NCBI GenBank assembly: GCA_045545495.1
Contig: JAZQBC010000058.1
Location: 17,246-81,245 of the forward strand
Length of the DNA: 64,000 nt
DNA from: Anaerovoracaceae bacterium
GTDB lineage: Bacteria > Bacillota > Clostridia > Peptostreptococcales > Anaerovoracaceae
Reading direction: 5' to 3'
The notes under the pieces were generated by a model. The model saw only the letters and a program-made list of their open reading frames with translations, ran no database searches and had not been told where the DNA came from. Below are positions 1 to 64,000 of this stretch, piece after piece (the first letter of the stretch is position 1; the number at the start of each line of letters is the position of its first letter). A program made the translations under genes and the position numbers.

Positions 1-489
1 GAAGAGATGGCATTCACCGATCCTTACACAACAGTACAGCAGTACATGGTAGTTCCTGCAGACAGCGACGTTAAGGTAATGGAAGATCTCGGTGGAAAGG
101 CAGTCGGAACACACCTCGGAACAACAGGAGACTTCCTGATGAGCGATGAGAATGCTTCAGGCGCACTCGTTGATAACAACTGTGAGAACAAGCAGTACAA
201 AGCTCTTCCTGATGCAGCACTTGCTATGAAGAGCGGTGAGCTCCAGGCTATCGTATGCGACTCCGTACTCGCTGAGAACCTCGTCAAAGCTAACGGCGAT
301 GCGTTCAAGACATTCCCTGTAGCATACAAGGATGGACATGAGGCAGATCTCGAGGAGATCGGAGCTGCAATGGCTAAGGGAGACGACGAATTCACAGCTA
401 AGGTCAACGAGATCGTTCAGAAGCTCAAAGACGATGGCCAGATCGACGAGTGGTTCGTACAGCACAGTGAAGCAGCTTCCAAGCTGTAA
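1..489 (+). CDS. amino-acid ABC transporter substrate-binding protein, C-terminal part (5' end lies outside the window)
   Basis: Frame 1 is open from base 1 to the TAA at 487-489. The sequence has solute-binding-protein character and is followed directly by a matching permease and ATPase. Confidence 0.7.
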   Translation, partial: EEMAFTDPYTTVQQYMVVPADSDVKVMEDLGGKAVGTHLGTTGDFLMSDENASGALVDNNCENKQYKALPDAALAMKSGELQAIVCDSVLAENLVKANGDAFKTFPVAYKDGHEADLEEIGAAMAKGDDEFTAKVNEIVQKLKDDGQIDEWFVQHSEAASKL

Positions 490-580
490 GTGCTAAAGGA
501 ATTTGATACTAGTCTAAATAGAAACCTTGTGTGGGCTGCGGTGATGACCGTGGCCTATGCGGGCGTAGTGGGGTAATAAT

Positions 581-1303
581 TTGTTTGAAGCATTAAGAGA
601 AGGATTCATAAAGACCTTTATCAGGGACAACCGCTATAAGGTGTTCCTCGAAGGTTTCAAGAATACGATGATCATCACGATCGTGGCGGCTCTTATAGGA
701 ATCGTGCTCGGCGTCATCGTTTCGTTCATACACTCTCTGGCAGAGAATGTCAGGGACAAGCATCAGGACACTCTTGGTGCGAAATGCCTGCTGGCACTGG
801 ACAAGTTCTGCGCAGCCTATGTCGCTGTAGTCAGAGGTACGCCGCTTGCTATCCAGCTGATGATCATGACTTTCATTGTCATGAGCGGCTTTCCTAACAA
901 AGTGCTGGTATGCTGCATCGCGTTTGGTATCAACTCAGGCGCTTACGTATCCGAGGTCATCAGAGGCGGTATTGGCTCGGTAGACTTCGGTCAGACTGAA
1001 GCCGGACGTTCACTTGGACTGTCACAGATCGGTACACTCAGGCTGATCGTGCTTCCGCAGGCGATCAAGAACATCCTGCCGGCACTCTGTAATGAAGCGA
1101 TCGCTGTTCTCAAAGAGACTTCCATCGTAGGAATGGTTGCGGTAGTCGATCTGACCCGTGCGGGCGACCTCGTTCGAAGCAGAACAATGTCACCGTACTT
1201 CACGCTCATTTCTGTAGCGATCGTATACTTCGTTCTGGTATTCGGCCTCACTAAGGCTGTAGGAAGACTGGAGAGGAGGTTGGCTCAAAGTGATAGAAAT
1301 TAA
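581..1303 (+). CDS. amino-acid ABC transporter permease (His/Glu/Gln/Arg/opine type)
   Basis: Multi-TM protein with an EAA-loop style motif '[31 protein letters not shown]'. TTG start. Its end overlaps the ATPase gene. Confidence 0.85.
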
Positions 1304-2012
1304 AGGACTTAAAAAAGACTTTGGCGACCTTAAAGTGCTGAAGGGAATAGACCTGGATATAGAAAAAGGCGAGCGTGTCGTTATAATCGGACCTTCGGGC
1401 TCGGGCAAGAGTACACTTCTCAGATGCATGAACATGCTCGAGGTACCTACAGGCGGACAGATCATCTTCGAGGGAACAGACCTTACGGACAAGAAGACAG
1501 ATCTCGACAGTGTGCGCTGCAAGATGGGAATGGTGTTCCAGCAGTTCAACCTTTTCCCGCATAAGACGATTCTCGAGAACATGACCCTCGCACCGCTCTA
1601 TCACAAGATGATGAGCGAGGCGGAGGCCAAGGAGAAGGCAATGGCACTGCTTACCAGGATCGGTCTTGCGGACAAAGCGGATGTCTATCCGTCGACGCTT
1701 TCCGGCGGACAGAAGCAGCGTGTCGCTATAGTGCGTGCGCTTGCGATGGATCCTGATGTGATGCTCTTCGATGAGCCTACATCGGCCCTCGACCCTGAGA
1801 TGGTAGGAGAAGTGCTCGAACTCATCAAGGAGCTCGCTCATGACGGAATGACCATGGCGATCGTTACCCACGAGATGGGATTTGCCAAGGAAGTAGGCAC
1901 AAGAGTCATCTTCATGGATGAAGGCGTGATCGCCGAAGAGAACGAGCCAAAGGAATTCTTCGAAAATCCTAAGAACCCGAGGCTGCAGGATTTCCTGTCG
2001 AAGGTGCTGTAG
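1290..2012 (+). CDS. amino-acid ABC transporter ATP-binding protein
   Basis: Walker A 'GPSGSGKST', ABC signature 'LSGGQKQR', Walker B '[11 protein letters not shown]'. Confidence 0.95.
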
Positions 2013-2134
2013 AGGCCGGGTGACGCTCGCGGCCTAGTGAGGCCGGGCGATGCCTTGACTCGACATCCGATGCGTAAGCGTAAAAAGCAACAACAATCAA
2101 ACAAATAATTACACATTAAAGGAGATATAGCTAA

Positions 2135-2905
2135 ATGTTCAAACATACGATAGTAAGGACACCATGTTCAAAAGTCTGTGACGGTATCACTTCCGCGCCT
2201 GAGCTCGGCCAGCCGATTTATGAAAAGGCGCTCGAGCAGCATGCCGCGTACATCGAGGCACTCAAATCTTGCGGAGTGGACGTCAAGGTGCTTCCGGCTC
2301 TCGAGGAGTATCCGGATTCGTGCTTCGTAGAGGACGTAGCCGTGCTCGCTGAGAAGTGCGCGATCATCACAAATCCGGGCGCCGGCACACGTAACGGAGA
2401 GACTGAATTCATAATTCCGACAATCAAGGAATTTTACTCTGAAGATCAGATCGGATACATCAAAGCGCCCGGCACGCTCGAAGGCGGAGACGTGATGATG
2501 GTGGGGGATACTTTCTACGTTGGAGTGTCGGCAAGGACGAATGAAGAGGGCATCAAGCAGTTCGCTGATTTCTTCGGGAAATTCGGCTATGAAGTGAAGG
2601 CTGTTCCTCTGACTGAAGTTCTTCACCTAAAGACGGGTGTCAATTACATCGAGAATAACAAGATGCTTGTTTCGGGCGAATTCATCGACAAGGAAGACTT
2701 CGCACAGTACGAGAAGATCATAGTTCCTGAAGAGGAAGCTTATGGTGCCAACTGCATCTGGATGAACGGCACTGTGATCGTTCCTGAGGGTTATGACACG
2801 GTGAAGAAGGCTGTCGAGGATGCCGGCTATCCGGTCATCATAGTGGATACCTCTGAGTTCAGAAAGATCGACGGAGGTCTCAGCTGCCTGTCACTCAGAT
2901 TCTAA
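2135..2905 (+). CDS. dimethylarginine dimethylaminohydrolase-like (DDAH / amidinotransferase superfamily) hydrolase
   Basis: 256 aa with 'VLHLKTG' and a C-terminal 'IDGGLSCLSLRF' (catalytic Cys position of guanidino-modifying enzymes). RBS 'aaaggaga' upstream. Confidence 0.7.
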   Translation: MFKHTIVRTPCSKVCDGITSAPELGQPIYEKALEQHAAYIEALKSCGVDVKVLPALEEYPDSCFVEDVAVLAEKCAIITNPGAGTRNGETEFIIPTIKEFYSEDQIGYIKAPGTLEGGDVMMVGDTFYVGVSARTNEEGIKQFADFFGKFGYEVKAVPLTEVLHLKTGVNYIENNKMLVSGEFIDKEDFAQYEKIIVPEEEAYGANCIWMNGTVIVPEGYDTVKKAVEDAGYPVIIVDTSEFRKIDGGLSCLSLRF

Positions 2906-2932
2906 ATGATTCGATCGGCGACACTGCTACTG

Positions 2933-3035
2933 CCGCCCGGATTTTGAACAGGTCTACTGAAGACACGACAATTACCGCCCGGATTTTGAATAGGTCTACT
3001 GAAGACACGACAACTGCCACTCAGATCCTGAACAA
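2933..3035. repeat. 42-bp tandem repeat, 2 full copies plus a degenerate partial third
   Basis: 'ccgcccggattttgaaYaggtctactgaagacacgacaa' starts at 2933 and again at 2975. A partial degenerate copy follows at about 3013. Confidence 0.85.
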
Positions 3036-3060
3036 ATCAAATTACATGTGCAAGTAAAAT

Positions 3061-3090
3061 GCCGCGCCCGTGAAGAGCGCGGCGTTTGTA
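3061..3090. terminator. hairpin between convergent genes (possible bidirectional terminator)
   Basis: Stem 'gccgcgc' and 'gcgcggc' with a 9-nt loop, then 'gtttgtattg'. An A-rich run sits on the other side. Confidence 0.45.
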
Positions 3091-3131
3091 TTGTCTGATC
3101 GATCAGGAGTTTGCGTAACTCCTTGATCTTA

Positions 3132-3920
3132 TTAGTTTGCAGCGGCGACTTTGGAGTCGACGTGCATTCCCATACCTGCTGTATGAGCAGAAACCTCGGA
3201 AGCGAGATACAGAACAGCGTTAGCAACTTCCTCTGGCTTAGCATAGCGCTTGTCCATAGCGTAGTTGCCGGCGAGCATTGCCATAGCCTCTTCGTGAGTC
3301 ATGCTGTCGCCGAAGAAGTCCTTCTCGATCCTGAGCATCATCGGTGTGTCTACAGGGCCCGGGCATACATAGTTTACATGGATGTTATGAGGACCAAGCT
3401 CCATAGCTACGCACTTTGTGAGGCCTGCTACAGCGTACTTCGAAGAAACGTAAGCACTGTTGCCTGCTGTTGGCTCGAATGCTGCTGCGGAAGCGACGAC
3501 TACTACAGCGCCGGATTCCTTCTCGATCAGTGTTGGAGCGGCGTATTTCATGGTCAGCATTACCGCGAATACGTTGAGCATATATGTCTTCTCGAAGAGG
3601 TCGAGGGTCATGTCCTGTACAGGATGAGCCTGTCCTTCATAGCCTGCGTTAGGAACAACGATATCGATAGTTCCGAAATGAGCCTTCGCGCCTTCAACGA
3701 AATTCTTGATGTCTTCTTCGCTGTTCAGGTCTGCTACGAAGCCTGCAACCTGTCCCTCAGCTGCGCCGAGTGTAGGGATAAGATTGTCGATCTTTTCCTG
3801 TCTTGTAGATGAGAAAGCTACCTTTGCTCCCTCAGCGAGAAAACCCTTTACGATCGCAGTTCCGATTCCGCCTGTGCCGCCTGTAACGAGAATGACTTTG
3901 TCCTTTAACTTAAGATCCAT
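3132..3920 (-). CDS. SDR-family oxidoreductase
   Basis: 'VTGGTGGIGTAIV' Rossmann motif and 'YVSSKYAVAGLTK' (YxxxK). Start chosen at 'MDLKLKDKV', which has RBS 'ggaaaggag'; the ORF-track start at 3998 is an unsupported extension. Confidence 0.9.
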   Translation of the reverse strand: MDLKLKDKVILVTGGTGGIGTAIVKGFLAEGAKVAFSSTRQEKIDNLIPTLGAAEGQVAGFVADLNSEEDIKNFVEGAKAHFGTIDIVVPNAGYEGQAHPVQDMTLDLFEKTYMLNVFAVMLTMKYAAPTLIEKESGAVVVVASAAAFEPTAGNSAYVSSKYAVAGLTKCVAMELGPHNIHVNYVCPGPVDTPMMLRIEKDFFGDSMTHEEAMAMLAGNYAMDKRYAKPEEVANAVLYLASEVSAHTAGMGMHVDSKVAAAN

Positions 3921-4072
3921 AGAAAACTCCTTTCCAATAACATATTTGGGCTCTGCCCGGCATGTTTCGTTTGCTTGCCGGAGACGCTCCCTCCACATAA
4001 CAAAATAGTATTCTCAATTGATAAAGGTGTCAATAGCGCGTGTACTAGCAAGCGGTAAAGGCCGCAAGCAAA

Positions 4073-4147
4073 GGGGCGGGTGCATTTGCGGGTTCGAGTG
4101 TGGGTTCGAGTGTGGGTTCGGGTTCGAATGTGGGTTTGGGTTCGACC
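4073..4147 (+). repeat. G-tract tandem repeat (GGGTTC / GGGTTCGAGTGT units), G-quadruplex-prone
   Basis: 'ggggcggg...gggttcgagtgtgggttcgagtgtgggttcgggttcgaatgtgggtttgggttcg' carries eight runs of G3 or longer, in the divergent intergenic region. Confidence 0.8.
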
Positions 4148-4287
4148 GGCCATCGATTGACATATATGATAGCTGAGAATATAATATTGAGCGGTTAAGA
4201 CTGTCTAACTTGACGAGCAAACCGCCTCGACGTGGGTGCGGAGCGGTTATCGGAATGAAATAGATAAATATAGGGATACGAGGTGAA

Positions 4288-4668
4288 ATGATGTCAACTG
4301 TAATTATCATAGTAGGATTATTGCTTATCGCTTACGCTGTTTATGGCACAGTAATGAAAGCGAGGGGCAAATCAAAATCGAGCTGCTGCGGCACTGCGGA
4401 GGCAGTAATCAGCAAGCCTGTTGACGATACTGACGAGTCACATTATCCGTACAGATACATGGTGTATGTCGATGGCATGAAGTGCAGCAACTGCGCCGCC
4501 AATGTCGAGAACGCCATCAATGGGATCGGAGACGCGTGGGCGAGAGTCCAGCTCGGAAGAAAGCGTGCCGACGTGCTTTCCAAGAGCGAAAAGACTGAAG
4601 CGGATTTCGTGGCAGCGCTCGGAAAGACCGCGTATACTGTGGCCGGCTTTGAGCAGTTGTCAGAGTAA
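4288..4668 (+). CDS. membrane-anchored heavy-metal-associated (HMA) domain protein
   Basis: N-terminal TM helix followed by 'GKSKSSCCG', then an HMA fold with 'GMKCSNCAANVENAI' (CxxC). Confidence 0.8.
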   Translation: MMSTVIIIVGLLLIAYAVYGTVMKARGKSKSSCCGTAEAVISKPVDDTDESHYPYRYMVYVDGMKCSNCAANVENAINGIGDAWARVQLGRKRADVLSKSEKTEADFVAALGKTAYTVAGFEQLSE

Positions 4669-4865
4669 TGAGCTGTCAAACGGATACCGCTACAACAGAC
4701 CGCGGAGTCTTCTTCTCGGAGGGCGGTTGTATATAGACAAAGATATTCGTCATATGTTATATATCCTGTTGACGAACCCGCTCGCCCAACCAAACGGGCT
4801 TGCCGGAGTCTTGCTCCCGGTTGAAAATGACCGATGAGCTTTCAGTGATATAGGTGTATGGAGAG

Positions 4866-5351
4866 ATGGAATATCATATTCGCGAGATCGAAGAGAGAGA
4901 TAATAAGAAGATCGAGCATGTCATACGTACATGCCTGATCGAATACGGAGCTGACCACGAGGGGACAGCCTGGGCTGATCCTCAGCTCGGAGAGTTTTCG
5001 ACTATCTATAATAATATCGAGGGTAGAAAATACTGGGTAGTAGAGACCACGGACAGCGAGATCGTAGGCGGGACCGGCATCGGCGAAGTGGAAGGCTGCC
5101 CGGGCGTCTGCGAACTGCAAAAGATGTACTGCCTTCCAAAGGCGCGCGGGACAGGTGCTGCACATGTTCTGATGGAGACTGCTTTGGCATATGCTAAACA
5201 GTACTACGATAAGTGCTACCTCGAAACATTTGATAACATGATCCCGGCACAGAAGTTCTACAAGAAGCACGGCTTCGAACTGACTGATCAGCGGCTCGGA
5301 GACACAGGTCACTTCGCCTGCGATGTACTATTCTTGAAGGAACTAAAATAG
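4866..5351 (+). CDS. GNAT-family N-acetyltransferase
   Basis: 'MEYHIREIEERD...' has an acetyl-CoA-binding style segment 'LQKMYCLPKARGTGAAHVLM'. An alternative GTG start exists at 4854. Confidence 0.8.
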   Translation: MEYHIREIEERDNKKIEHVIRTCLIEYGADHEGTAWADPQLGEFSTIYNNIEGRKYWVVETTDSEIVGGTGIGEVEGCPGVCELQKMYCLPKARGTGAAHVLMETALAYAKQYYDKCYLETFDNMIPAQKFYKKHGFELTDQRLGDTGHFACDVLFLKELK

Positions 5352-5453
5352 CATGATTTAGCTATTTAATTTTTAATTAAATGTTTTTATCGAACCAGAA
5401 ATTATGTTAAAATACAGGCGAAATCAAGCGTTGAGCATGATGCGAGGGATGGT

Positions 5454-6107
5454 ATGTCTATTAAGCAGAATCTCGATATTGCGATCGAAAAAAGCCTGTA
5501 TAACGAGATCATAGAAGGAAGATGGATCCCAAATGAGAGAATAAAGATCGAAAGGATCATGGATGAGTACAGCGTCAGCAGGACACCGGTGATCCAGGCT
5601 CTCAAGAAGATGCAGGAGAGAGGCCTTGTGGTATTTACAAACACGGGCCATTTTTATACCCCTTCATATTCCACAAAGGATCTTAAAGATATCAGAAATC
5701 TGCGTATAGTACTCGAGACACGGGCGCTGAGGGAGATCAAACAGAAGGATATAGACGTCGACTTTGGCCTCCTGTATGGGATATGTGAGAATGAGCAGAT
5801 CCACAGCAAGAATGGTGACAATATCCTTGCTAAAAGAGATGACATAGATTTTCACAAGGAGCTGGTCGATCAGGCAGGCAACAGCATTTTGTCAGACCTC
5901 CATAGAAGGATACAGGACAGGTTTATGATCGTGAACTATTCCTTCGCGGTCCATCCGCTGAAGAAGCACGAAGTGGCTTATAACGATCATACGAAGCTCC
6001 TGAGCTTGATAGGTGATGGCGATTTTGCGGGGGCTGAAGATCTGCTTGAACAGCATATTACCTGGGCGTATCAGAACGTCAAAATGTACATGAAAGACCA
6101 CATTTAA
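5454..6107 (+). CDS. GntR-family (FadR/FCD-type) transcriptional regulator
   Basis: N-terminal wHTH 'IMDEYSVSRTPVIQALKKMQERGLV' with an all-helical C-terminal domain. Confidence 0.9.
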   Translation: MSIKQNLDIAIEKSLYNEIIEGRWIPNERIKIERIMDEYSVSRTPVIQALKKMQERGLVVFTNTGHFYTPSYSTKDLKDIRNLRIVLETRALREIKQKDIDVDFGLLYGICENEQIHSKNGDNILAKRDDIDFHKELVDQAGNSILSDLHRRIQDRFMIVNYSFAVHPLKKHEVAYNDHTKLLSLIGDGDFAGAEDLLEQHITWAYQNVKMYMKDHI

Positions 6108-6262
6108 TTAAAAATTAAAAAAACGCGATTTTGCAAACAAAGGTTCGTTTCTTGTCGTTGACAAGGACGAGCCTTATTTATATTTTTGCATTAAAAATAG
6201 ACTGTTTGAGCGACTTAAAAAGGTCGTTGACAAACAGCGATCATCACGGCAGTGAGGGGATA

Positions 6263-7192
6263 ATGAATTCGAGAATCAGGGATCTGCTGGGAATGCTGAG
6301 CGTCATATGCTGCCAGAGTATATTCGGCTTCAGCTTCCTCTTCTCCAAGATAGGGACGAATATAAGTGATCCTTTTTCAGTCCTGGGTTGGAGGTTCACA
6401 GTAGCGTTCATAGCCATAGCGATATGCGCTGCGACTGGACTGATCAGGATCGACCTGAAGGGAAAAGATCTCAGGCCGCTGATAATGCTCTCGATATTTA
6501 CTCCTGTTGTCAACTACCTGCTGGAAACTATCGGAATAAGCATGACCACCTCGTCGGAAAGCGGAGCGATGGTCGCCTGCCTCCCGATAGCGTGCATGAT
6601 CTCAGCGTCGCTGATACTGAGAAAGATTCCTAACAAGACACAGGTGCTCGGGATCACAGTAACGGTTGCCGGGGTGCTGATATGCGTCTTCGCAAGAGGC
6701 TTTACAAAAGATCTGCACATGATGGGAAATATACTCATCATCATTTCGGTCTTTTCCAACAGTATTTTCACAGCGTTGTCAGAGAAAGCGAAAGAATTCT
6801 CGAGCGTAGAGAAGACGTTCATGATGCTGATTCTCGGATGTGCGACATTTATGACGCTAGCTGTGATAAGGAACGCGATCACCGGATCACTAACGGAATA
6901 CTTCACACTTCCGTTTGTGAACAAGATGTTCCTCGCCTCGGCCCTCTACCTCGGAATAGGTTGCTCGCTTGTGGCATTCTTCCTTAACAACACAGCGATA
7001 TCGATAATCGGAACAACGAGGACAGCATCTTTTGGAGGCATATCGACTATAGTTTCGATAATTGCCGGAGTAGTGATCATGAAAGAAGAGTTCCTGGCTA
7101 TTCAGGTAGCGGGAACGGTGCTGGTCCTGATAGGTGCATATACCGCCAACGCAAAGGCGATTATGAATAACAAAGAAACACGGAATCAATAA
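6263..7192 (+). CDS. DMT (EamA-like) family transporter
   Basis: About 10 TM segments in two EamA-like halves. Start moved to 'MNSRIRDLL', which has RBS 'gtgagggga'. Confidence 0.85.
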   Translation: MNSRIRDLLGMLSVICCQSIFGFSFLFSKIGTNISDPFSVLGWRFTVAFIAIAICAATGLIRIDLKGKDLRPLIMLSIFTPVVNYLLETIGISMTTSSESGAMVACLPIACMISASLILRKIPNKTQVLGITVTVAGVLICVFARGFTKDLHMMGNILIIISVFSNSIFTALSEKAKEFSSVEKTFMMLILGCATFMTLAVIRNAITGSLTEYFTLPFVNKMFLASALYLGIGCSLVAFFLNNTAISIIGTTRTASFGGISTIVSIIAGVVIMKEEFLAIQVAGTVLVLIGAYTANAKAIMNNKETRNQ

Positions 7193-7215
7193 AACCTGAA
7201 AGGAGTATTTAAAAC

Positions 7216-8127
7216 ATGGAAGTAAGAGATAATTGCAAGAAGCCTTTTGGCATCTGCCCTGCATCGATGACGCTTTGGGACTCCGATGAACAGTACAATC
7301 CAAAAGCAGAAGAGAAATACCTTACATGGCTCATTGACAATGGTGCTCAGTCGATTTCTATCTGCGGCAGCACAGGTGAAAACAAGGCTATGAACATGGA
7401 CGAGCAGATGCAGATCATCGACCATGTTACAAGCTTCCTCGGTGGACAGGTTCCGCTGATCGTAGGAACCGGTTTCTACAACACCATCAATACGATCAGA
7501 ATGAGCAAATATGCCGATGAGAAGGGCGCCGATGGAGTAATGGTCATCCTTCCATACTATTTCACACCGCATAAAAAGGCAGTGCTCAGACATTATCGCG
7601 ACATCAGAAAAGAGATCAGCTGTCGTCTGATGGTATACAACAATCCTCATTTCGCGGGTCAGGAACTTTCGGTTCCTGAGGTAGAAGAGCTGGTTGCTGA
7701 TGGAACTATCCAGGACATCAAGGCTGCTCACGGCGATCCTAACAGAGTCCACGAGCTCAAGTATCACCTCGGCGACAAGATCCAGATCATGTACGGACAT
7801 GATTACGCAGCAGCTGAAGGCCTCATGGCCGGAGCGCACGGATGGCTTTCAGGATTCCCTGCTATCCTGCCTAAACAGTGCAGAGCGATCTGGGATGCGT
7901 GCCAGACTAACGACATCAAGGCTACTATGGCGGCACAGGACAAGATCCAGCCTTATATCGATTACTTCTTCTATGACAAGAAGGACGGAGTTCCTCACTG
8001 GCAGGAAGTTTGCCACTACACACTCGTAGCGCAGGGCATTGAGGGCGGAGTTCCACGCAGACCTCTTGGTGACCTCGAGCCTGAGCACAAGAGAAAGATC
8101 GAGAGACTCCTCGCGGATATGGATTGA
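7216..8127 (+). CDS. DHDPS/N-acetylneuraminate-lyase family class I aldolase (paralogue 1)
   Basis: 'CGSTGENKAM', 'YNNP' and 'IQDIKAAHG' (Schiff-base Lys position). RBS 'aaaggag'. Confidence 0.85.
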   Translation: MEVRDNCKKPFGICPASMTLWDSDEQYNPKAEEKYLTWLIDNGAQSISICGSTGENKAMNMDEQMQIIDHVTSFLGGQVPLIVGTGFYNTINTIRMSKYADEKGADGVMVILPYYFTPHKKAVLRHYRDIRKEISCRLMVYNNPHFAGQELSVPEVEELVADGTIQDIKAAHGDPNRVHELKYHLGDKIQIMYGHDYAAAEGLMAGAHGWLSGFPAILPKQCRAIWDACQTNDIKATMAAQDKIQPYIDYFFYDKKDGVPHWQEVCHYTLVAQGIEGGVPRRPLGDLEPEHKRKIERLLADMD

Positions 8128-8133
8128 TAGATC

Positions 8134-9300
8134 ATGAAGGTATCTCAGTTAGCAAGTAAAATTCAAAAGGCCAAGATCCGCGTCATGTATGACATGGCGC
8201 GGGGAATGGACGATGTCATCAGCCTTACAGTGGGCGAGCCGGATTTCAAGACGCCGGCTTCGATAATCGAAGTATCGAATCGCTGCTTCAGTGAAGGCAT
8301 GACAGCATATACGCCTAACAACGGGCTATATGAGCTCAGGAAGGCTGTAGCGGATTATTACTCTCCGATCACGGGCTACGAAGTGGACCCCGAAAAGGAA
8401 GTGATGATCACGGTCGGCGCGCAGGAGGCCCTGGTGGTAGCCATGCAGATCCTGCTCGATCCGGGCGACGATGTGATGCTCTGCGAGCCATATTACGTTT
8501 CATATCTTGGACAGATACATGTCTGCGGATGCAATCCGGTCTTCATACCGACATCCGAAGAGAACAGGTGGGTACCGACTGTCGAGGACCTTGAAAGGAC
8601 TGTGACGGATCGCACGCGAGTCATGATAATCAACTCGCCAAACAATCCGACCGGTTGCGAGATAAGCCGCGAAGAGCTAGAGAAGATAGCTGAATTTGCG
8701 ATCAGGCATGACATCGTAGTGATATCCGACGAGCCATATAACAAGATCAGGTATTCCGAAACTCCTTTCGTCAGCATATCGTCTATGCCGGGGATGAAAG
8801 AGAGGACGCTGGTGGTGAATTCCTTCTCCAAGACTTACGCGATGCCGGGATGGAGACTCGGATACGCGGTAGGTCCTGAGTGGATCATCTCGCAGATGCC
8901 AAAGACGCATGATGTGACTGTATCGTGTGTGCCGGCTCCTTTCCAGCATGCCGGAGCGTTCGCGCTCAAGAACTGTGACAAGGACGTCGAAGAAATGGTG
9001 CGCCGCTTCAGGATACGAAGAGACCTTGTTGTCGAGGGGATCAACTCCATACCGGGACTGAGCTGCTCCGCGCCTGACGGAACATTCTACCTGTTCTTCA
9101 ATATCAAGGAGCTTGGAGTCAGTTCTGAAGAGTTCGCGTTTGGACTGCTGGAAGACAAGCACGTCGCGCTGGTTCCGGGCAATGGTTTTGGAGACCTGGG
9201 CGAGGGATATATGAGATTGACTTTTGCAAAAGAGGAAGAGGATCTTACGGAAGCGATATCCCGGATCAGGGAATACGTTGAGAAGATCAGAAACAAATAA
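8134..9300 (+). CDS. PLP-dependent aminotransferase, class I/II (AspC-like), copy 1
   Basis: 'INSPNNPTG' and 'SFSKTYAMPGWRLGY' (PLP lysine motif). Confidence 0.9.
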   Translation: MKVSQLASKIQKAKIRVMYDMARGMDDVISLTVGEPDFKTPASIIEVSNRCFSEGMTAYTPNNGLYELRKAVADYYSPITGYEVDPEKEVMITVGAQEALVVAMQILLDPGDDVMLCEPYYVSYLGQIHVCGCNPVFIPTSEENRWVPTVEDLERTVTDRTRVMIINSPNNPTGCEISREELEKIAEFAIRHDIVVISDEPYNKIRYSETPFVSISSMPGMKERTLVVNSFSKTYAMPGWRLGYAVGPEWIISQMPKTHDVTVSCVPAPFQHAGAFALKNCDKDVEEMVRRFRIRRDLVVEGINSIPGLSCSAPDGTFYLFFNIKELGVSSEEFAFGLLEDKHVALVPGNGFGDLGEGYMRLTFAKEEEDLTEAISRIREYVEKIRNK

Positions 9301-9318
9301 GTCGGGAGGGAACTGATA

Positions 9319-10239
9319 ATGAACAAATTCGTTGAAAAGTATGGGCAGATCCTTATTCCTATGATCACTCCTTATGACGAGAACGAGGAAGTGAATTATG
9401 AGGAATACGCTAAACTGGTAGATTATCTCATTACTGAGGACATGGGTGACTCTCTTATCGTCACCGGTACTACAGGAGAGGCGTGCCTGCTTACTTTTGA
9501 TGAAAGAGTCAAGCTGTTCGAGACTGCTGTAAAGGCAGCCGCGGGAAGAAAGCCTGTCATCGCCGGTACAGGCTGCGCATCAACTAAGGAAACTATAGAG
9601 CTTACAAATAAGGCATATGAGCTTGGTATCGAGACATGCCTGGTAGTATGTCCGTTCTACAACAAGCCGACACAGGAGGGTCTCTACCTTCACTATAAGA
9701 AGCTTGCCGAGAACACCAAGGCCAATATCATGCTTTACAACATTCCTATCTTTGTAGGAGTAAATATGGAGGCTGAAACGGTCAGAAGACTTGCGTCGAT
9801 CGAGAACATCATCGGCATCAAGGACGAGGCCGGAGTCAACCCTACACAGGTCACAGACTTCTTTATGGCAACTGCGGATATAGATCCGGACTTCGCGATC
9901 TTCAACGGAGATGATGTGATGCTCATGCCTACGATCGTTCAGGGAGCTATGGGACTTGTAAGCGGCGGCTCGCATATTTACGGACACGAAGTAAGAGAGA
10001 TCTTCAAGGCTTTCGCTGCGGGCGATAACGCCAGGGCAAAAGAGCTCTTCGATGAAATGTATGAATTCTGCAAGAGCACAGGCCAGAACGGAAGGATACT
10101 TCCAAACTCCATCCTCAGACCGGCGATCGAAGCTGTGACAGGCCTTAATCTCGGACCTGCCAGACTGCCGCTGGCTCCACCTACTGAAGAAGAGATGGAG
10201 GTCACACTGGGGATCCTGAAAAAACAGGGAAGGATCTAG
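9319..10239 (+). CDS. 4-hydroxy-tetrahydrodipicolinate synthase-like class I aldolase (DapA family, paralogue 2)
   Basis: 'TGTTGEACLL', 'LYNIP' and 'IGIKDEAG'. No dapB, asd or lysA nearby. Confidence 0.85.
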   Translation: MNKFVEKYGQILIPMITPYDENEEVNYEEYAKLVDYLITEDMGDSLIVTGTTGEACLLTFDERVKLFETAVKAAAGRKPVIAGTGCASTKETIELTNKAYELGIETCLVVCPFYNKPTQEGLYLHYKKLAENTKANIMLYNIPIFVGVNMEAETVRRLASIENIIGIKDEAGVNPTQVTDFFMATADIDPDFAIFNGDDVMLMPTIVQGAMGLVSGGSHIYGHEVREIFKAFAAGDNARAKELFDEMYEFCKSTGQNGRILPNSILRPAIEAVTGLNLGPARLPLAPPTEEEMEVTLGILKKQGRI

Positions 10240-10332
10240 TCTCGGGGAAATGCCCCCCCGGCCATTCAAGTTCATTACATCATTCACTAACGGATGATTA
10301 TGAAAAATATCTTAATTCAAGGAGGTAAACAC

Positions 10333-11166
10333 ATGAAGATTAAGAAAATCACAAGTTTGATTCTTATTGCTGCAATGATGTGCTTCGCATTCGCAAGTTG
10401 TGGCTCCGGATCTTCAAGCTCAGGTGGAGGCGATCTCCTCGCGTCTGTTCTTGAAAAGGGTGAGCTTCAGGTTGCTGTAGAAGCAGGAGATGAGCCATGG
10501 GCTTACCAGCCTGAGGGAGAATCCGAGTACACAGGAATGGCTGTTGAGATCATTCAGGGATTCGGTGAGGCCATTGGCGTAAACGTTGTTATCAACCCAT
10601 TCGAGTTCTCTGAGCAGATACCTGCTGTACAGTCGGGCAAGGTCGACATGATCGCCTGCAACATTTCCAGAACTCAGCAGAGATCTGCCACAGTACTGTT
10701 CACAGAGCCTGTATCCTACAACAATGGTGTAGCTGTTGTTAAGAAGGACAGCGGCTTCAAGAGCGTTACTGAGCTTGACTCCGGTGATATCACCCTGACA
10801 ACACCTGCCGGCTCCATCCAGGAAGAGCTTGCTAAGGAAAAATTCCCTAAGGCTAAGCTGAATGCTCTTGGTTCGACAAGTGACGCTATGGCAGCTCTCA
10901 AGGCTGGACGTGCTGATGCTTACATCACAGACAACATCCAGGGCGCTAAGATGCTCGAGTCTGACAGCAGCCTTGAAATGCTTCCAGAGGCACTGAACTC
11001 CGATACAGTTGCTTTCGCGCTGGCACTTGATACAAACTCCTACACACTCCGCGACGCGTTCAACAACTACCTCAAGGTAATCAAGATCGACGGAACGTAC
11101 AACGAGCTCTACAAGAAGTACTTCGGTACTGACTGGGTACCTCTGACAATCGAGTACGGTGCATAA
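10333..11166 (+). CDS. amino-acid ABC transporter substrate-binding lipoprotein
   Basis: Signal peptide with lipobox 'CFAFASCGSG'. Start at 'MKIKKITS' with RBS 'aaggagg'. Confidence 0.85.
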   Translation: MKIKKITSLILIAAMMCFAFASCGSGSSSSGGGDLLASVLEKGELQVAVEAGDEPWAYQPEGESEYTGMAVEIIQGFGEAIGVNVVINPFEFSEQIPAVQSGKVDMIACNISRTQQRSATVLFTEPVSYNNGVAVVKKDSGFKSVTELDSGDITLTTPAGSIQEELAKEKFPKAKLNALGSTSDAMAALKAGRADAYITDNIQGAKMLESDSSLEMLPEALNSDTVAFALALDTNSYTLRDAFNNYLKVIKIDGTYNELYKKYFGTDWVPLTIEYGA

Positions 11167-11282
11167 TTCATACATTTAGCTACTATTCTGGGTTAAATGA
11201 TTAATTAATAAGAGGCGTCATTTTCCCTATCCTTTAGAGAAAGTGGCGCCTCATGCGCTTTAGGACACACTAAGAGGTCATT

Positions 11283-11930
11283 ATGAATGCATTACAATTT
11301 GCAGGATGGCTGCCAGATCTTCTTGAAGGTCTCAAGATCACCATGGCAGCATCATTGATATCGATAGTAACCTCAACTGTTTTAGGAGCAGTTGTGGCGA
11401 TTTTCGTGGCATATGACAACAAGATAGTGACGGGCATCCTGAGAGTCTTTGTTTCCATATTCAGGAACACCCCACTGCTGGTCATAATGTTTTTCATATT
11501 TTATGGACTTCCGCTTATTAACGTTGTGTGGCCGCCTCTGGTCTGCGGAATACTGGCGATCACGCTTAATGAGAGCGCTTTTGTGGCGGAAATATTACGA
11601 GGTTCGATTTTGAATATACCGCAGGGAGATATAGAGGCCGCCGTAAGTCTGGGACTGAAAAAGTGGCAGGTCTCAAGCAAGATAATCTTCCCGCTTGCTA
11701 TGAGGAATTCGGTTCCGATGCTCGTCGGACAGTCCTCTGTAATAGTTAAGGATACATCGCTGTTCTCACTGATAATGATATTCGATCTTATGAGAGCGGG
11801 TCAGGCATACTACGACAAATATCTGAGCAGTGTATCGATCTGGATAGTAGGTGTGATATACGTGCTTATATTCCTTGCGCTTAGCTGGCTGGGAGCAAGA
11901 CTTGAGCAGAAAGCGTCGTTCAAGAGGTAG
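11283..11930 (+). CDS. amino-acid ABC transporter permease
   Basis: Multi-TM protein with EAA-type loop 'IEAAVSLGLKKWQVSSKIIFPLAMRNSVP'. Confidence 0.85.
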   Translation: MNALQFAGWLPDLLEGLKITMAASLISIVTSTVLGAVVAIFVAYDNKIVTGILRVFVSIFRNTPLLVIMFFIFYGLPLINVVWPPLVCGILAITLNESAFVAEILRGSILNIPQGDIEAAVSLGLKKWQVSSKIIFPLAMRNSVPMLVGQSSVIVKDTSLFSLIMIFDLMRAGQAYYDKYLSSVSIWIVGVIYVLIFLALSWLGARLEQKASFKR

Positions 11931-11939
11931 GGTGACACT

Positions 11940-12599
11940 ATGACTATATGGCAAATGATCAAATACATGCTTGCGGGCATTGGGATCACGTTTGAACTGG
12001 TGCCGCTCGCAATAGTGACTACATTCATCTTCGGAATGATACTCGGTATCCTTTCATTCAAGCGGATACCACTTATGAAGTATCTCCTGAAACTGTACAA
12101 CGTAGTCATGAGAGGACTGCCGACGATGGTCGTTCTCAAACTTATATACTATAACGCAAATTTCTCATCGGCTTTTATGGCGGCATTGATCTCGCTGACT
12201 CTGTACCACGGAGCATATATAGGCGAGATAATCAGAGGATGCTTCGAAACAGTTCCTGTTGGTCAGATGCAGGCAGGCTTGTCGCTCGGCCTCAGCTATT
12301 GGAAGATCATGTTCAAGATCTATATACCGCAGATACTGAAGCCGATGATCCCGATGGTCTGCAGCCAATACATCCTTCTCGTCAAGGATACTACGCTCGT
12401 CTATATCGTGGGCGTAATGGACATGATGTGGAGAGGCAGACAGATGATGGCTATGACATTCGATCCTATATCGGGATATCTGCTGATAGGCGTCTTCTAC
12501 TACATTCTCTGTACACTTATCGAGATCCTTGGCAGACGTGTTGAGAAGTCGATATCGATCAAACACAGAGGACGTATGCTCGGAACTTATTACCGTTGA
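11940..12599 (+). CDS. amino-acid ABC transporter permease
   Basis: Multi-TM protein with 'MQAGLSLGLSYWKIMFKIYIPQILKPMIP'. Confidence 0.85.
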   Translation: MTIWQMIKYMLAGIGITFELVPLAIVTTFIFGMILGILSFKRIPLMKYLLKLYNVVMRGLPTMVVLKLIYYNANFSSAFMAALISLTLYHGAYIGEIIRGCFETVPVGQMQAGLSLGLSYWKIMFKIYIPQILKPMIPMVCSQYILLVKDTTLVYIVGVMDMMWRGRQMMAMTFDPISGYLLIGVFYYILCTLIEILGRRVEKSISIKHRGRMLGTYYR

Positions 12600-12621
12600 T
12601 CAATCGGAAAGGATAGCAAAT

Positions 12622-13365
12622 ATGTCAGAAGATAGGCAAGTACTGGTGCAGTTCAAAGATGTTTGCAAAACATTCAATGAAGGCAAAACAGTTGTAATGG
12701 ATCACTTCAGCTTCGACTTTCTTAAGGGCGAGACGCATGTAATTTGCGGCAGAAGCGGCGCGGGCAAAAGTACGCTCATCCGCTGTATCAACTACCTTGA
12801 GCAGATCGACAGCGGTGAGATCAATATGGATGGGATAGTTCTGGATAAAAAGACGGCTATCGATATACGAAAGAGAGTCGCTATGGTATTCCAGAATTTC
12901 AACCTTTTCCCTAATATGACGGCACTCCAGAATGTGAGCTTTGGGCCTATAGAATCACTCCATGTGCCAAAGGCTGAAGCGATCGAGGGCGCGGAAAAAT
13001 ATCTCGAGAAGGTTGGTCTCAAGGACAAAATGAACTCCAAACCGGGAGAGCTTTCCGGCGGTCAGCAGCAGAGAGTGGCGATCGCCCGCGCTCTCAATAT
13101 GAATCCGGAGCTTATCCTGTTTGATGAGCCTACGAGCGCTCTCGACCCTGAGATGGTAGGCGAGGTCATCGATATCATGGAGGAGCTCTCGGCAGAACAC
13201 AGGAGCATGATAGTCGTTACTCATGAGATGGGTTTTGCTAAAGCAGCCGCGGACAGGATCTCCTTCCTTGAAGGAGGGCGGTTCCTCGAGACCAATACAC
13301 CGATCGAATTTTTCGAGCATCCGAAAAACGAGAGTCTGGCCAAGTTCATAAGTCAGATCCAGTAA
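12622..13365 (+). CDS. amino-acid ABC transporter ATP-binding protein
   Basis: 'GRSGAGKST', 'LSGGQQQR', '[11 protein letters not shown]'. Start at 'MSEDRQVLV'; the ORF-track start at 12529 overlaps the permease. Confidence 0.9.
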   Translation: MSEDRQVLVQFKDVCKTFNEGKTVVMDHFSFDFLKGETHVICGRSGAGKSTLIRCINYLEQIDSGEINMDGIVLDKKTAIDIRKRVAMVFQNFNLFPNMTALQNVSFGPIESLHVPKAEAIEGAEKYLEKVGLKDKMNSKPGELSGGQQQRVAIARALNMNPELILFDEPTSALDPEMVGEVIDIMEELSAEHRSMIVVTHEMGFAKAAADRISFLEGGRFLETNTPIEFFEHPKNESLAKFISQIQ

Positions 13366-13383
13366 AAGAGGAGGCTTTTGAAG

Positions 13384-14340
13384 ATGAAGAGACCAAAGAT
13401 ACTTGTAGTGGGCAGCTTTATGATGGACATGACGGTTTCGGCGCCAAGAGTACCTGATCTTGGAGAGACCGTTACAGGGACGAAGTTCTCGACGGCACCC
13501 GGAGGGAAAGGCTTCAATCAGGCAGTTCAGTGCGCGAGGCTCGGAGCGGATGTCACTATGGTAGGCTGCCTCGGTAATGACACTAACGGAGAGGAATTTA
13601 TCCGTGTAGCCAAGGACATAGGTCTTGACATAGAGCATGTCAAGATCAGCGATACAGAGCATACCGGAGTTGCAAGCATACAGCTTGAGGTCAAGGATGA
13701 TTCCGTCCAAAACAGGATCATCATAGTGCCGGGCTCCAATTACGCTCTGACCCCTGAAGATCTGGGCTGGCTGGAGGGCGCGATCTCGGATTACGATATC
13801 GTGATGCTGCAGCTTGAGATCTCGATGGAGACGAACAAATATGTTGCGGAAGTAGCTGACAAGGCTGGCGTTAAAGTCATGCTCAATCCGGCACCGGCTG
13901 CGGAACTGGATAGCGATTTCCTCAGCAACGTTACATATCTGTCGCCGAATGAGTTTGAGGCTGCTCTACTTTCAGGTCACAAGATCAAAGTTGACGAAAA
14001 TGGAGCAGATGAGGACGACGCTCAGGAAGCGGCGAGAAAACTGATGGAGCTCGGCGCGGCCAAGGTCATAATAACCCTCGGTGAAAACGGATCTCTCCTA
14101 TGTGATCCGGATAGGTGCGTACGCGTCCCAAGTATTCTGGCTGACAATGTTGCGGATCCGACCGCTGCAGGAGATTCCTTTGTCGCGGCGTTCTGCACAG
14201 CGCAGGCCATGGGCATGACAGAGGAAGAGGCGCTTGAATACGCAAGCTATACCGCTTGCCTTACTGTACAGAGCCTCGGCGCTATGCCGTCGCTTCCGGA
14301 CAAAGAACGAGTCGATGCTTTCATTGGAAGCAAGAAATAG
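13384..14340 (+). CDS. PfkB-family sugar kinase (ribokinase-like)
   Basis: 'APGGKGFNQAV' and 'DPTAAGDSFVAAF' (ribokinase signatures). RBS 'agaggagg'. Confidence 0.85.
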   Translation: MKRPKILVVGSFMMDMTVSAPRVPDLGETVTGTKFSTAPGGKGFNQAVQCARLGADVTMVGCLGNDTNGEEFIRVAKDIGLDIEHVKISDTEHTGVASIQLEVKDDSVQNRIIIVPGSNYALTPEDLGWLEGAISDYDIVMLQLEISMETNKYVAEVADKAGVKVMLNPAPAAELDSDFLSNVTYLSPNEFEAALLSGHKIKVDENGADEDDAQEAARKLMELGAAKVIITLGENGSLLCDPDRCVRVPSILADNVADPTAAGDSFVAAFCTAQAMGMTEEEALEYASYTACLTVQSLGAMPSLPDKERVDAFIGSKK

Positions 14341-14429
14341 AAAGAACTGATCAGTGCTTCCGCGTGAGGTAGAAATACCAGAAAGAACAGTCAAGCGCTT
14401 CCGTGGGAAGCGAAAAGAGTGGTAGACAA

Positions 14430-15047
14430 ATGGTTAAAGAACAGAGTAAACAGGCAGTCCGTGATTTTATAGAATCAGCCCGCAGGGAGTTCGACTCTCA
14501 GACTTTGAAGTTCGATTATTCCCAGATAGAAAATGCCGCTCAGTTGATCCTTGATACTCAGGCCAACGGCGGGAGGGTACATATCACCGGAATAGGCAAG
14601 CCGGGGCATGTTTCTTCATATATAGCCTCACTTATGTCTTCAACCGGGAATCCTTGTTATTTCCTTGATGGCACCGAAGCGTATCACGGATCCAGCGGTC
14701 AATTGATCGAAGGGGATGTCGTGATCGCCATTTCCAATTCAGGTGAGACTAACGAGCTCAAGACTACGGTCACTACTGTTAAGGGCCTGGGCTGCAAGCT
14801 GATAGGAGTCTCCGGCAACGCTGACAGCTGGCTTGCGCTCAACTCGGATGCTTTCCTTCTCGCTCATGTCGATGCTGAAGGAGGGCCGCTCAACAGGGCA
14901 CCGCGCAATTCTGTTATCGCGGAGATGCTGGTGCTCCAGGCTCTAAGCGTGTTGCTTCAGGAGGAAAAAGGCCTGGATCCTGTGGAATATGTAAGGCATC
15001 ATCCGGGCGGTAAGTTGGGCCAACTCAGAGATGATGAGAAGCGGTAG
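14430..15047 (+). CDS. SIS-domain sugar-phosphate isomerase (KpsF/GutQ-like, no CBS pair)
   Basis: 'ITGIGKPGHVSSYIASLMSSTG', 'HGSSGQ' and 'AISNSGETNEL'. An alternative GTG start exists at 14403. Confidence 0.8.
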   Translation: MVKEQSKQAVRDFIESARREFDSQTLKFDYSQIENAAQLILDTQANGGRVHITGIGKPGHVSSYIASLMSSTGNPCYFLDGTEAYHGSSGQLIEGDVVIAISNSGETNELKTTVTTVKGLGCKLIGVSGNADSWLALNSDAFLLAHVDAEGGPLNRAPRNSVIAEMLVLQALSVLLQEEKGLDPVEYVRHHPGGKLGQLRDDEKR

Positions 15048-15078
15048 GTATTCCACTTTTAATGTGATGGTGCGAAGG

Positions 15079-16017
15079 ATGAAAGACAAGATTCGTGTCG
15101 GTGTACTGGGTACAGGATATGTAGCGATCAATAATTATCTGCCGATCCTCTCGGGGATGGACGATGTTGAGATCGCGGCGATACTCTCGGGCCATATAGA
15201 GAATGCTCAGAAGGCGGCCAAAAGATTTGGTGCGGCGAAAGCGGTAAGCACGATAGCGGAGCTGGTGGATGAGGGTATTGATTGTGCCTTTGTCCTGACT
15301 CCTAAGGGCTTCCACTTTGAGCATGTGAACTTTCTTTTGAATAAAGGCATCCCGACATATTGTGAGAAACCTCTGGCCACCGACCTTGGCGACTGCAGAG
15401 AGCTAGCGAGGATGAGTGAGGCGACTAAGACTATACTCATGGTTGGTTTCAATAGGCGTTTTGCTCCCATCGTGCAGGCAGCAAAAGAAGTGTGGGGCGA
15501 TACAAAGCCTGATGTCATCATCGCTCAGAAAAACCGGCCTGAGACTGAATACCACGCGACCCTCGAAAATGCCGTTCACATGGTGGATATACTGAGATTC
15601 TTCGGGGGAGAGGCCCGCGAGGTGCACGCTCTGGCAAAATACAGTGACCCGGATTACGAGACATTCACGACTGCAATGATAGAGTTTGAATGTGGTTCTT
15701 CTGGGATGCTTATTGCCGACAGGAGCGCCGGGCAGTGGGAAGAGACCATAGAGATGCACGGAGGCAACAAAACGGTAATAGTCAATATGCCGGAAAGCCT
15801 GACTGTGATCGATAAAGACAAGAAAACAACGGTCGAAATAACACCTCTTAATATGGGGTGGGCGAAGTCGGAAGAGAGAATGGGCTTCAGCAATGCTACC
15901 TCTTATTTCATAGATTGTGTCAGAAATGGCACGAGGCCTGAGCCAGATGCTGCGGACGCCGTACTTACACATGAACTGCTCGACAGGATCCTTGAGGATG
16001 CTGGGCTGCCGCGATAG
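15079..16017 (+). CDS. Gfo/Idh/MocA-family oxidoreductase
   Basis: 'IRVGVLGTGYVAINNYLP' Rossmann N-terminus and 'CEKPLA' motif. The start is ambiguous (15067 or 15079). Confidence 0.8.
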   Translation: MKDKIRVGVLGTGYVAINNYLPILSGMDDVEIAAILSGHIENAQKAAKRFGAAKAVSTIAELVDEGIDCAFVLTPKGFHFEHVNFLLNKGIPTYCEKPLATDLGDCRELARMSEATKTILMVGFNRRFAPIVQAAKEVWGDTKPDVIIAQKNRPETEYHATLENAVHMVDILRFFGGEAREVHALAKYSDPDYETFTTAMIEFECGSSGMLIADRSAGQWEETIEMHGGNKTVIVNMPESLTVIDKDKKTTVEITPLNMGWAKSEERMGFSNATSYFIDCVRNGTRPEPDAADAVLTHELLDRILEDAGLPR

Positions 16018-16044
16018 ACGATATTCGCGTTACAGATGTGGTGT

Positions 16045-16117
16045 AAACAGATAGCCGCGCGAAAGAGGTGCGATACAAATAGATATTTGAATGAAAGCGA
16101 CGCGAAACAGATAGCCG
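16045..16117 (+). repeat. 23-bp perfect direct repeat, two copies 50 bp apart
   Basis: 'aaacagatagccgcgcgaaagag' occurs at 16045-16067 and at 16095-16117. The second copy ends 15 nt before the ATG at 16133. Confidence 0.9.
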
Positions 16118-16132
16118 CGCGAAAGAGAACCG

Positions 16133-17290
16133 ATGGATTTGATTAATAAAAAAACAAAAGACATGGAGCAGGGCGCCATCCGGGAAATGTTCGACCGCGC
16201 GTCAGCGATGGAAGACGTTATAAGCCTCGGAATCGGCGAGCCGGACATCCATACAGATGCTTCGATCTGTGAGGCTGCGTATGTAGCCATGCAGGAAGGG
16301 TATACACACTATACGCCTAATGCGGGGATCATCCAGCTGCGGACGGCGATCGCGAACGAGACGTACCTGAAAGGTGCTCACTACGATCCCGGTTCAGAGG
16401 TGATCGTCACATGCGGCGGCGCAGGAGCTATATCCACACTGATGGCAGTCATCATAGATCCGGGTGATGAGGTGCTTATCCAGGACCCACAATGGTTCAA
16501 TTACGTATCGCAGGTCGAGTACTATGGTGGAAAGGCAATCAGGGTACCTGCCTATGCCGAAAACGGCTTCGAACTCGATGCCGAGACTATTTCGAAATAC
16601 GTAACAGATAGGACGAAGGCGCTGATGATCAACTCCCCAAACAATCCAACAGGGCGGGTGATTTCATATGAGACCGCGCGTGCGATATCTCGCTTAGCGG
16701 TGGAACGCGACTTTATGGTCATCAGCGATGATGTATATAACAGCCTTTTGTACACGGGTGAAGATCCGTTTTGCATAGCGGAGATGCCCGGCATGAAAGA
16801 GCGGACAGTTATAATAGGCAGCTTTTCTAAATCGTACGCTATGACAGGCTGGAGGATCGGCTATGCGGCGGGTCCTGCTGAGGTCATAGACAGGATGACG
16901 AAATGCCAGGAAATATTCACTGCTTGCGCCAGTTCAATGGGGCAATGGGCGGCATCTTACGCCTTGAAGAATCCTCAGATCGCAAAGAAGATCAAGGACA
17001 CTTTCGATAGGCGGCGCAGGCTGATCATGAGCGAGCTTTCACAGATCGACGGACTGAGGTTCGCGGAGCCGCAAGGCGCGTTCTACGTGTTCGCTGACAT
17101 AAGCGCTTTTGGCCTTAGCGATACTGAGTTTTGCAACAAACTGCTCGATGAGGAACATGTTGTATGTATTCCGGGAAGCCCGTTTGGTGAGCAGGGCAGA
17201 GGATACATACGAATCGCGTATACGATAGAAGAAGAAAAGTTAGTTGAGGCTGTCGGCAGGCTAAAAGCTTTCTGTGACAGATTGCGATAG
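16133..17290 (+). CDS. PLP-dependent aminotransferase, class I/II (AspC-like), copy 2
   Basis: 'INSPNNPTG' and 'SFSKSYAMTGWRIGY'. Confidence 0.9.
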   Translation: MDLINKKTKDMEQGAIREMFDRASAMEDVISLGIGEPDIHTDASICEAAYVAMQEGYTHYTPNAGIIQLRTAIANETYLKGAHYDPGSEVIVTCGGAGAISTLMAVIIDPGDEVLIQDPQWFNYVSQVEYYGGKAIRVPAYAENGFELDAETISKYVTDRTKALMINSPNNPTGRVISYETARAISRLAVERDFMVISDDVYNSLLYTGEDPFCIAEMPGMKERTVIIGSFSKSYAMTGWRIGYAAGPAEVIDRMTKCQEIFTACASSMGQWAASYALKNPQIAKKIKDTFDRRRRLIMSELSQIDGLRFAEPQGAFYVFADISAFGLSDTEFCNKLLDEEHVVCIPGSPFGEQGRGYIRIAYTIEEEKLVEAVGRLKAFCDRLR

Positions 17291-17422
17291 CGATAAAGAT
17301 AAAGATTTGCTTCGGCGCCAGTTGTGGCAGACCGAAATATGACAAGCCATAGAATAATCTGTCTCGACGTTGGAAGCACAAATCATAATACATATGATCG
17401 ATTATTAGGAGGGTACAGAATC

Positions 17423-17860
17423 ATGTTAAAAGGCGTTCCTAAAATTATCTCACCTGAGCTACTCAAGGTGCTTTGCGAGATGGGTCATGGAGACCGCATC
17501 GTGCTTGCTGATGGAAATTTCCCTTGCGAATCGATGGGGAAGAACGCGGTAGTGATCAGAGCTGACTCTATCGGCGTTTCTGAACTTTTGAAGGCGATCC
17601 TGCAGCTCTTCCCGTTGGATGCCAGCATAGAAAAGCCGGTGACACTTATGGAAGTCTCCGCCGGTGATGACGTTGAAACACCAATATGGGATGAGTTCAA
17701 GGAGATCGTAGCCGCTAACGATGAGCGGGGTGCGGACGCGTTCAGGGAGATCGGCAGATTCGACTTCTACGACGAGACACGAAGTTCATACTGCATCGTG
17801 GCTACCGGAGAGGAAGCTCTTTACGCGAACGTGATGCTGCAAAAGGGCGTAGTTAAGTAA
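17423..17860 (+). CDS. RbsD/FucU-family sugar mutarotase/pyranase
   Basis: 'MLKGVPKIISPELLKVLCEMGHGDRIVLADGNFP' is the typical N-terminus of this family. RBS 'aggaggg'. Confidence 0.8.
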   Translation: MLKGVPKIISPELLKVLCEMGHGDRIVLADGNFPCESMGKNAVVIRADSIGVSELLKAILQLFPLDASIEKPVTLMEVSAGDDVETPIWDEFKEIVAANDERGADAFREIGRFDFYDETRSSYCIVATGEEALYANVMLQKGVVK

Positions 17861-18009
17861 TTAAGCATATTATCTACTTCGATATCGATATCCGTTAAGT
17901 GGCAATTACCAGATATAGATATATTATTTTACGGTACGACAAGACAACAAATCACTTAATAGCGATATAACCGCACAATTATTTCATTTCTTCATGAATA
18001 CCTCTAAAT

Positions 18010-18059
18010 AACTGCCCGGGGAAATGGTGTTCGAGACATTTCTCCGGGCAGTTGTTTTG
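18010..18059. terminator. long hairpin terminator between convergent genes
   Basis: 17-bp stem 'aactgcccggggaaatg' and 'catttctccgggcagtt' with one mismatch, followed by 'gttttg'. Confidence 0.7.
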
Positions 18060-18095
18060 CCTGGATTTACTGGTCTTTATAGCCTCGCCAGATGA

Positions 18096-18971
18096 CTACA
18101 AACGCCGAAGCATATTGATAGTGTCTTCTGATGGCGGCGGGACAGATAGCATAGCGATTTTTCTATGGATCGCTTGAGCATCAAATGCGCCTTCACTAGC
18201 ACCAAATGTGAGCATTAGATTGATTTCCGGATAAAAACCTATTCGAGCGAATTGATCCCATCTATCTATAGATTCCGTCCTATACTGTCGGCGCTTGACG
18301 AGGTCTTTGTGGAACCAGTTACCCAGATGTTCGAAGATTTTAGGTTCCATAGTGTAGGCATCAAGTGCGGTAAAATCCGGCGACAGTACATCGTTGCCGA
18401 CTTCATGCGGAAGTTCAAATATGCACGGCACATCATAAATGAAGAAAGCTTCGTAATGTACGCATTCCGCTCTTGAACGCATCTTAGTTCCGTCGAAAGC
18501 AGTACATGTCAGTCCTGCAGGGTTTAGGACTGGATACCTGCTCTTGATTTCCCTCTTCTCCTGCATCCATTTGCCTATCTCCGGTTCCATCTTCAACACT
18601 GCAGCGTCTCTTGATAATTGGTATGTCCTCGGAAGAAGCTCGTTGATGTTTTCAGCTCGAGTGATTCTATATACACCCAGGAAATCTTCCATCGCCCTAA
18701 TGTTACCCTCGATTACAGCGAGCATTTCTTTGTAAAAACGATACTCCTTAACTTCCTGTATTTCGCTGTTTTCGCTATCACCGGCATAGGTATAACGTTC
18801 TTCGCCCGGGCGCTTTATCGTATAAAATAATCGCCGCCGATTCTTGATTGAAGCTTTGATATATACTCCGTGGTAATCAGACAATTCCTCAATTCTAGAA
18901 AGGTATCGGTTACGGAGTAGGTAATGTTGCTCAAGGTCGTACTCAACAGCGTGCTTGCTCGTATATCTCAT
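18096..18971 (-). CDS. hypothetical protein with a possible PD-(D/E)xK (TnsA-N-like) nuclease motif
   Basis: 291-aa ORF in an AT-rich islet. The segment 'RSRAECVHYE...LSPDFTALD...FEHLG' resembles the E...PDF...E-x-K layout, but the Lys is not obvious. No other family recognised. Confidence 0.6.
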   Translation of the reverse strand: MRYTSKHAVEYDLEQHYLLRNRYLSRIEELSDYHGVYIKASIKNRRRLFYTIKRPGEERYTYAGDSENSEIQEVKEYRFYKEMLAVIEGNIRAMEDFLGVYRITRAENINELLPRTYQLSRDAAVLKMEPEIGKWMQEKREIKSRYPVLNPAGLTCTAFDGTKMRSRAECVHYEAFFIYDVPCIFELPHEVGNDVLSPDFTALDAYTMEPKIFEHLGNWFHKDLVKRRQYRTESIDRWDQFARIGFYPEINLMLTFGASEGAFDAQAIHRKIAMLSVPPPSEDTINMLRRL

Positions 18972-19548
18972 ATGAAAACTCCTTGCAATAATAATCCCAG
19001 TTAACCCTACTTAATGAAAATGCCACTTGTGAAACATATTGATGACTTGTACAGCATATGATAATGGTTGTAATTGCTATTTTACTCGCTGCCGAAATGA
19101 AGCCAATAGTCTAAAAATAATTAGGGAATTAATTGCAGGAAAAAGGGAAGATTTTGCAAAATAGGAAAGGACGATAATGGAATATAGCACGCATGAGAGC
19201 ACGACGCTTTACGATTGACACTATCTCATGCGTGCTCAAAATCGCAATGTCATTAAGGTACGCACGGCATTAACGTTATACTGCTTTCGGGTCGCCCTCC
19301 TTTGGGCTCCCCGGGTCTGCTTAGCTAATCGCCACGCTCTATAATGCTTCCTGTTTCATAGCGGCGTCGCCATATGGTCGGAAGCATAGATCTTCGGAGG
19401 CAAAGCTCCTACGATAAATGCTGTCCTCCCCGTCGGTCAGCGCTGGGTCTCTCGGAGCAGACCGGAACATTGACCTAAAACTAGTTACATTCAAATACGA
19501 ATTTGACTGGTTTCTGCGCATACTACTGTTTCTGTATTTCTCGGTCGG

Positions 19549-19805
19549 GTGCTATAAAGTCTAAAGTGGCGCAAAAGCAATACTTTATATGTCTTGTCTG
19601 TATGCTTTAGAGCCTAGAACGATGCAGAAGACATACGTGGTATATCTCAGGCGTGTGCTTTCTAGCCTGGAATGACTCAGAAGACATACAAAGTATGTCT
19701 CCGTTGTGTTCCTCAGCGTCTAGAACGTTGCAGAAGCCATACGCGGTATGTCTCTTCTGTGTGCTTTAGCGCTTAGAGTGGCGCAGAAGCCATACGCGCA
19801 AAGAG
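19549..19805. repeat. five tandem degenerate repeats with exact 53-bp period, each with a short hairpin
   Basis: The landmark 'cagaag' (or 'caaaag') recurs at 19572, 19625, 19678, 19731 and 19784. Units contain 'agacatac-NNN-gtatgtct'. Confidence 0.9.
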
Positions 19806-19832
19806 GCAAGGGGTGCAGGTGAGGCTCTGGAG

Positions 19833-19861
19833 CAATAAAAAAGCCCTACGAATGCAGGGCT
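19833..19861 (-). terminator. rho-independent terminator downstream of tRNA-Arg
   Basis: The minus strand reads 'agccctgcattcgtagggcttttttattgc'. Confidence 0.6.
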
Positions 19862-19862
19862 G

Positions 19863-19938
19863 TGGTGTCCCGGAGAGGATTCGAACCTCCGACACCCGCT
19901 TTAGGAGAGCGGTGCTCTGTCCCCTGAGCTACCGAGAC
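19863..19938 (-). tRNA. tRNA-Arg (anticodon CCU), CCA encoded
   Basis: The reverse complement folds by hand into a 76-nt cloverleaf: acceptor GTCTCGG/CCGGGAC, D stem GCTC/GAGC, anticodon stem CCGCT/AGCGG, loop CT-CCT-AA, T loop TTCGAAT. Confidence 0.9.
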
Positions 19939-20236
19939 AAAATATTGCAAGGACGCGGAGTCTGAATACATGTCAGAGGGAACAATGCAAACAACTGACC
20001 GCGCTTAGGTATGATAACACAGAGAAGGGAAGATATCAATGTAAAAAAGATGCAATGTGATGCTGGGCGGTGCTGCGGAACGCCGGGCTATTGAGAGTGG
20101 GTAATGGTATTGAGAAAGTGGGACATAATTCGGGAAGGGAAGCGGGACGTGATGGGATGTAAGATACTGACAATCAGGTGAAAAAAGAGTAGAATTGTTT
20201 CAGCGATAGTAACTACACGTTATAGGGAGGAACGAA

Positions 20237-21406
20237 ATGTATAAGGAAACACTTAGACAGGTATGGGCCGAGATAGATATGTCGGCATTCGACCATAACG
20301 TCAAGGAAATCAAAAGACAGATGGAGTGCCCTGAGATGATCGGCGTTATCAAAGCCAACGGATACGGGCACGGAGCTACAGAGTGTGCCAAGGTGCTTGC
20401 GCATAACGGTGTCAGCAAATTCGCAGTAGCTACACTTGAGGAGGCAGTCAACCTCAGAGAAGATGGTGTCGAAGGAGATATCGTTATCCTGGGACTTACA
20501 CCGGCTCAGTGTGTAGACACAGTTATAGAGTATGATCTCACACCGGTCGTGATGCACTACGACTATGTAAAAGCACTCAGCGATGAGGTAGCGAGAGAAG
20601 AAGCGGAGCCGGTCAAGTGCCTGTTCGGACTCGATACAGGAATGGGCCGTATCGGCTTCAGAGTTTTCACAGATGAGGAGAGAGACTTCGCTGTTGAAAG
20701 TTACAAGAAATTCAGCGAGCTGCCTGGCGTGGAGATGGCCGGAGTCATAACTCACTTTTCGACAGCCGACGAAGAGCAGACCGAGTACACCAAGATGCAG
20801 ATCGAGAACTACAACGAGTTCATGAAAAAGCTGAACGCGGCCGGCTTCGACCCGCTCAAGATCTGCGCTAACTCCGCATCGATCATGATGTATCCGGAGA
20901 TCCACTTCGATGCGTGCCGTCCTGGAATCATTCTCTACGGGCTGGCTCCTTCGGGATATCTCAAGGGCAAGGTGCTCGATCTTAAGCCGGTAATGACAGT
21001 CAAGGCTGAAATCCTCAATCTCAAGACCGTGCCGGCAGGAACATCGGTCAGCTACGGGCGCAAGTTCACCTCGACCGAGTCTGAGACCAAGATCGCAACG
21101 ATCGGACTCGGGTATGCAGATGGTTATTCGAGACTCAACAGCGGCAAGATCAGCGTGCTCTGCGGCGGCATCAAGTGCCCTGTAGTCGGCAATATCTGCA
21201 TGGATCAGTGCATGGTAGACGTGTCCGCTGTGCCTGATGTGAAGCTCGGCGATGAGATCGTTGTCATGGGCAAGCAGGGCGATGCTGAGATAAGTGCCGA
21301 TGATCTGGCTGCGATCAACGGAACGATCAACTATGAGATCACATGCTGCTTCGACCTCAGGATACCTAAGGTGTATGTAAACTATCCTGAGGATATGTGC
21401 AAATAG
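20237..21406 (+). CDS. alr: alanine racemase
   Basis: 'VIKANGYGHGA' PLP-lysine motif, 389 aa, RBS 'agggagg'. Confidence 0.95.
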   Translation: MYKETLRQVWAEIDMSAFDHNVKEIKRQMECPEMIGVIKANGYGHGATECAKVLAHNGVSKFAVATLEEAVNLREDGVEGDIVILGLTPAQCVDTVIEYDLTPVVMHYDYVKALSDEVAREEAEPVKCLFGLDTGMGRIGFRVFTDEERDFAVESYKKFSELPGVEMAGVITHFSTADEEQTEYTKMQIENYNEFMKKLNAAGFDPLKICANSASIMMYPEIHFDACRPGIILYGLAPSGYLKGKVLDLKPVMTVKAEILNLKTVPAGTSVSYGRKFTSTESETKIATIGLGYADGYSRLNSGKISVLCGGIKCPVVGNICMDQCMVDVSAVPDVKLGDEIVVMGKQGDAEISADDLAAINGTINYEITCCFDLRIPKVYVNYPEDMCK

Positions 21407-21439
21407 GAGCAAAACAAATTCTGACAAAGAGTGTGATAA

Positions 21440-22090
21440 ATGGATTCTTTTACACAATTTGACGGTAATCTGCTGATCGGCATTCAGGAAGCACTGAATG
21501 CCGATTGGCTTACTCCGATAATGAAAGTTATCACTTACTTCGGCGAAGGAGGGGCTTTCTGGATAGCGCTGTGCCTCGCTCTTATGTTTTTCGAGAAGAC
21601 GCGGAGGCTCGGAATAGTATGCGCTTTTTCGCTGATACTCACTTTCATAAGCTGCAATCTTATCTTGAAGCCGACGATCGACAGGGCGAGACCATGGGAG
21701 GTCTTTGAAGCAGTAAAGCCTTTCCTGCCTCATCCGGGCGATGCGTCATTTCCAAGCGGACACACGGCCAACTTCATAGGACCTGCATGGGGCATGTTCC
21801 TGGCAACGCTCCCGCTGAAGAGCGAAAGCGGAAGATCGTATGACCTTGTGCCGTGTCTCGGATGGAATGGGATAGGCGCAGATGCGCGAGTGATGCACAG
21901 GCTTTCGATAGCTCTTGTGATAATGGGAGTGTTGGTAGGCATATCGAGGCTTTATCTTGGCGTGCACTATCCGTCGGATGTGGTCTGTGGGATGCTCCTT
22001 GGCATGATATGCGGTGCTATCGTGTACGCTATAATCACAAAAATTGAGAAAAAGCGCGGCCGCATATTCGGCAGCGATGAAGAGAAATGA
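21440..22090 (+). CDS. PAP2-family phosphatase (membrane)
   Basis: 'PSGHTA' and 'SRLYLGVHYPSDV' acid-phosphatase motifs, multi-TM. Confidence 0.85.
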   Translation: MDSFTQFDGNLLIGIQEALNADWLTPIMKVITYFGEGGAFWIALCLALMFFEKTRRLGIVCAFSLILTFISCNLILKPTIDRARPWEVFEAVKPFLPHPGDASFPSGHTANFIGPAWGMFLATLPLKSESGRSYDLVPCLGWNGIGADARVMHRLSIALVIMGVLVGISRLYLGVHYPSDVVCGMLLGMICGAIVYAIITKIEKKRGRIFGSDEEK

Positions 22091-22995
22091 AGACAATAAC
22101 AGGGAACGATTGGGACGCGCTGCTCGCTGATGAATGGCAGAAGCCATATTATCGGGAGTTGCGCGATTTCCTTATAAATGAATACAAAACAGAGACGGTC
22201 TATCCGCCTGCCGGGGATATTTACAATGCGCTCAGGATGACTGACTACGATGATGTGAAGGTGGTCATATTGGGGCAGGATCCTTATCATGAGCCGGGGC
22301 AGGCTCACGGGCTTGCGTTCAGTGTGCCTCGCGGGACGCCGCTGCCTCCATCTTTAGTCAATATATTAAAAGAACTTGAGGCGGATCTGGGGATCCGATA
22401 TGCGCCTGAGGATGCGGGCGAGAACGTGAATGCGGGTGCCGGGAGCCAAAAGCCACATCAAGATTACAATGACGGTAATGGTGACGATGCTGAAGGTATA
22501 CTTGTGCCATGGACGAGGCAAGGCGTTCTTTTGCTCAATACGGTGCTTACCGTTAGGGCGCACCAGGCCGCGTCGCATCGCGGACGCGGCTGGGAGCAGT
22601 TCACCGACCGCGTGATTGAACTGCTCGCCGAGCGCGAAAAGCCGATGGTTTTCGTGCTCTGGGGCGCCCACGCACAAGCCAAAAAGGAGCTGATCCTGAA
22701 GGCGCAGCGCACAGTCAGAAGCGACCAGTCGGCCCAGCGCGCAAATTGCGAGGAGCTGAAGGCGCAGCGCACAGTCAGCAGCGAGTCCGTGATTGAACAA
22801 ACGGATGGATCGGAGCCTTCGCGTTCTATTGGGAATGCTGCGCCATCACAGAGCGGCTCCCGCCATCTGATAATCGAAGCGCCGCATCCGAGCCCGCTCT
22901 CCGCGTACCGCGGATTTTTCGGCGGTTGCTACTTCTCCAGGTGCAATTATTTCTTGGTTGACAACGGAATAGAACCCGTCGATTGGAGTCTTTAA
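22087..22995 (+). CDS. ung: uracil-DNA glycosylase (family 1) with two low-complexity inserts
   Basis: 'GQDPYHEPGQAHGLAFSV', 'QGVLLLNTVLTV' and 'HPSPLSAYRGFFG'. ATGA overlap with the PAP2 gene. Confidence 0.9.
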   Translation: MKTITGNDWDALLADEWQKPYYRELRDFLINEYKTETVYPPAGDIYNALRMTDYDDVKVVILGQDPYHEPGQAHGLAFSVPRGTPLPPSLVNILKELEADLGIRYAPEDAGENVNAGAGSQKPHQDYNDGNGDDAEGILVPWTRQGVLLLNTVLTVRAHQAASHRGRGWEQFTDRVIELLAEREKPMVFVLWGAHAQAKKELILKAQRTVRSDQSAQRANCEELKAQRTVSSESVIEQTDGSEPSRSIGNAAPSQSGSRHLIIEAPHPSPLSAYRGFFGGCYFSRCNYFLVDNGIEPVDWSL

Positions 22996-23103
22996 ATTTA
23001 TTGCTTGCGGCGGAAACGTGTTTTATATAGAATACGTTTACAATAAAAAACTCCAATGTTTCCAGTCAGGTAATATGACTGGCTTCGGAAAGGAGGACGC
23101 ACT

Positions 23104-25635
23104 ATGCTGAATGGTTTCGCATTGGCATATACTGTCTTCACTATAATATTGGTTATAGTAGATCTTTATTTCGCGTACAGGTCTTTTCACAAGGGCGGTC
23201 TTGACGGCAAATACCTTGCGACATGCTCTGTTCTTGCGGCCTCCGTTGCCTTTTCATATCTTCTCAGTATCATAGCGCCAAATTATTTGGCTATGTCTAT
23301 TATGTCGAGCATTTACTTCATATGCATCGACTGGCTTCTTATCATGATGATAAGATTCGTCACCATTTACACCACCAAAGCCACAGTAGTCATAACGCGG
23401 CCTATCATGCGCATTGTGCAGGCATATGCTCTGTTTGAAACGGCCGTATTCGCGATAAATCCATTCAAAGAGATCGCGATCAGTTATGTGCTCAGGGATA
23501 CACCGATAGCTTTCTACGCCTATGAGATGAAGCCTCTTTACATCATCCATCTGGTATTCACCTATTTGATGGTAATTGCTTTGCTTGGCATCCTTACGCG
23601 AAAGATCCTTATGACGCCAAAGCATTACCGTTTGCAATATGGTCTGTTCATTTTCGCGATAGTCTTGATCGTAGTCATAAACGCGTTCTTTATACTGCCT
23701 TTCCCGAGGCATCACCACAGCCTTCTGTATCTTATAGACAGCTCTATCCCGGGCTACAGTCTGGGCCTTCTCATAATGTATTGGAGCTGCTTCAAATATC
23801 GGGATATCTACCTCAAGCAAGGCTTGTCAAAGATGGTGTTCGACAATCTTGAGCAGGGTATAGCACTGTTTGATTACGACGACAATCTTGTGCTCAGCAA
23901 CGACCGCCTCGGCGATATGATACATTCGCTCAGGGACATAAAAGGCATCAAGATCGATGAGTTCATCGATATATGCGGTATAGGTGAGCACCGCGCTGAG
24001 GCTGAGGACAGTTACTCGATCAGCTTCATCACCGATGATAATTTAGAAGGAAGACAACTGAGATGCGACTTTATGCGTCTTAGGGACGATAACGACAAGG
24101 CGCTTGGTAAGCTCTTCGTATATACTGACGCGATCGAAGAGATAGATATCCTGACTGGGTTCCACAGCTGGGATCACTTCAGACAATACGTACGTGACTA
24201 TCCGGAGACCTTCGGATTCCCATATGCTGTCGCGGAATTCGACATCAACGGCATGGGTAGCATCAACCGTAACCGAGGCAAGGATATAGGCGATCAGCTG
24301 CTTAGGTCACTTGCCGGCATGATCAGGGACATCATGCCTCAGGAATCGTATTTTGTGCGAGGCTACGACGCAAATCTTATAGCTATTGCCTACTACATAG
24401 ATGAAGAAGAGATGCGCGTATATGGTGAACGCATTCTAGACAGATTCAGTACTAAGGTCCAGGTAGGATACAGTTCGTCAGAGTTCGGGACAGACGACGT
24501 GGTCACCAAGATAGCGGATGCCAGAAGATCGATGAAGATAAAGAAGCTTCTCGATGATCACTCGACTCACTCGCAGACGATCACTTCGCTTGTAAGAGCA
24601 CTTAAAGAAAGCGACAGCGATACCGAAGCGCACGTAAAACGCACCCAGGCTATGGGACGCGAGCTTGGTCGCAGGATAGGACTTACCGATCTTGAGCAGA
24701 GCCAGCTCTCGCTTCTTTGCCTGCTGCACGACATAGGTAAGGTAGGTATTCCTCTTGAGATACTTAATAAGCCGGGCAAGCTTACAAGAGAAGAGTGGGA
24801 AGTTCTGAAATCTCACGCCGAGAAGGGCTATCAGATAGCGATCAGTTCATGGGAACTCAAAGATATCGCGGATATGATCCGCTACCACCACGAGCGCTGG
24901 GACGGCAGAGGTTACCCGGCGGGGCTTTCGGGTGAGACGATCCCGGTGCTCTCAAGGATAATCTCGGTAATAGACAGTTACGATGCCATGGTGAATGACA
25001 GATCGTACAGAAAGGCCATATCTGTTGAGGACGCTAAGGCAGAATTGATTCGATGCGCCGGCACACAGTTCGACCCTCATTTGACAGAAGAATTCCTCGC
25101 GATGCTCGAGGAGATGCCGGATATAGCAAGCGGAGTGACCGATGATGAGGATGGTGATTACTTGCACTCAGGTCGCAGCGTAGTGATACCTACCATGGGT
25201 CTTGCTTCTGAGACTCAAACCACACGAAGCCTGGATCACGATGAGTTTGGAGAATCGAGCGGCGACGGACCGTCTGAAGTGGCATTCAGCCGCTATGTCA
25301 TGGACCTCGATGATCGTATATTGAGCGCTGATGAGGATTTCGAAGAGATCACCGGCTATACCGAGGATGACATAAGCAATGGATGGCTTACTCAAAAAGA
25401 TCTCATTCCGGAAGATCAGAGACAGGAATACTTCAGCGCGGTGGCGGCCCAGCTGGCGGATGGCGATGTTGTATATATGGAGCACGACATAGTGCGTAAG
25501 GATGGACGCCATGTGTATGTGCTGTGCTTCGCGAAGAGACACTATGACTCAGCCTCAAAGACCATCAGGACTGAGGTTACGATCGTTGACAGTTCTAAGG
25601 TAAAGGCGTTCAATAAAAAGTCCGAGGGTAGATAA
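23104..25635 (+). CDS. membrane sensor protein: degenerate GGDEF, HD-GYP phosphodiesterase and C-terminal PAS domains
   Basis: Multi-TM N-terminus. The GGDEF-like domain has 'RGYDANL' in place of GGDEF. HD-GYP motifs 'HDIGKVGIP' and 'HHERWDGRGYP'. PAS-like 'ITGYTEDDISNGWL...RKDGRHVYV'. Confidence 0.85.
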   Translation: MLNGFALAYTVFTIILVIVDLYFAYRSFHKGGLDGKYLATCSVLAASVAFSYLLSIIAPNYLAMSIMSSIYFICIDWLLIMMIRFVTIYTTKATVVITRPIMRIVQAYALFETAVFAINPFKEIAISYVLRDTPIAFYAYEMKPLYIIHLVFTYLMVIALLGILTRKILMTPKHYRLQYGLFIFAIVLIVVINAFFILPFPRHHHSLLYLIDSSIPGYSLGLLIMYWSCFKYRDIYLKQGLSKMVFDNLEQGIALFDYDDNLVLSNDRLGDMIHSLRDIKGIKIDEFIDICGIGEHRAEAEDSYSISFITDDNLEGRQLRCDFMRLRDDNDKALGKLFVYTDAIEEIDILTGFHSWDHFRQYVRDYPETFGFPYAVAEFDINGMGSINRNRGKDIGDQLLRSLAGMIRDIMPQESYFVRGYDANLIAIAYYIDEEEMRVYGERILDRFSTKVQVGYSSSEFGTDDVVTKIADARRSMKIKKLLDDHSTHSQTITSLVRALKESDSDTEAHVKRTQAMGRELGRRIGLTDLEQSQLSLLCLLHDIGKVGIPLEILNKPGKLTREEWEVLKSHAEKGYQIAISSWELKDIADMIRYHHERWDGRGYPAGLSGETIPVLSRIISVIDSYDAMVNDRSYRKAISVEDAKAELIRCAGTQFDPHLTEEFLAMLEEMPDIASGVTDDEDGDYLHSGRSVVIPTMGLASETQTTRSLDHDEFGESSGDGPSEVAFSRYVMDLDDRILSADEDFEEITGYTEDDISNGWLTQKDLIPEDQRQEYFSAVAAQLADGDVVYMEHDIVRKDGRHVYVLCFAKRHYDSASKTIRTEVTIVDSSKVKAFNKKSEGR

Positions 25636-26810
25636 TGAATATCATTCTGACGCTTAGATCAGAAATCATATGCCTCGTGTCTCTTTGTCTGCTTTTATGG
25701 TACGCGTCGATCCACGGGTCATATGACAATATAAAAAGGTACAAACTGCTGAATTTCCTGGCTATAGGCCATGTCACTTTCGACATCGTCACGGTCATCA
25801 CTGTGAATAATCTCGACACGGTGCCTACTGAGATCAACTGGCTTTGTCATGAGCTGTTCTATTACTTTGCCATACTTTATTGCTATGTCCTGCTGGATTT
25901 TGTGCTTGAAATAGTCTATGGCGAGCGCAGCGAGCGCAGCAAGATCATTGCAGCTTCGGTCCTTGGAGTATATCTGTTCGTGATGTTGTTCTTGCCGATT
26001 GAATATGTAAAAGGAAACGGGACCAATTACAGCTATGGGCCTTGTGTCTATGCCGGATATTCATGTGCTGCTCTGCTCTTCCTTATAAGCCTCGTACTTA
26101 TCATCATTCACAGAGACAAATTGTCGGGGCACGACCGCAGGCTGCTGATCCCGACGTTTCTGGTGATGCTGCTGGCAATACTGGCACAGGTAATTGTGCC
26201 GGAACTCCTGTTTACGGGCGCCGATATCACACTGGTGACTGTAGCGGTGTTTATAGGCATCATCGATCCGGTCGGAAAATTCAGGCATAAAGCCTATTAT
26301 GATATCCTGACAGGTCTTCGCAATCAGAATTGTTACGTAGATGACATGGGAGATCTGAAAAGGGAACTCGGCAAGAACGCCTGCTCTCGCAATCTTATAT
26401 ATGTTGCTTGCGATATCAACGGTCTCAAGCAGGTCAACGATGAACTCGGACATGAGGCCGGAGATGACTATATACGGACTGCAGCCAGAGCACTAAAGGA
26501 CTCGCTTGGAAACTCTTACGCTGTATACAGGAAGGGCGGAGATGAGTTCTGTGCGATTTATCTTGATAAGGCAACAGAAAAAGCTAAGTCCGAGGTTGCA
26601 AGACTACGCAAGGCATTCGGTACAAGCCGGGCGCTTGCCGGCGTGCAATCCGGTACATCAGCTAAATATAGCTTTTCAATCGGCTATGCTGCCGCGATGC
26701 GCGGAGAGGATATTTTCGACACTGCGAAAAGAGCGGATGCGGTAATGATGGAAGAAAAGCGAAGGTATTATCTCGAGAACGGCATAGACAGGCGTCGTGC
26801 GCTTTTATGA
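25635..26810 (+). CDS. membrane-bound diguanylate cyclase (GGDEF)
   Basis: Multi-TM N-terminus. 'DINGLKQVNDELGHEAGDDYI' and 'RKGGDEFCAIY'. The ATG shares one base with the preceding TAA. Confidence 0.85.
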   Translation: MNIILTLRSEIICLVSLCLLLWYASIHGSYDNIKRYKLLNFLAIGHVTFDIVTVITVNNLDTVPTEINWLCHELFYYFAILYCYVLLDFVLEIVYGERSERSKIIAASVLGVYLFVMLFLPIEYVKGNGTNYSYGPCVYAGYSCAALLFLISLVLIIIHRDKLSGHDRRLLIPTFLVMLLAILAQVIVPELLFTGADITLVTVAVFIGIIDPVGKFRHKAYYDILTGLRNQNCYVDDMGDLKRELGKNACSRNLIYVACDINGLKQVNDELGHEAGDDYIRTAARALKDSLGNSYAVYRKGGDEFCAIYLDKATEKAKSEVARLRKAFGTSRALAGVQSGTSAKYSFSIGYAAAMRGEDIFDTAKRADAVMMEEKRRYYLENGIDRRRALL

Positions 26811-26959
26811 CACTTGACCGGGGGTAAGAAGCAAACCGGCGGATCGATGAAAAAATACCAAAACTACACATATGAGATCGCTCAAACTGTTGAAAAGAGC
26901 GGTCTCTTTTGTTAAGATACACGAGTTGGATTATTAAAAGAATAGGAGCTAGTTTTCAA

Positions 26960-27685
26960 ATGGACAACAAGAACAAAATTTACAGAAAATCAGGCGTTTC
27001 TATCGCGTGCTATGTGTTTGCGGCGATCCTTCTGATCTATACATGCTATACCGCAGGTAGTACAGTATCGCAGATAAACGGCTACTACGCGCAGTATAAT
27101 ATGAGTGCTCAGGCTTCAGAATATATCACTTACATCGCTCAGAACGCTCTGCCATATCTGATCTATACGGTCGTTGTATTTATGCTCGGTTTCATCCTCG
27201 ATACTGTCAGAATGGCAGATCCGAAGAATTACATGACCGAAGAAGAATACCAGGATGCCAAAGCCGCCAAGAAGGAAAAAAGAGAAGCCAAGAAGATCGC
27301 AAAGGGCGAGAAGAGGGCTGCCGCAAAGGTGAAAGCTGAACCCGATGAGGTCTCCGTAGCTGAGGATTTTGCCAATGATCTCGACAAAGAGCTCAAGGCT
27401 GCCGAAAAGAAAGATGACTATAAAAAGTCGGGCGGCAATAAGAAATACTACAACCAGAACAGAAACGGCAACAATCACAGACATTACAGCAACAGACCGA
27501 ACGGAAACAGAAACGGAAGCGGAAACGGAAACCGCAAGAACAACAACCAGAACGGAAACCAGTTCAATAACCAAAACAAACCAAAGGCTGTAGAAAAGAA
27601 GCTTGAGGAAGTTCAGGACAAAGCCGCAGCATCAAATGACAAAGTTTCGGATGTCTTTGAGGCAAAGGTCTTTGAGGAAAAATAA
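26960..27685 (+). CDS. hypothetical membrane protein with a K/E-rich and N/G-rich disordered tail
   Basis: Two TM helices, then 'NRNGNNHRHYSNRPNGNRNGSGNGNRKNNNQNGNQFNNQNK'. Start at 'MDNKNK' with RBS 'aggag'. Confidence 0.6.
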   Translation: MDNKNKIYRKSGVSIACYVFAAILLIYTCYTAGSTVSQINGYYAQYNMSAQASEYITYIAQNALPYLIYTVVVFMLGFILDTVRMADPKNYMTEEEYQDAKAAKKEKREAKKIAKGEKRAAAKVKAEPDEVSVAEDFANDLDKELKAAEKKDDYKKSGGNKKYYNQNRNGNNHRHYSNRPNGNRNGSGNGNRKNNNQNGNQFNNQNKPKAVEKKLEEVQDKAAASNDKVSDVFEAKVFEEK

Positions 27686-27730
27686 AAGTATTTGGATCTG
27701 AAGTGGACTAGGACACGCTAAAACAACAGA

Positions 27731-27762
27731 AGACCGCACTTAACTTGAGCGCGGTCTTTTTT
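27731..27762 (+). terminator. rho-independent terminator
   Basis: 'agaccgc' and 'gcggtct' stem followed by 'ttttttc'. Confidence 0.75.
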
Positions 27763-27778
27763 CAAAGGAGGCGACCGG

Positions 27779-28663
27779 ATGATCGATTGGAAAGAGATCA
27801 CATTTCAGGATAAACCCAAAATAGAAGACAAGATATGCGCCAGCGGTTGCCACGGGGCAGACTACAGTTTCGCAAATCTGTTTATGTGGAGACACGCATA
27901 CAAACCGCTGCTCGCTTATTGTGATGAAAGAGTGCTTGTCGGCATGCCGGAATGGGGCGTGTATGCCTATCCGAAGGGCGGCGGCGATGTTACCGGCTCG
28001 ATAGAACTTCTGCTTGAAGAAGCTCACGGGCGCGGAGATAAGCTGGTGCTCAGAGGTCTTACCGAAAAAACTCTGGCGGAGTTTCTGCCGCTTTACGGAG
28101 ATCGCTTTGAGATCACCGAGGACAGAGACAACGCTGATTACGTTTACACGGCTGAAAAGCTCTGCAACCTGCCGGGTCGCCATCTTTCGTCCAAAAGAAA
28201 TCATATAAAGCATTTCGAGCGTAATGGCGAATGGGAATTCCATAAGATACGCAATGGAGAGTGCATTGAGGAGGCCAAAGCTTTCGTTGACGCGTTCTAT
28301 AAGGAAAAGAATGACCCTGATCTTGCGGCTGAGGCGAAGGCGATAGAGGAGATGTTCTTGCACTACGAAGCCCTGGGATTTATCGGGGGATTGCTCTATC
28401 AGAACGGACAGCCTGTCGCGTTCACCGCGGGCACAAAACTCGGAGATGAAGTCTTTGACACTCATTTCGAGAAAGCTCTGCCGGGCGTGGAAGGTGCTTA
28501 CACGATGGTCAACCGCGAGTTCGCGAGGCTGGTATGCGAGGAGTTCCCTGAGATCAAGTACTTTAACCGCGAAGAGGATATGGGGATAGAGGGCCTTCGA
28601 AAGGCAAAGATCAGTTATCATCCTGACATACTGATGATGAAATACTTCGCTAAGGAAAAATAA
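27779..28663 (+). CDS. DUF2156-like protein (stand-alone MprF C-terminal / GNAT-fold domain)
   Basis: 294 aa, recognised by resemblance to the family ('GADYSFANLFMWRHAY', 'HLSSKRNHIKHF'). No TM flippase part. Confidence 0.65.
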   Translation: MIDWKEITFQDKPKIEDKICASGCHGADYSFANLFMWRHAYKPLLAYCDERVLVGMPEWGVYAYPKGGGDVTGSIELLLEEAHGRGDKLVLRGLTEKTLAEFLPLYGDRFEITEDRDNADYVYTAEKLCNLPGRHLSSKRNHIKHFERNGEWEFHKIRNGECIEEAKAFVDAFYKEKNDPDLAAEAKAIEEMFLHYEALGFIGGLLYQNGQPVAFTAGTKLGDEVFDTHFEKALPGVEGAYTMVNREFARLVCEEFPEIKYFNREEDMGIEGLRKAKISYHPDILMMKYFAKEK

Positions 28664-28666
28664 AAA

Positions 28667-29566
28667 ATGATATACGCTATTGAGACCGCCAAGCGCGGCT
28701 CAGATAATTATGAAGGCCTGAAAGCTCTTTGGTGTGAGACTTTCGGGGATACAGCTGAGTTCGTCGACGCTTTCTATGATTGCTTCGGCGACGATATAAC
28801 AGGTTATGTGATTCTTGACGGGGAAGGCAAAGTCTGCGCGGCTCTTACCTGTTATCTTGCCGGCGCTTACGAAGGCAGGCTTGTGTATGTAAGCTACGCG
28901 ATATGCACGGCTTCGGATCATCGCGGGCAGGGCCTTGCGAGCGCTCTCACAGAATATGTGAAAGAAGAGGTGATCATGCGCGGTGGCATTTCACTGGTGT
29001 CGCCTGCTGAAGAATCGCTTGAGGAATTCTATGCCGGGCTCGGATATGAGCCGGAATTCTATGTAGCGCCTCGTGCGGTGCTCGCCGAATCCTTCGAGGA
29101 TGAACTTGATGAGTTCGAGTTTGGCGAAGACGACGACTTCGAAGAGGGCGATATAGTAAGACCGGAAGCGGTGGTTAAAAAAATCGACGCGTCACTGTAT
29201 AATAAGTACAGAGAGGCATATCTCACGGAGGTGCCTCACGTGACGATGCTCGACGAGATGCTGGACGCAGTGGCTCTCGCGGGCGAAGGCTTCTACACGA
29301 TCAACAATGGTGACGCAGTCTTCTGCGTCAGTGAAAAAACGAGAGGGCAGCTGATACTTTCCGAGATGATCATAAGTCCGGTACTGCTCGATCTTTCAGG
29401 AGAGATAGACAGCGAGGTAGCTCAGCTTTTGGCAAAACACTTTGATGCTGTCGAAGTGATGTACGATCTGCCGGGTGCCGGACATATTCAAGCCATGGCT
29501 TCCGGCTTCTACGGCAAGACCGAGGGCGCATCTTCGCTCCCGTACTTCGGCTTCCCGATCGAATAA
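28667..29566 (+). CDS. GNAT-family acetyltransferase with an acidic linker and C-terminal extension
   Basis: 'HRGQGLASALTEYV' acetyl-CoA motif. Starts 3 nt after the preceding stop. Confidence 0.7.
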   Translation: MIYAIETAKRGSDNYEGLKALWCETFGDTAEFVDAFYDCFGDDITGYVILDGEGKVCAALTCYLAGAYEGRLVYVSYAICTASDHRGQGLASALTEYVKEEVIMRGGISLVSPAEESLEEFYAGLGYEPEFYVAPRAVLAESFEDELDEFEFGEDDDFEEGDIVRPEAVVKKIDASLYNKYREAYLTEVPHVTMLDEMLDAVALAGEGFYTINNGDAVFCVSEKTRGQLILSEMIISPVLLDLSGEIDSEVAQLLAKHFDAVEVMYDLPGAGHIQAMASGFYGKTEGASSLPYFGFPIE

Positions 29567-29640
29567 CAAGGAATTCGCGTGGCGATGGCGCGCATGTAGC
29601 ATGTAGCATAATTGTGAAACAAGCAGACAGGAGGAATGAT

Positions 29641-30240
29641 ATGAACGTAGTTTGTTTGGATATGGAAGGCGTGCTCTTCCCTGAGATATGGATCGCATTC
29701 AGTGAAGAGAGTGGGATACCGGAACTTAGACGTACCACCAGAGATGAGCCTGATTACGATAAACTCATGCATTGGCGCATGGAAATCCTTCGCGAGCACG
29801 GGCTTAAGCTCAAGGATGTACAGAATACTATCGCCAAGATCAAACCTCTTCCGGGGGCTAAGGAGTTCCTCGATGAACTCAGGACGATCACACAGGTCAT
29901 CATCCTAAGTGACACTTTCTCGCAGTTCGCCGAGCCTCTGATGAGACAGCTCGATTGGCCTACGATCTTCTGCAATGAACTCATCATCGATGAAGAGGGA
30001 TATATCGCCGACATGAGAATGCGCTGCGATCATTCCAAACTGACCACCGTGCGCGGGCTACAGTCCATCGGATTTGAGACGATCGCTGCCGGAGACAGCT
30101 ACAACGACCTCGAAATGATCGAAGCCAGCAAGGCCGGATTCCTCTTCCGTACTACAGACAAGATCAGAGCAGACTACCCGCAGTATCCTGCTTTTGAGGA
30201 GTTCGACGAATTCCTCGCTGCGATAAAGGCGGCACTGTAG
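29641..30240 (+). CDS. HAD-IB phosphatase (ThrH / phosphoserine phosphatase-like)
   Basis: 'VVCLDMEGVLFPEIW' (DxExV variant of the HAD motif I) and 'AAGDSYNDLEMI'. RBS 'aggagg'. Confidence 0.8.
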   Translation: MNVVCLDMEGVLFPEIWIAFSEESGIPELRRTTRDEPDYDKLMHWRMEILREHGLKLKDVQNTIAKIKPLPGAKEFLDELRTITQVIILSDTFSQFAEPLMRQLDWPTIFCNELIIDEEGYIADMRMRCDHSKLTTVRGLQSIGFETIAAGDSYNDLEMIEASKAGFLFRTTDKIRADYPQYPAFEEFDEFLAAIKAAL

Positions 30241-30335
30241 AAAGTTATACTAACGGCAAAGCGTGTTTCATCCAAAGCAGCTTGCCATTTTCTTATGCAA
30301 AAATAAAAATCCTACTGAATAGATAGGAAAAAGCC

Positions 30336-30364
30336 TTGACAATGCAAACCGCTAGTCTTAATAT
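30336..30364 (+). promoter_or_regulatory. sigma-A type promoter
   Basis: TTGACA (30336-30341), 17-nt spacer, TAATAT (30359-30364), about 85 nt upstream of the DUF1858 gene. Confidence 0.55.
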
Positions 30365-30451
30365 ATGCAAGAAAGCGATGAAGGTTCGCAATTCCAAACA
30401 CAACTAACGCATTCAAATACTCGATCAAGTTTATAAACCGGAGGGAAACAA

Positions 30452-30646
30452 ATGATTACTAAGGATATGGTTATCGGAGACGTTATCAATGAGCATCCAG
30501 AACTGGTTCGCGCATTCTTCGCCAATGGCATGATGTGCATCGGTTGCCCTGCATCACAGGGTGAGTCCATCGAGCAGGCTTCGATGGTACACGGCATCGA
30601 CACAGATCAGCTCGTAAACGCTCTCAACGAAGCTCTCGAGGCATAA
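30452..30646 (+). CDS. DUF1858-domain small redox-disulfide-type protein
   Basis: 64 aa, 'MMCIGCPASQGESIEQA' with a CxxC motif. RBS 'ggaggga'. Confidence 0.8.
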   Translation: MITKDMVIGDVINEHPELVRAFFANGMMCIGCPASQGESIEQASMVHGIDTDQLVNALNEALEA

Positions 30647-30669
30647 TAGGGATCCAATATGATTCACAG

Positions 30670-30692
30670 GCGGCTGGCAGCAGCCGCTTTTT
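30670..30692 (+). terminator. rho-independent terminator
   Basis: 'gcggctg-gcag-cagccgc' followed by 'ttttt'. Confidence 0.75.
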
Positions 30693-30780
30693 CATTGCGG
30701 TCTTTGGCCCCATCTGTTTTGCAAATGGGTGGCTGCGGATGTAAAATCAGTACGAATAGTAAACAGCAGGAGGAAACGCT

Positions 30781-31542
30781 ATGTTTTTTGAAGTAGATAA
30801 AGAAATATTTGATAAGGTCCCTGATCTTGTGATCGGCGTAGTAGCCGTGCAGGGGATCGACAACAGCAAAGAAGTACCGGCGATCGAAAAGATGCTCGAC
30901 AAATACGCGGATGAGTGCAAACAGTATTTCGACGAGTCGGGCAACAAGGCCAAAGAGGACCCTTGCGTAGTTCCATATCGCGAAGCCTTTAGAGCTATAG
31001 GCATCAACCCTAACAGATATGCATGCTCGATCGAAGCTCTGATGGACAGGATAGCCAAGGGCAAGGGGATGCCTCATATCAATCCGGCTGTCGACCTCGG
31101 CAATGCTCTGTCGCTGAAGTACAGGATCCCGATCGGGGCCCATGATATGTATACTTTCGTAAAACCTGATGGTAAAGGCCGCGGCAGCGAAGACGCCGGC
31201 ATCAGCATCAGACCGTCGACAGCCGACGATCACTTCAGACCGTTTGGCGCTCCTGAGGGCGAGTTCGACGATCCTGAACCGGGCGAAGTCGTATATGTAT
31301 CCGGTAACGAGATAAGGACCCGCCGCTGGACATGGCGCCAGAGCGAGCAGGGCAAGATGCAGGACAAGACAAGCGCGGTATTCTACCCGATCGACGGCTT
31401 CGCGGATCACAATCTCGAAGATGTCAAAAGGGTGATGAAGGATTTCACCGAGCAGATCGCGAACTACTTCGCGAGATCGGGAAGCCGCTGCACAGTCGCG
31501 ACCGGACTTGTAACAAAGGACGAACCGCGCTTCGAATTTTAG
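30781..31542 (+). CDS. B3/B4 tRNA-binding-domain protein (PheT-related)
   Basis: 253 aa, recognised by resemblance to the B3/4 domain family ('YREAFRAIGINPNRY', 'INPAVDLGNALSLKY'). Confidence 0.75.
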   Translation: MFFEVDKEIFDKVPDLVIGVVAVQGIDNSKEVPAIEKMLDKYADECKQYFDESGNKAKEDPCVVPYREAFRAIGINPNRYACSIEALMDRIAKGKGMPHINPAVDLGNALSLKYRIPIGAHDMYTFVKPDGKGRGSEDAGISIRPSTADDHFRPFGAPEGEFDDPEPGEVVYVSGNEIRTRRWTWRQSEQGKMQDKTSAVFYPIDGFADHNLEDVKRVMKDFTEQIANYFARSGSRCTVATGLVTKDEPRFEF

Positions 31543-31615
31543 ATAACGGATGACTCAAATCTTTCGAGTCCTCTAAGCTAATCTGGGAGATTGGGATATC
31601 TAGAGGAGGTTATAG

Positions 31616-31843
31616 TTGCTAAGAGGTGGTTTGACATTAGAAGTAGGGTTCGCGATTTTACTGATCGCACCAATTCTGTTGTACATTTTTATTACCGTAC
31701 TAGAGAAAAGGAGAGAGGCTGGCCGCTCATATGAGGCGTATGTTGATGGCGAGCCTAACAAACGGAGTAATATTATACTTGCAATTTTCCTGGTCGCAGT
31801 TTTATTGATGGTGATATTAGCCTGCGTTATGACACAGGTATAG
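31616..31843 (+). CDS. small two-TM hypothetical protein (TTG start)
   Basis: Strong RBS 'agaggagg' 6 nt before the TTG. Two hydrophobic helices. Confidence 0.45.
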   Translation: MLRGGLTLEVGFAILLIAPILLYIFITVLEKRREAGRSYEAYVDGEPNKRSNIILAIFLVAVLLMVILACVMTQV

Positions 31844-31853
31844 GAGCACTAAA

Positions 31854-32309
31854 ATGCATGTAAAGGATATAAACGTGGATGCGGATACAAAGCGGCTGCT
31901 TGTCGAAAAGGCGATAGAGGTATTGCCTAATTCCTACGCGCCATATTCCAACTACAATGTCGGAGCGGCCGCGCTCTTTGATTCCGGCAAGATCTACACC
32001 GGAACCAACGTCGAGAACGCTTCATACGGAGCCACTGTATGCGCCGAAAGGAATGCCATATTCCGCGCGGCCTCTGAGGGCGAGCGCAGGCTCCTCGCGC
32101 TGGCTGTGGTCGGCGGTCCAGGAGGCGAAATAGGAAATGAATACTGCGTGCCATGCGGAATATGCAGGCAGGTAATGAGAGAATTCGCCGACCCGGAAAA
32201 AATGATAGTGATCTGCGCGAAGTCGCCCGATGATTACAGAGAATACGCGCTCGCCGAACTCCTCCCGCAAAGCTTCGGTCCGAAGCATCTGGGGCCGGCG
32301 CCTGAGTGA
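31854..32309 (+). CDS. cdd: cytidine deaminase
   Basis: 'CAERNAIF' and 'PCGICRQVM' zinc-binding motifs. Confidence 0.9.
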   Translation: MHVKDINVDADTKRLLVEKAIEVLPNSYAPYSNYNVGAAALFDSGKIYTGTNVENASYGATVCAERNAIFRAASEGERRLLALAVVGGPGGEIGNEYCVPCGICRQVMREFADPEKMIVICAKSPDDYREYALAELLPQSFGPKHLGPAPE

Positions 32310-32676
32310 CAGAATCACTGAGGGGAGCTTTCAAGGGACAGGATCATTGAAGACGGCATGATATTCCTTCGAAACGGAAATTGCAAGGGCAATGACTAAC
32401 ATCGTTATTGCTTCTAGTAAGTTTTTCTGGGTGTAGTGAATAACTTCTTCATGTTTTCGTCGGAATTTTTGCGGAAAATGAGCTCTTGCTTCCTCTATTC
32501 TGGTCGTTCCAGCCTGGATTTTGAAGAAAATCCACATTTGCCGCTTATATGTTATTCCTTCGAAGCGAGGAATTCAGGGGCAGGGAATAACAATGTTAGT
32601 GCTTTTGGCCTATATAGCGTGTATAAGGAATAACCAGAGGTGATAGGAAGGACTTGATCAGAGGAACTGGGGAATG

Positions 32677-32710
32677 AAAAAGGCAGGTACCGTGTGGCAC
32701 CTGCCTTTTG
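32677..32710. terminator. bidirectional terminator hairpin
   Basis: 'aaaaaggcaggt...acctgccttttg', with A and T runs on both sides. Lies 35 nt after the cyclodeaminase stop. Confidence 0.7.
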
Positions 32711-32744
32711 AAGTTTTTGCGTTATGTTATCTCTGCTAAGCGAA

Positions 32745-33371
32745 TTAGCAAATAGCTTCGATCTCCGCGAAGAGTTTGTCAGCGAGAGGAACGAGCTCAT
32801 CTACGTAAGCCTGGCCCTTCTTCTGATAACTCTCAGCGAGCTCTTTGTCTTTCATGCTTCCGATGTTGATCTTGACGTTGAGCCAAGCACCGAGGATAGC
32901 TGTACGGAGCTCGAGAACTGCTACGCCGAGGTCGCTGGCGGAGTTGACGTTGAACTTGCCCTGCATGCTCTCAACGAGGTGAAGAGCTTCGCTGCTGTAC
33001 TCAAGCATCTTGAGAGGGGACTCAACGCAAGCTACGAGACCATTCTGGATGGCTGCGGATCTTGCTGCCTTTTCCTCTTCTGTTTCCTTTGGCATACCAA
33101 ACGCATCGCCGATAACGTTGAAAGCGTCTGTGTCGAGGTCGACCTGAGCGATCAGCTTTTCTTTGAGAGCCGATGCTTTGTCGCGTGTCTCTTTTGCGAA
33201 TTCCTCGTAGTCAGCATACTTTTTTCTGCCGATCGTGAGGGTGCAAACCATGGCTGCGAGTGCGGAACCGAGAGCGCCTGCGAGAGAAGCTGCTGATCCG
33301 CCACCAGGAGCCGGTGCGTCTGACTCAAGTACGTCTGTGAAATGAGTCACTGTCATATCTACTAATTTCAT
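32745..33371 (-). CDS. formimidoyltetrahydrofolate cyclodeaminase / cyclohydrolase-family protein
   Basis: 'APAPGGGSAASLAGALGSAL', typical of the FtcD C-terminal domain family. Confidence 0.85.
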   Translation of the reverse strand: MKLVDMTVTHFTDVLESDAPAPGGGSAASLAGALGSALAAMVCTLTIGRKKYADYEEFAKETRDKASALKEKLIAQVDLDTDAFNVIGDAFGMPKETEEEKAARSAAIQNGLVACVESPLKMLEYSSEALHLVESMQGKFNVNSASDLGVAVLELRTAILGAWLNVKINIGSMKDKELAESYQKKGQAYVDELVPLADKLFAEIEAIC

Positions 33372-33423
33372 TTTCGATTTCTCCTTGTTTTTTTGTCAAC
33401 GTTGCAGTTGCATCACGTGACGA

Positions 33424-33557
33424 GAAGTGTTCGGACTCAGAAGGGCCTGTGGTAGCCGGCACTTAGCGATTGGCAAGCCGAAGGCGCCGACAGAGCTTAG
33501 TACCGCTGCGTTAAGCCACAGACAGGCGAGAGCCGTACTTCTGAGGACGAATACTTC
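33424..33557. repeat. long imperfect-palindrome intergenic element, copy A
   Basis: 20-bp outer stem (gaagtgttcggactcagaag with cttctgaggacgaatacttc). The core is 27/33 and 39/43 identical to copy B at 45.7 kb. Confidence 0.8.
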
Positions 33558-33562
33558 GAGTC

Positions 33563-34477
33563 CTACATCATGTCGATCAGGTGATACTCGAGGATCTGCT
33601 CGTGGCAGTTGAAGTTCTCGACCTTGAGGTAGTACTCAGCGCAGTCGATCATAGCCTTAGCAGGTGTGAGTCCAACGATCTCTGTTCCGATGATGTTAAC
33701 GCCGTAGCCAGCAGCGAGAGCTCTTACCATCTCATATGTGTAGTAGAGAGGTGTGCCTTCGTAGTTGACCATGTTCATGGAAACCTGAGCGATTCCTCTG
33801 TCCTCGAGGAAGATGCCGATTCCCTTGCAGTATTTGAATCCGCCGGAGGATCCTCTGATTGCCTTAGCGATCTTGTTAGCGATCTCTACGTTGTCTGTAT
33901 CGAGGTTGATGTTGAAAGCGACCAGTGGCATACGAGCTCCGATAGCTGTGATACCTGCTGTAGGGTGGATCTTTCTTTCACCATAGTCTGGAGCCCACTC
34001 TTCCTGGAGCAGCTTCTCAGGCATACCCTCGAACTGACCCTTACGGCACTTAGCGAGGTTCTTTCTCTCAGGTCTTGTTGCGGAATCCTCATAGAGGAAG
34101 GAAGGGATCTGAAGCTCGTTCCAGATTCTCTCAGCAACTCTCTTGGAGAGGTCGATGCACTCTTCGAGTGTAACGTCTTTTGTCTGAGGAACGAATGGGA
34201 TAACGTCTGTAGCTCCCATACGTGGGTGCTGTCCCTGATGCTTATTCATGTCGATAAGCTCAGAAGCTTTCTTGCAGAGCTGGAAAGCGACCTCTTCGAT
34301 ACCCTCAGGGCTACCGATGAGTGTGAATACGCAGCGGTTGTGGCTTCCGTCGGACTGCACGTCGAAAAGTGTGCATCCAGGAGCGTTCTTTGCTACCTCT
34401 ACCAGCTGTTCGAAAACTGCTGGATCCTGTTCCTTGCTTGTGCTGAAATTAGGAATACATTCGATAAGTTTTGACAT
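33563..34477 (-). CDS. glutamate formimidoyltransferase
   Basis: 'MSKLIECIPNFSTSK' N-terminus typical of the FtcD N-terminal domain, 304 aa. Confidence 0.9.
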   Translation of the reverse strand: MSKLIECIPNFSTSKEQDPAVFEQLVEVAKNAPGCTLFDVQSDGSHNRCVFTLIGSPEGIEEVAFQLCKKASELIDMNKHQGQHPRMGATDVIPFVPQTKDVTLEECIDLSKRVAERIWNELQIPSFLYEDSATRPERKNLAKCRKGQFEGMPEKLLQEEWAPDYGERKIHPTAGITAIGARMPLVAFNINLDTDNVEIANKIAKAIRGSSGGFKYCKGIGIFLEDRGIAQVSMNMVNYEGTPLYYTYEMVRALAAGYGVNIIGTEIVGLTPAKAMIDCAEYYLKVENFNCHEQILEYHLIDMM

Positions 34478-34949
34478 TTCATATCCTCCGATAATAATTG
34501 TTGTCTATGAGAAAAAATTTGTCAGCACCAACATTTTATTGGTATTGACTATATTTATCAATAATATAGCGTGTTTTTTTAACGAAATAATGATTGAAGA
34601 TTTTTATCAAGCGGCGCACTTTGTCTATGTATCTTTTCCAAAAGCTAAATTGGGAGCATGACAACGTGTTGTTCACCCATCGGTAAGCGCAACATTCGTT
34701 TGGCGGGCGCATAGATGCGGAAACTCTGCATTAAAGGAGCGTTTTGTGTAAAGTTTAACAAAAAAATATGAGGCCAATTGTTGGTTCGACCAATAAAAGA
34801 AAAACTTATAGCATTTTAATCTATTTTTTTGATGGCGAAATGTGGTATTTGTGTGAAATTGCGTTATAATAATATCAGTTTCATGATGGGGGGAGGTCCC
34901 CCGTCAGGCAAGTTATTTCTTTATCACACATATGAAAAGAGGTATTTAT

Positions 34950-36509
34950 ATGGCTAAAGAAAACAAAGTCAGAGAGGTGAGACCTCTGCCTAAATGGGCA
35001 GCGATCCTTCCTATTCTTGTCATGGCATGTCTTATGATCTACAACCTTGCCATCGAGAAGAATTACGAAGATGCTCATCTTCCACTCGTAGTAGCTATGT
35101 GCGTTGGTGTAGCAGTTGGCGTTGGCTATGGCCGCACATTCAAAGACATCATGGCTGCTATCATCGCAAGGATCAGCAACACACTCGAAGCTATCCTTAT
35201 CCTTATGACAGTAGGTTTCCTCGTAGCATCGTTCATGGCTGCAGGTACTATCCCGGCCCTGATCTTCTACGGACTCAAACTGCTCTCGCCTAAGGTCTTC
35301 CTGCCTGTTGGCTGCTTGCTCTGCGGTATCACAGGTCTTGCCTGCGGTTCTTCCTGGACAACAACAGCTACAATGGGTGTTGCCTTCATGGGTATAGGAC
35401 TTGGTCTTGGCATCAATCCTGCTCTTACAGCTGGTATGGTTATTTCCGGAGCATACGTTGGTGATAAGTTCTCACCACTCTCCGATACAACAAACCTCGC
35501 TGCCGGAGTATCCAACACAGGACTGTTCGACCACGTTCGCGCTATGGTTTCGACAACTGGTCCGACAATGCTTATCGCACTCGTTCTCTACACGATCCTC
35601 GGACTCAGAGCGGACTCCGCTAATTACGATGATACTAAGGCTACAGAGATCATCAATGCTATTGGTGAAACGTTCAACATGAATGTACTCGTATTCCTGC
35701 CACTCATCGTTATCATCGTGGTATGCGTTATCAAGATGCCTGCTCTTCCTGGTATCCTGCTCGCAGTAGTAGTCGCTGTACTTACATCGATCATCTTCCA
35801 GAAGAACGTTGTATGGGCAGACGGCGTTACACTCGGCGGAATCTTCAACCTGCTCCACTATGGACTTGAAGGAGTTGAAACAGCCAGTGAAGACGTTAAC
35901 AGCATCTTAGGCAAAGCCGGTGGTATGGACGGAACAATGTGGACAATCAACCTCGTAATCCTCGCTGTAGGTTACGGCGGAGCTCTCGAAGGTGCCGGAG
36001 TTATCGACTCCATCTTCGGCGGACTCAAGGAAAAACTCCACACACCAGGACAGCTCGCTATCGCTACAATGCTCACAGGTATCTTCTGCGACGCAGCACT
36101 CGGCGACCAGTTCCTCGGAATTTCGGTTCCTGCTCCACTGTATGCAGACAAGTATGATGAGATGGGTCTTGCTCGTAACTTCATGTCCAGAACACTTGAG
36201 GACGCTGGTACACTTTGGTCACCAATGTTCCCATGGACAGCTTGCGGCGCTTGGCAGAGCACAGCTCTCGGCATGAGCCCATTCGTTTACTTCCCGTTCG
36301 CATTCGTTAACCTGCTCAACCCTATCTATGCAGCAGTTACAGCTTCCCTCGGACGCAACATCTTCTGGGCTGATGGTTCATACACCAACCTCCTCGGAAA
36401 GACTAAGGCTGGTACTCCTGCTGAGGCTCCAGAGGCTGAGCACGAGATCGCTCTTAAGAACCTTGAAGCACTCCGTGCTGCTGGCAAGGCTCCAAAGATT
36501 GGCGCATAA
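34950..36509 (+). CDS. NhaC-family Na+/H+ antiporter-type transporter
   Basis: About 12 TM segments with NhaC-like sequence. Start at 'MAKENKV' with RBS 'aagagg'. Confidence 0.8.
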   Translation: MAKENKVREVRPLPKWAAILPILVMACLMIYNLAIEKNYEDAHLPLVVAMCVGVAVGVGYGRTFKDIMAAIIARISNTLEAILILMTVGFLVASFMAAGTIPALIFYGLKLLSPKVFLPVGCLLCGITGLACGSSWTTTATMGVAFMGIGLGLGINPALTAGMVISGAYVGDKFSPLSDTTNLAAGVSNTGLFDHVRAMVSTTGPTMLIALVLYTILGLRADSANYDDTKATEIINAIGETFNMNVLVFLPLIVIIVVCVIKMPALPGILLAVVVAVLTSIIFQKNVVWADGVTLGGIFNLLHYGLEGVETASEDVNSILGKAGGMDGTMWTINLVILAVGYGGALEGAGVIDSIFGGLKEKLHTPGQLAIATMLTGIFCDAALGDQFLGISVPAPLYADKYDEMGLARNFMSRTLEDAGTLWSPMFPWTACGAWQSTALGMSPFVYFPFAFVNLLNPIYAAVTASLGRNIFWADGSYTNLLGKTKAGTPAEAPEAEHEIALKNLEALRAAGKAPKIGA

Positions 36510-36596
36510 TTCGAATGCATTGTTAAGTGCATCGGGATCATGTGTGGTGCACGTGATATGAACGGCAAGCATCACATATTCCGATAATAACAAAGA

Positions 36597-36633
36597 CCGC
36601 TGCCGTAAATTCTTTTACGGCAGCGGATTTTTC
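36597..36633 (+). terminator. rho-independent terminator
   Basis: 13-bp stem 'ccgctgccgtaaa' and 'tttacggcagcgg' followed by 'attttt'. Confidence 0.85.
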
Positions 36634-36650
36634 TTAAAGGAGAGAAGTAT

Positions 36651-37160
36651 ATGGAACGAAAATATCCGTGGGCTGATCTTGGCACACCGGTATATACAGG
36701 AGTTGGAAAAAAAGAGCGTAAAGCATGGGTGACCGTATACGCTTGGTTTTGTGTAGCTGTTCTTGTACTTTGCACATTTATAACGAAGTATCACGTACCG
36801 TGCGCAGTCATTGCCATATTACTGGCGCTGGCCATATTGGTCAAAAGGACTGATGCAGTCACAGACCGCGGGCTGGAAAGTTTTATAGATGTAAAGTTCT
36901 TCTCAAGCCATGAGATCTGGCCTTGGGATGAGATCGAGGCCGTTACCTATGAGACCAATCCGGCTGTTCCGGATACTACCCTTCTTTACTTCACTCATAA
37001 TGAGGTGCGAACACGTAAGGCGTTCTTTAAAAATGAGGATGTCGTAATGATAAAAGTGCTCGCCCAAAAGAAAAACAAAAACATCCATATATATGATGGT
37101 AACGAGTACCGTGCTGAGGCGCGCGAGTTGAATGCGCGTCAGAAACGCAAAAGGAAATAG
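36651..37160 (+). CDS. hypothetical membrane protein
   Basis: RBS 'aaaggagag'. Two TM helices followed by a soluble domain. No family recognised. Confidence 0.6.
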   Translation: MERKYPWADLGTPVYTGVGKKERKAWVTVYAWFCVAVLVLCTFITKYHVPCAVIAILLALAILVKRTDAVTDRGLESFIDVKFFSSHEIWPWDEIEAVTYETNPAVPDTTLLYFTHNEVRTRKAFFKNEDVVMIKVLAQKKNKNIHIYDGNEYRAEARELNARQKRKRK

Positions 37161-37162
37161 AT

Positions 37163-37957
37163 ATGAAACTCGAAGTTATCAGGGCAAACCCTGCAGGAAA
37201 TATAACGCTTTTCGTTAAGACTCCTGTCGATAAGTCGATCAGAGGATCGCTCGCAGAGAAACTCCTCGCCATAGAGGAATTCGCGGCGGAGCAGGTAGGC
37301 TACTACTGCGAAGCTGCAGAAGGCTATGACGGTCATATGGAAATGGCCGGCGGGGAATTCTGCGGCAACGCCTCAAGAGCGTATGGATTTCTGATGGCTC
37401 AGGAAAAAGGACTCGAAGGCAAAGTGCATCTCACACTAGATGTAAGCGGATCCGATGTTCCTGTCGAAGTTGACGCGGACATGGACGAAGGTACAGCCAG
37501 AGCAAGCATGCCGCTTCCTCAGTTCGTAAAGCCGGCTGAGGCTGGCGGAGTTGAAGGCATATTGGTGCACCTCGGAGGCATCGCGCATTTTGTTGTTGAA
37601 GATGTCGAGCCGACCGAAGAGTTCTTTGATAAAGCCGAAGCAGAGATCTTTAAAGATATGAAAGAACTTGACGCCTATGGCGTGATGTTCACAGACAGTG
37701 AAACGGGCAGACTCACTCCGCTCGTGAAAGTACCTGCGGCTAATTCTCTTTACTGGGAAGGCAGCTGCGGAAGCGGAAGCCTTGCTACAGTGATAGCCGG
37801 GACCGAAGGCATGCCTGACGGAAACTACGCTATGGACCTCGTACAGCCGGCCGGAACAGTCCGCGCTGAGGTCAGTCGCGAGGGCGGAGAAGTCAAAAAA
37901 GCATTTATTGGTGGAAATATCAGTATTGATGCACCGAAATACATCGAAATACAATGA
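37163..37957 (+). CDS. DapF-fold cofactor-independent racemase/epimerase (candidate histidine racemase)
   Basis: 'ANPAGNITLFV', 'EFCGNASRA' and 'EGSCGSGSLA' form a two-cysteine architecture like diaminopimelate epimerase. Sits immediately upstream of hutU. Confidence 0.7.
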   Translation: MKLEVIRANPAGNITLFVKTPVDKSIRGSLAEKLLAIEEFAAEQVGYYCEAAEGYDGHMEMAGGEFCGNASRAYGFLMAQEKGLEGKVHLTLDVSGSDVPVEVDADMDEGTARASMPLPQFVKPAEAGGVEGILVHLGGIAHFVVEDVEPTEEFFDKAEAEIFKDMKELDAYGVMFTDSETGRLTPLVKVPAANSLYWEGSCGSGSLATVIAGTEGMPDGNYAMDLVQPAGTVRAEVSREGGEVKKAFIGGNISIDAPKYIEIQ

Positions 37958-38036
37958 GATTGTGATATAATTGTTAAGGTCCGGAATATATTATCAACTG
38001 ATTCCGGGATATGATCTAACACAACGGAGGTAAAAC

Positions 38037-40043
38037 ATGGCTGATTATGAAAAAGCAATGACAATCAAGCTGGATTATGAGCTTCCAGAGTATCCTGAAA
38101 TGGATCCTCAGTACAGAAGAGCTCCTAGAAGAGAAGCACATCTTACAGAGGCTGACAAAGCTCTTGCTATCAAGAACGCTCTGAGATATATCCATCCTGA
38201 TCATCATGAGCAGATGGCGAAGGAATTCGCCCAGGAGCTCGAAGAGCATGGACGTATTTACGGATACCGTTTCCGTCCTGAAGGCAAGCTCTATGGTAAG
38301 CCAATCGACGAGTATAAGGGAGCATGCATCGAGGGTAAAGCTATCCAGGTAATGATAGACAACAACCTCGACTTCGATATCGCTCTTTATCCATATGAGC
38401 TCGTAACATACGGCGAAACAGGACAGGTTTGCCAGAACTGGATGCAGTACAGACTCATCAAGAAATACCTTGAGGTACTCACACAGGATCAGACACTGGT
38501 AGTTATGTCGGGACATCCTCTCGGACTTTTCCATTCACATAGTCTGGCACCGAGAGTAATCATCAGTAACGGCCTCATGATCGGTACATTCGATGATCTC
38601 CATAACTTCAATAGAGCTGCTGCTCTGGGCGTAGCTAACTACGGACAGATGACAGCCGGCGGCTGGATGTACATCGGACCTCAGGGTATCGTTCACGGTA
38701 CATTCAACACACTCCTCAACGCAGGAAGACTCAAACTGGGAATCCCTCAGGACGGCAACCTCGCCGGTAAGATCTTCGTATCGGCAGGACTCGGCGGCAT
38801 GAGCGGTGCTCAGGGTAAAGCTGCTGAGATCGCAGGAGCTGCTTCCATCATCGCTGAGGTAGACGACTCCCGTATCGAGACACGTTACACACAGGGCTGG
38901 GTAACACACAGATCAGGTGACCTCGAAGAGGCTACAAAGATGCTTCTTGAGCATCAGAAAGAGGGCAAGGCCTGCGCTATCGCTTATCACGGCAACATCG
39001 TAGACCTTCTCGAGTATCTGTATGATCACGACGTACACGTAGATCTCATGAGTGACCAGACATCCTGCCACGTTCCTTACGAAGGCGGATACTGCCCACA
39101 GGGACTCACCTTCGAAGAGCGTACAGACATGCTCGACAAGGATCCTGAAGGATTCGCTAAGCTCGTCGACAAGACTCTGCAGCATCACTATGAGATGATC
39201 TGCAAGTTCAGCGAAAGAGGAACATACTTCTTCGACTATGGTAACAGCTTCCTCAAGGCTGTTTATGACACAGGCGTTAAGAGCATCTGCAAGAACGGCG
39301 AGAACGATCTTGACGGATTCATCTTCCCATCCTATGTTGAAGATATCCTCGGACCATTCCTCTTCGACTATGGTTATGGACCATTCAGATGGTGCTGCCT
39401 GTCGAGAAACCCAGAAGATCTTGACAAGACTGACGCTGCTGCTGCTGAGTACATCCTTGCTCACAACAGACGTTATCAGGACTACGACAACTACGTATGG
39501 GTACGTGATGCCAAGAAGAACAAACTCGTCGTTGGTACACAGTGCCGTATCCTCTATCAGGATGCTATCGGCCGTATGAACATCGCTCTGAAGTTCAACG
39601 AGATGGTTAGAAACGGAGAGATCGGTCCTGTTATCCTTGGTCGTGACCACCACGATACAGGCGGAACAGACGCTCCATTCAGAGAAACATCCAACATCAA
39701 GGACGGTTCCAACATCATGGCTGAGATGTCCGCACAGTGCTACGCAGGTAACGCTGCAAGAGGCATGAGCTACATCGCACTCCATAACGGCGGTGGTACA
39801 GGTATCGGTAATTCGCAGAACGGCGGATTCGGTATGGTACTCGATGGCTCCGAGAGAGTTGATAACATCCTCAAGATGGCTATGCCATGGGATACAATGG
39901 TCGGAGTTGCTCGTCGTAACTGGGCTCGCAATGAGCACGCTATGGAAGTTTGCGCTGAGTACAACGAGATGATGGCAGGTGCTGACCACATCACAATGCC
40001 TTACGTCGCTGACGATGCTGTCGTAGAGGCTGCACTCAAATAA
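38037..40043 (+). CDS. hutU: urocanate hydratase
   Basis: 668 aa with 'GGWMYIGPQGIVHGT' and 'GRDHHDTGGTD'. Confidence 0.95.
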   Translation: MADYEKAMTIKLDYELPEYPEMDPQYRRAPRREAHLTEADKALAIKNALRYIHPDHHEQMAKEFAQELEEHGRIYGYRFRPEGKLYGKPIDEYKGACIEGKAIQVMIDNNLDFDIALYPYELVTYGETGQVCQNWMQYRLIKKYLEVLTQDQTLVVMSGHPLGLFHSHSLAPRVIISNGLMIGTFDDLHNFNRAAALGVANYGQMTAGGWMYIGPQGIVHGTFNTLLNAGRLKLGIPQDGNLAGKIFVSAGLGGMSGAQGKAAEIAGAASIIAEVDDSRIETRYTQGWVTHRSGDLEEATKMLLEHQKEGKACAIAYHGNIVDLLEYLYDHDVHVDLMSDQTSCHVPYEGGYCPQGLTFEERTDMLDKDPEGFAKLVDKTLQHHYEMICKFSERGTYFFDYGNSFLKAVYDTGVKSICKNGENDLDGFIFPSYVEDILGPFLFDYGYGPFRWCCLSRNPEDLDKTDAAAAEYILAHNRRYQDYDNYVWVRDAKKNKLVVGTQCRILYQDAIGRMNIALKFNEMVRNGEIGPVILGRDHHDTGGTDAPFRETSNIKDGSNIMAEMSAQCYAGNAARGMSYIALHNGGGTGIGNSQNGGFGMVLDGSERVDNILKMAMPWDTMVGVARRNWARNEHAMEVCAEYNEMMAGADHITMPYVADDAVVEAALK

Positions 40044-40132
40044 TTAACTAAACAGATCCTCGGGTCCTCCTTCCGGAATGCTTTCCGGAGGGAGGGCAGC
40101 GAGGGGTCTTTATGTTTGTAGAGGAAATATCT

Positions 40133-41362
40133 ATGAAACTACTTATCAAAAACATCGGCATGCTCGCTACAGCAGTGGGCACATCCGCCAGATGCGGCAA
40201 AGACCAGGGCGAGATCATCAAGGTGAACAACGCTTGGATCGAGGTAGAAGACGATAAGATCAAAGCCTGTGGTGAGGGCGCTGCCCCTGCCGGCGATTTC
40301 GATGAAGTCATCGACGCTGAGGGAAGGCTCGTCACTCCTGGACTGGTCGACGCTCATACCCATCTCGTATTCGGCGGATGGAGACAAAATGAGCTCGGAC
40401 TCAAGCTTCACGGAGCCAGCTATCTTGACATACTCGCTATGGGTGGCGGGATCCACTCCACAGTCAAATCTACAAGAGAAGCTACAGAGGACGAACTTTA
40501 TGCCAAGGCCGCTAAGGCACTCGATGAGATGATCTCCATCGGAGTTACTACAGTTGAGGCCAAGAGCGGATACGGACTTGATCTTGAGAATGAGTTCAAA
40601 CAGCTTCGCGCTATGAAGAGACTGGGCGAGGATCACGTCATAGATCTCGTTCCTACATTCCTCGGAGCGCACGCTGTTCCAGAAGAATATAAGGATAATA
40701 GAGAAGAGTATATAAGACTGCTTACAGAAGAGATGATCCCTAAGGTCGCTGAGGAAGGCCTCGCAGAGTTCTGCGATGTCTTCTGCGAAAAGGGAGTTTA
40801 CACAGCAGAGGAATCCGAAAGGATCCTTAAGGCTGGTCAGGCTCACGGCCTCAAGTCCAAGATCCACGCTGATGAGATCGAGAACATGGGCGGCACAGAA
40901 CTTTGCGCAAGCCTCAAGGCTGTGTCTGCTGAACATCTCATCGTATGCAAAGAGTCGGGCATCAAGGCTATGGCTGAGGGCGGCACTGTAGCGTGTACGC
41001 TTCCTGCCACAAGCTTTTACCTTGGAGCTGTTTACGCTCCTGCCCGCGAGATGATCGAGGCCGGAGTTCCGGTCGCAGTCGGTTCCGACTTCAACCCGGG
41101 ATCATGCCCATCGCTCAATCTCCAGTTCTGTATGAATCTGGCATGTCTTAAATATAAGCTGACACCTGAAGAGATGCTGACAGCAGTAACGCTCAACGCG
41201 GCAGCTGCTGTATGCCGCGCGGATAAGGTCGGAAGCATAGAGGAAGGCAAGCAGGCTGACATCGTTATCTGGGATGCCCCTGATCTTGACTACCTCGGCT
41301 ACAGAATGGGATCCAATCTCGCCGCGACAGTCATCAAGAAGGGTAAAGTCGTTATTAGTTAA
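40133..41362 (+). CDS. hutI: imidazolonepropionase
   Basis: 'PGLVDAHTHLVFGG' and 'KIHADE' amidohydrolase motifs. Start at 'MKLLIKNIG'. Confidence 0.95.
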   Translation: MKLLIKNIGMLATAVGTSARCGKDQGEIIKVNNAWIEVEDDKIKACGEGAAPAGDFDEVIDAEGRLVTPGLVDAHTHLVFGGWRQNELGLKLHGASYLDILAMGGGIHSTVKSTREATEDELYAKAAKALDEMISIGVTTVEAKSGYGLDLENEFKQLRAMKRLGEDHVIDLVPTFLGAHAVPEEYKDNREEYIRLLTEEMIPKVAEEGLAEFCDVFCEKGVYTAEESERILKAGQAHGLKSKIHADEIENMGGTELCASLKAVSAEHLIVCKESGIKAMAEGGTVACTLPATSFYLGAVYAPAREMIEAGVPVAVGSDFNPGSCPSLNLQFCMNLACLKYKLTPEEMLTAVTLNAAAAVCRADKVGSIEEGKQADIVIWDAPDLDYLGYRMGSNLAATVIKKGKVVIS

Positions 41363-41402
41363 TTCTATATATATAAAACATTTTAAATGAGAGGTGTACT
41401 AA

Positions 41403-43028
41403 ATGAAGTATAATCCATCACTTATCAAGGAAATTACTCTTGACGGTAAGAGCCTGGTATTTGAAGAGTTTATCGCAGCTGCACGCTTTGGTGCTCATAT
41501 CAACATCGATCCTGAAGCGATCGAGAGAATGAAAGAGTCCAGAGCTCTCGCAGAGAAGATCCAGGCAGAAGGAAGAGCTGCTTATGGTATCACAACAGGA
41601 TTCGGTGAGTTCCAGAACACAGCCGTAGCTCCAGAGATGTCCAACCAGCTCTCGACAAACCTGATCCTCAGCCACTGCACAGCAACAGGCGAGCCATATA
41701 AAGAAGAAGTAGCCAGAGGTATCATGATCCTCCGCTGCAACAACCTCCTCGTTGGTATCTCCGGTGTAAGACCTCTCCTCGTAGAGATCATGGTAGAGAT
41801 GCTCAACAAGGGCGTTACTCCAGTGATCCCTCAGAAGGGTTCCCTCGGTTCATCCGGAGACCTCGCTCCACTCGCTCACATGACTCTGCCTATCCTCGGA
41901 CTCGGCGAAGCTACATACAAGGGCGAAGTTCTTCCTGGTAAAGAGGCTATGCACAGAGCAGGTATCCAGACTGTTGATACACTCGTATGCAAGGAAGGCC
42001 TTGGCATGACAAACGGTACATGCGCTATGACATCCTGCGGAGCACTCGCTCTTTATGATGCTATCTGCGCAGCTGAGATGGCTGACGTTATCGCTTCCAT
42101 GTCCATGGAAGGACTTACATGCCAGCGCAACGCGTTTGACCCACGTGTCCACACATGCAGAGGACATGAAGGCCAGATCAAGGTTGCTGAGAACCTCAAG
42201 ATGCTCACAGACGATTCTCCACTGATCGACAAGGCTCAGGGCGACAGAGTACAGGACGCTTACGCTATCAGATGTACTCCACAGATCCTTGGTGCTGTAA
42301 GAGACTCGCTCCAGTTCGTAATGGACAAGGTAGACATCGAGCTCAACGCTGTTACAGATAACCCGCTGCTCTTCATCGAGGACGAAGCAGTTATCTCGGG
42401 TGGTAACTTCCACGGCGAGCCAATGGCTCTTCCATTCGACCTCCTCGGTATCGCTGCTGCTGAGATCGCAGACCTCTCCGAGAGACGTCTTGAGAGAATG
42501 GTAAACCCAGCACTCTCCAACGGACTTACTCCATTCCTCGTAACAGAGGCTGGCCTTAACTCCGGATTCATGATCGTACAGTACGCTGCCGCTTCCATGG
42601 TATCCGAGTCCAAGATCTACGCTCATCCGGCTTCGGTAGACTCGATTCCATCTTCCGCTAACCAGGAAGACATCGTATCGATGGGTACAACAGCTGCCCG
42701 TACAGCTCGCATGATCGTTGAGAACACACTCGACGTACTCGCTCTCGAGCTCCTGACAGCTTGCCAGGCTATCGACATCAGAAGAAGAGCAGGCACTCAC
42801 GGCGAAGAGATCAGTGATTTCCACCAGAAGATCTACGACAAGGTTCGTGAAGAGGTAGACTTCTATGAGATCGACAGAGAGATCTGGCCTGACATTCGCG
42901 CTATGGAGAAATTCATCCGCAGAAAAGACCTCCTCGACCTGATCGACGAGTATAAGCCTGAACTCCTCGAGAACAACGCTTGGGGCAGATTCAGAGAAGA
43001 CATGAGATACACACCTCAGGTCAAGTAA
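41403..43028 (+). CDS. hutH: histidine ammonia-lyase
   Basis: 'YGITTGFG', 'GSLGSSGDLAPLAH' (MIO position; Ser-Ser-Gly here), 'MTNGT', 'VQDAYAIRC', 'NQEDIVSMG'. Confidence 0.9.
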   Translation: MKYNPSLIKEITLDGKSLVFEEFIAAARFGAHINIDPEAIERMKESRALAEKIQAEGRAAYGITTGFGEFQNTAVAPEMSNQLSTNLILSHCTATGEPYKEEVARGIMILRCNNLLVGISGVRPLLVEIMVEMLNKGVTPVIPQKGSLGSSGDLAPLAHMTLPILGLGEATYKGEVLPGKEAMHRAGIQTVDTLVCKEGLGMTNGTCAMTSCGALALYDAICAAEMADVIASMSMEGLTCQRNAFDPRVHTCRGHEGQIKVAENLKMLTDDSPLIDKAQGDRVQDAYAIRCTPQILGAVRDSLQFVMDKVDIELNAVTDNPLLFIEDEAVISGGNFHGEPMALPFDLLGIAAAEIADLSERRLERMVNPALSNGLTPFLVTEAGLNSGFMIVQYAAASMVSESKIYAHPASVDSIPSSANQEDIVSMGTTAARTARMIVENTLDVLALELLTACQAIDIRRRAGTHGEEISDFHQKIYDKVREEVDFYEIDREIWPDIRAMEKFIRRKDLLDLIDEYKPELLENNAWGRFREDMRYTPQVK

Positions 43029-43046
43029 TCAACGCAAAAGCCTAAA

Positions 43047-43075
43047 ACCGCCGCTTTCATAGTGGCGGTTTTTTA
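43047..43075 (+). terminator. rho-independent terminator
   Basis: 'accgccgct-ttcat-agtggcggt' followed by 'tttttt'. Confidence 0.85.
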
Positions 43076-43195
43076 AGGCTGTGTTTGATAGATAACTTCT
43101 ATCGTTTTTTAGAGAAAAAGTATTTGCTATACATAGTACGAAATAATAAAATTTCGGTGGAAAAATAGTTCTACCAGGAGCGAAGTTCCAACAAG

Positions 43196-43345
43196 CTCGC
43201 TTGATTGGAGCGAGCGACGCCGTCAACGTGCGTCAGGAGCTTCAGCTCTAAAGGCTATCAGTAGGACGTATGCTCGTTACTGATAGCCGAATATGACCGA
43301 AGCCTGTTTCTGTTGAGGCAGAGGTCAAATGACGCACGTTATTTC
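43196..43345. repeat. long nested-hairpin intergenic element (copy C; related in architecture, weakly in sequence)
   Basis: Outer inverted repeat 'aacgtgcgtca' and 'tgacgcacgtt'. Inner hairpins 'gctcgcttgattggagcgagc' and 'gctatcagta...tactgatagc'. Confidence 0.5.
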
Positions 43346-43385
43346 TATCATCATGTCTTACATTTTTTAAGGAGGGATAGACGAG

Positions 43386-45629
43386 ATGGTCAAATATCAT
43401 GAACAGGGAACACAGTGGGTAAACGGTGCTCCTGTTGCAGCTGGCGAAGGCGTCAACAAAGAAGAGGGACGTCAGGGTACTATTGCATATCAGATCCTGA
43501 ACGCTCATCGCAAGGACACAGCTGATGGACTTTTCCATATCAGCTTCGACGCACTCGTATCACACGATATCACTTATGTAGGAATCATCCAGACAGCCAG
43601 AGCATCCGGCCTTAAGGAATTCCCGATTCCATACGCTATGACAAACTGCCATAACAGCCTTTGCGCAGTAGGCGGTACTATCAACGAAGACGACCACGTA
43701 TTCGGTCTTTCCGCTGCTAAGAAGTACGGCGGAATCTACGTACCAGCTAACCAGAGCGTAATCCACTCATATGCACGTGAAGAGCTGGCCGCTTGCGGAA
43801 ACATGATCCTCGGATCCGACAGCCACACACGTTACGGCGCTCTCGGAACAATGGGCGTTGGCGAAGGTGGTCCTGAGCTCGTTAAGCAGCTCCTCAAGAA
43901 CACATGGGATATCACACCTCCACAGGTTGTGCTCTGCTATGTAACAGGCGAGCCTAAGAAAGGCATCGGTCCTCACGACGTAGCTATCGCTCTCGTTAAG
44001 GAGACATTCGGTAAGGGTCTCGTAAAGAACAAAGTTCTCGAGTTCGCAGGCCCTGGACTCAAGTATCTGCCATATGACTTCAGATCCGGTATCGATGTCA
44101 TGACAACAGAGACAACATGCCTCTCCTCCATCTGGGAGACAGACGAAGAGATCGAGAAATACTACAAGACATACAATCGTCCTGAGGCATTCAAGAAGCT
44201 CGAGCCTAAGGAAGGCGCATACTATGACGCTATCATCAACATCGAGCTCGACAAGATGGAAGCAATGATCGCACTGCCATTCCATCCATCAAACGCTTAC
44301 ACTATCCACGAGTTCCTCGAGAACGCTGACGAGATCCTTGCTGGTGTTGAGGAAGAAGCTAAGGTCAAATTCCCTAAGGCTCACCTCGACCTCAGATCCA
44401 AGATCTCAGACAAGGGCGTTTATGCTAACCAGGGCGTTATCGCAGGCTGCTCCGGCGGTATCTATGACAACATCGTAGAGGCTGCAGACATCCTCAAGGG
44501 CGGCAGCACAGGAAACGGATTCTTCTCACTTTCCGTATATCCTACAAGCGTTCCTACAAGCCTCGAACTCACACGTCAGGGCAAGACAGAAGCTCTGCTC
44601 GAGGCAGGCGCTATCATCAAGCCTTCGTTCTGCGGACCATGCTTCGGTGCCGGAGATGTTCCTGCAAACAACGGACTTTCGCTCAGACATACAACACGTA
44701 ACTTCCCTAACAGAGAAGGATCGAAGCCTGGCGAAGGACAGATCAGTGCAGTAGCTCTTATGGACGCAAGATCCATCGCTGCTACAGCTAAGAACGGCGG
44801 ATACATCACAGCTGCTACTGACATCGATTATGAGACAGAGCATCTTGATTACCACTTCGACGACGAAGTTTACAAGAGACGCTGCTACTATGGATTCGGC
44901 AAGGCTGATCCAGACGCAGAGCTCGTATTCGGACCGAACATCACAGATTGGCCTAAGATGTATGAGCTTTCAGAAAACCTCATGCTCGAGCTCGCAGCAG
45001 TCATCCATGACCCTGTAACAACAACAGACGAGCTGATCCCATCCGGCGAGACTTCTTCCTACAGAAGTAATCCGCTCAGACTCTCAGAGTTCGCTCTTTC
45101 GAGAAGAGTTCCTGAGTACGTTGGAAGATCCAAGGCTGTTTCCGCAGAGGAAGCTGAGAGAAGAGAAGGCAAGAAGCCTGAGAAGCTGACAAAGGCACTC
45201 GCTGCAGTAGGCGATGCTGATGAGCTCCTCAAGAACACTCAGTTCGGTTCCTGCGTATTCGCCAACAAGCCTGGCGACGGTTCTGCTCGTGAGCAGGCTG
45301 CTTCCTGCCAGAAGGTACTCGGCGGATTCGCTAACATCTGCTATGAGTATGCTACAAAGAGATACAGATCCAACTGCATCAACTGGGGTATCCTGCCATT
45401 CACACTCGACGAAGGCACTGAGTTCCCATACGAAGACGGCGAGTTTGTATTCGTTCCTGGAATCAGAAAAGCTGTTGAGGAAGGCCAGGAAGAGATCCCG
45501 GCTAAGGTAGTAAGAAAAGACGGAAGCGTTGAAGACCTCACACTTTACTGCAAGGGTCTCACAGCTGACGAAAAGCAGATCATCCTCGATGGCTGCCTCA
45601 TGAACTACTACGCAGCACAGAACAAATAG
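43386..45629 (+). CDS. aconitate hydratase
   Basis: 747 aa with 'ILGSDSHTRYGALG' and 'CGPCFGAG' Fe-S ligand motifs. RBS 'aaggaggg'. Confidence 0.9.
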   Translation: MVKYHEQGTQWVNGAPVAAGEGVNKEEGRQGTIAYQILNAHRKDTADGLFHISFDALVSHDITYVGIIQTARASGLKEFPIPYAMTNCHNSLCAVGGTINEDDHVFGLSAAKKYGGIYVPANQSVIHSYAREELAACGNMILGSDSHTRYGALGTMGVGEGGPELVKQLLKNTWDITPPQVVLCYVTGEPKKGIGPHDVAIALVKETFGKGLVKNKVLEFAGPGLKYLPYDFRSGIDVMTTETTCLSSIWETDEEIEKYYKTYNRPEAFKKLEPKEGAYYDAIINIELDKMEAMIALPFHPSNAYTIHEFLENADEILAGVEEEAKVKFPKAHLDLRSKISDKGVYANQGVIAGCSGGIYDNIVEAADILKGGSTGNGFFSLSVYPTSVPTSLELTRQGKTEALLEAGAIIKPSFCGPCFGAGDVPANNGLSLRHTTRNFPNREGSKPGEGQISAVALMDARSIAATAKNGGYITAATDIDYETEHLDYHFDDEVYKRRCYYGFGKADPDAELVFGPNITDWPKMYELSENLMLELAAVIHDPVTTTDELIPSGETSSYRSNPLRLSEFALSRRVPEYVGRSKAVSAEEAERREGKKPEKLTKALAAVGDADELLKNTQFGSCVFANKPGDGSAREQAASCQKVLGGFANICYEYATKRYRSNCINWGILPFTLDEGTEFPYEDGEFVFVPGIRKAVEEGQEEIPAKVVRKDGSVEDLTLYCKGLTADEKQIILDGCLMNYYAAQNK

Positions 45630-45644
45630 TTATAGTTTAAAAAG

Positions 45645-45804
45645 GGAGATTCGTAATTGCGCGAGCGGGTTCGCCTGCGGTAGCTGGTACTTAACGATCG
45701 GCGAGCAGCAACGACAGATTGATGCGAAGCCGGAGTTTAGTACCACTGCGTTAAGCCGCAGACAGGCGCGAGCCGTGTGCCCGGGAGTGTAATTACGAAG
45801 CTCC
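45645..45804. repeat. long imperfect-palindrome intergenic element, copy B
   Basis: Outer stem 'ggagattcgtaatt' and 'aattacgaagctcc'. The core is homologous to copy A, with compensatory substitutions. Confidence 0.8.
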
Positions 45805-45856
45805 GTAATAATCATTTACTTTTCACACTTACTTATTTAAGGAGAGAAACTGAAAC

Positions 45857-47071
45857 ATGGAAAAGATCAAAATGACTACTCCGATCGTTGAGATGGACGG
45901 AGACGAAATGACAAGGATCCTCTGGCAGATGATCAAAGACGAGCTTATTCTTCCTTTCGTAGACCTCAAGACAGAGTACTATGACCTCGGACTTCCTGTA
46001 CGTGATGAGACTGGTGACCAGATCACAAAGGACGCCGGCGAAGCTATCAAAAAGTATGGCGTTGGCGTAAAGTGCGCTACAATCACTCCTAACGCTCAGC
46101 GTATGGAGGAGTATCATCTCCATGAGATGTGGAAGAGCCCTAACGGAACTATCAGAGCTATCCTCGACGGTACTGTATTCCGTGCTCCTATCACGATCGA
46201 CAGCATCAAGCCGGTAGTCAAGAACTGGACAAAGCCTATCACAGTTGCACGTCACGCTTACGGCGACCTCTACAAGGGAACAGAGTACAGAGTTCCTGAG
46301 CAGGGAACAGGCGAGCTCGTATTCAAGAACAAGAACGGCGAGGAGCTGTTCCACGAGGTAGTTTATGATTATGAGTGCCCTGGTATCCTCCAGAGCATCT
46401 ACAACAAGGATTCCTCGATCGAGTCCTTCGCACATTCATGCTTCAAGTATGCTATCGAGACTAAGCAGGATCTCTGGTTCTCCTGCAAGGACACGATCTC
46501 CAAGAAGTATGACATGCACTTCCGCAATACTTTCCAGAAGCTCTATGACGAAGTTTACAAGGAAGAATTCGACAAGCTCGGTCTTACTTACTTCTACACA
46601 CTGATCGACGATGCTATCGCAAGAGTTATCAGAAGCAAGGGCGGATTCATCTGGGCTCTTAAGAACTACGATGGAGACGTAATGAGCGACATGGTATCCA
46701 CAGCATTCGGATCACTCGCTATGATGACATCCGTACTCGTAAGCCCGGACGGCAAGTTCGAGTATGAGGCTGCTCACGGCACAGTTACACGCCACTACTA
46801 CAAGTATCTCGAAGGCGAAGAGACATCCACAAACCCAATGGCTACTATCTTCGCATGGACAGGCGCTCTCCAGAAGAGAGGCGAGATGGACGGACTTGAA
46901 GATCTGCAGGCATTCGGCGCTAAGCTCGAAGAGGCATGCATCGACACACTCAACGACGGCATCATGACAAAGGACCTCGTAGGACTCGTAGAAGGCATGG
47001 AAGCTAAGGCAGTTCTTACAAAGGACTTCATCGCAGCAATCAGAGAAAGACTGGAAGCTAAACTCGCATAG
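45857..47071 (+). CDS. icd: NADP-dependent isocitrate dehydrogenase (404-aa dimeric type)
   Basis: 'IVEMDGDEMTRILW' and 'KCATITPN', typical of this IDH subfamily. Confidence 0.9.
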   Translation: MEKIKMTTPIVEMDGDEMTRILWQMIKDELILPFVDLKTEYYDLGLPVRDETGDQITKDAGEAIKKYGVGVKCATITPNAQRMEEYHLHEMWKSPNGTIRAILDGTVFRAPITIDSIKPVVKNWTKPITVARHAYGDLYKGTEYRVPEQGTGELVFKNKNGEELFHEVVYDYECPGILQSIYNKDSSIESFAHSCFKYAIETKQDLWFSCKDTISKKYDMHFRNTFQKLYDEVYKEEFDKLGLTYFYTLIDDAIARVIRSKGGFIWALKNYDGDVMSDMVSTAFGSLAMMTSVLVSPDGKFEYEAAHGTVTRHYYKYLEGEETSTNPMATIFAWTGALQKRGEMDGLEDLQAFGAKLEEACIDTLNDGIMTKDLVGLVEGMEAKAVLTKDFIAAIRERLEAKLA

Positions 47072-47092
47072 TTAGTAAGGAGAGAATGACGT

Positions 47093-47389
47093 ATGAAAAT
47101 CGTAAAACCTGCATCCGCAGGTACGCTTGAATCAAGCGATATCGAAATCAGAATCGAGCCTGCTGACGAAGCCGGTATCGAGGTACATCTGACCTCGTCC
47201 GTTATGCAGCAGTTCGGAAAGAAAATTGAAGCAGTAATCGTTAGTACCCTCGAAGAACTCGGCGTTGAAAGCGCTTATGTCGATGCTGTTGACAAGGGAG
47301 CTCTCGACTGTACAGTAAGAGCACGCACAGCAGCAGCAGCTCACAGAGCAGCTGAAGACAGCAATTATACATGGAGGGTCAAAGCATGA
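47093..47389 (+). CDS. citD: citrate lyase acyl carrier protein (gamma subunit)
   Basis: 98 aa, 'AGTLESSDIEI' (prosthetic-group Ser region). Followed by citE and citF. Confidence 0.9.
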   Translation: MKIVKPASAGTLESSDIEIRIEPADEAGIEVHLTSSVMQQFGKKIEAVIVSTLEELGVESAYVDAVDKGALDCTVRARTAAAAHRAAEDSNYTWRVKA

Positions 47390-48255
47390 AACTGAGAAGA
47401 AGTATGATGTTTGTCCCGGGCAACAATCCGGGAATGATCAGAGACGCTGCCATTTATGGCGCTGACTGCCTCATGTTTGACCTTGAGGACTCCGTAGCTA
47501 TCACTGAGAAGGACGCTGCAAGATACCTCGTTTACAACGCTCTTACAACAATCGATTACAGCCCTGCTGAGATCGTAGTAAGAATCAATGACCTCGAAAG
47601 CGGACTCGGAGTCCAGGACCTCGAGGCTATCGTAAGAGCAAGGCCAGACGTAATCAGACTGCCTAAGACAGCCACAGCTAAGGACGTTACAGACTGCGAA
47701 AAAGAGATCGAGCGCATCGAGAAGGAAGCCGGGATCCCTGTAGGAAGCACAGGTATGATGGCTGCTATCGAGAGTGCTGAGGGAGTTCTCAATGCTCCAC
47801 AGATCGCTCTTGCTTCAAAGAGACTTATCGGTATCGCCCTTGGTGCTGAGGACTATGTAACAGACCTCAAGACAACAAGAGCAGACGGTACTGAGCTTGC
47901 ATTCGCTCGTGGTATGATCGTAAACGCTGCCAGAATGGCAGGTATCGACGCTCTCGATACAGTTTACTCCGATGTTAACAACGAAGAGGGATTCCTCCAC
48001 GAAGTCAACATCATCAAGAAGATGGGATTCAGCGGAAAGAGCGTTATCAACCCTCGTCAGATCGAGCCTCTCCACAGGACATTCAGACCTAGCCAGAAGG
48101 ACATCGACAAGGCTCTTGCTATTATGGAAGCTATCAAAGAAGCCAACGCAAAGGGGAGCGGCGTAGCCTCCCTCAAGGGCAAGATGATCGACAAACCTGT
48201 AGTTGCACGTGCCAGATACCTGCTTGAGCTTGCAGGCATTGAAGTGGATGCTTAG
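47386..48255 (+). CDS. citE: citrate (pro-3S)-lyase beta subunit (citryl-ACP lyase)
   Basis: 'LRRSMMFVPGNNPGMI' and 'DLEDSV'. ATGA overlap with citD. Confidence 0.9.
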   Translation: MKLRRSMMFVPGNNPGMIRDAAIYGADCLMFDLEDSVAITEKDAARYLVYNALTTIDYSPAEIVVRINDLESGLGVQDLEAIVRARPDVIRLPKTATAKDVTDCEKEIERIEKEAGIPVGSTGMMAAIESAEGVLNAPQIALASKRLIGIALGAEDYVTDLKTTRADGTELAFARGMIVNAARMAGIDALDTVYSDVNNEEGFLHEVNIIKKMGFSGKSVINPRQIEPLHRTFRPSQKDIDKALAIMEAIKEANAKGSGVASLKGKMIDKPVVARARYLLELAGIEVDA

Positions 48256-48268
48256 GAGGAATTAGGTA

Positions 48269-49795
48269 ATGGATGTTACAAAAATCAAGAACATAGACAA
48301 GATCACTTATCGCGGTGAGTTCGATGCGGAAAAGAGCCCGCATAAGAACCTCCCAGAAAAAGCCAGCAAGATGCTCCCTAGCATCCGCGAGGCTATCATC
48401 AAGTCGGGACTCAAGGATGGCATGACTATTTCGTTCCACCATCACTTCAGAAACGGCGACTATATCGTAAACATGGTACTCGATGAGATCGCTAAGCTCG
48501 GTATCAAAGATCTGACAGTAGCTGCCAGCTCACTCACAAGCTGCCACGCTCCGATGATCGAGCATATCAAGAACGGCGTTGTTACACACATCGAGACAAG
48601 CGGAATGAGAGGCGACCTCGCTGAGGCAGTTTCCCGCGGACTCATGGATACTCCTGTAGTATTCAGATCCCACGGCGGACGTGCTGACGCTATCGCTAAC
48701 GGCGACATCCACATCGACGTTGCTTTCCTCGGAGCTCCTACATGCGACATAATGGGTAACGCTAATGGTTACAACCGTTACGAAGAGAACGCTACAATGT
48801 GCGGATCCCTCGGATATGCTATGGTCGACGCTGAGTACGCTGACTGCGTAGTCGTTATCACAGACCACATCGTACCTTATCCAAACACACCATGCGGAAT
48901 CCCTGCAGTAGACGTAAGGTACATCGTAGAAGTTGAGAATATCGGCGACCCTAACGGAATCATGAGTGGTGCTACACGTTACACCAAGAACCCTAAAGAG
49001 CTGATGATCGCTAAGCAGACAGCTGAGGTCATCGAGCACTCCGGTTACTTCAGAGACGGATTCTCCATGCAGATGGGTTCCGGCGGAGCTTCCCTCGCTA
49101 CAGCAAGATTCCTTCGCGAGAAGATGGAAGAGCAGGGTATCCACTGCGACTTCGCTCTCGGTGGTATCACAGGACAGATCGCAGAGATGCATGAGGCTGG
49201 CCTCATCGACAAGATCCTCGACGTACAGTCCTTCGACCTCAGAGCTGCTGAGTCCCTCAAGAACAACAGATTCCACGCTCAGATCGACGGATGCTTCTAC
49301 GCAGGTTATGACTTCGTAGGCGCTGCTGTAAACGCTCTTGACTTCGTTATCCTCTCGGCTCTCGAGATCGATACAGACTTCAACGTAAACGTACTGACAG
49401 GTTCTGACGGCGTTATCAGAGGAGCTATCGGTGGCCACCCTGATACAGCTGACGGAGCTAAGATGTCCGTAGTAGTAGGACCTCTCACAAGAGGACGTAT
49501 CCCTACTATCGTAGACCACGTTCAGACAGTCATCACACCTGGATGCGATGTTGACGTAGTAGTTACTGACCAGGGTGTTGCAGTCAACCCAAGAAGACCT
49601 GAACTTGCTAAGAAGCTCAAGGAAGCCGGAATTCTTCTGTACACAATGGAAGAACTCAAGGAAAGAGCTGAGAAGATCGTAGGCAAGCCTGATCCTATCA
49701 AGTATAAGGACAAGGTTGTTGGTCTTGCACTCTACAGAGACAACTCCATCATCGATGTTATCCATGAGATCGATGAGTCGGATATGTCCAGATAG
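48269..49795 (+). CDS. citF: citrate lyase alpha subunit (citrate CoA-transferase)
   Basis: 508 aa with a CitF-like sequence throughout. Operon context. Confidence 0.9.
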   Translation: MDVTKIKNIDKITYRGEFDAEKSPHKNLPEKASKMLPSIREAIIKSGLKDGMTISFHHHFRNGDYIVNMVLDEIAKLGIKDLTVAASSLTSCHAPMIEHIKNGVVTHIETSGMRGDLAEAVSRGLMDTPVVFRSHGGRADAIANGDIHIDVAFLGAPTCDIMGNANGYNRYEENATMCGSLGYAMVDAEYADCVVVITDHIVPYPNTPCGIPAVDVRYIVEVENIGDPNGIMSGATRYTKNPKELMIAKQTAEVIEHSGYFRDGFSMQMGSGGASLATARFLREKMEEQGIHCDFALGGITGQIAEMHEAGLIDKILDVQSFDLRAAESLKNNRFHAQIDGCFYAGYDFVGAAVNALDFVILSALEIDTDFNVNVLTGSDGVIRGAIGGHPDTADGAKMSVVVGPLTRGRIPTIVDHVQTVITPGCDVDVVVTDQGVAVNPRRPELAKKLKEAGILLYTMEELKERAEKIVGKPDPIKYKDKVVGLALYRDNSIIDVIHEIDESDMSR

Positions 49796-49822
49796 TCAAA
49801 AATCATTCGCATGACTTTTGCG

Positions 49823-49856
49823 GCCGGGAGGGGGCGGCTCTCCCGGCTCTGTTTTT
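49823..49856 (+). terminator. rho-independent terminator
   Basis: 'gccgggag...ctcccggc' followed by 'tctgttttt'. Confidence 0.7.
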
Positions 49857-49873
49857 AAAAAAGGAGAACCTAA

Positions 49874-51556
49874 ATGGCAGTAAAAACAGACATTGAAATC
49901 GCTCAGGAACATGAGATGAAGTTGATCAAGGAGATCGTCGAAGAGATCGGTCTTCCATGGGACGCCAATCACATTGAGCCTTACGGTAACTACAAGACAA
50001 AGATCAAAGCCAGAGTCGTCAGAGAACTCGCTGACAAACCTGATGGCAAGCTGATCCTCGTAACAGCTATCACACCTACACCTGCAGGCGAAGGTAAGAC
50101 TACTACTTCGGTAGGTCTCGCTGACGGCCTCAGAAAGATCGGAAAGAATTCAATGGTAGCTCTCCGTGAGCCTTCCCTCGGTCCTGTATTCGGTATCAAG
50201 GGCGGTGCTGCAGGCGGTGGATACGCTCAGGTAGTTCCTATGGAGGACATCAACCTCCACTTCACAGGCGACTTCCACGCTATCGGAGCAGCTAACAACC
50301 TCCTCTGCGCTATGCTCGACAACCACATCCAGCAGGGTAACGCTCTCGGCATCGACGCTAAGAGGATCACACTCAAGAGAGCCGTTGACATGAACGACAG
50401 ACAGCTCCGCCACATCGTAGACGGTATCGGCGGAAGGGCTCAGGGAGTTCCTCGTGAAGACGGATTCGAGATCACAGTAGCATCAGAAGTAATGGCTATC
50501 CTCTGCCTGAGCAACCACATCTGGGAGCTCAAGGAGAGACTCGGAAAGATGATCGTTGCTTACACATTCGAAGGAGCTCCTGTAACAGCTCACGACCTCA
50601 AGGCTGAGGGAGCTATGGCAGCACTCCTTAAGGATACGATGAAGCCAAATCTGGTCCAGACTCTTGAGTACACACCGGCACTCATCCACGGCGGTCCATT
50701 CGCTAACATCGCTCACGGATGCAACTCCATCATCGCTACAAAGACAGCTATGAAGCTTGCTGACTACGTTGTAACAGAAGCCGGTTTCGCTGCTGACCTC
50801 GGTGCTGAGAAGTTTGTAGACATCAAGTGCCGTGCTGCAGGAATCAAGCCTGACGCTTGCGTTATCGTAGCAACAGTAAGAGCTCTGAAGTATCATGGCG
50901 GAGTTGACAAGAAGAACCTCAACATCGAGAACCTCGAGGCTCTTGAGGCAGGTCTTCCAAACCTCCTGAGACACGTTGACAACGTAAAGAACGTTTACGG
51001 ACTTCCTTGCGTTGTTGCTATCAACGCATTCCCAACTGATACTCAGGCAGAACTCAATCTCGTTCAGGAGAAGTGCAATGAGCTCGGCGTCAACGCTGTT
51101 CTGTCCGAAGTATGGGCAAAGGGCGGCGAAGGCGGAAAGGCACTCGCAGAAGAAGTCGTAAGACTCTGCGACGAGCCAAATCACTTCAGCTATGTATACG
51201 AGGATGAGGATTCCGTAGAGGATAAGATCAGAAAGATCGCTCACAAGGTATATCACGCTAAGCACGTATTCTTCTACCCAGAAGCTAAGAAGAAAGCTGA
51301 CAGAGTAAGAGAGCTTGGTCTTGAGCACCTGCCTATCTGCATGGCTAAGACACAGTACTCCTTCTCTGATGATCCTAAGCTGATCGGAGCTCCTGATGAC
51401 TTCGTTCTGAACGTAAGAGATCTCAAGATCTCCGCCGGAGCCGGATTCATCATTGCTTACACAGGCGATATAATGACGATGCCGGGACTTCCTAAAGTTC
51501 CATCCGCAGAGAACATCGATATCGACGACAAGGGTCAGATCACAGGCCTGTTCTAA
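49874..51556 (+). CDS. fhs: formate--tetrahydrofolate ligase
   Basis: 560 aa with the '[12 protein letters not shown]' P-loop typical of FTHFS. Confidence 0.95.
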
Positions 51557-51586
51557 AAGCGGCATTGCAATAATGCGGATCAAAAG

Positions 51587-51618
51587 TGTGCAAGAGCTTA
51601 CGCTCCTGCACGCTTTTT
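51587..51618 (+). terminator. rho-independent terminator
   Basis: 'gtgcaagagc-ttac-gctcctgcac' followed by 'gctttttt'. Confidence 0.75.
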
Positions 51619-51763
51619 TCTATTTGTGTATCCGCTGTTTTCTCTACACCGCATCTCGTTGCAAAAATATAGAGGCGCGCGATTCCTAGCGGCTCCTCCA
51701 CGCAAAATCGGCACCGCATGATCGCGCGTCCATATGGTATACTGTATTGGGAGAATTTGAGAT

Positions 51764-52780
51764 ATGGATATAAACATTTACGAGGCTCCTCTAAGTGAGG
51801 AGCGCAATACTGAATACAAGGCATTTCTGGCGTCTGCAGGGCTCAGAGATGAAGAGGATGCCGATTTCATCGCATGGATGAAAGATGACAGCGGCAGACT
51901 CGTCGCTTGCGGGGCGCTTGCGGGACATACCATCAAGCAGCTCGCGGTCGATCCTTCGATCGAGGGCACAGGCGCGATGGCTCAGATCATGACTGCCATC
52001 GTCAGAGAGGCATACGACCGCGGCAATACCAGGCTGTTCCTCTGCACCAAGCCAAAGAATTACAATATGATGTCGTCGCTTGGCTTCAATAAACTGATCG
52101 CCATCGATGACGCGGTGCTCCTGGAGAACCGCAGGAACGGACTTGAGAAATTCCTGGCCAAGACAAGGAAGGATGCTGAAGAGCACCGCGCGGATATCGC
52201 GGATATCACTTGCGGGGCTGTAGTGTGCAACTGCGATCCGTTTACTTTGGGACACAGGCATCTTATCGAATACGCGTCGAAGCACTGCGATTATCTCTAT
52301 GTATTCGCGGTCGCTGAGGCGGGTTCAAGATTCACTCCGGAGGACCGTCTTGAGATGATAAAACAGGGGACTGCGGATCTTGAGAACTGTCATGTCTACA
52401 GCAGCGAGCTGTACCTCGTGTCGAGAGCGACTTTCCCTGCGTACTTCATACGCGACGAGGAGCACGCCGATGAGGTAAGATCTGATCTGGACATAACGCT
52501 GTTTGCGGAGAGGATAGCGCCGGCTCTTAATATCACCAAGCGCTTTGTGGGGCAGGAACCTTTTTCACCTGTTACGAACGCGTACAATACAAGGATGAAG
52601 AAATTGCTTCCTGAGTACGGGATCGAGCTGGTTGAGATACCGAGATTCGCGGCGGAAGGCGATGAACTGGCTGTCAGCGCGAGCCGCGTAAGAAAGCTAT
52701 TCGAGGAAGGCGATATGGAGGCTGTGAGGGCGCTTGTGCCGGAGACAACTTACGCAATTATCGAAAAGTATCAGAAATAA
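51764..52780 (+). CDS. citC: [citrate (pro-3S)-lyase] ligase
   Basis: 338 aa: an N-terminal GNAT-like part plus a cytidylyltransferase-like part ('CNCDPFTLGHRHLIE'). Confidence 0.9.
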   Translation: MDINIYEAPLSEERNTEYKAFLASAGLRDEEDADFIAWMKDDSGRLVACGALAGHTIKQLAVDPSIEGTGAMAQIMTAIVREAYDRGNTRLFLCTKPKNYNMMSSLGFNKLIAIDDAVLLENRRNGLEKFLAKTRKDAEEHRADIADITCGAVVCNCDPFTLGHRHLIEYASKHCDYLYVFAVAEAGSRFTPEDRLEMIKQGTADLENCHVYSSELYLVSRATFPAYFIRDEEHADEVRSDLDITLFAERIAPALNITKRFVGQEPFSPVTNAYNTRMKKLLPEYGIELVEIPRFAAEGDELAVSASRVRKLFEEGDMEAVRALVPETTYAIIEKYQK

Positions 52781-52867
52781 TCGTTGCTGATCAGCTTAGA
52801 TGTCAAACTTGCAAAAATATTAAGAAAATAACAAAAATTATAAAATAATATCAATTAGTTTCAATTA

Positions 52868-54205
52868 ATGAGAAAAGTAATCGTTGAGGATATGCTCGCC
52901 GCACGGGACAGGCGGGTGGATATACAAAACAGTATGCTTGAGGAAGGCGGCGATGATTGCTGCCTTGCTTGTCTTACGCTTAATATTGCGGGAGAGATCA
53001 AGCGAACACCAATGACCAGAATGCTCTTTGACAGAGGCGTCTCGGAATTCGAGCAGGCCGGCTTCGAGGTGATCGATCATATGATGATCGACGAATTCAC
53101 GGGAAGCGAAGCTTTCTGGCTAGTCAAAGAGGACGGAGCAGGGGTCAAGAAGTACCTGGAAGAGGTTGAGGCTTCTTTCCCCGCGGCCAGGCTATTTGAT
53201 TTTGATGTGCTGACACCGGACGGGGTCAAGTTGTCGAGGGCCAAAAGCCGCAAATGTCTCATTTGCGACAAGCCTGCGGCGGAGTGCGCCAGGAGCCGCG
53301 CCCACGGGCTCGATGCTATAAAGGCGGCGACTCAAGACCTGCTAAGGGACTTCTGCGCGGATACGCTGGCAGAAGAGGCGCACGACGCGCTTTTGGCCGA
53401 GGTCTATTCGACTCCTAAACCGGGACTTGTAGATATGGCAAATAACGGCGCCCATAATGACATGGATATCGAGCTGTTCGAGAAAAGCGCCGATGCGCTG
53501 AAGCCGTATTTTTATGACGCGGCGACGCTTGGAATGCGAGGCTGCTCTATGGCCGAGCTTCGGGAGCGCGGGCTGGCCGCTGAGCAAGAGATGTATGCGG
53601 CCACCGGCGGCGTCAACACACATAAAGGAATGATCTATTCGATGGGTCTCCTGCTCGCGGGCATGGGAATGGCCCTCGCAGGGGACAGTGGAGCCATCGA
53701 AGAACAAGATGTCTCAGAAGAAAAAGACTCGCTCAGGCAGGAGGCCATAAACAACGCCGCCGGGCTGGCGAGCGAAGACGCGGAGAGGGTGCTCGCCAGA
53801 GCCCGTTCCAATCCTGACACCAACGGCGCTGCTGTCCTTAGAGACTACGGAGCGCTCGGCGCGACAGGTCACGCCACCGCCGGCTTCCCGGGCGCCGTTT
53901 TCACGACCGCAAGACTGGAGTATTATATAAAAGAGGAAAAACTCCCGGGAGGAGAGGCCGGTGCTCTGGCGCTTTGTGATAGCATGGCAAGCCTTGAGGA
54001 CACCAACCTTCTGCACCGGGGCGGTGCAGAGGGTCTTGCATTTACCAAGGAGAAGGCATCCGCTATAAGCGGACTTCCGGTCTCCGACCGGATAGTCGCT
54101 CTCACCGAATTGGATAAAGAAATGATAGAGAAAAATCTTTCGCCGGGAGGCAGCGCGGATATGCTCGCGCTCGCTTTCCTGCTCGGAAGCTGGGACGAGA
54201 GGTAA
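52868..54205 (+). CDS. citXG: fused CitX (holo-ACP synthase) and CitG (triphosphoribosyl-dephospho-CoA synthase)
   Basis: The N-terminal ~170 aa is CitX-like. The C-terminal part is CitG-like ('STPKPGLVDMANNGAHNDM'). Confidence 0.85.
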   Translation: MRKVIVEDMLAARDRRVDIQNSMLEEGGDDCCLACLTLNIAGEIKRTPMTRMLFDRGVSEFEQAGFEVIDHMMIDEFTGSEAFWLVKEDGAGVKKYLEEVEASFPAARLFDFDVLTPDGVKLSRAKSRKCLICDKPAAECARSRAHGLDAIKAATQDLLRDFCADTLAEEAHDALLAEVYSTPKPGLVDMANNGAHNDMDIELFEKSADALKPYFYDAATLGMRGCSMAELRERGLAAEQEMYAATGGVNTHKGMIYSMGLLLAGMGMALAGDSGAIEEQDVSEEKDSLRQEAINNAAGLASEDAERVLARARSNPDTNGAAVLRDYGALGATGHATAGFPGAVFTTARLEYYIKEEKLPGGEAGALALCDSMASLEDTNLLHRGGAEGLAFTKEKASAISGLPVSDRIVALTELDKEMIEKNLSPGGSADMLALAFLLGSWDER

Positions 54206-54209
54206 TAGT

Positions 54210-55109
54210 ATGACATTACAGGAAATCAGGTATTTTTGTGTTACTGCTGAAGTTCTCCATTACACAAAGGCTGCTAATCTCCTATATATATCGCAGCCGA
54301 GCCTTAGTTACGCGCTCTCTAAGCTTGAGAAAGAACTCGGAATGCCTCTATTCGAGAAGCGAGGCAAGCAGGTCTCGCTCACTAAATACGGCGAGGCGTT
54401 CCTGCCTTATGCCAAGAGGGCACTGAGCGAACTGTCTGATGGCATCGACCGCATCAACTCACTTAACCGCCCGGAAGCCGGCATAGTCAGCCTTGGTTAC
54501 ATCAACAGCACAAGTTTCACGGTGCTGCCTGAGTTTGTAAACAAATTCTATGCTGATCAGGAAAGACAGCAGATCGCGTTCAGATTCCAGCAGGGCATGG
54601 CGGGTGAATTGATAGAGCAGCTTCTCAACGGTGACCTGGATCTACTCATCGCGGGCGTAACAGGAAGGCCGGATATCAAAGCAATAGACTATCTGCCAAT
54701 ATTCAGCCAGGATCTTTATCTTGTAGTGCCGGAAAAACACAAGCTCGCTTCGCGCACATCGGTCGATCTTTCTGATCTCGCGGGAGAGAATTTCATCTCC
54801 ATAAGGCACGAGTCGGTGATCTATCATCAGCTGGAATCACAGTTCAAAAAGGCCGACGTTACGCCGCATATGGTATATGAGGCCGACGAATACAGCTCTA
54901 TCGCCGCGTCTGTAGCTACCGGCGCGGGAGTCGCCATAATGCCTAGACTTCCTATGCTGAGCAGTTTCAATATCAGGCTGATACCTTTCATGGACACGTC
55001 CATGAAGCAGGAAGTCTGCATCATGAGAAGCAATACGCACGAGATGTCAGAGTCCATCAAGAGCGTGTGGAAATTCGCCGAAAGCCTCTCATCTTCAATG
55101 AACGGGTGA
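54210..55109 (+). CDS. LysR-family transcriptional regulator
   Basis: HTH 'FCVTAEVLHYTKAANLLYISQPSLSYALSKLEKELG' plus a substrate-binding domain. Confidence 0.9.
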   Translation: MTLQEIRYFCVTAEVLHYTKAANLLYISQPSLSYALSKLEKELGMPLFEKRGKQVSLTKYGEAFLPYAKRALSELSDGIDRINSLNRPEAGIVSLGYINSTSFTVLPEFVNKFYADQERQQIAFRFQQGMAGELIEQLLNGDLDLLIAGVTGRPDIKAIDYLPIFSQDLYLVVPEKHKLASRTSVDLSDLAGENFISIRHESVIYHQLESQFKKADVTPHMVYEADEYSSIAASVATGAGVAIMPRLPMLSSFNIRLIPFMDTSMKQEVCIMRSNTHEMSESIKSVWKFAESLSSSMNG

Positions 55110-55259
55110 CGGTGAATAGCCAAGTAATCTCAAACTCGATGAACGGCTAACGCTGTACGGCCAGGTAAAGATTGACAAATTCTTTGTCCTGACTATTGCT
55201 CGACTACTCAGCAGGAAAAAGAACCAAGTGGACAGTAATAATAACAGTTTTTTGATGTT

Positions 55260-55286
55260 CGGTAACAGCACTGTTACCGTTTTTTT
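55260..55286 (+). terminator. rho-independent terminator
   Basis: 'cggtaacag' and 'ctgttaccg' followed by 'ttttttt'. Confidence 0.7.
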
Positions 55287-55390
55287 CTTATTAATTCCGG
55301 AAAATCACCATGCCGGAAACTAGCCTTTAATGTGTAGTTTCTGTGTTGCACTTTTTGTAGAAAATGTGACATTATTTTGTTGTTTTTGTT

Positions 55391-55418
55391 TTGTTAAACA
55401 TATATTTCATGATAGAAT
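55391..55418 (+). promoter_or_regulatory. candidate sigma-A promoter with extended -10
   Basis: TTGTTA (55391-55396), 16-nt spacer ending in TG-n, then TAGAAT (55413-55418). Confidence 0.4.
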
Positions 55419-55460
55419 TGGTCGACCGCTAAAAGTGAATATTAGGGGGAGGTGGTCCGC

Positions 55461-56006
55461 ATGGATGTTTCGATCAAGGCGTTGCCTGTTAAGATGTCCA
55501 AGGACGAGGCACTGAAGATCGCTGCCGGGCATAAAAACCCTGTTGTCAAGGCTATGGCAAGGGGTAAAAAGATCAATCTCCGTATCATGTATCTTGAGAA
55601 TAGGTACAACATATACGAGATGACCTATCACGCTAGCCCGCTGGCGAAGCTTTTCAAAGGAGAGTCCATTGAAGAGCAAAAGCAGAAGATCCGCATCATA
55701 GTCGATACGACTACATGCTCAGCTTCTTACACTTCAGACCCGCTCTACTTCGAAGAGATCGAAGTGGGTGAGGACAGCTTGCAGGCTTCTTATTATGAGG
55801 ATCAAAGACTCGAGGACACAGGAGCGTTCCTTGCCAAGCGTATGACACGCCGGCGCATCGGCAAGCAGATCTCGATAGAGCTTCTGTCGAGTGAGGTCTT
55901 CTACAGACCGTATTACATCGCCATCTACGGAGAGATGATAGAAGGTACTAAAGCCAGATATCTTCCTATCGCCGCCGATGGCCATGAGGTCAATACCACT
56001 ATTTAA
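55461..56006 (+). CDS. hypothetical protein (no family recognised)
   Basis: 181 aa, RBS 'gggggagg' 8 nt before the ATG, soluble. Ends with 'FYRPYYIAIYGEMIEGTKARYLPIAADGHEV'. Confidence 0.6.
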   Translation: MDVSIKALPVKMSKDEALKIAAGHKNPVVKAMARGKKINLRIMYLENRYNIYEMTYHASPLAKLFKGESIEEQKQKIRIIVDTTTCSASYTSDPLYFEEIEVGEDSLQASYYEDQRLEDTGAFLAKRMTRRRIGKQISIELLSSEVFYRPYYIAIYGEMIEGTKARYLPIAADGHEVNTTI

Positions 56007-56089
56007 CATGTTGATAAAAAAGGGCGGGATTAAAGTTATTACACCAGTTACACGTTATTGCATCAGTCATTAGATAAAGGAGAGATTAT

Positions 56090-57817
56090 ATGTTAATGAC
56101 AGCAATTGACGACATTGTCGTCGTATTACTGATTGCCGGCATCTTCGGCATCGGCGCACACCTGTCCAAGAGCACTGACTCGGAGAGCTTCTTCAACGCT
56201 AACCACGCTCTTCCATGGTCACTCATGGTAGGTACACTGATGGCTTCGTGGTACAACGGAGCCGGAACGATGGGTACAGTCGGATATGTATGTACTATGG
56301 GATTTGCGGCCTTCTTCATTTGGTCGATCGGATCGCACGCGGTAAGATTCCCGCTTGCTCTCTGGATCGCTCCAAGGATCTCGGTCAAGGCTAAGGGTAC
56401 AATTCCTGAACTTCTGAGATCACATTACGGTAAGTTCGCGTCGATCCTCGGATCCATCGTACTCGTAATCACTTGTCTTTCCATCGCAGACGTAGCTGCT
56501 ATCGGTTATATCGGTGAGGCTGGCTGGAACATGAACAAGTTCGTTGCTGCTGCTATCGTAGTAGCTATCGCTATCGGACTTACATGTCTTTCCGGACTCA
56601 TGGGCGTTGCCATCACAGACATGATTTTCTTCGCGCTGATGATCATCTGCCTCTGCGCTGTATATCCTAAGATGTTTGCTGAAGCAGGCGGACTCACAGG
56701 ATTCCACGCAGCACTCGATGAAACAGCACCTCATATGATGACAGCACTCGGCGGTATCCCTGTTCCGCAGGCTATCGTACTCGTAGTTCTCTGTATCAAC
56801 CTGTATAAGGACCCTGCATTCTATCAGAGATTCGCAGCAGCTAAGACACCTCAGACAGGTAAGAGAGCTATGCTGACATGCTTCTCGATCTTCATGTCCT
56901 TCGACCTGGTAATGATGATGACAGGTATCATCATCGGCATGAAGTTCCCTGCAGAGATCGCAGCCGGAACAGTTCAGCCAGAGGTTGAGTACATCAGACT
57001 CGTACTGCAGAGCCTGCCAGTCGGACTCCGCGGATTCTTCATCGTAGGTCTTACAGGCGCTATCGTTTCGACACTCGACTCCTACTACCTCGTTGGTGGT
57101 GAGATCATCTCGAACGATATCATCTACATGCTCAGAGGAGACAAGAGACTGCCAGACAAGACAGCTATCATGGTCACACGTATTTCGGCAGTTATCTTCG
57201 GAATCATCGGACTTGCTACCGCTTTCCGTTTCGCTCGTGTATACGACGCGTTCCTCTTCCTTGCCAGTATCTCGATGACGCTGCTCTTCGTTCCTATGAT
57301 CGCAGCTCTTATGTATGACGGCAAGAAGACAAACGTTGCGGGACTCGCTTCCATGATCGTCGGAGCTGTTTCCTGGATCTGGTTCACAGTGAAGCCTATC
57401 GTTGTAGATACAGTTACAGGTCCTTACACGATCGACGCTGTACTTATCGGACTTCCACTTTCGTTCATCGCGTTCCTGATCGGTAACCGCTTCGGTACAG
57501 ACCTTACCGCTAAAGCTAAGGCAGATGCGCTTGCTAAGGGCATCCCACTGGCTGATCTTGGACTTGACGCTACTGAACTCACTGACGAGTACAAGAAGTC
57601 CATTAAGGTCGAGTGGATCGGATGGGACGGAGCTCTCATCCTGCTCTACATCGTACTTGCTTGCTTCTATGGATATGGTATCCTCCACAACGTTGACTGG
57701 ATCGTCGGCATCGCTGCTCCTGTCATCGCTATGGGTATCGTAATTGGCGTATTCGTCAAGTACCTGACAGAGGTATTCGGCGTAATGCGTGCCCATAAGG
57801 AAAAAGACGTAGCATAG
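56090..57817 (+). CDS. sodium:solute symporter (SSS) family transporter
   Basis: 575 aa, about 13-14 TM segments, SSS-like sequence. RBS 'aaaggagag'. Confidence 0.85.
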   Translation: MLMTAIDDIVVVLLIAGIFGIGAHLSKSTDSESFFNANHALPWSLMVGTLMASWYNGAGTMGTVGYVCTMGFAAFFIWSIGSHAVRFPLALWIAPRISVKAKGTIPELLRSHYGKFASILGSIVLVITCLSIADVAAIGYIGEAGWNMNKFVAAAIVVAIAIGLTCLSGLMGVAITDMIFFALMIICLCAVYPKMFAEAGGLTGFHAALDETAPHMMTALGGIPVPQAIVLVVLCINLYKDPAFYQRFAAAKTPQTGKRAMLTCFSIFMSFDLVMMMTGIIIGMKFPAEIAAGTVQPEVEYIRLVLQSLPVGLRGFFIVGLTGAIVSTLDSYYLVGGEIISNDIIYMLRGDKRLPDKTAIMVTRISAVIFGIIGLATAFRFARVYDAFLFLASISMTLLFVPMIAALMYDGKKTNVAGLASMIVGAVSWIWFTVKPIVVDTVTGPYTIDAVLIGLPLSFIAFLIGNRFGTDLTAKAKADALAKGIPLADLGLDATELTDEYKKSIKVEWIGWDGALILLYIVLACFYGYGILHNVDWIVGIAAPVIAMGIVIGVFVKYLTEVFGVMRAHKEKDVA

Positions 57818-57854
57818 CACCGAGCTTTGCCCGGTTCTAAACCGTTAAATTATG

Positions 57855-57888
57855 ACCGCCCGGTGTTATGCACCCCGGGCGGTTTTTT
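57855..57888 (+). terminator. rho-independent terminator
   Basis: 'accgcccgg' and 'ccgggcggt' followed by 'tttttt'. Confidence 0.85.
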
Positions 57889-57908
57889 GCAAAAAAGGGG
57901 AAAAGAGA

Positions 57909-59438
57909 ATGAGTAAGACCAACAAAAAAGTAGTTCTCGGCGAGCCGATGGACCTTAAGAAATTCATTGCGGTAGTCAGAGATCACGCTGAAGTTGAATT
58001 CTCGGAAGAATACTGTGCTCGTGTCAACAGGGCGCGTGCACTCGTCGATAAATGGGTAGACGAAGGGCGTGTCATGTACGGCATCACGACAGGCTTCGGA
58101 GCTCTGAGTGAGAAGTCGATCAGTCGAGAGGACACAGCGAAGCTCCAGGAAAACATTCTGCTTTCACACTCGGTATCCGTAGGCGAGCCGTTCACAGAGG
58201 AAGAGTGCCGCGCGGTAATGCTGATGGTACTCCAGAATCTGGGACAGGGATATAGCGGAGTCAGGCTCTGCGTGCTCGAACAGTATAGACAGTTCCTCAA
58301 TAGGGGACTCGTGCCTTGGGCTCCAAAGGAGGGCTCTGTAGGCTATCTGAGCCCTGAGGCTCATATGGCGCTGGTACTTCTCGGAAAGGGCAAAGCCTGG
58401 TATGAAGGCGAACTCATGCCCGGCGCTGAGGCCCTCAAAAAAGCAGGGCTTGAGCCGATGCAGCTCGCATCTAAGGAAGGCCTCGCACTCGTATCAGGCA
58501 CTACAACGACAACAGCTCTGGCAGCTCTCGCACTCTACGATATGATCAAGGCCGCTAAGTCCGCAGACATCATCGGCGCTATGTCGCTCGAGCTCTCGGG
58601 CGGTCAGATGAACGCCTTTGACGAAAGAGTATGCGCTGTAAGGCCTCACGCTCAGCAGATGAAAACAGCCGAAAATGTCAGAAATATACTGGCGGATTCA
58701 GATCTTATAAAGATGTATGCCGGAGTCCGCGTCCAGGATGCGCTGTCTCTTCGCTGCATACCTCAGCTTCACGGCGCTGCCAAGCACCTGTTTGAGGATG
58801 CTAAGATAACAATAGAAGTCGAGATGAATTCGTGCTGTGATAACCCGATCATTTGGCCGGAAGAGGGCAACGAGACTGTTATATCCGCATGCAACGCCGA
58901 TGCCGCGTACGTTGGAATGCAGATGGATGCCGCGTGCATAGGAGCGACCGGCATCGCCAAGATGTCTGAGAGGCGCAACAACCGCCTCATCGACGGATCG
59001 CTCTCCGATCTTCCTTGGTTCCTCATCAAGAACCCTGGATTATCATCGGGTCTTATGATCCCTCAGTACGCACAGGCAGGTCTTCTGAATGACATGCGCA
59101 TGCTCTGCACTCCTGCGACTATAGACAATACACCTACATGCGGCAACCAGGAAGACTACGTTTCGATGGGTTACAACTCAGCGAAGAAGTCCATTGCCGT
59201 TGCGGAGAAGCTCGAGTACATACTTGCGATCGAACTTCTCTCGGTATTTGAAGGACAGCAGTTCCGTGAACCGGAACTGAAGAGGTCGTCAGTGTCCCGC
59301 GATGTTCTCGATGAGATCGGAAAGAGCGTTCCTGTTCTCGAAGAGGATCAGTTCCTCTATCCGTTCATCGAATATCTGCGCGACATGATACATTCGGGCA
59401 GGCTTCTCGAGATCGCAAGAAAGCACGTAGATCTGTAG
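57909..59438 (+). CDS. aromatic-amino-acid-lyase (HAL/PAL) family protein lacking the MIO triad; candidate ergothionase-like lyase
   Basis: 'YGITTGFG', 'LLSHS' and 'NQEDYVSMG' are retained. 'GSVGYLSPEAH' replaces 'GSxGASGDLAPLAH', 'LVSGT' replaces 'NGT', and 'QDALSLRC' replaces 'QDAYSxRC'. Start at 'MSKTNKK' with RBS 'aaagggga'. Confidence 0.85.
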   Translation: MSKTNKKVVLGEPMDLKKFIAVVRDHAEVEFSEEYCARVNRARALVDKWVDEGRVMYGITTGFGALSEKSISREDTAKLQENILLSHSVSVGEPFTEEECRAVMLMVLQNLGQGYSGVRLCVLEQYRQFLNRGLVPWAPKEGSVGYLSPEAHMALVLLGKGKAWYEGELMPGAEALKKAGLEPMQLASKEGLALVSGTTTTTALAALALYDMIKAAKSADIIGAMSLELSGGQMNAFDERVCAVRPHAQQMKTAENVRNILADSDLIKMYAGVRVQDALSLRCIPQLHGAAKHLFEDAKITIEVEMNSCCDNPIIWPEEGNETVISACNADAAYVGMQMDAACIGATGIAKMSERRNNRLIDGSLSDLPWFLIKNPGLSSGLMIPQYAQAGLLNDMRMLCTPATIDNTPTCGNQEDYVSMGYNSAKKSIAVAEKLEYILAIELLSVFEGQQFREPELKRSSVSRDVLDEIGKSVPVLEEDQFLYPFIEYLRDMIHSGRLLEIARKHVDL

Positions 59439-59491
59439 ACTGCATAGGGTAGACGAATCGGAAATAGCCGATCGGTCATAAAAAATGTACG

Positions 59492-59521
59492 AAAAAAGGA
59501 GTTCGCGATGAACTCCTTTTT
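59492..59521. terminator. bidirectional rho-independent terminator
   Basis: 'aaaaaaggagttc-gcgat-gaactccttttt'. Confidence 0.85.
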
Positions 59522-59544
59522 GCATGCTCTGAATTCGCGTTCGT

Positions 59545-59690
59545 TCTGCAAGTAGACTCGCTAACGGCTCGTTGGCAACCGCTCTGCCATCGTCTTCTAC
59601 AAAGACTCGCCAATCGCGGGCCACCTGCGTAAATGAATTTCCATGACTCTGTCTTCGCCTTCGGCTCGCCAGTCGTCAGGACAATTCATC
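59545..59690. repeat. degenerate copies of the intergenic element family (copy D, inverted orientation) in the rpsI 3' UTR
   Basis: The minus strand 'ctgacgactggcgagccgaaggcgaagacag' matches copy A 'cttagcgattggcaagccgaaggcgccgacag' at 25/31. The motifs 'cgattggcgagtct' and 'cgttagcgagtct' recur nearby. Confidence 0.6.
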
Positions 59691-60092
59691 TTAACGCTTG
59701 CTGAACTGGCTGGCTCTTCTAGCTTTCTTGAGACCTGGTTTCTTTCTTTCTTTCATACGTGGGTCTCTTGTAAGGAAGCCTGCTGCCTTGAGTGCAGGTC
59801 TGTACTCCTCAGCGTCAACTTCGCAAAGAGCTCTTGCGATGCCGTGTCTGAGAGCTCCGGCCTGGCCTGTGAAACCGCCGCCGTTAACAGTAGCGATAAC
59901 ATCGAAGCTGCCGAGAGTTCCTGTCAGCTCGAGAGGTCTCTTGACTTCGTTCTTAACGATGTCCTTCTCACCAAAGTAAGTGTCGAGGTCTCTCTTGTTG
60001 ATGATGATGTTGCCTGCGCCAGGGAGAAGTCTCACTCTGGCTACGGATGACTTTCTTCTGCCTGTTGCCTGATACATAGTCTTTGCTGCCAT
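59691..60092 (-). CDS. rpsI: 30S ribosomal protein S9
   Basis: '[19 protein letters not shown]' with a C-terminal '[12 protein letters not shown]'. Confidence 0.97.
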
Positions 60093-60109
60093 TGCTTATT
60101 CCCCCTTTC

Positions 60110-60538
60110 TTAGAATTCGTATGCTTCCGGCTTCTGAGCCTTATGTGGATGCTCAGGGCCTGCGTATACTTTGAGCTTCTTGAACATCTGACGTCCGAGT
60201 TTGCCCTTTGGCATCATGCCGCGAACTGCGTGATAGATGATCTCCTCAGGCTTCTTGGCTCTCATTTCGCCAAGGCTTGTCTCTTTGAGGCCGCCCGGAT
60301 AACCGGAATGTCTCTTGTAGATCTTGTCAGATTCTTTCTTACCGCTTACAGCTACCTTCTCAGCGTTGACTACGATTACATAGTCACCTGTGTCGATATG
60401 AGGTGTGTAGATCGGTTTTTTCTTTCCTCTCAGGATCATAGCTGCTTCAACTGCGAGCTTACCGAGAGTCTTGCCTTCTGCATCGATTACAAACCACTTG
60501 CGATCGATGTCCGCCGGCTTAGCGATGTAAGACTTCAT
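60110..60538 (-). CDS. rplM: 50S ribosomal protein L13
   Basis: 142 aa, '[16 protein letters not shown]'. Canonical rplM-rpsI pair. Confidence 0.97.
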
Positions 60539-60746
60539 TTTGTGTCCTTTCTGCCTACTCAGATCTGCCTATACACTTCGCGTCCTCTTGGGTACAACTG
60601 TTTTAATGCAGAGCTTCTTCGGCCCGCCTACTCAGTATCGCTTTCGCGATGCCGTTTCGGCATTACTAGTAATAAATTATTAGTGCTTCGGCTACCGGCC
60701 ATGTGGCCTGCCTAGGCTGAAGTGCGCATTCCGCGCACGCTTAGTT

Positions 60747-60775
60747 AGTATAATTGCTCAAAGCCTTGAAGTCAA
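60747..60775 (-). promoter_or_regulatory. sigma-A promoter for rplM-rpsI
   Basis: The minus strand reads TTGACT (60775-60770), 17-nt spacer, TATACT (60752-60747). This gives a ~200-nt leader before rplM. Confidence 0.55.
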
Positions 60776-60801
60776 GCGGAATACTTGATAAAATCCTCCT
60801 C

Positions 60802-61722
60802 ATGAGCAACAAATTGAAGGGCAGTATAATACTCTTGATCACTGCAATCGTGTGGGGGTCAGGATTCATAGCACAGAAGCTTGGCGGTGAAGCAATGCCG
60901 CCAATAACATTCAATGCGACGCGTCAGCTGATGGCAGCGGTAGCGCTGCTTCCGCTGGCGGTTTATAGCATTCGCTCACATGGTTATTTTTCAAAGGAGA
61001 AAAACACTTCTTCCCAGATCAGCGGCAAGGCTAAAAAAATGGTCGCCGCGGGCATCGTGTGCGGCGGCTTACTTTTGTTCGCCACGGGTCTGCAGCAGCT
61101 CGGTCTTCAGACTGTGTCTGCCGGAAAGGTAGGATTTATCTCCGCGACATATGTTGTGCTCGTGCCAATAATCGGGATATTCCTCGGAAAGAAGGCCGGG
61201 AGGAAAGCGGTTATGTGCGCTATTCTGGCTCTGTTTGGATTCGCGGTCATGAGCCTCAGCCTCGACGGCAGCATGACAAAAGGTGACTGGCTGACTCTCA
61301 TCAGCGCTGTTTTTTGTGCGGTTCAGATCTTAGCTGTCGACCACTTCGTGGATAATGACAATTTTATGCTTCTTGTCGTGCTGCAAGCGGCGGGCTGCGG
61401 CATTTTCGGGCTCCTGATCGGAGTACCGGTAGAGTCTCCGTCTTTGGCATCATTCCGTAACGCTCTTCCTATACTGCTGTACACTACATTCGTGCCTACA
61501 TGCATAGGATATCCCGGCCAGATAATAGGACAAAAGTATACTGATTCGAACACCGCTGCACTGATTCTGAGCCTCGAAGCTGTATTCGCCGCCATTTTCG
61601 GCGCAATCTTCCTTAAGGAGGTAATGAGCGCGAGGGAGGTCCTCGGAAGCGTGATCATATTCGCTGCCGTGATCATAGGGCAGTTTGAGAAGAAACCAGC
61701 AAAGGGTGTGAGCGAAGACTGA
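60802..61722 (+). CDS. DMT (EamA-like) family transporter
   Basis: 10-TM protein with 'LLITAIVWGSGFIAQK'. The start is uncertain because there is no clear RBS. Confidence 0.8.
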   Translation: MSNKLKGSIILLITAIVWGSGFIAQKLGGEAMPPITFNATRQLMAAVALLPLAVYSIRSHGYFSKEKNTSSQISGKAKKMVAAGIVCGGLLLFATGLQQLGLQTVSAGKVGFISATYVVLVPIIGIFLGKKAGRKAVMCAILALFGFAVMSLSLDGSMTKGDWLTLISAVFCAVQILAVDHFVDNDNFMLLVVLQAAGCGIFGLLIGVPVESPSLASFRNALPILLYTTFVPTCIGYPGQIIGQKYTDSNTAALILSLEAVFAAIFGAIFLKEVMSAREVLGSVIIFAAVIIGQFEKKPAKGVSED

Positions 61723-61842
61723 AAGAGCAAAAGTAAGTGGCTTTGTAAGAACATAGATAAGATACATTTAACAGGGGCGTGACACCCTGTTTTTTTGTAT
61801 AATGAAATTGGTAATCGATTAGGAAGCAGAAAGGAGTTGGGA

Positions 61843-62517
61843 ATGAAATATACAATAGCAAATCAGCCATTTACTGTGCTTACGCTGCAGATGGAGCAGG
61901 GCGAAAGTATCAAGTGCCAGAGCGGTGCGATGGCGTGGATGAGCCCCGGAATAATAATGGAAACAAAGACAGGCGGGCTCGGCGGCATGTTCAAGAAAGC
62001 GCTGGTAGGGGAATCTCTCGCACTCAACCATTACTCGGCAGAGCAGGCGGGTGAGCTTACTCTTGCAAAGCACAGTCCGGGAGACATAATGGCATTCAAT
62101 ATCAGCGATACGCCGATCATCGCACAGAAGACTTCATTCCTTGCTGCGACAGAAGGCGTCAACATGGACATCTTCCTTCAGCACAAAGCAGGCGCAGGTC
62201 TCTTCGGAGGCGAGGGCTTCATCATGCAGAAATATTCCGGCAGCGGCTACGCCTGGCTCGAGATCGACGGAGCTGTACAGGAGAGAGTGCTTGAAGCAGG
62301 CGAGAAGCTGATAGTCGACAGCGGATATGTGGCGGCTATGGAAGCAACATGCTCGATGGACATTCAGACAGTAAAGGGCCTGACAAACGTACTGCTCGGA
62401 GGCGAAGGTCTGTTCAATACTGTAGTGACCGGTCCGGGAAAGATCTGGCTCCAGACAATGCCTATCAACTCGTTGGCAATGAGCCTCTACGCTTATATGC
62501 CGCATCCAAGCAACTGA
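61843..62517 (+). CDS. TIGR00266 / AIM24-like family protein
   Basis: 'MKYTIANQPFTVLTLQMEQGESIKCQSGAMAWM...GEGLFNTVVTGPGKIWLQTMP', recognised by family resemblance. RBS 'aaaggag'. Confidence 0.7.
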   Translation: MKYTIANQPFTVLTLQMEQGESIKCQSGAMAWMSPGIIMETKTGGLGGMFKKALVGESLALNHYSAEQAGELTLAKHSPGDIMAFNISDTPIIAQKTSFLAATEGVNMDIFLQHKAGAGLFGGEGFIMQKYSGSGYAWLEIDGAVQERVLEAGEKLIVDSGYVAAMEATCSMDIQTVKGLTNVLLGGEGLFNTVVTGPGKIWLQTMPINSLAMSLYAYMPHPSN

Positions 62518-62537
62518 TATAAGCGTCTAAGGTAACG

Positions 62538-63092
62538 ATGAAGAGGAAAACGGCAAAAGAGATATTGGCGGATTCATTCCGCGAGCTTGCTCAGACCAAA
62601 AGTGTCGACAAGATCACCGTGAAGGATATAACCGAAAACTGTGGTTATTCTTCCGCTACTTTTTATCGCCAGTTCAGGGACAAGTACGACCTCATAGCGT
62701 GGGATTATTCTCGTAACGCGTCCGGGATCATGAGTAAGATCGGAGTGGATGGTTACACCTGGGTGGGAACCCTGGTGGACGGGGCGAAGTACTTTGAAGC
62801 GGAAAAAACATATCTTTCAAATCTCTTCCTTCATACATCCGGACTTGAGTCATTTATAAGGTATATGACCGAAATCAATGAAGCATATCTGCGAGGTCTC
62901 TTGCTGAGCATAATGGATTCGGACAGTCTCGATGAAAAAACGGATATGTATGTACATCTTTACTGCCATGGTACCGTTGCGCTGACATGCGACTGGGTGT
63001 TAGGGAAGTATGATGTGGCAGCGGATGATCTCGCGGAGATATTTGAGAAATCTTTGCCTGAGCCATTGCGAAAATACCTGATAAAACAATGA
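62538..63092 (+). CDS. TetR/AcrR-family transcriptional regulator
   Basis: HTH 'ITVKDITENCGYSSATFYRQFRDKYDL'. Confidence 0.85.
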   Translation: MKRKTAKEILADSFRELAQTKSVDKITVKDITENCGYSSATFYRQFRDKYDLIAWDYSRNASGIMSKIGVDGYTWVGTLVDGAKYFEAEKTYLSNLFLHTSGLESFIRYMTEINEAYLRGLLLSIMDSDSLDEKTDMYVHLYCHGTVALTCDWVLGKYDVAADDLAEIFEKSLPEPLRKYLIKQ

Positions 63093-63241
63093 GACGATTT
63101 TTGTTAAATCTCTCATTATGAGAGAAACGGTAAAGATTCTAAATTGAACGTCCTCCGTTCTTATGGATAATAATTATTGTGCACAATATAAGAGTGCACA
63201 ACATGTAAAACGATTATTATTCTGAACGGAGGACTTTAATT

Positions 63242-63688
63242 ATGACAAAGGTAGAATTTCTTCAGGAACTGGCAAAAGGATGGTTTGGTAATTCACAGCA
63301 GCATTCGATTCAGGCACAGATACTGAAACAGCGTGGATTCGGTAAGCTTGGTGACAAGATCATGGCTGAGTCCGATGAAGAATGGGAAGAGGCAAAGAAG
63401 GTCAATGCCCGTCTTATCGAGCTGGGCGTAACTCCTAAGGTTGAGCTTGTTGAGTATCCGGTATTCACCGATGTAAAGGAAATGCTCGAGTATGACTGCA
63501 AGGATGCAGCGGAAGCTCTTCCTGCAATGAGCCAGGCTCTGAGTCTGTTCGAGGATGACTATGTTACAAGAAGCATGATCCAGGAATTCATCGTAGATGA
63601 GCAGGATCACTTCAACTGGGTCAGACAGCATCTCTCACTCATGGAAGAGATCGGTATGGAAAACTATCTGATCGAGCAGCTTGGATAG
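63242..63688 (+). CDS. bacterioferritin-like (ferritin-like four-helix bundle) protein
   Basis: Alignable by eye to Bfr along its length ('VDEQDHFNW' against 'RDEEGHIDW'; C-terminal 'MGxxNYL'). Confidence 0.65.
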   Translation: MTKVEFLQELAKGWFGNSQQHSIQAQILKQRGFGKLGDKIMAESDEEWEEAKKVNARLIELGVTPKVELVEYPVFTDVKEMLEYDCKDAAEALPAMSQALSLFEDDYVTRSMIQEFIVDEQDHFNWVRQHLSLMEEIGMENYLIEQLG

Positions 63689-63711
63689 TCAGAAAGAAAG
63701 CGGATGATATT

Positions 63712-64000
63712 ATGAAAAATGCACAGACACCAGACAAGTACGACAGCATTCGAATCGGTAATCAGTTGTGCTTTCCGCTGTATGCCTGCGCGAAGGAAAT
63801 CGTCAGACAATACCGAAAACCTCTGGAAAATCTGAACCTGACATATACACAGTATCTGGTAATGATGGTGCTTTGGGAGTTCGGAGGTCTGACTGAAGGA
63901 GAACTCGGCAAGATAGTGCGCCTCGACTCCGGAACTCTAGCACCTTTGCTCAAGAGACTGGAAAAGCAAGGTTATATTAACCGTACCCGGCCTGACGATA
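63712..64000 (+). CDS. MarR-family regulator, OhrR-like (3' end lies outside the window)
   Basis: My own translation: 'MKNAQTPDKYDSIRIGNQLCFPLYACAKEI...LTYTQYLVMMVLWE...LDSGTLAPLLKRLEKQGYI'. It has the conserved OhrR sensing Cys in 'QLCFPLY'. Confidence 0.8.
   Translation, partial: MKNAQTPDKYDSIRIGNQLCFPLYACAKEIVRQYRKPLENLNLTYTQYLVMMVLWEFGGLTEGELGKIVRLDSGTLAPLLKRLEKQGYINRTRPDD

Follow-up and report, generated by a model that had tools for sequence, protein, structure and literature searches.

A fourteen-gene operon of a rumen Clostridia bacterium that may convert a sugar-like amino acid to pentose phosphate

Gene content and organization

The window (the whole 64,000-nucleotide stretch of DNA analysed) carries at 5454-17860 a run of 14 intact open reading frames, all on the + strand (Table 1). 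A sequence-only reading had described them as co-directional and tightly spaced, and they are: the intergenic gaps, computed with gene starts from gene callers on identical metagenome contigs, run from 6 to 132 nt. In the mechanical ORF list, the EamA, SBP, ATPase, SIS, Gfo/Idh/MocA and FucU frames begin 5' of their probable true starts. Domains were assigned with Pfam and NCBIfam profiles, which give exactly the domains that reading had named. No terminator-like sites were found on the + strand between the genes of 5454-17860, nor any Rfam elements within it, and the identical gene order is present on at least eight contigs from different rumen samples; the 14 genes form a real operon in a Mogibacterium-like rumen Clostridia bacterium.

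Table 1. Genes of the operon in 5' to 3' order, with the distance from each to the next
Product	Position	Strand	Family or motif	Gap to next gene (nt)
GntR/FCD transcriptional regulator	5454..6107	+	Pfam GntR + FCD	44
EamA/DMT membrane transporter	6152..7192	+	Pfam EamA, two repeats	23
ALD1, class I pyruvate-dependent lyase, distinct DHDPS/NAL subfamily	7216..8127	+	PF00701	6
AT1, class I (AspC-type) alpha-amino-acid aminotransferase, ALD1 partner	8134..9300	+	PF00155 (Aminotran_1_2)	18
ALD2, DapA-like class I lyase	9319..10239	+	DHDPS family	93
Lipoprotein SBP, polar-amino-acid-type ABC importer	10333..11166	+	SBP_bac_3, lipobox ...CFAFASCGS	116
ABC permease 1	11283-11930	+	BPD_transp_1 / HEQRo_perm_3TM	9
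ABC permease 2	11940-12599	+	BPD_transp_1 / HEQRo_perm_3TM	22
ABC ATPase	12622-13365	+	ABC_tran; best model GlnQ	18
Ribokinase-like PfkB kinase, clade A	13384..14340	+	PfkB; ribokinase model TIGR02152	89
Single-domain SIS protein	14430..15047	+	best family KpsF/GutQ	31
Gfo/Idh/MocA NAD(P) oxidoreductase	15079..16017	+	Pfam	115
AT2, second class I aminotransferase	16133..17290	+	PF00155 (Aminotran_1_2)	132
RbsD/FucU-family mutarotase or pyranase for free sugar	17423..17860	+	PF05025 (RbsD_FucU)	

Regulator and transporters

The GntR/FCD protein is likely a local repressor that senses a carboxylate effector. Distant EamA genes also come after compact ALD1 operons (see below) in loci L095 and L015. 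Aligned to AncCDT-1, the SBP has kept the Arg and Asp responsible for binding alpha-carboxylate and alpha-ammonium groups, and its PDB matches include SocA, a deoxyfructosyl-amino-acid SBP (5l9o, E = 6e-12). Its identity to the SBP encoded next to ALD2 in locus L036 is 59%, against 39-43% for the SBPs from ALD1 operons; the two permeases are 68% and 72%, and the ATPase 74%, identical to their L036 counterparts.

Two DHDPS-like aldolases

ALD1 scores 153.7 bits with the dapA model, under the cut-off of 206. Tyr141, the Schiff-base Lys169 and the GSTGE motif do not vary, and it has the motif YNNPxFxG without Arg138; it is predicted to be a 4-hydroxy-2-oxo-acid aldolase. Homologues with 58-82% identity are found in Clostridia, Synergistaceae and Alphaproteobacteria, where they adjoin importers, 2-position dehydrogenases or aminotransferases, and kinases.

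ALD2 is only about 25% identical to ALD1. It keeps the catalytic Lys and Tyr and a GTTGE motif, its score with the NCBIfam dapA model TIGR00674 is 236 bits (cut-off 206), and a member of its 90% cluster is named 4-hydroxy-tetrahydrodipicolinate synthase by NCBI, all of which would suit a cellular DapA in a locus for lysine/diaminopimelate biosynthesis. Such a role is nevertheless extremely improbable. Arg138 of DapA binds the carboxylate of aspartate semialdehyde, and the B. anthracis DapA sequence YNVPGRS reads YNIPIFVG in ALD2 and all of its 77-82% orthologues, Arg138 being replaced by Phe throughout; ALD2 should therefore not be a DapA in spite of its above-cut-off score. In addition, dapB, asd and lysA were not found in the locus, and ALD2 orthologues are housed in importer and kinase operons, beside an ABC importer of the same type (L036) or beside kinase-SIS genes (L140, L143, L172). 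Lysine biosynthesis had already been disfavoured from the sequence, and the lack of Arg138 in both aldolases further bears this out. ALD2, too, is a predicted 4-hydroxy-2-oxo-acid aldolase.

Aminotransferases and oxidoreductase

AT1, whose best PDB matches are 1gd9/1dju, has the complete set of alpha-amino-acid aminotransferase residues (the PLP Lys, Asn, Asp/Tyr and the alpha-carboxylate Arg), and its orthologues (56-64%) adjoin ALD1 in L093, L095, L015, L068, L036, L038, L039 and L077. Homologues of AT2 (59-60%) lie directly 3' of a KdgK-like kinase gene, with an Eda aldolase or LivK-type ABC importer nearby. The aminotransferases are about 40% identical to one another, and this low value, like that of the two aldolases, indicates that neither pair is a recent duplication. 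The suggestion that "duplicated" pairs serve two stereoisomers is unlikely, as the pairs stem from different modules; where other loci deal with stereochemistry, a racemase does so. Homologues of the Gfo/Idh/MocA protein (58-62%) are encoded directly 3' of a third type of DHDPS-like gene. Two of these clusters (L097/L098) also carry a clade-A kinase, 53% identical to that of the window; the kinase in a further one (L099) is only 30% identical to it.

The kinase, SIS and FucU genes

The kinase scores 299.2 bits with TIGR02152 (cut-off 299.65) and aligns over its full length with solved ribokinases; Asn14 is changed to Met, and Asp16, Lys43, Glu143 and Asp255 are kept. We predict that this clade-A kinase is a D-arabinose (aldopentose) 5-kinase. 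The SIS protein (best PDB matches 5uqi, 2xhz and 3etn) has the complete catalytic set of an arabinose-5-phosphate isomerase (API), five residues equivalent to Lys59, His88, Glu111, Glu152 and His193 of KdsD, and a Pfam/NCBIfam domain search found no CBS pair in it; it is a predicted API. The best family for the FucU-type protein is L-fucose mutarotase (121 bits, under the cut-off of 141).

We surveyed 39 metagenomic loci with an orthologue of the SIS gene, counting kinases within 6 kb. A clade-A kinase gene is near the SIS orthologue in 35; the remaining four have a PTS EIIC and a DHDPS-like gene without the kinase. FucU genes are near in 15, in several directly after kinase-SIS, and GH172/DUF2961 genes are present in eight. 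GH172 enzymes are exo-alpha-D-arabinofuranosidases (PMC10115798, PMC10509167). The conservation of kinase-SIS, the API residues and the GH172 neighbours together argue that this module would read D-arabinose to A5P to Ru5P, a strong prediction from sequence and neighbourhood. DHDPS-like genes occur in 11/39 loci, by our estimate much more often than chance would give for a family of a few copies per genome. The other 28 have no aldolase gene nearby and carry sugar importers or GH172 genes instead, so that the pentose module is able to function by itself.

A mosaic of recurring modules

Only one rumen species has the full array. It is a mosaic, and the modules that make it up, at least three in number, are met again in other gut bacteria: ALD1 + AT1, accompanied by a GntR/FCD regulator, a ribokinase-like kinase and an importer for acids or amino acids; ALD2 + polar-amino-acid ABC importer; and kinase + single-domain SIS + FucU. 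Among 68 de-replicated ALD1 loci, class I aminotransferases (15/68) and ribokinase-like PfkB kinases (22/68) are enriched beside the ALD1-family genes, and GntR/FCD genes are near 29. Importers in these loci are mutually exclusive (polar-amino-acid ABC, LivK ABC, CUT1 sugar ABC, TctABC or TRAP), and the alternative 2-position enzymes are Ldh_2, LarA-like, D-2-hydroxyacid dehydrogenase, and FAD dehydrogenase + ETF. A compact operon, GntR-ALD1-SBP-permease-permease-ATPase-AT-kinase, is shared by Hornefia butyriciproducens and three further lineages; its clade-B kinase has only about 31% identity to that of the window and may act on a different substrate.

Aldolase and/or aminotransferase genes share one co-directional operon with kinase-SIS-FucU genes in no fewer than four independent arrangements: the window; L156-158 (LacI, polar-amino-acid ABC, Alr-type racemase, aminotransferase, DHDPS-like, kinase, SIS, FucU); L077 (racemase, kinase, aminotransferase, ALD1, SIS, FucU); and L140 (LivK ABC, Ldh_2, LarA-like, ALD2, kinase, SIS); L121 and L124 are further examples. 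The LarA-like/Ldh_2 pair of L140 stands where L156 and L077 have a racemase and aminotransferase.

Proposed pathway and alternatives

We suggest that the operon, under GntR/FCD control, serves to break down an alpha-amino acid resembling a sugar, namely a 2-amino-4-hydroxy (3-deoxy) polyol acid, with its 2-hydroxy analogue possibly also a substrate. The polar-amino-acid-type ABC importer would bring the compound in, as suggested by the alpha-amino-acid head-group residues kept in the SBP. AT1 and/or AT2 would then yield a 4-hydroxy-2-oxo (2-keto-3-deoxy) acid, a step to which the conserved aminotransferase-aldolase adjacency and the intact aminotransferase residues point, and the class I Schiff-base lyase ALD1 and/or ALD2 would split this into pyruvate and an aldose. 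The aldose, most likely D-arabinose, would be anomerised by the FucU-type protein, phosphorylated at O5 by the ribokinase-like kinase and isomerised from A5P to Ru5P by the SIS protein, feeding the pentose-phosphate pathway. The Gfo/Idh/MocA protein probably adds a redox step (entry of the 2-hydroxy analogue or sugar tailoring), and the operon would have been assembled in this lineage from pre-existing ALD1-AT1, ALD2-ABC importer and kinase-SIS-FucU modules.

This scheme of transamination, aldol cleavage and pentose phosphorylation is the best model, held tentatively and with a little less than even confidence. In outline it had been proposed from the sequence, and it is favoured by the neighbourhoods, the L156-158 and L077 composites and the AT1, SBP and SIS residues; the neighbourhood-conservation check proposed with it favours the core route but does not find the 14 genes co-conserved as a unit. 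That confinement to one species counts against the model, as do the many kinase-SIS loci without a nearby aldolase, the different kinase of the compact ALD1 operons, and the association of the closest AT2 homologues with KdgK/Eda and not with DHDPS-type lyases. We know of no natural 2-amino-2,3-dideoxy-octonic (Kdo-like) amino acid, and literature searches found none, which also counts against it.

Alternatively, the modules could be merely adjacent, with no common intermediate: ALD1-AT1 and ALD2-importer would degrade ordinary gamma-hydroxy amino acids, such as 4-hydroxyglutamate-like compounds, to pyruvate and a small aldehyde, and kinase-SIS-FucU would salvage free D-arabinose. We consider this unlikely, though a serious competitor. 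Each module is seen alone elsewhere, and the array as a whole is species-specific; ALD1 has many partner sets without SIS, most kinase-SIS loci have no DHDPS-like gene, and EamA could import sugar. However, the repeated co-directional joining of aldolase or aminotransferase genes to the pentose module, the estimated excess of DHDPS-like genes in SIS loci and the 18 nt between ATPase and kinase genes in the window all speak for linkage. The importers do so as well: they are of the polar-amino-acid ABC type in the window and L156 and of the LivK type in L140, and, EamA set aside, no sugar-type ABC or MFS importer is present in any of the three, so the pentose must arise intracellularly.

Another possibility is that the imported compound is already a 2-keto-3-deoxy sugar acid, for example Kdo from lipopolysaccharide or pectin, cleaved to pyruvate and D-arabinose; the aminotransferases would act downstream on pyruvate, as would the racemase, Ldh_2 and LarA-like enzymes of other loci, converting it to and from alanine or lactate. 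An aminotransferase with an Alr-type racemase is indeed a known pair for pyruvate and D/L-alanine interconversion, as Ldh_2 with LarA-like is for D/L-lactate, and an acid importer, ALD1 and a kinase suffice in many loci (L016, L018 and the alphaproteobacterial ones). We nonetheless judge it improbable: dedicated pyruvate-to-alanine enzymes are of no obvious use in a catabolic operon, the alpha-ammonium-binding Asp is kept in the SBP, and where AT and ALD1 adjoin, the importer is of the amino-acid or CUT1 type and not a TRAP or Tct acid importer. The LarA-like match is also weak (29 bits), and such scores are typical of non-lactate members.

Comparison with frl-type systems

The sequence-only reading had noted a resemblance to the frl loci for Amadori compounds. 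A frl/fra-like system would import an N-(1-deoxy-pentulosyl) amino acid, which the PfkB protein would phosphorylate and the SIS protein deglycate to pentose phosphate and a free amino acid, the latter being degraded by the aminotransferases. GntR, PfkB, SIS and an amino-acid-type SBP do co-occur here, SocA is among the matches of that SBP, and the API and deglycase reactions have enediol chemistry in common. Yet the analogy fails on each feature tested, and we regard this origin of the pentose phosphate as very improbable. The frl deglycase (FrlB/FraB) has two SIS domains, whereas the window protein consists of one KpsF-type domain in which no API catalytic residue is missing; the window kinase reaches 80.9 bits against the 247-bit FrlD cut-off; and the frl regulator carries a UTRA domain, that of the window an FCD domain. 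Such a system would moreover leave two DHDPS-type lyases and a mutarotase without a role, and elsewhere the kinase-SIS pair adjoins GH172 glycosidases, which release free sugar.

Gene content and integrity of the locus

The locus (see table) comprises the 14 genes listed by the sequence-only reading, all of them intact and on the + strand, and every domain that reading had assigned was borne out by Pfam and NCBIfam. The intergenic gaps are 6-132 nt (taking the starts that gene callers assigned on metagenome contigs of identical sequence), and no + strand terminator-like site was found between the 14 genes, although promoter and terminator scans gave counts not above those of shuffled sequence and are hence uninformative. 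An Rfam search of 4000-21000 found no riboswitch or T-box hinting at a ligand and no Rfam element within the locus. GC3 is even across all 14 genes (0.51-0.63), and this uniformity gives no compositional sign of recent horizontal acquisition. The 14-gene array is present on at least eight rumen metagenome contigs and in the rumen MAG RUG13623, and the 90% clusters of the putative aldolase ALD2 and the aminotransferase AT1 have members assigned by NCBI to Mogibacterium sp.

Features of the locus and its flanks, in map order
Feature	Position	Strand	Handle or remark
Second polar-amino-acid ABC set with DDAH-type gene	7-2905	+	upstream flank
Permease of that set	581-1303	+
ATPase of that set	1290-2012	+
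DDAH/arginine-deiminase-fold protein	2135-2905	+
Whole locus	5454-17860	+	14 genes
1. GntR+FCD regulator		+
2. EamA transporter		+
3. DHDPS-family protein	7216-8127	+	ALD1
4. Class I/II aminotransferase	8134-9300	+	AT1
5. DHDPS-family protein	9319-10239	+	ALD2
6. SBP_bac_3 binding protein with lipobox	10333-11166	+	SBP
7. HEQRo permease		+
8. HEQRo permease		+
9. GlnQ-like ATPase		+
10. Ribokinase-like PfkB kinase	13384-14340	+	window kinase
11. Single SIS, KpsF/GutQ type, without CBS	14430-15047	+	SIS protein
12. Gfo/Idh/MocA oxidoreductase		+
13. Aminotransferase	16133-17290	+	AT2
14. RbsD/FucU protein	17423-17860	+	FucU
ORF, 291 aa, no Pfam match	18096-18971	-	downstream flank
Terminator-like hairpin	19842-19861	-
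tRNA gene	19866-19938	-	62.9 bits
Alanine-racemase-family gene	20237-21406	+	2.4 kb downstream of locus

Upstream, the second ABC set and its DDAH-fold gene look like a separate guanidino-amino-acid module, and the set is also kept upstream of the locus on metagenome contigs. Downstream, the locus is bounded by the opposite-strand 291-aa ORF, and the region from the locus to the racemase gene, otherwise poor in ORFs, holds the tRNA gene with the hairpin immediately after it.

A mosaic of recurring sub-blocks

Species-representative genomes were searched with an alignment of ALD1 homologues, and all 14 window proteins were scored against the 79 loci returned (comparison loci carry L numbers, and percentages are identities to the window protein). 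The idea that the 14 genes are conserved as a unit did not survive this comparison, as none of the 79 loci outside the source species has the whole set. The array is a mosaic of sub-blocks that recur elsewhere. One is a compact ALD1 operon with the order GntR/FCD, ALD1, SBP_bac_3, permease, permease, ATPase, AT1-like, and then a PfkB protein of ∼300 aa, which occurs in Hornefia butyriciproducens (ALD1 82%, aminotransferase 64%) and three other lineages; another joins a LivK-type ABC importer to AT1-like and ALD1 genes (L036, L038, and L039). L036 also has an ALD2 module consisting of ALD2 (77%), an aminotransferase, SBP (59%), permeases (68% and 72%), and ATPase (74%), and because of these identities the ABC importer of the window belongs with ALD2 and not with ALD1.

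When all neighbors of ALD1 were clustered in 68 loci, the families counted included GntR/FCD regulators (29/68), ribokinase-like PfkB proteins (22/68), LivK-type ABC sets (16-22/68), class I aminotransferases (15/68), and TctA (13/68). Alternative enzymes that act at C2 of carboxylic acids also lie near ALD1, namely Ldh_2, a LarA-like racemase/epimerase, a D-2-hydroxyacid dehydrogenase, an FAD dehydrogenase with ETF, and a ∼1000-aa FAD/Fe-S dehydrogenase. Read most simply, ALD1 would split a 4-hydroxy-2-oxo "hub" acid and release a fragment that needs a kinase; the cell would take up this acid as such, or an aminotransferase or a dehydrogenase would produce it from its 2-amino or 2-hydroxy form, respectively. 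For every PfkB protein beside ALD1 the top match is ribokinase-like, and KdgK models match only weakly and in part, so that a KDG kinase acting with a KD(P)G aldolase is not supported. These kinases fall into two clades, A (the window, L077, L017, L021, and L097) and B (the compact operons), and for clade B the rejection is not complete.

ALD1 and ALD2 as predicted pyruvate lyases

Both proteins belong to the DHDPS/NAL superfamily (PF00701, E = 3e-51 for ALD1 and 2e-73 for ALD2). The ALD1 family shows no variation at the Schiff-base Lys169, at Tyr141, or in GSTGE, and ALD2 contains IKDEAG, YN, and GTTGE. Both are far under the NanA cut-offs and score low against Arch_KDGaldase. With the dapA equivalog model TIGR00674 (cut-off 206.15), ALD1 is below at 153.7 bits and ALD2 above at 236.4, and a member of the ALD2 90% cluster is publicly annotated as [quoted passage not shown]. 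In DapA, Arg138 (E. coli numbering) binds the carboxylate of L-aspartate semialdehyde. This arginine is missing from ALD2, which has "YNIPIFVG" where Bacillus anthracis DapA has "YNVPGRS", and Phe takes its place both there and in every one of the 77-82% orthologs of ALD2; in this region ALD1 has "YNNPHFAG" (invariant in its family as "YNNPxFxG"). Thus, in spite of its score, ALD2 lacks a defining feature of DapA. The sequence-only reading argued against lysine synthesis from the lack of dapB, asd, and lysA, none of which was found within the locus or its immediate flanks, and the missing Arg138 strengthens that argument. Lysine/DAP biosynthesis was rejected on these two grounds, and it is extremely unlikely that ALD2 is a DapA serving it. 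The absent arginine suggests instead that the dapA model over-calls the ALD2 subfamily, and it flags a systematic misannotation in which automated pipelines name ALD2-type proteins DapA.

A proposed pentose module

The SIS protein is 205 aa long and consists of a SIS domain alone, lacking the CBS pair of canonical arabinose-5-phosphate isomerases (APIs). This architecture matches that of the characterized single-domain APIs 5uqi and 3etn, which are E. coli CFT073 c3406 and the Bacteroides fragilis enzyme, respectively; these are also its closest solved structures, together with the SIS domain of KdsD (2xhz). Lys59, His88, Glu111, Glu152, and His193 (KdsD numbering), the API catalytic residues, are all identical in comparison with 2xhz (a K59A mutant) and 5uqi. 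A RuMP formaldehyde route, in which the SIS protein would be a 6-phospho-3-hexuloisomerase, was rejected, as HxlB scores 35 bits against 122 for KpsF and no hexulose-phosphate synthase accompanies it. The window kinase reaches 299.2 bits with the ribokinase equivalog model (cut-off 299.65) and aligns full-length with solved ribokinases. It retains Asp16, Lys43, Glu143, and Asp255, and Asn14 is replaced by Met ("GSFMMD" vs. "GSxNxD"); these five positions are the ribose-contact residues of ribokinase.

Metagenomes were scanned with an alignment of two SIS sequences, which gave 80 loci (52-74% identity), and counts were limited to the 39 in which the SIS gene is flanked on both sides by at least 3 kb. 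A clade-A kinase lies within 6 kb of the SIS gene in 35 of these 39, mostly directly upstream, and FucU is near it in 15, several of which have the order kinase, SIS, FucU. The four loci without a kinase all have a PTS EIIC (GAT type) and a DHDPS-like gene. This kinase-or-PTS pattern is expected if a C5 fragment needs a 5-phosphate, which a PTS would supply on uptake and a kinase otherwise. DUF2961 (GH172), a family that includes exo-alpha-D-arabinofuranosidases shown by experiment (PMC10115798, PMC10509167), occurs in eight of the 39 loci. On this combined evidence, the module reads as one in which free D-arabinose would be brought to the right ring form or anomer by FucU, phosphorylated to arabinose-5-phosphate (A5P) by the kinase, and isomerized to Ru5P by the SIS protein. 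Its presence beside GH172 suggests an alternative D-arabinose route, which may matter for gut turnover of mycobacterial-type D-arabinans and Kdo.

A conserved, kinase-free arrangement of PTS EIIA, EIIC (GAT type), API-like SIS, and DHDPS-like ("YNIPKNTG") genes was seen in L160, L165, L175, L177, L181, and L182, some of which also have an Eda aldolase. It is possibly a PTS-dependent 2-keto-3-deoxy sugar-acid route that gives A5P directly.

Aminotransferases, importer, and oxidoreductase

AT1 displays SKTYAMPGWRLGY, NSPNNPTG, SDEPY, and GYMRLTF in alignment with 1gd9/1dju. It aligns with the Pyrococcus horikoshii aromatic/aspartate aminotransferase and retains the PLP lysine, the Asn, the Asp/Tyr, and the alpha-carboxylate Arg, and it should therefore be an alpha-amino-acid aminotransferase. 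AT2 has a full-length PF00155 match, its class I assignment being by family match alone. AT2 homologs (59-60%, L100-L103) consistently come right after a KdgK-like kinase, accompanied either by AsnC, a PTE-family lactonase, and Eda aldolase or by a LivK-type ABC importer, a context that suggests a related pathway of the amino-acid-to-KDG type. Homologs of the Gfo/Idh/MocA protein (58-62%) directly follow a third DHDPS-like gene type, and the L097/L098 cluster includes a clade-A kinase (53%). These contexts tie both families to 2-keto-3-deoxy sugar-acid cleavage without thereby fixing their roles in the window.

The Lachnospiraceae clusters L097-L099 have the conserved order LacI, DHDPS-like, Gfo/Idh/MocA, AP_endonuc_2, Gfo/Idh/MocA, PfkB, AP_endonuc_2. 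A Zn-ADH and a DASS transporter follow the cluster in L097/L098, and a Zn-ADH and TRAP components lie adjacent upstream of it in L099. All three have the window's oxidoreductase family, and only L097/L098 have its kinase family; the clusters look like an inositol-like or sugar-acid pathway.

The importer has the features of a polar-amino-acid system (SBP_bac_3, two HEQRo permeases, a GlnQ-like ATPase, and a lipobox). In alignment to AncCDT-1, the SBP conserves the Arg and Asp with which polar-amino-acid binding proteins bind the alpha-carboxylate and alpha-ammonium. This conservation speaks against the possibility that the keto-acid itself is imported and that the aminotransferases work on pyruvate. 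Relatives of ALD1 (58-70%) in Clostridia and Alphaproteobacteria have in fact no companions beyond a regulator, a ribokinase-like kinase, and a TctABC or TRAP acid importer; for the window, with its amino-acid-type importer, such direct uptake is improbable.

Possible linkage of the two halves and a proposed pathway

DHDPS-like genes are present in 11 of the 39 SIS loci, by our estimate far above expectation for a family with few copies per genome, and ALD2 orthologs (77-82%) adjoin kinase-SIS pairs in L140, L143, and L172. The human gut loci L156-158 have a single co-directional operon of LacI, SBP_bac_3, permease, permease, ATPase, alanine-racemase-family, aminotransferase (41% to AT1), DHDPS-like (31% to ALD2), kinase (49%), SIS (56%), and FucU genes. 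L077 (Oscillospiraceae) has CUT1 permeases, a class V aminotransferase, an Alr-type racemase, a DHDPS-like gene, kinase (47%), AT1-like (57%), ALD1-like (49%), a D-2-hydroxyacid dehydrogenase, an Fe-ADH, SIS (55%), and FucU, and L140 has LivKHMGF, Ldh_2, LarA-like, ALD2, kinase, and SIS. L140 is the same scheme with 2-hydroxy enzymes replacing the racemase and aminotransferase. Kinase-SIS loci that lack an aldolase have sugar ABC or MFS importers or GH172 genes. The ABC importers of the window and L156 are of the polar-amino-acid type and that of L140 is LivK; as none is a sugar importer, the pentose must be made intracellularly from the imported compound. Against such a link, 28 of the 39 kinase-SIS loci have no aldolase, many ALD1 contexts have no SIS gene, and the full array is species-specific. 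That the window holds independent modules which are merely adjacent is accordingly a serious alternative, though on balance we think it rather unlikely.

Alr-family racemases directly adjoin aminotransferase and DHDPS-like genes in L156, L074 (where the racemase gene is beside AT and ALD1), and L077. The window's downstream racemase is 42% identical to that of L156; it may be part of the system, or it may be a housekeeping alr.

The pathway favored here has four steps. The ABC system would import a sugar-like alpha-amino acid, transamination would convert it to a 2-keto-3-deoxy acid, ALD1 and/or ALD2 would split this to pyruvate and D-arabinose (or a close aldopentose), and FucU, the kinase, and the SIS protein would turn the sugar into Ru5P. 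What sequence and gene neighborhoods give directly are the domains, the residue patterns, and the neighbor counts, and from these we infer every catalytic step and the substrate's identity; as a whole, the model is held tentatively, at somewhat less than an even chance. Stoichiometric logic points to an alpha-amino analog of Kdo as the substrate. To our knowledge no such natural analog has been described, and this is the main weakness of the model. A decarboxylative route from 2-amino-2-deoxy-aldonates (glucosaminate-type) to D-arabinose was set aside, since a Schiff-base lyase is unable to decarboxylate its own alpha-keto acid and there is no ThDP enzyme.

A broader and rather speculative extension, which we consider unlikely to hold in full, is that gut and rumen anaerobes degrade unrecognized natural "sugar amino acids". 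The substrates would be 2-amino-2,3-dideoxy-aldonic acids and their 2-hydroxy analogs in either C2 configuration, taken through racemase and aminotransferase (or LarA-like protein and Ldh_2), a Kdo-type class I aldolase, a D-arabinose 5-kinase, and a catabolic API. If true, it would make the ALD1/ALD2 families and clade-A kinase the genes for the orphan Kdo-type aldolase and D-arabinokinase, and it would account for API genes in Gram-positive bacteria.

Comparison with known systems

The sequence-only reading likened the locus to the frl Amadori-compound loci, and the frl/fra systems do have in common with it a GntR-family regulator, a PfkB kinase, a SIS protein, and an amino-acid-conjugate importer. 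The likeness does not extend further. The SIS protein has a single SIS domain with KpsF as its top family and is not a two-SIS FrlB/FraB deglycase; the kinase scores 80.9 bits with the FrlD-type model NF007321 (cut-off 247), ribokinase being its best model; the regulator is of the FCD type; and the two pyruvate lyases and the mutarotase have no counterpart in frl/fra. The locus is thus excluded from frl/fra membership by its lack of such a deglycase and kinase, and a pentulosamine or Amadori system more generally is very unlikely.

The nan sialic-acid pathway (NanA lyase, NanK kinase, NanE epimerase, and FCD-type NanR) shares the logic of the locus. There too, with a GntR/FCD regulator in control, a DHDPS/NAL class I lyase splits an ulosonic acid into pyruvate and a free sugar, which is phosphorylated and then isomerized or epimerized so as to enter central metabolism, and NanR is the top NCBIfam match of the FCD domain here. 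The locus differs in its amino-acid-type importer, the aminotransferases ahead of the lyase, a ribokinase-like rather than ROK kinase, and an API-like SIS isomerase, which implies that the sugar is a pentose and not ManNAc.

Biochemistry of the 1960s described Kdo aldolase (EC 4.1.2.23), D-arabinokinase (EC 2.7.1.54), and arabinose-5-phosphate isomerase (EC 5.3.1.13). That classical scheme, in which 2-keto-3-deoxy-octonate gives pyruvate and D-arabinose, then A5P and Ru5P, is the chemistry predicted for the locus after the keto-acid; the locus would add amino-acid-type uptake and transamination. We know of no firmly assigned genes for the aldolase and D-arabinokinase. Unlike the 5uqi and 3etn enzymes, the SIS protein comes from a Gram-positive-type Clostridia host without obvious need for Kdo synthesis, and since its gene is in an operon with a kinase and a mutarotase, the catabolic direction, A5P to Ru5P, is implied.

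YagE/YjhH, which are 2-keto-3-deoxy-pentonate aldolases, and the L-2-keto-3-deoxyfuconate aldolase and archaeal KD(P)G aldolase routes likewise apply a class I DHDPS-family lyase to a 2-keto-3-deoxy sugar acid. In these nonphosphorylative routes, FucU mutarotase and a sugar dehydrogenase are frequent companions (the dehydrogenase counterpart here being Gfo/Idh/MocA), but the locus has neither lactonase nor aldonate dehydratase, and its keto-acid would come from transamination or 2-hydroxy oxidation rather than dehydration. GH172/GH183 D-arabinan loci yield free D-arabinose, the predicted sugar of the kinase-SIS module, whereas the window has no glycoside hydrolase; for the published loci a fucose-isomerase-type isomerase and a kinase were proposed, not a 5-kinase and an API (PMC10115798, PMC10509167).

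The literature searched for the gene combination, Kdo aldolase genes, Kdo catabolism, glucosaminate routes, and Gram-positive APIs describes no such pathway and nowhere reports amino-acid-type uptake, transamination, a DHDPS-type lyase, and a 5-kinase/API pentose branch in combination. If the four-step model is true, the locus would define a new way for a nutrient resembling an amino acid to enter the pentose-phosphate pathway, in relatives of Mogibacterium and Hornefia that are regarded as asaccharolytic amino-acid fermenters. It would also provide gene candidates for a 3-deoxy-octulosonate-type aldolase and D-arabinokinase, and a catabolic role for single-domain APIs in bacteria that make no lipopolysaccharide. 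In kind, by analogy with nan and the classical Kdo biochemistry, the locus would appear to be an instance of pyruvate-lyase-based sugar-acid catabolism.

Follow-up and report, generated by a model that had tools for sequence, protein, structure and literature searches.

A histidine ammonia-lyase homologue without the MIO triad is a probable trimethylamine-eliminating betaine lyase

Gut-microbial trimethylamine is the precursor of TMAO, and inventories of trimethylamine sources comprise lyases that act on choline, carnitine, betaine and ergothioneine. Known ergothionases, which work with a kcat/Km of roughly 1e6 M-1 s-1, have been described from Treponema denticola (PDB 6S7J), Burkholderia sp. 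HME13 and Shewanella oneidensis (SO_3057); they have the histidine ammonia-lyase (HAL) fold and a Tyr base, lack the MIO cofactor and eliminate trimethylamine. A recent survey found ergothionase-type enzymes to be rare in gut bacteria, as BLAST gave only “HAL-like” proteins. MIO-deficient lyases need a trimethylamino group on the substrate. Lys384 of ergothionase is required for thiolate binding or generation and is essential for activity, and lyases for substrates other than ergothioneine are without it (bioRxiv 10.64898/2026.04.22.720169). Histidine betaine (hercynine) is not turned over by the characterised ergothionases and so needs a second enzyme. In Shewanella woodyi it is Swoo_3913, a histidine betaine trimethylammonia-lyase that converts hercynine to urocanate and trimethylamine (bioRxiv 10.1101/2025.08.13.670108). 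A further Lys-less protein, SO_3299 of S. oneidensis, rejects both ergothioneine and hercynine and accepts only N(pi)-methyl histidine betaine (bioRxiv 10.64898/2026.04.22.720169).

The window, by which we mean the whole 64,000-nucleotide stretch of DNA analysed, holds two HAL-family genes, and all of the motifs on which the original prediction was built are present in them. The first gene, at 41403–43028 on the forward strand, is a canonical MIO-containing hutH that served as the comparator. It has a Ser-Ser-Gly triad, reads ‘QKGSLGSSGDLAPLAH’, ‘MTNGT’ and ‘VQDAYAIRC’, and reaches 594 bits against the hutH equivalog model TIGR01225 (cut-off 539.15). The second gene, at 57909–59438 on the same strand, encodes a HAL-fold lyase of 509 residues without a signal peptide, which matches PF00221 over its full length (548 bits, residues 15–470). 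Here the sequence at residues 140–152 is ‘KEGSVGYLSPEAH’, followed by ‘LVSGT’ at residues 194–198 and ‘VQDALSLRC’ at residues 275–283, with ‘YGITTGFG’, ‘LSHS’ and ‘NQEDYVSMG’ retained. A longer reading frame starting at 57852 was rejected, as it passes through a hairpin, and the orthologous proteins begin at the position equivalent to 57909.

The former MIO loop of the lyase, GSVGYLSPEAH (residues 142–152; 58332–58364, forward strand), is three residues shorter than the HAL loop, GSVGASGDLAPLAH, and is without Ala/Ser-Ser-Gly. The invariant Tyr146 alone stands where HAL has its Ala-Ser-Gly-Asp segment. The loop thus comprises 11 residues, compared with 14 in HAL and 13 in both the T. denticola ergothionase and Swoo_3913. 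HMMER alignments to the solved HALs pair the Tyr with the MIO residue and show a three-residue deletion, and a MAFFT alignment with Pseudomonas putida HAL gives the identical deletion, so that an intact X-Ser-Gly hidden by misalignment is not at issue. The same MIO-less pattern was seen in all 79 orthologues, which come from many genera and are 55–95% identical to the lyase. The recurrence in them of the loop, as GSVGYL[SAC]PEAH, and of the substitutions excludes misalignment, an assembly error and a pseudogene. MIO cannot form in this protein. Since the cofactor is missing, histidine deamination is, as judged from the sequence, impossible for it.

The substitutions relative to HAL are given in the numbering of the P. 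putida enzyme. Asn195 is replaced by Ser (Ser196 of the lyase, 58494–58496, forward strand), as in the T. denticola ergothionase, and Tyr280 by Leu (Leu279, 58743–58745, forward strand), as in both the T. denticola ergothionase and Swoo_3913. Phe329 is replaced by Ala and His330 by Asp; these two changes have no counterpart in the known trimethylammonia-lyases. The Tyr53 base is retained, as are His83 and Glu414, which bind the imidazole, and Gln277 and Arg283, which bind the carboxylate; none of the catalytic and ligand residues varies in an alignment of 29 family sequences. The imidazole side is HAL-like throughout (His83, Met382, Gln385, Tyr386 and Glu414), whereas in the aligned ergothionase-type proteins residue 382 is Gly, Ser or Ala and residue 386 is Lys. 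In the lyase, Tyr387 (59067–59069, forward strand) occupies the position of T. denticola Lys384, and no Lys is present; this column lies 28 residues N-terminal of the conserved Glu (NQED/TIED) in both proteins.

By sequence and structure, the closest known relative of the lyase is HutH, represented by P. putida HAL (1B8F) and the copy in the window. The lyase scores 284–313 bits against the solved HALs and is 38% identical to the hutH product of the window. It has the same imidazole and carboxylate ligands as HutH, and urocanate is its likely product. The triad is lost, and Asn195, Tyr280, Phe329 and His330 are all altered. An AlphaFold2 (AF2) model (pLDDT 85, pTM 0.89) bears on the fold only, the pocket geometry being argued from the alignment; it confirmed the HAL fold, with TM-scores of 0.91 to P. 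putida HAL, 0.90–0.91 across HAL structures and 0.87 to ergothionase 6s7j. In a PDB search the latter ranked 15th, and identity to the T. denticola ergothionase was 27.5%, the 6s7j sequence having been retrieved from the PDB by means of an OCR copy printed in a preprint supplement. In a neighbor-joining tree, the lyase clustered with the true HALs and outside the ergothionase-type clade, so alignment and phylogeny both turned against the ergothionase identity that the original prediction had offered. Its expectation that standard pipelines would call the gene histidine ammonia-lyase held, though narrowly. The lyase passed the NCBIfam model PRK09367, ‘histidine ammonia-lyase’ (527.4, cut-off 524), but it failed the hutH equivalog with 514.0, and the NCBI name of the orthologues is ‘HAL/PAL/TAL family ammonia-lyase’. 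NCBIfam contains no ergothionase model.

Compared with Swoo_3913, the lyase shares the HAL fold without MIO, the absence of Lys at the 384 position, Leu at the Tyr280 position, the Tyr base and the His/Glu imidazole ligands, and the predicted reaction is the same. In Swoo_3913, however, Phe329 is kept, and the loop, GSVGLSDILLASH in the machine-read copy of its sequence, has 13 residues. Swoo_3913 is only 26% identical to P. putida HAL; it is periplasmic and works with a urocanate-reducing flavocytochrome in respiration, whereas the lyase is accompanied by an uptake transporter and a catabolic Hut pathway. Loop length (on that machine-read sequence), periplasmic location and low HAL identity indicate that the two belong to different lineages. 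SO_3299, as described, is another MIO-less, Lys-less trimethylammonia-lyase for a sulfur-free histidine betaine, but it is periplasmic, is coupled to a flavocytochrome and has Gln at the Lys384 position.

The lyase gene lies directly downstream of an SSS-family sodium:solute symporter gene (56090–57817, forward strand; 575 residues, PF00474), as originally described, and this symporter is presumed to take up the substrate. It is preceded by an ORF of 184 residues (55452–56006, forward strand) without a match in Pfam or NCBIfam, which we count as an accompanying gene because it and the SSS gene occur together in eight of nine loci (p=3e-9). Between symporter and lyase lies a GC-rich hairpin with a 10-bp stem and a U-run (57854–57890, forward strand), and a second, strong hairpin with a U-run (59487–59521) follows the lyase and is a terminator that it has in common with the convergent rpsI-rplM genes; the 92-nt stretch there folds with z = -4.1. 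Both were established by reading and folding the sequence, and neither was detected by a consensus terminator scan. The strong terminators proposed on either side of the gene thus exist as hairpins, but the upstream one probably acts inside the unit as an attenuator or a partial terminator. A matching hairpin occurs at the equal position in a 95%-identical relative (L002). The proposal of a monocistronic gene found no support: the gap between the upstream U-run and the lyase ATG is only about 18 nt long, a consensus scan found no promoter-like site in it, and in relatives the transporter gene precedes the lyase with a median gap of 19 bp. The lyase therefore seems to be the final member of a three-gene unit, after the 184-residue ORF and the symporter. 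A candidate start of this unit, on its consensus match, is the promoter-like site TTGTTA-16-TAGAAT with an extended-10 TG (55391–55418, forward strand); in the same scan, promoter-like sites in the region were no commoner than in shuffled sequence. A LysR-family regulator (54210–55109, forward strand; PF00126 and PF03466) could possibly control the unit. This arrangement is repeated in L002, and most relatives have a sigma-54 activator instead. An Rfam scan of 52000–61000 gave no riboswitch or leader.

Among 80 related loci, a BCCT betaine transporter gene adjoins the lyase gene in 51, mostly directly upstream. The SSS symporter takes its place in the window and in nine other loci, and the two transporters never co-occur (p=4e-5). 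In 16 of the 80 loci the lyase lies in same-strand clusters with hutU, hutI, hutG and FTCD genes. For example, the Sporomusa locus runs sigma-54 activator, SSS, 181-residue ORF, lyase, regulator, hutU, hutI, FTCD_N and FTCD_C; the Acinetobacter locus runs hutU, hutI, hutG, gdh, lyase and BCCT; and L039 consists of BCCT, lyase and hutU. In these three clusters hutH is absent. The clustered hutU genes score above the urocanase equivalog cut-off and below the models for thiourocanate and S-methyl-thiourocanate hydratases, and the hutI and hutG genes exceed their own equivalog cut-offs. The window itself encodes urocanate hydratase (hutU, 38037–40043, forward strand; same BLAST family as hutU genes scoring above the TIGR01228 equivalog cut-off), imidazolonepropionase (hutI, 40112–41362, forward strand; a family member passes the TIGR01224 cut-off), and, by Pfam on family representatives, glutamate formiminotransferase of the FTCD_N family (33563–34477, reverse strand) and formiminotetrahydrofolate cyclodeaminase of the FTCD_C family (32745–33371, reverse strand). 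HutU is the predicted consumer of the lyase product.

The gene is no redundant hutH, and the original prediction is borne out on this point. Loss of MIO, an amine side remodelled as in the known trimethylammonia-lyases, the retained imidazole ligands and the BCCT partner make a betaine-type lyase the best reading, with hercynine or another imidazole amino acid carrying N-alkyl groups as the substrate, which was also part of that prediction. Judged by its residues and partners, the protein very probably eliminates trimethylamine from a betaine. Because Sporomusa, Acinetobacter and other loci place the gene in operons with authentic urocanase, imidazolonepropionase and enzymes of formiminoglutamate breakdown, the balance of our judgement tips modestly towards a cytoplasmic enzyme that would convert L-hercynine to trans-urocanate and trimethylamine and feed the hut pathway. 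This substrate, these products and the residue roles given below are what we infer from sequence features, fold, phylogenetic placement and gene neighborhoods, which were established directly. Hercynine, or another N-alpha-trimethylated imidazole amino acid, would be imported through the upstream SSS symporter, or through BCCT in most relatives. Tyr57 (HAL Tyr53) would take the beta-proton, Gln276, Arg282 and Asn312 would hold the carboxylate, and His87 and Glu415 would hold the unsubstituted imidazole as in HAL. The room that the missing loop residues and the changes Asn195Ser, Tyr280Leu and Phe329Ala leave free could accommodate the N(CH3)3+ group, to which Tyr146 may supply a cation-pi contact. 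Trimethylamine would then depart as a good leaving group for which MIO is unneeded, and urocanate would pass for breakdown to HutU, HutI, glutamate formiminotransferase and cyclodeaminase; the window carries the genes for all four.

Several observations count against hercynine. In the window the hut genes lie 15 kb from the lyase and include a normal hutH, so that local linkage is weak. In L045, L043 and L005/L006 the lyase is in one gene string with a xanthine-dehydrogenase-type Mo enzyme, which makes a thio-substrate conceivable. In L043 an ergothionase-type paralogue adjoining the lyase has Asn at the Lys384 position, as does the S. woodyi histidine-betaine lyase, and could itself be the hercynine enzyme at that locus. 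Phe329Ala and His330Asp, which known trimethylammonia-lyases do not share, also weigh on this side, and so does the diversification of the sister clades. The lineage of the lyase, which we call GSVGY after its loop, holds clades A, B and C, the lyase belonging to clade A, and clades B and C signal diversified specificity.

This radiation bears on the possibility that the lyase releases trimethylamine from a different betaine, such as N(pi)- or N(tau)-methylated hercynine, S-methyl-ergothioneine, selenoneine or a related betaine of an imidazole or other aromatic amino acid. Enzymes of this class are narrowly specific in ways that are difficult to foresee, as SO_3299 exemplifies, and among the best 150 representatives (50% identity level) there are about 30 MIO-less clusters, which vary at positions 195, 280 and 329. 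Phe329Ala and His330Asp would widen or change the pocket, and some loci (L009 and L043) carry three different MIO-less lyases each. However, the invariant, HAL-like His83, Glu414 and Met382 fit poorly with N-methylated or C2-substituted rings and with non-imidazole side chains, and the linkage to canonical hutU, hutI and formiminoglutamate genes indicates plain urocanate as the product. We therefore regard a different betaine as unlikely, although worth keeping in mind.

An ergothionase of a second type, unlike that of T. denticola, would convert ergothioneine to thiourocanate and trimethylamine and bind the thione without Lys384; we consider this quite improbable. The lyase has no MIO and has Asn195Ser and Tyr280Leu in common with ergothionases, and L005/L006, L043, L045 and L066 join it with the Mo enzyme and/or ergothionase-type genes. 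Clostridium symbiosum, which bears a lyase orthologue, has reported ergothionase activity. That activity is nevertheless explained, by homology, by a separate gene beside the orthologue, whose product shares 44% identity with T. denticola ergothionase and carries the Lys in ‘TIQK’. The pairing of the lyase with a Lys384 ergothionase-type gene recurs in eight of the 80 loci (e.g., Acidaminococcus and Peptoanaerobacter), where the latter often has a BCCT of its own; these BCCTs mostly cluster away from the main group found beside the lyase family. Since a Lys384 ergothionase-type gene and its BCCT share the locus, the lyase should have a substrate distinct from ergothioneine; two ergothionases with two separately regulated transporters would be redundant. 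The Mo enzyme follows the ergothionase-type gene (seven of eight loci) and not the lyase family (nine of 80), and the neighboring hydratases are urocanases rather than thiourocanate hydratases. In the protein itself, the essential Lys384 is replaced by Tyr, Met382 stands where the ergothionase type has Gly (T. denticola), Ser or Ala, and the loop deletion spans three residues instead of one, in a separate clade.

It is extremely improbable that the lyase represents a decayed or superfluous copy of HAL, whether an inactive pseudoenzyme or a slow MIO-free histidine deaminase: although its nearest relatives in sequence and structure are true HALs and one NCBIfam ‘histidine ammonia-lyase’ subfamily cut-off is passed, the family is strongly conserved in Firmicutes, Proteobacteria and others with invariant catalytic residues, a transporter and a regulator are devoted to it, every characterised aromatic amino-acid ammonia-lyase requires MIO to eliminate ammonia (bioRxiv 10.64898/2026.04.22.720169), and the MIO-less Swoo_3913 is without HAL activity.

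Returning to hercynine as the preferred substrate, its wider significance lies in the distribution of the family, which is present in Oscillospiraceae, Lachnospiraceae, Acidaminococcus, Clostridium, Sporomusa and Acinetobacter. The lineage is apparently widespread in gut and rumen anaerobes and uncharacterised; the literature consulted, which did not extend to Zhou 2025 (Cell Host Microbe) and Feng 2025 (JACS) on ergothioneine catabolism by gut bacteria, yielded no enzymatic data on any GSVGY member, and on a Firmicutes hercynine lyase, a ‘thiourocanate desulfhydrase’ or S-methyl-thiourocanate enzymes it comprised only two Shewanella preprints and reviews. Because the loop deletions differ (three residues versus one) and the lineage stands beside true HALs in the midpoint-rooted tree, MIO may have been lost independently of the ergothionases. 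Tentatively, then, GSVGY may be a second such HAL-fold lineage, with several specificities in anaerobes, and an unrecognised, widespread route by which gut and rumen bacteria turn dietary betaines derived from histidine into trimethylamine; we put this forward as a possibility short of an expectation. What the comparisons make very probable is that the lyase, a member of a large family routinely annotated as HAL or HAL/PAL/TAL, releases trimethylamine from a histidine betaine. If so, a further source of trimethylamine would be known, a systematic misannotation would be put right, and three activities could be told apart by sequence: ASG would mark an ammonia-lyase, a one-residue deletion with Lys384 an ergothionase, and a three-residue deletion with Tyr the GSVGY group. 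It would also be a second, probably independent, case in which the cofactor was dropped where the substrate brings a good leaving group.

Two minor observations concern the relatives. A search with the C. symbiosum ergothionase-type protein, among whose matches there was no Blautia producta entry, returned a broad family in anaerobes. Clade C retains Asn195, Tyr280 and Phe329 yet is without MIO, a composition that hints at chemistry so far undescribed.

The lyase encoded at 57909-59438 (+ strand, 509 aa) was covered end to end by PF00221 in a Pfam search (548 bits). In HMMER searches against PDB sequences its nearest solved structures were true histidine ammonia-lyases (HALs), namely those of Thermoplasma (7tqr, 313 bits), Trypanosoma cruzi (6v6h, 300 bits) and P. 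putida (284 bits), whereas the T. denticola ergothionase (6s7j) scored only 168 bits. The HMMER alignments place Tyr146 opposite the residue that forms the MIO cofactor and need a three-residue deletion to do so, the loop reading GSVG-Y-LSPEAH in the window protein and GSVG-ASGD-LAPLAH in HAL. Signature columns 53, 83, 142-145, 195, 277, 280, 283, 329, 330, 382, 385, 386, 412 and 414 (MAFFT, P. putida HAL numbering) read Y H Y--- S Q L R A D M Q Y N E in the window protein and Y H [A/S]SGD N Q Y R F H M Q Y N E in true HALs. The motifs quoted in the original prediction were all found, both in this gene and in the canonical hutH copy of the hut operon (41403-43028). The AlphaFold2 model (pLDDT 85, pTM 0.89) superposed on P. 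putida HAL with a TM-score of 0.91 and on ergothionase with 0.87. The protein scored 527.4 against the cut-off of 524 for the NCBIfam model PRK09367 ('histidine ammonia-lyase'), so that a rule-based pipeline could give the name HAL to a protein without MIO. No model for ergothionase or for betaine lyases of the HAL fold exists in NCBIfam release 20, which includes models for thiourocanate and S-methyl-thiourocanate hydratases.

An orthologue scan that took one genome for each species gave 80 loci. The loop GSVGYL[SAC]PEAH and the same substitutions recurred in the orthologues (55-95% identity) at 79 of these loci. The predicted loss of the MIO triad was confirmed by the deletion and by this recurrence. 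An assembly accident as the source of the loop change is ruled out by the same 79 orthologues. A 29-sequence alignment shows no variation at the catalytic Tyr, His, Gln, Arg, Asn and Glu. In a midpoint-rooted neighbour-joining tree, the 'GSVGY' MIO-less proteins, whose clade A includes the window protein, formed a sister group to true HALs, and the ergothionase-type clade was separate. Two further MIO-less groups have the same three-residue deletion: clade B (L034 11552-13072, L035 3297-4808 and L004 11834-13372) keeps Asn195, with Leu280, and clade C (L039 6483-8135, L067 5322-6887 and L068 13364-14929) keeps Asn195, Tyr280 and Phe329 ('VQDAYVLR') yet lacks MIO. Of the 150 best representatives (50% identity level), about 30 lack MIO, and their pocket residues vary; the lineage of the window protein has diversified. 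MIO-less trimethylammonia-lyases of the HAL fold are already known, and a histidine-betaine lyase was added to them in 2025. The window protein represents a separate lineage, which we found undescribed in the literature searched and which is marked by its own loop deletion, cytoplasmic location, transporter-coupled catabolic context and HAL-like imidazole pocket.

The T. denticola ergothionase has Asn195Ser and Tyr280Leu in common with the window protein, the latter substitution being present also in the S. woodyi histidine-betaine lyase Swoo_3913. However, the two proteins are 27.5% identical, and the ergothionase loop, SSIGEGDITTLSH, has a one-residue deletion rather than three. Position 382 is Met in the window protein and HAL but Gly, Ser or Ala in ergothionase-type proteins. 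Two preprints assign thiolate binding to ergothionase Lys384, located in 'TIQK' 28 residues ahead of the conserved Glu, and find it indispensable for activity; its counterpart is Asn in the S. woodyi lyase and Gln in SO_3299, the N(pi)-methyl histidine betaine lyase of S. oneidensis (bioRxiv 10.64898/2026.04.22.720169; bioRxiv 10.1101/2025.08.13.670108). In the window protein this column holds Tyr387 ('MIPQY'), as in most ordinary HALs. An ergothionase-type paralogue adjoins the window-protein family in 8 of the 80 loci. In C. symbiosum, a second PF00221 gene lies 3 kb from the orthologue P0045 (69% identical to the window protein). With 44% identity to T. denticola ergothionase and 'TIQK' intact, this second gene is accompanied by a BCCT transporter and a LysR regulator of its own. 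C. symbiosum reportedly has ergothionase activity, for which this second gene, by its sequence, is the obvious candidate. With Tyr387 for Lys384, the identity value, the separate clade and such paralogues nearby, the name ergothionase proposed in the original prediction could not be upheld: judged by sequence, the window protein falls outside the ergothionase family.

At some loci, two or three distinct MIO-less lyases stand in one string. At L009 (802-5508) an ergothionase-type variant, in which Asp takes the place of Lys384, is followed by two clade-A copies, and at L043 (8381-11512) an ergothionase-type variant with Asn in that column, matching the S. woodyi hercynine lyase, directly precedes the clade-A gene. 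A C. symbiosum metagenome contig (L081, 6264-17150) carries two betaine-lyase modules side by side, one with a sigma-54 activator, BCCT and clade-A lyase, the other with LysR, an ergothionase-type lyase that retains the Lys (44% identity to the T. denticola enzyme), BCCT and an ornithine-cyclodeaminase/mu-crystallin-family protein.

The loop deletion, Asn195Ser, Tyr280Leu and Phe329Ala would free the space that MIO fills in HAL. According to the literature, all MIO-deficient lyases of the HAL fold need an N-trimethyl group, and a BCCT betaine/carnitine/choline transporter adjoins the lyase in 51 of the 80 loci, mostly directly upstream and usually with a sigma-54 activator. The remodelled pocket, the N-trimethyl rule and the BCCT neighbour together point to a betaine lyase, the second option of the original prediction, and the window protein is very likely an MIO-independent, trimethylamine-eliminating enzyme. 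Hercynine (histidine betaine), also named in the original prediction, is on balance the predicted substrate, because the pocket keeps its HAL-type imidazole side unaltered and the neighbouring genes encode canonical Hut enzymes. Examples are the strings in Sporomusa (sigma-54 activator, SSS symporter, small ORF, lyase, regulator, hutU, hutI, formiminotransferase, cyclodeaminase), Acinetobacter (hutU, hutI, hutG, gdh, lyase, BCCT) and L039 (BCCT, lyase, hutU). The HAL-like imidazole side and the Hut neighbours make another betaine an unlikely substrate, although the lineage is diversified (clades B and C, varied pocket residues) and SO_3299 shows that a lyase without the Lys need not be specific for hercynine (bioRxiv 10.64898/2026.04.22.720169).

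hutU or hutI occurs in 16 loci, 13 of them without an MIO-containing HAL inside the locus. The lyase-neighbour hutU genes scored 432-1019 bits on the NCBIfam equivalog model for urocanase, above its cut-off of 375. They stayed, at 288-719 bits, below the cut-offs of 880 and 930 for the models of thiourocanate hydratase and S-methyl-thiourocanate hydratase, and the neighbouring hutI and hutG genes passed their own equivalog cut-offs. The urocanase-type neighbours and Tyr387 in place of the thiolate-binding Lys make ergothioneine a distinctly improbable substrate, even though the lyase gene shares a string with a xanthine-dehydrogenase-family Mo enzyme at L045, L043 and L005/L006. Characterised ergothionases do not act on hercynine (bioRxiv 10.64898/2026.04.22.720169 among other sources), so an organism using both compounds would need two lyases. 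Beside its normal hutH, the window carries hutU, hutI, glutamate formiminotransferase, cyclodeaminase and formate-THF ligase, which would give urocanate from the lyase a complete route to glutamate.

The Mo enzyme (2Fe-2S, FAD and MoCo subunits) tracks the ergothionase-type gene, being found in 7/8 loci with it and 2/72 without (p=9e-8). It occurs at L005 (9884-13424), L006 (11775-15315), L063 (3087-6195), L066, L073, L044, L043 and L045. It fell under every NCBIfam equivalog cut-off, 4-hydroxybenzoyl-CoA reductase subunit alpha being the third-best match. Gut anaerobes are said to remove sulfur reductively from thiourocanate, and the Mo enzyme is a candidate for this step. The BCCTs beside ergothionase-type genes mostly cluster away from the main group beside the window-protein family, a pattern that would fit substrates that are related yet different; the two C. 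symbiosum BCCTs share 50% identity.

In nine loci and in the window, an SSS symporter and an ORF of about 181 aa replace BCCT, and the two transporters never occur together (p=4e-5, related loci). The soluble ORF (181-187 aa) accompanies SSS in 8/9 related loci (p=3e-9; window 55452-56006, + strand; L057, L060, L043, L045, L064, L001 and L002). It had no Pfam or NCBIfam match and may serve as an accessory subunit or have a role connected with the substrate.

The lyase had been described as monocistronic; instead, it looks like the third and last gene of a unit, after this ORF (184 aa in the window) and the SSS symporter (56090-57817, + strand), behind a terminator-like hairpin (55260-55279) and a consensus-matching promoter-like site (55391-55418, + strand). 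A GC-rich hairpin with a U-run (57854-57890) separates symporter and lyase, whose ATG, with a GGGG ribosome-binding site, begins about 18 nt past the U-run. The position and stem sequence of this hairpin are conserved at L002 (9949-9978), a 95%-identical rumen MAG locus. It looks like an internal attenuator rather than the boundary of a monocistronic unit, and its conservation suggests regulated read-through or transcript processing within the operon. An Rfam scan of 52000-61000 returned no element. The unit ends at a strong hairpin (59487-59521), a two-way terminator shared with the convergent rpsI and rplM (59691-60538, - strand), which were identified from their translations only. Upstream, a citC-like ligase and a fused citX-citG (51764-54205), citrate-lyase accessory genes with no evident functional link to the lyase, directly precede a LysR gene (54210-55109); the arrangement is repeated in L002, and similar genes adjoin the lyase in L028, L031 and L040.
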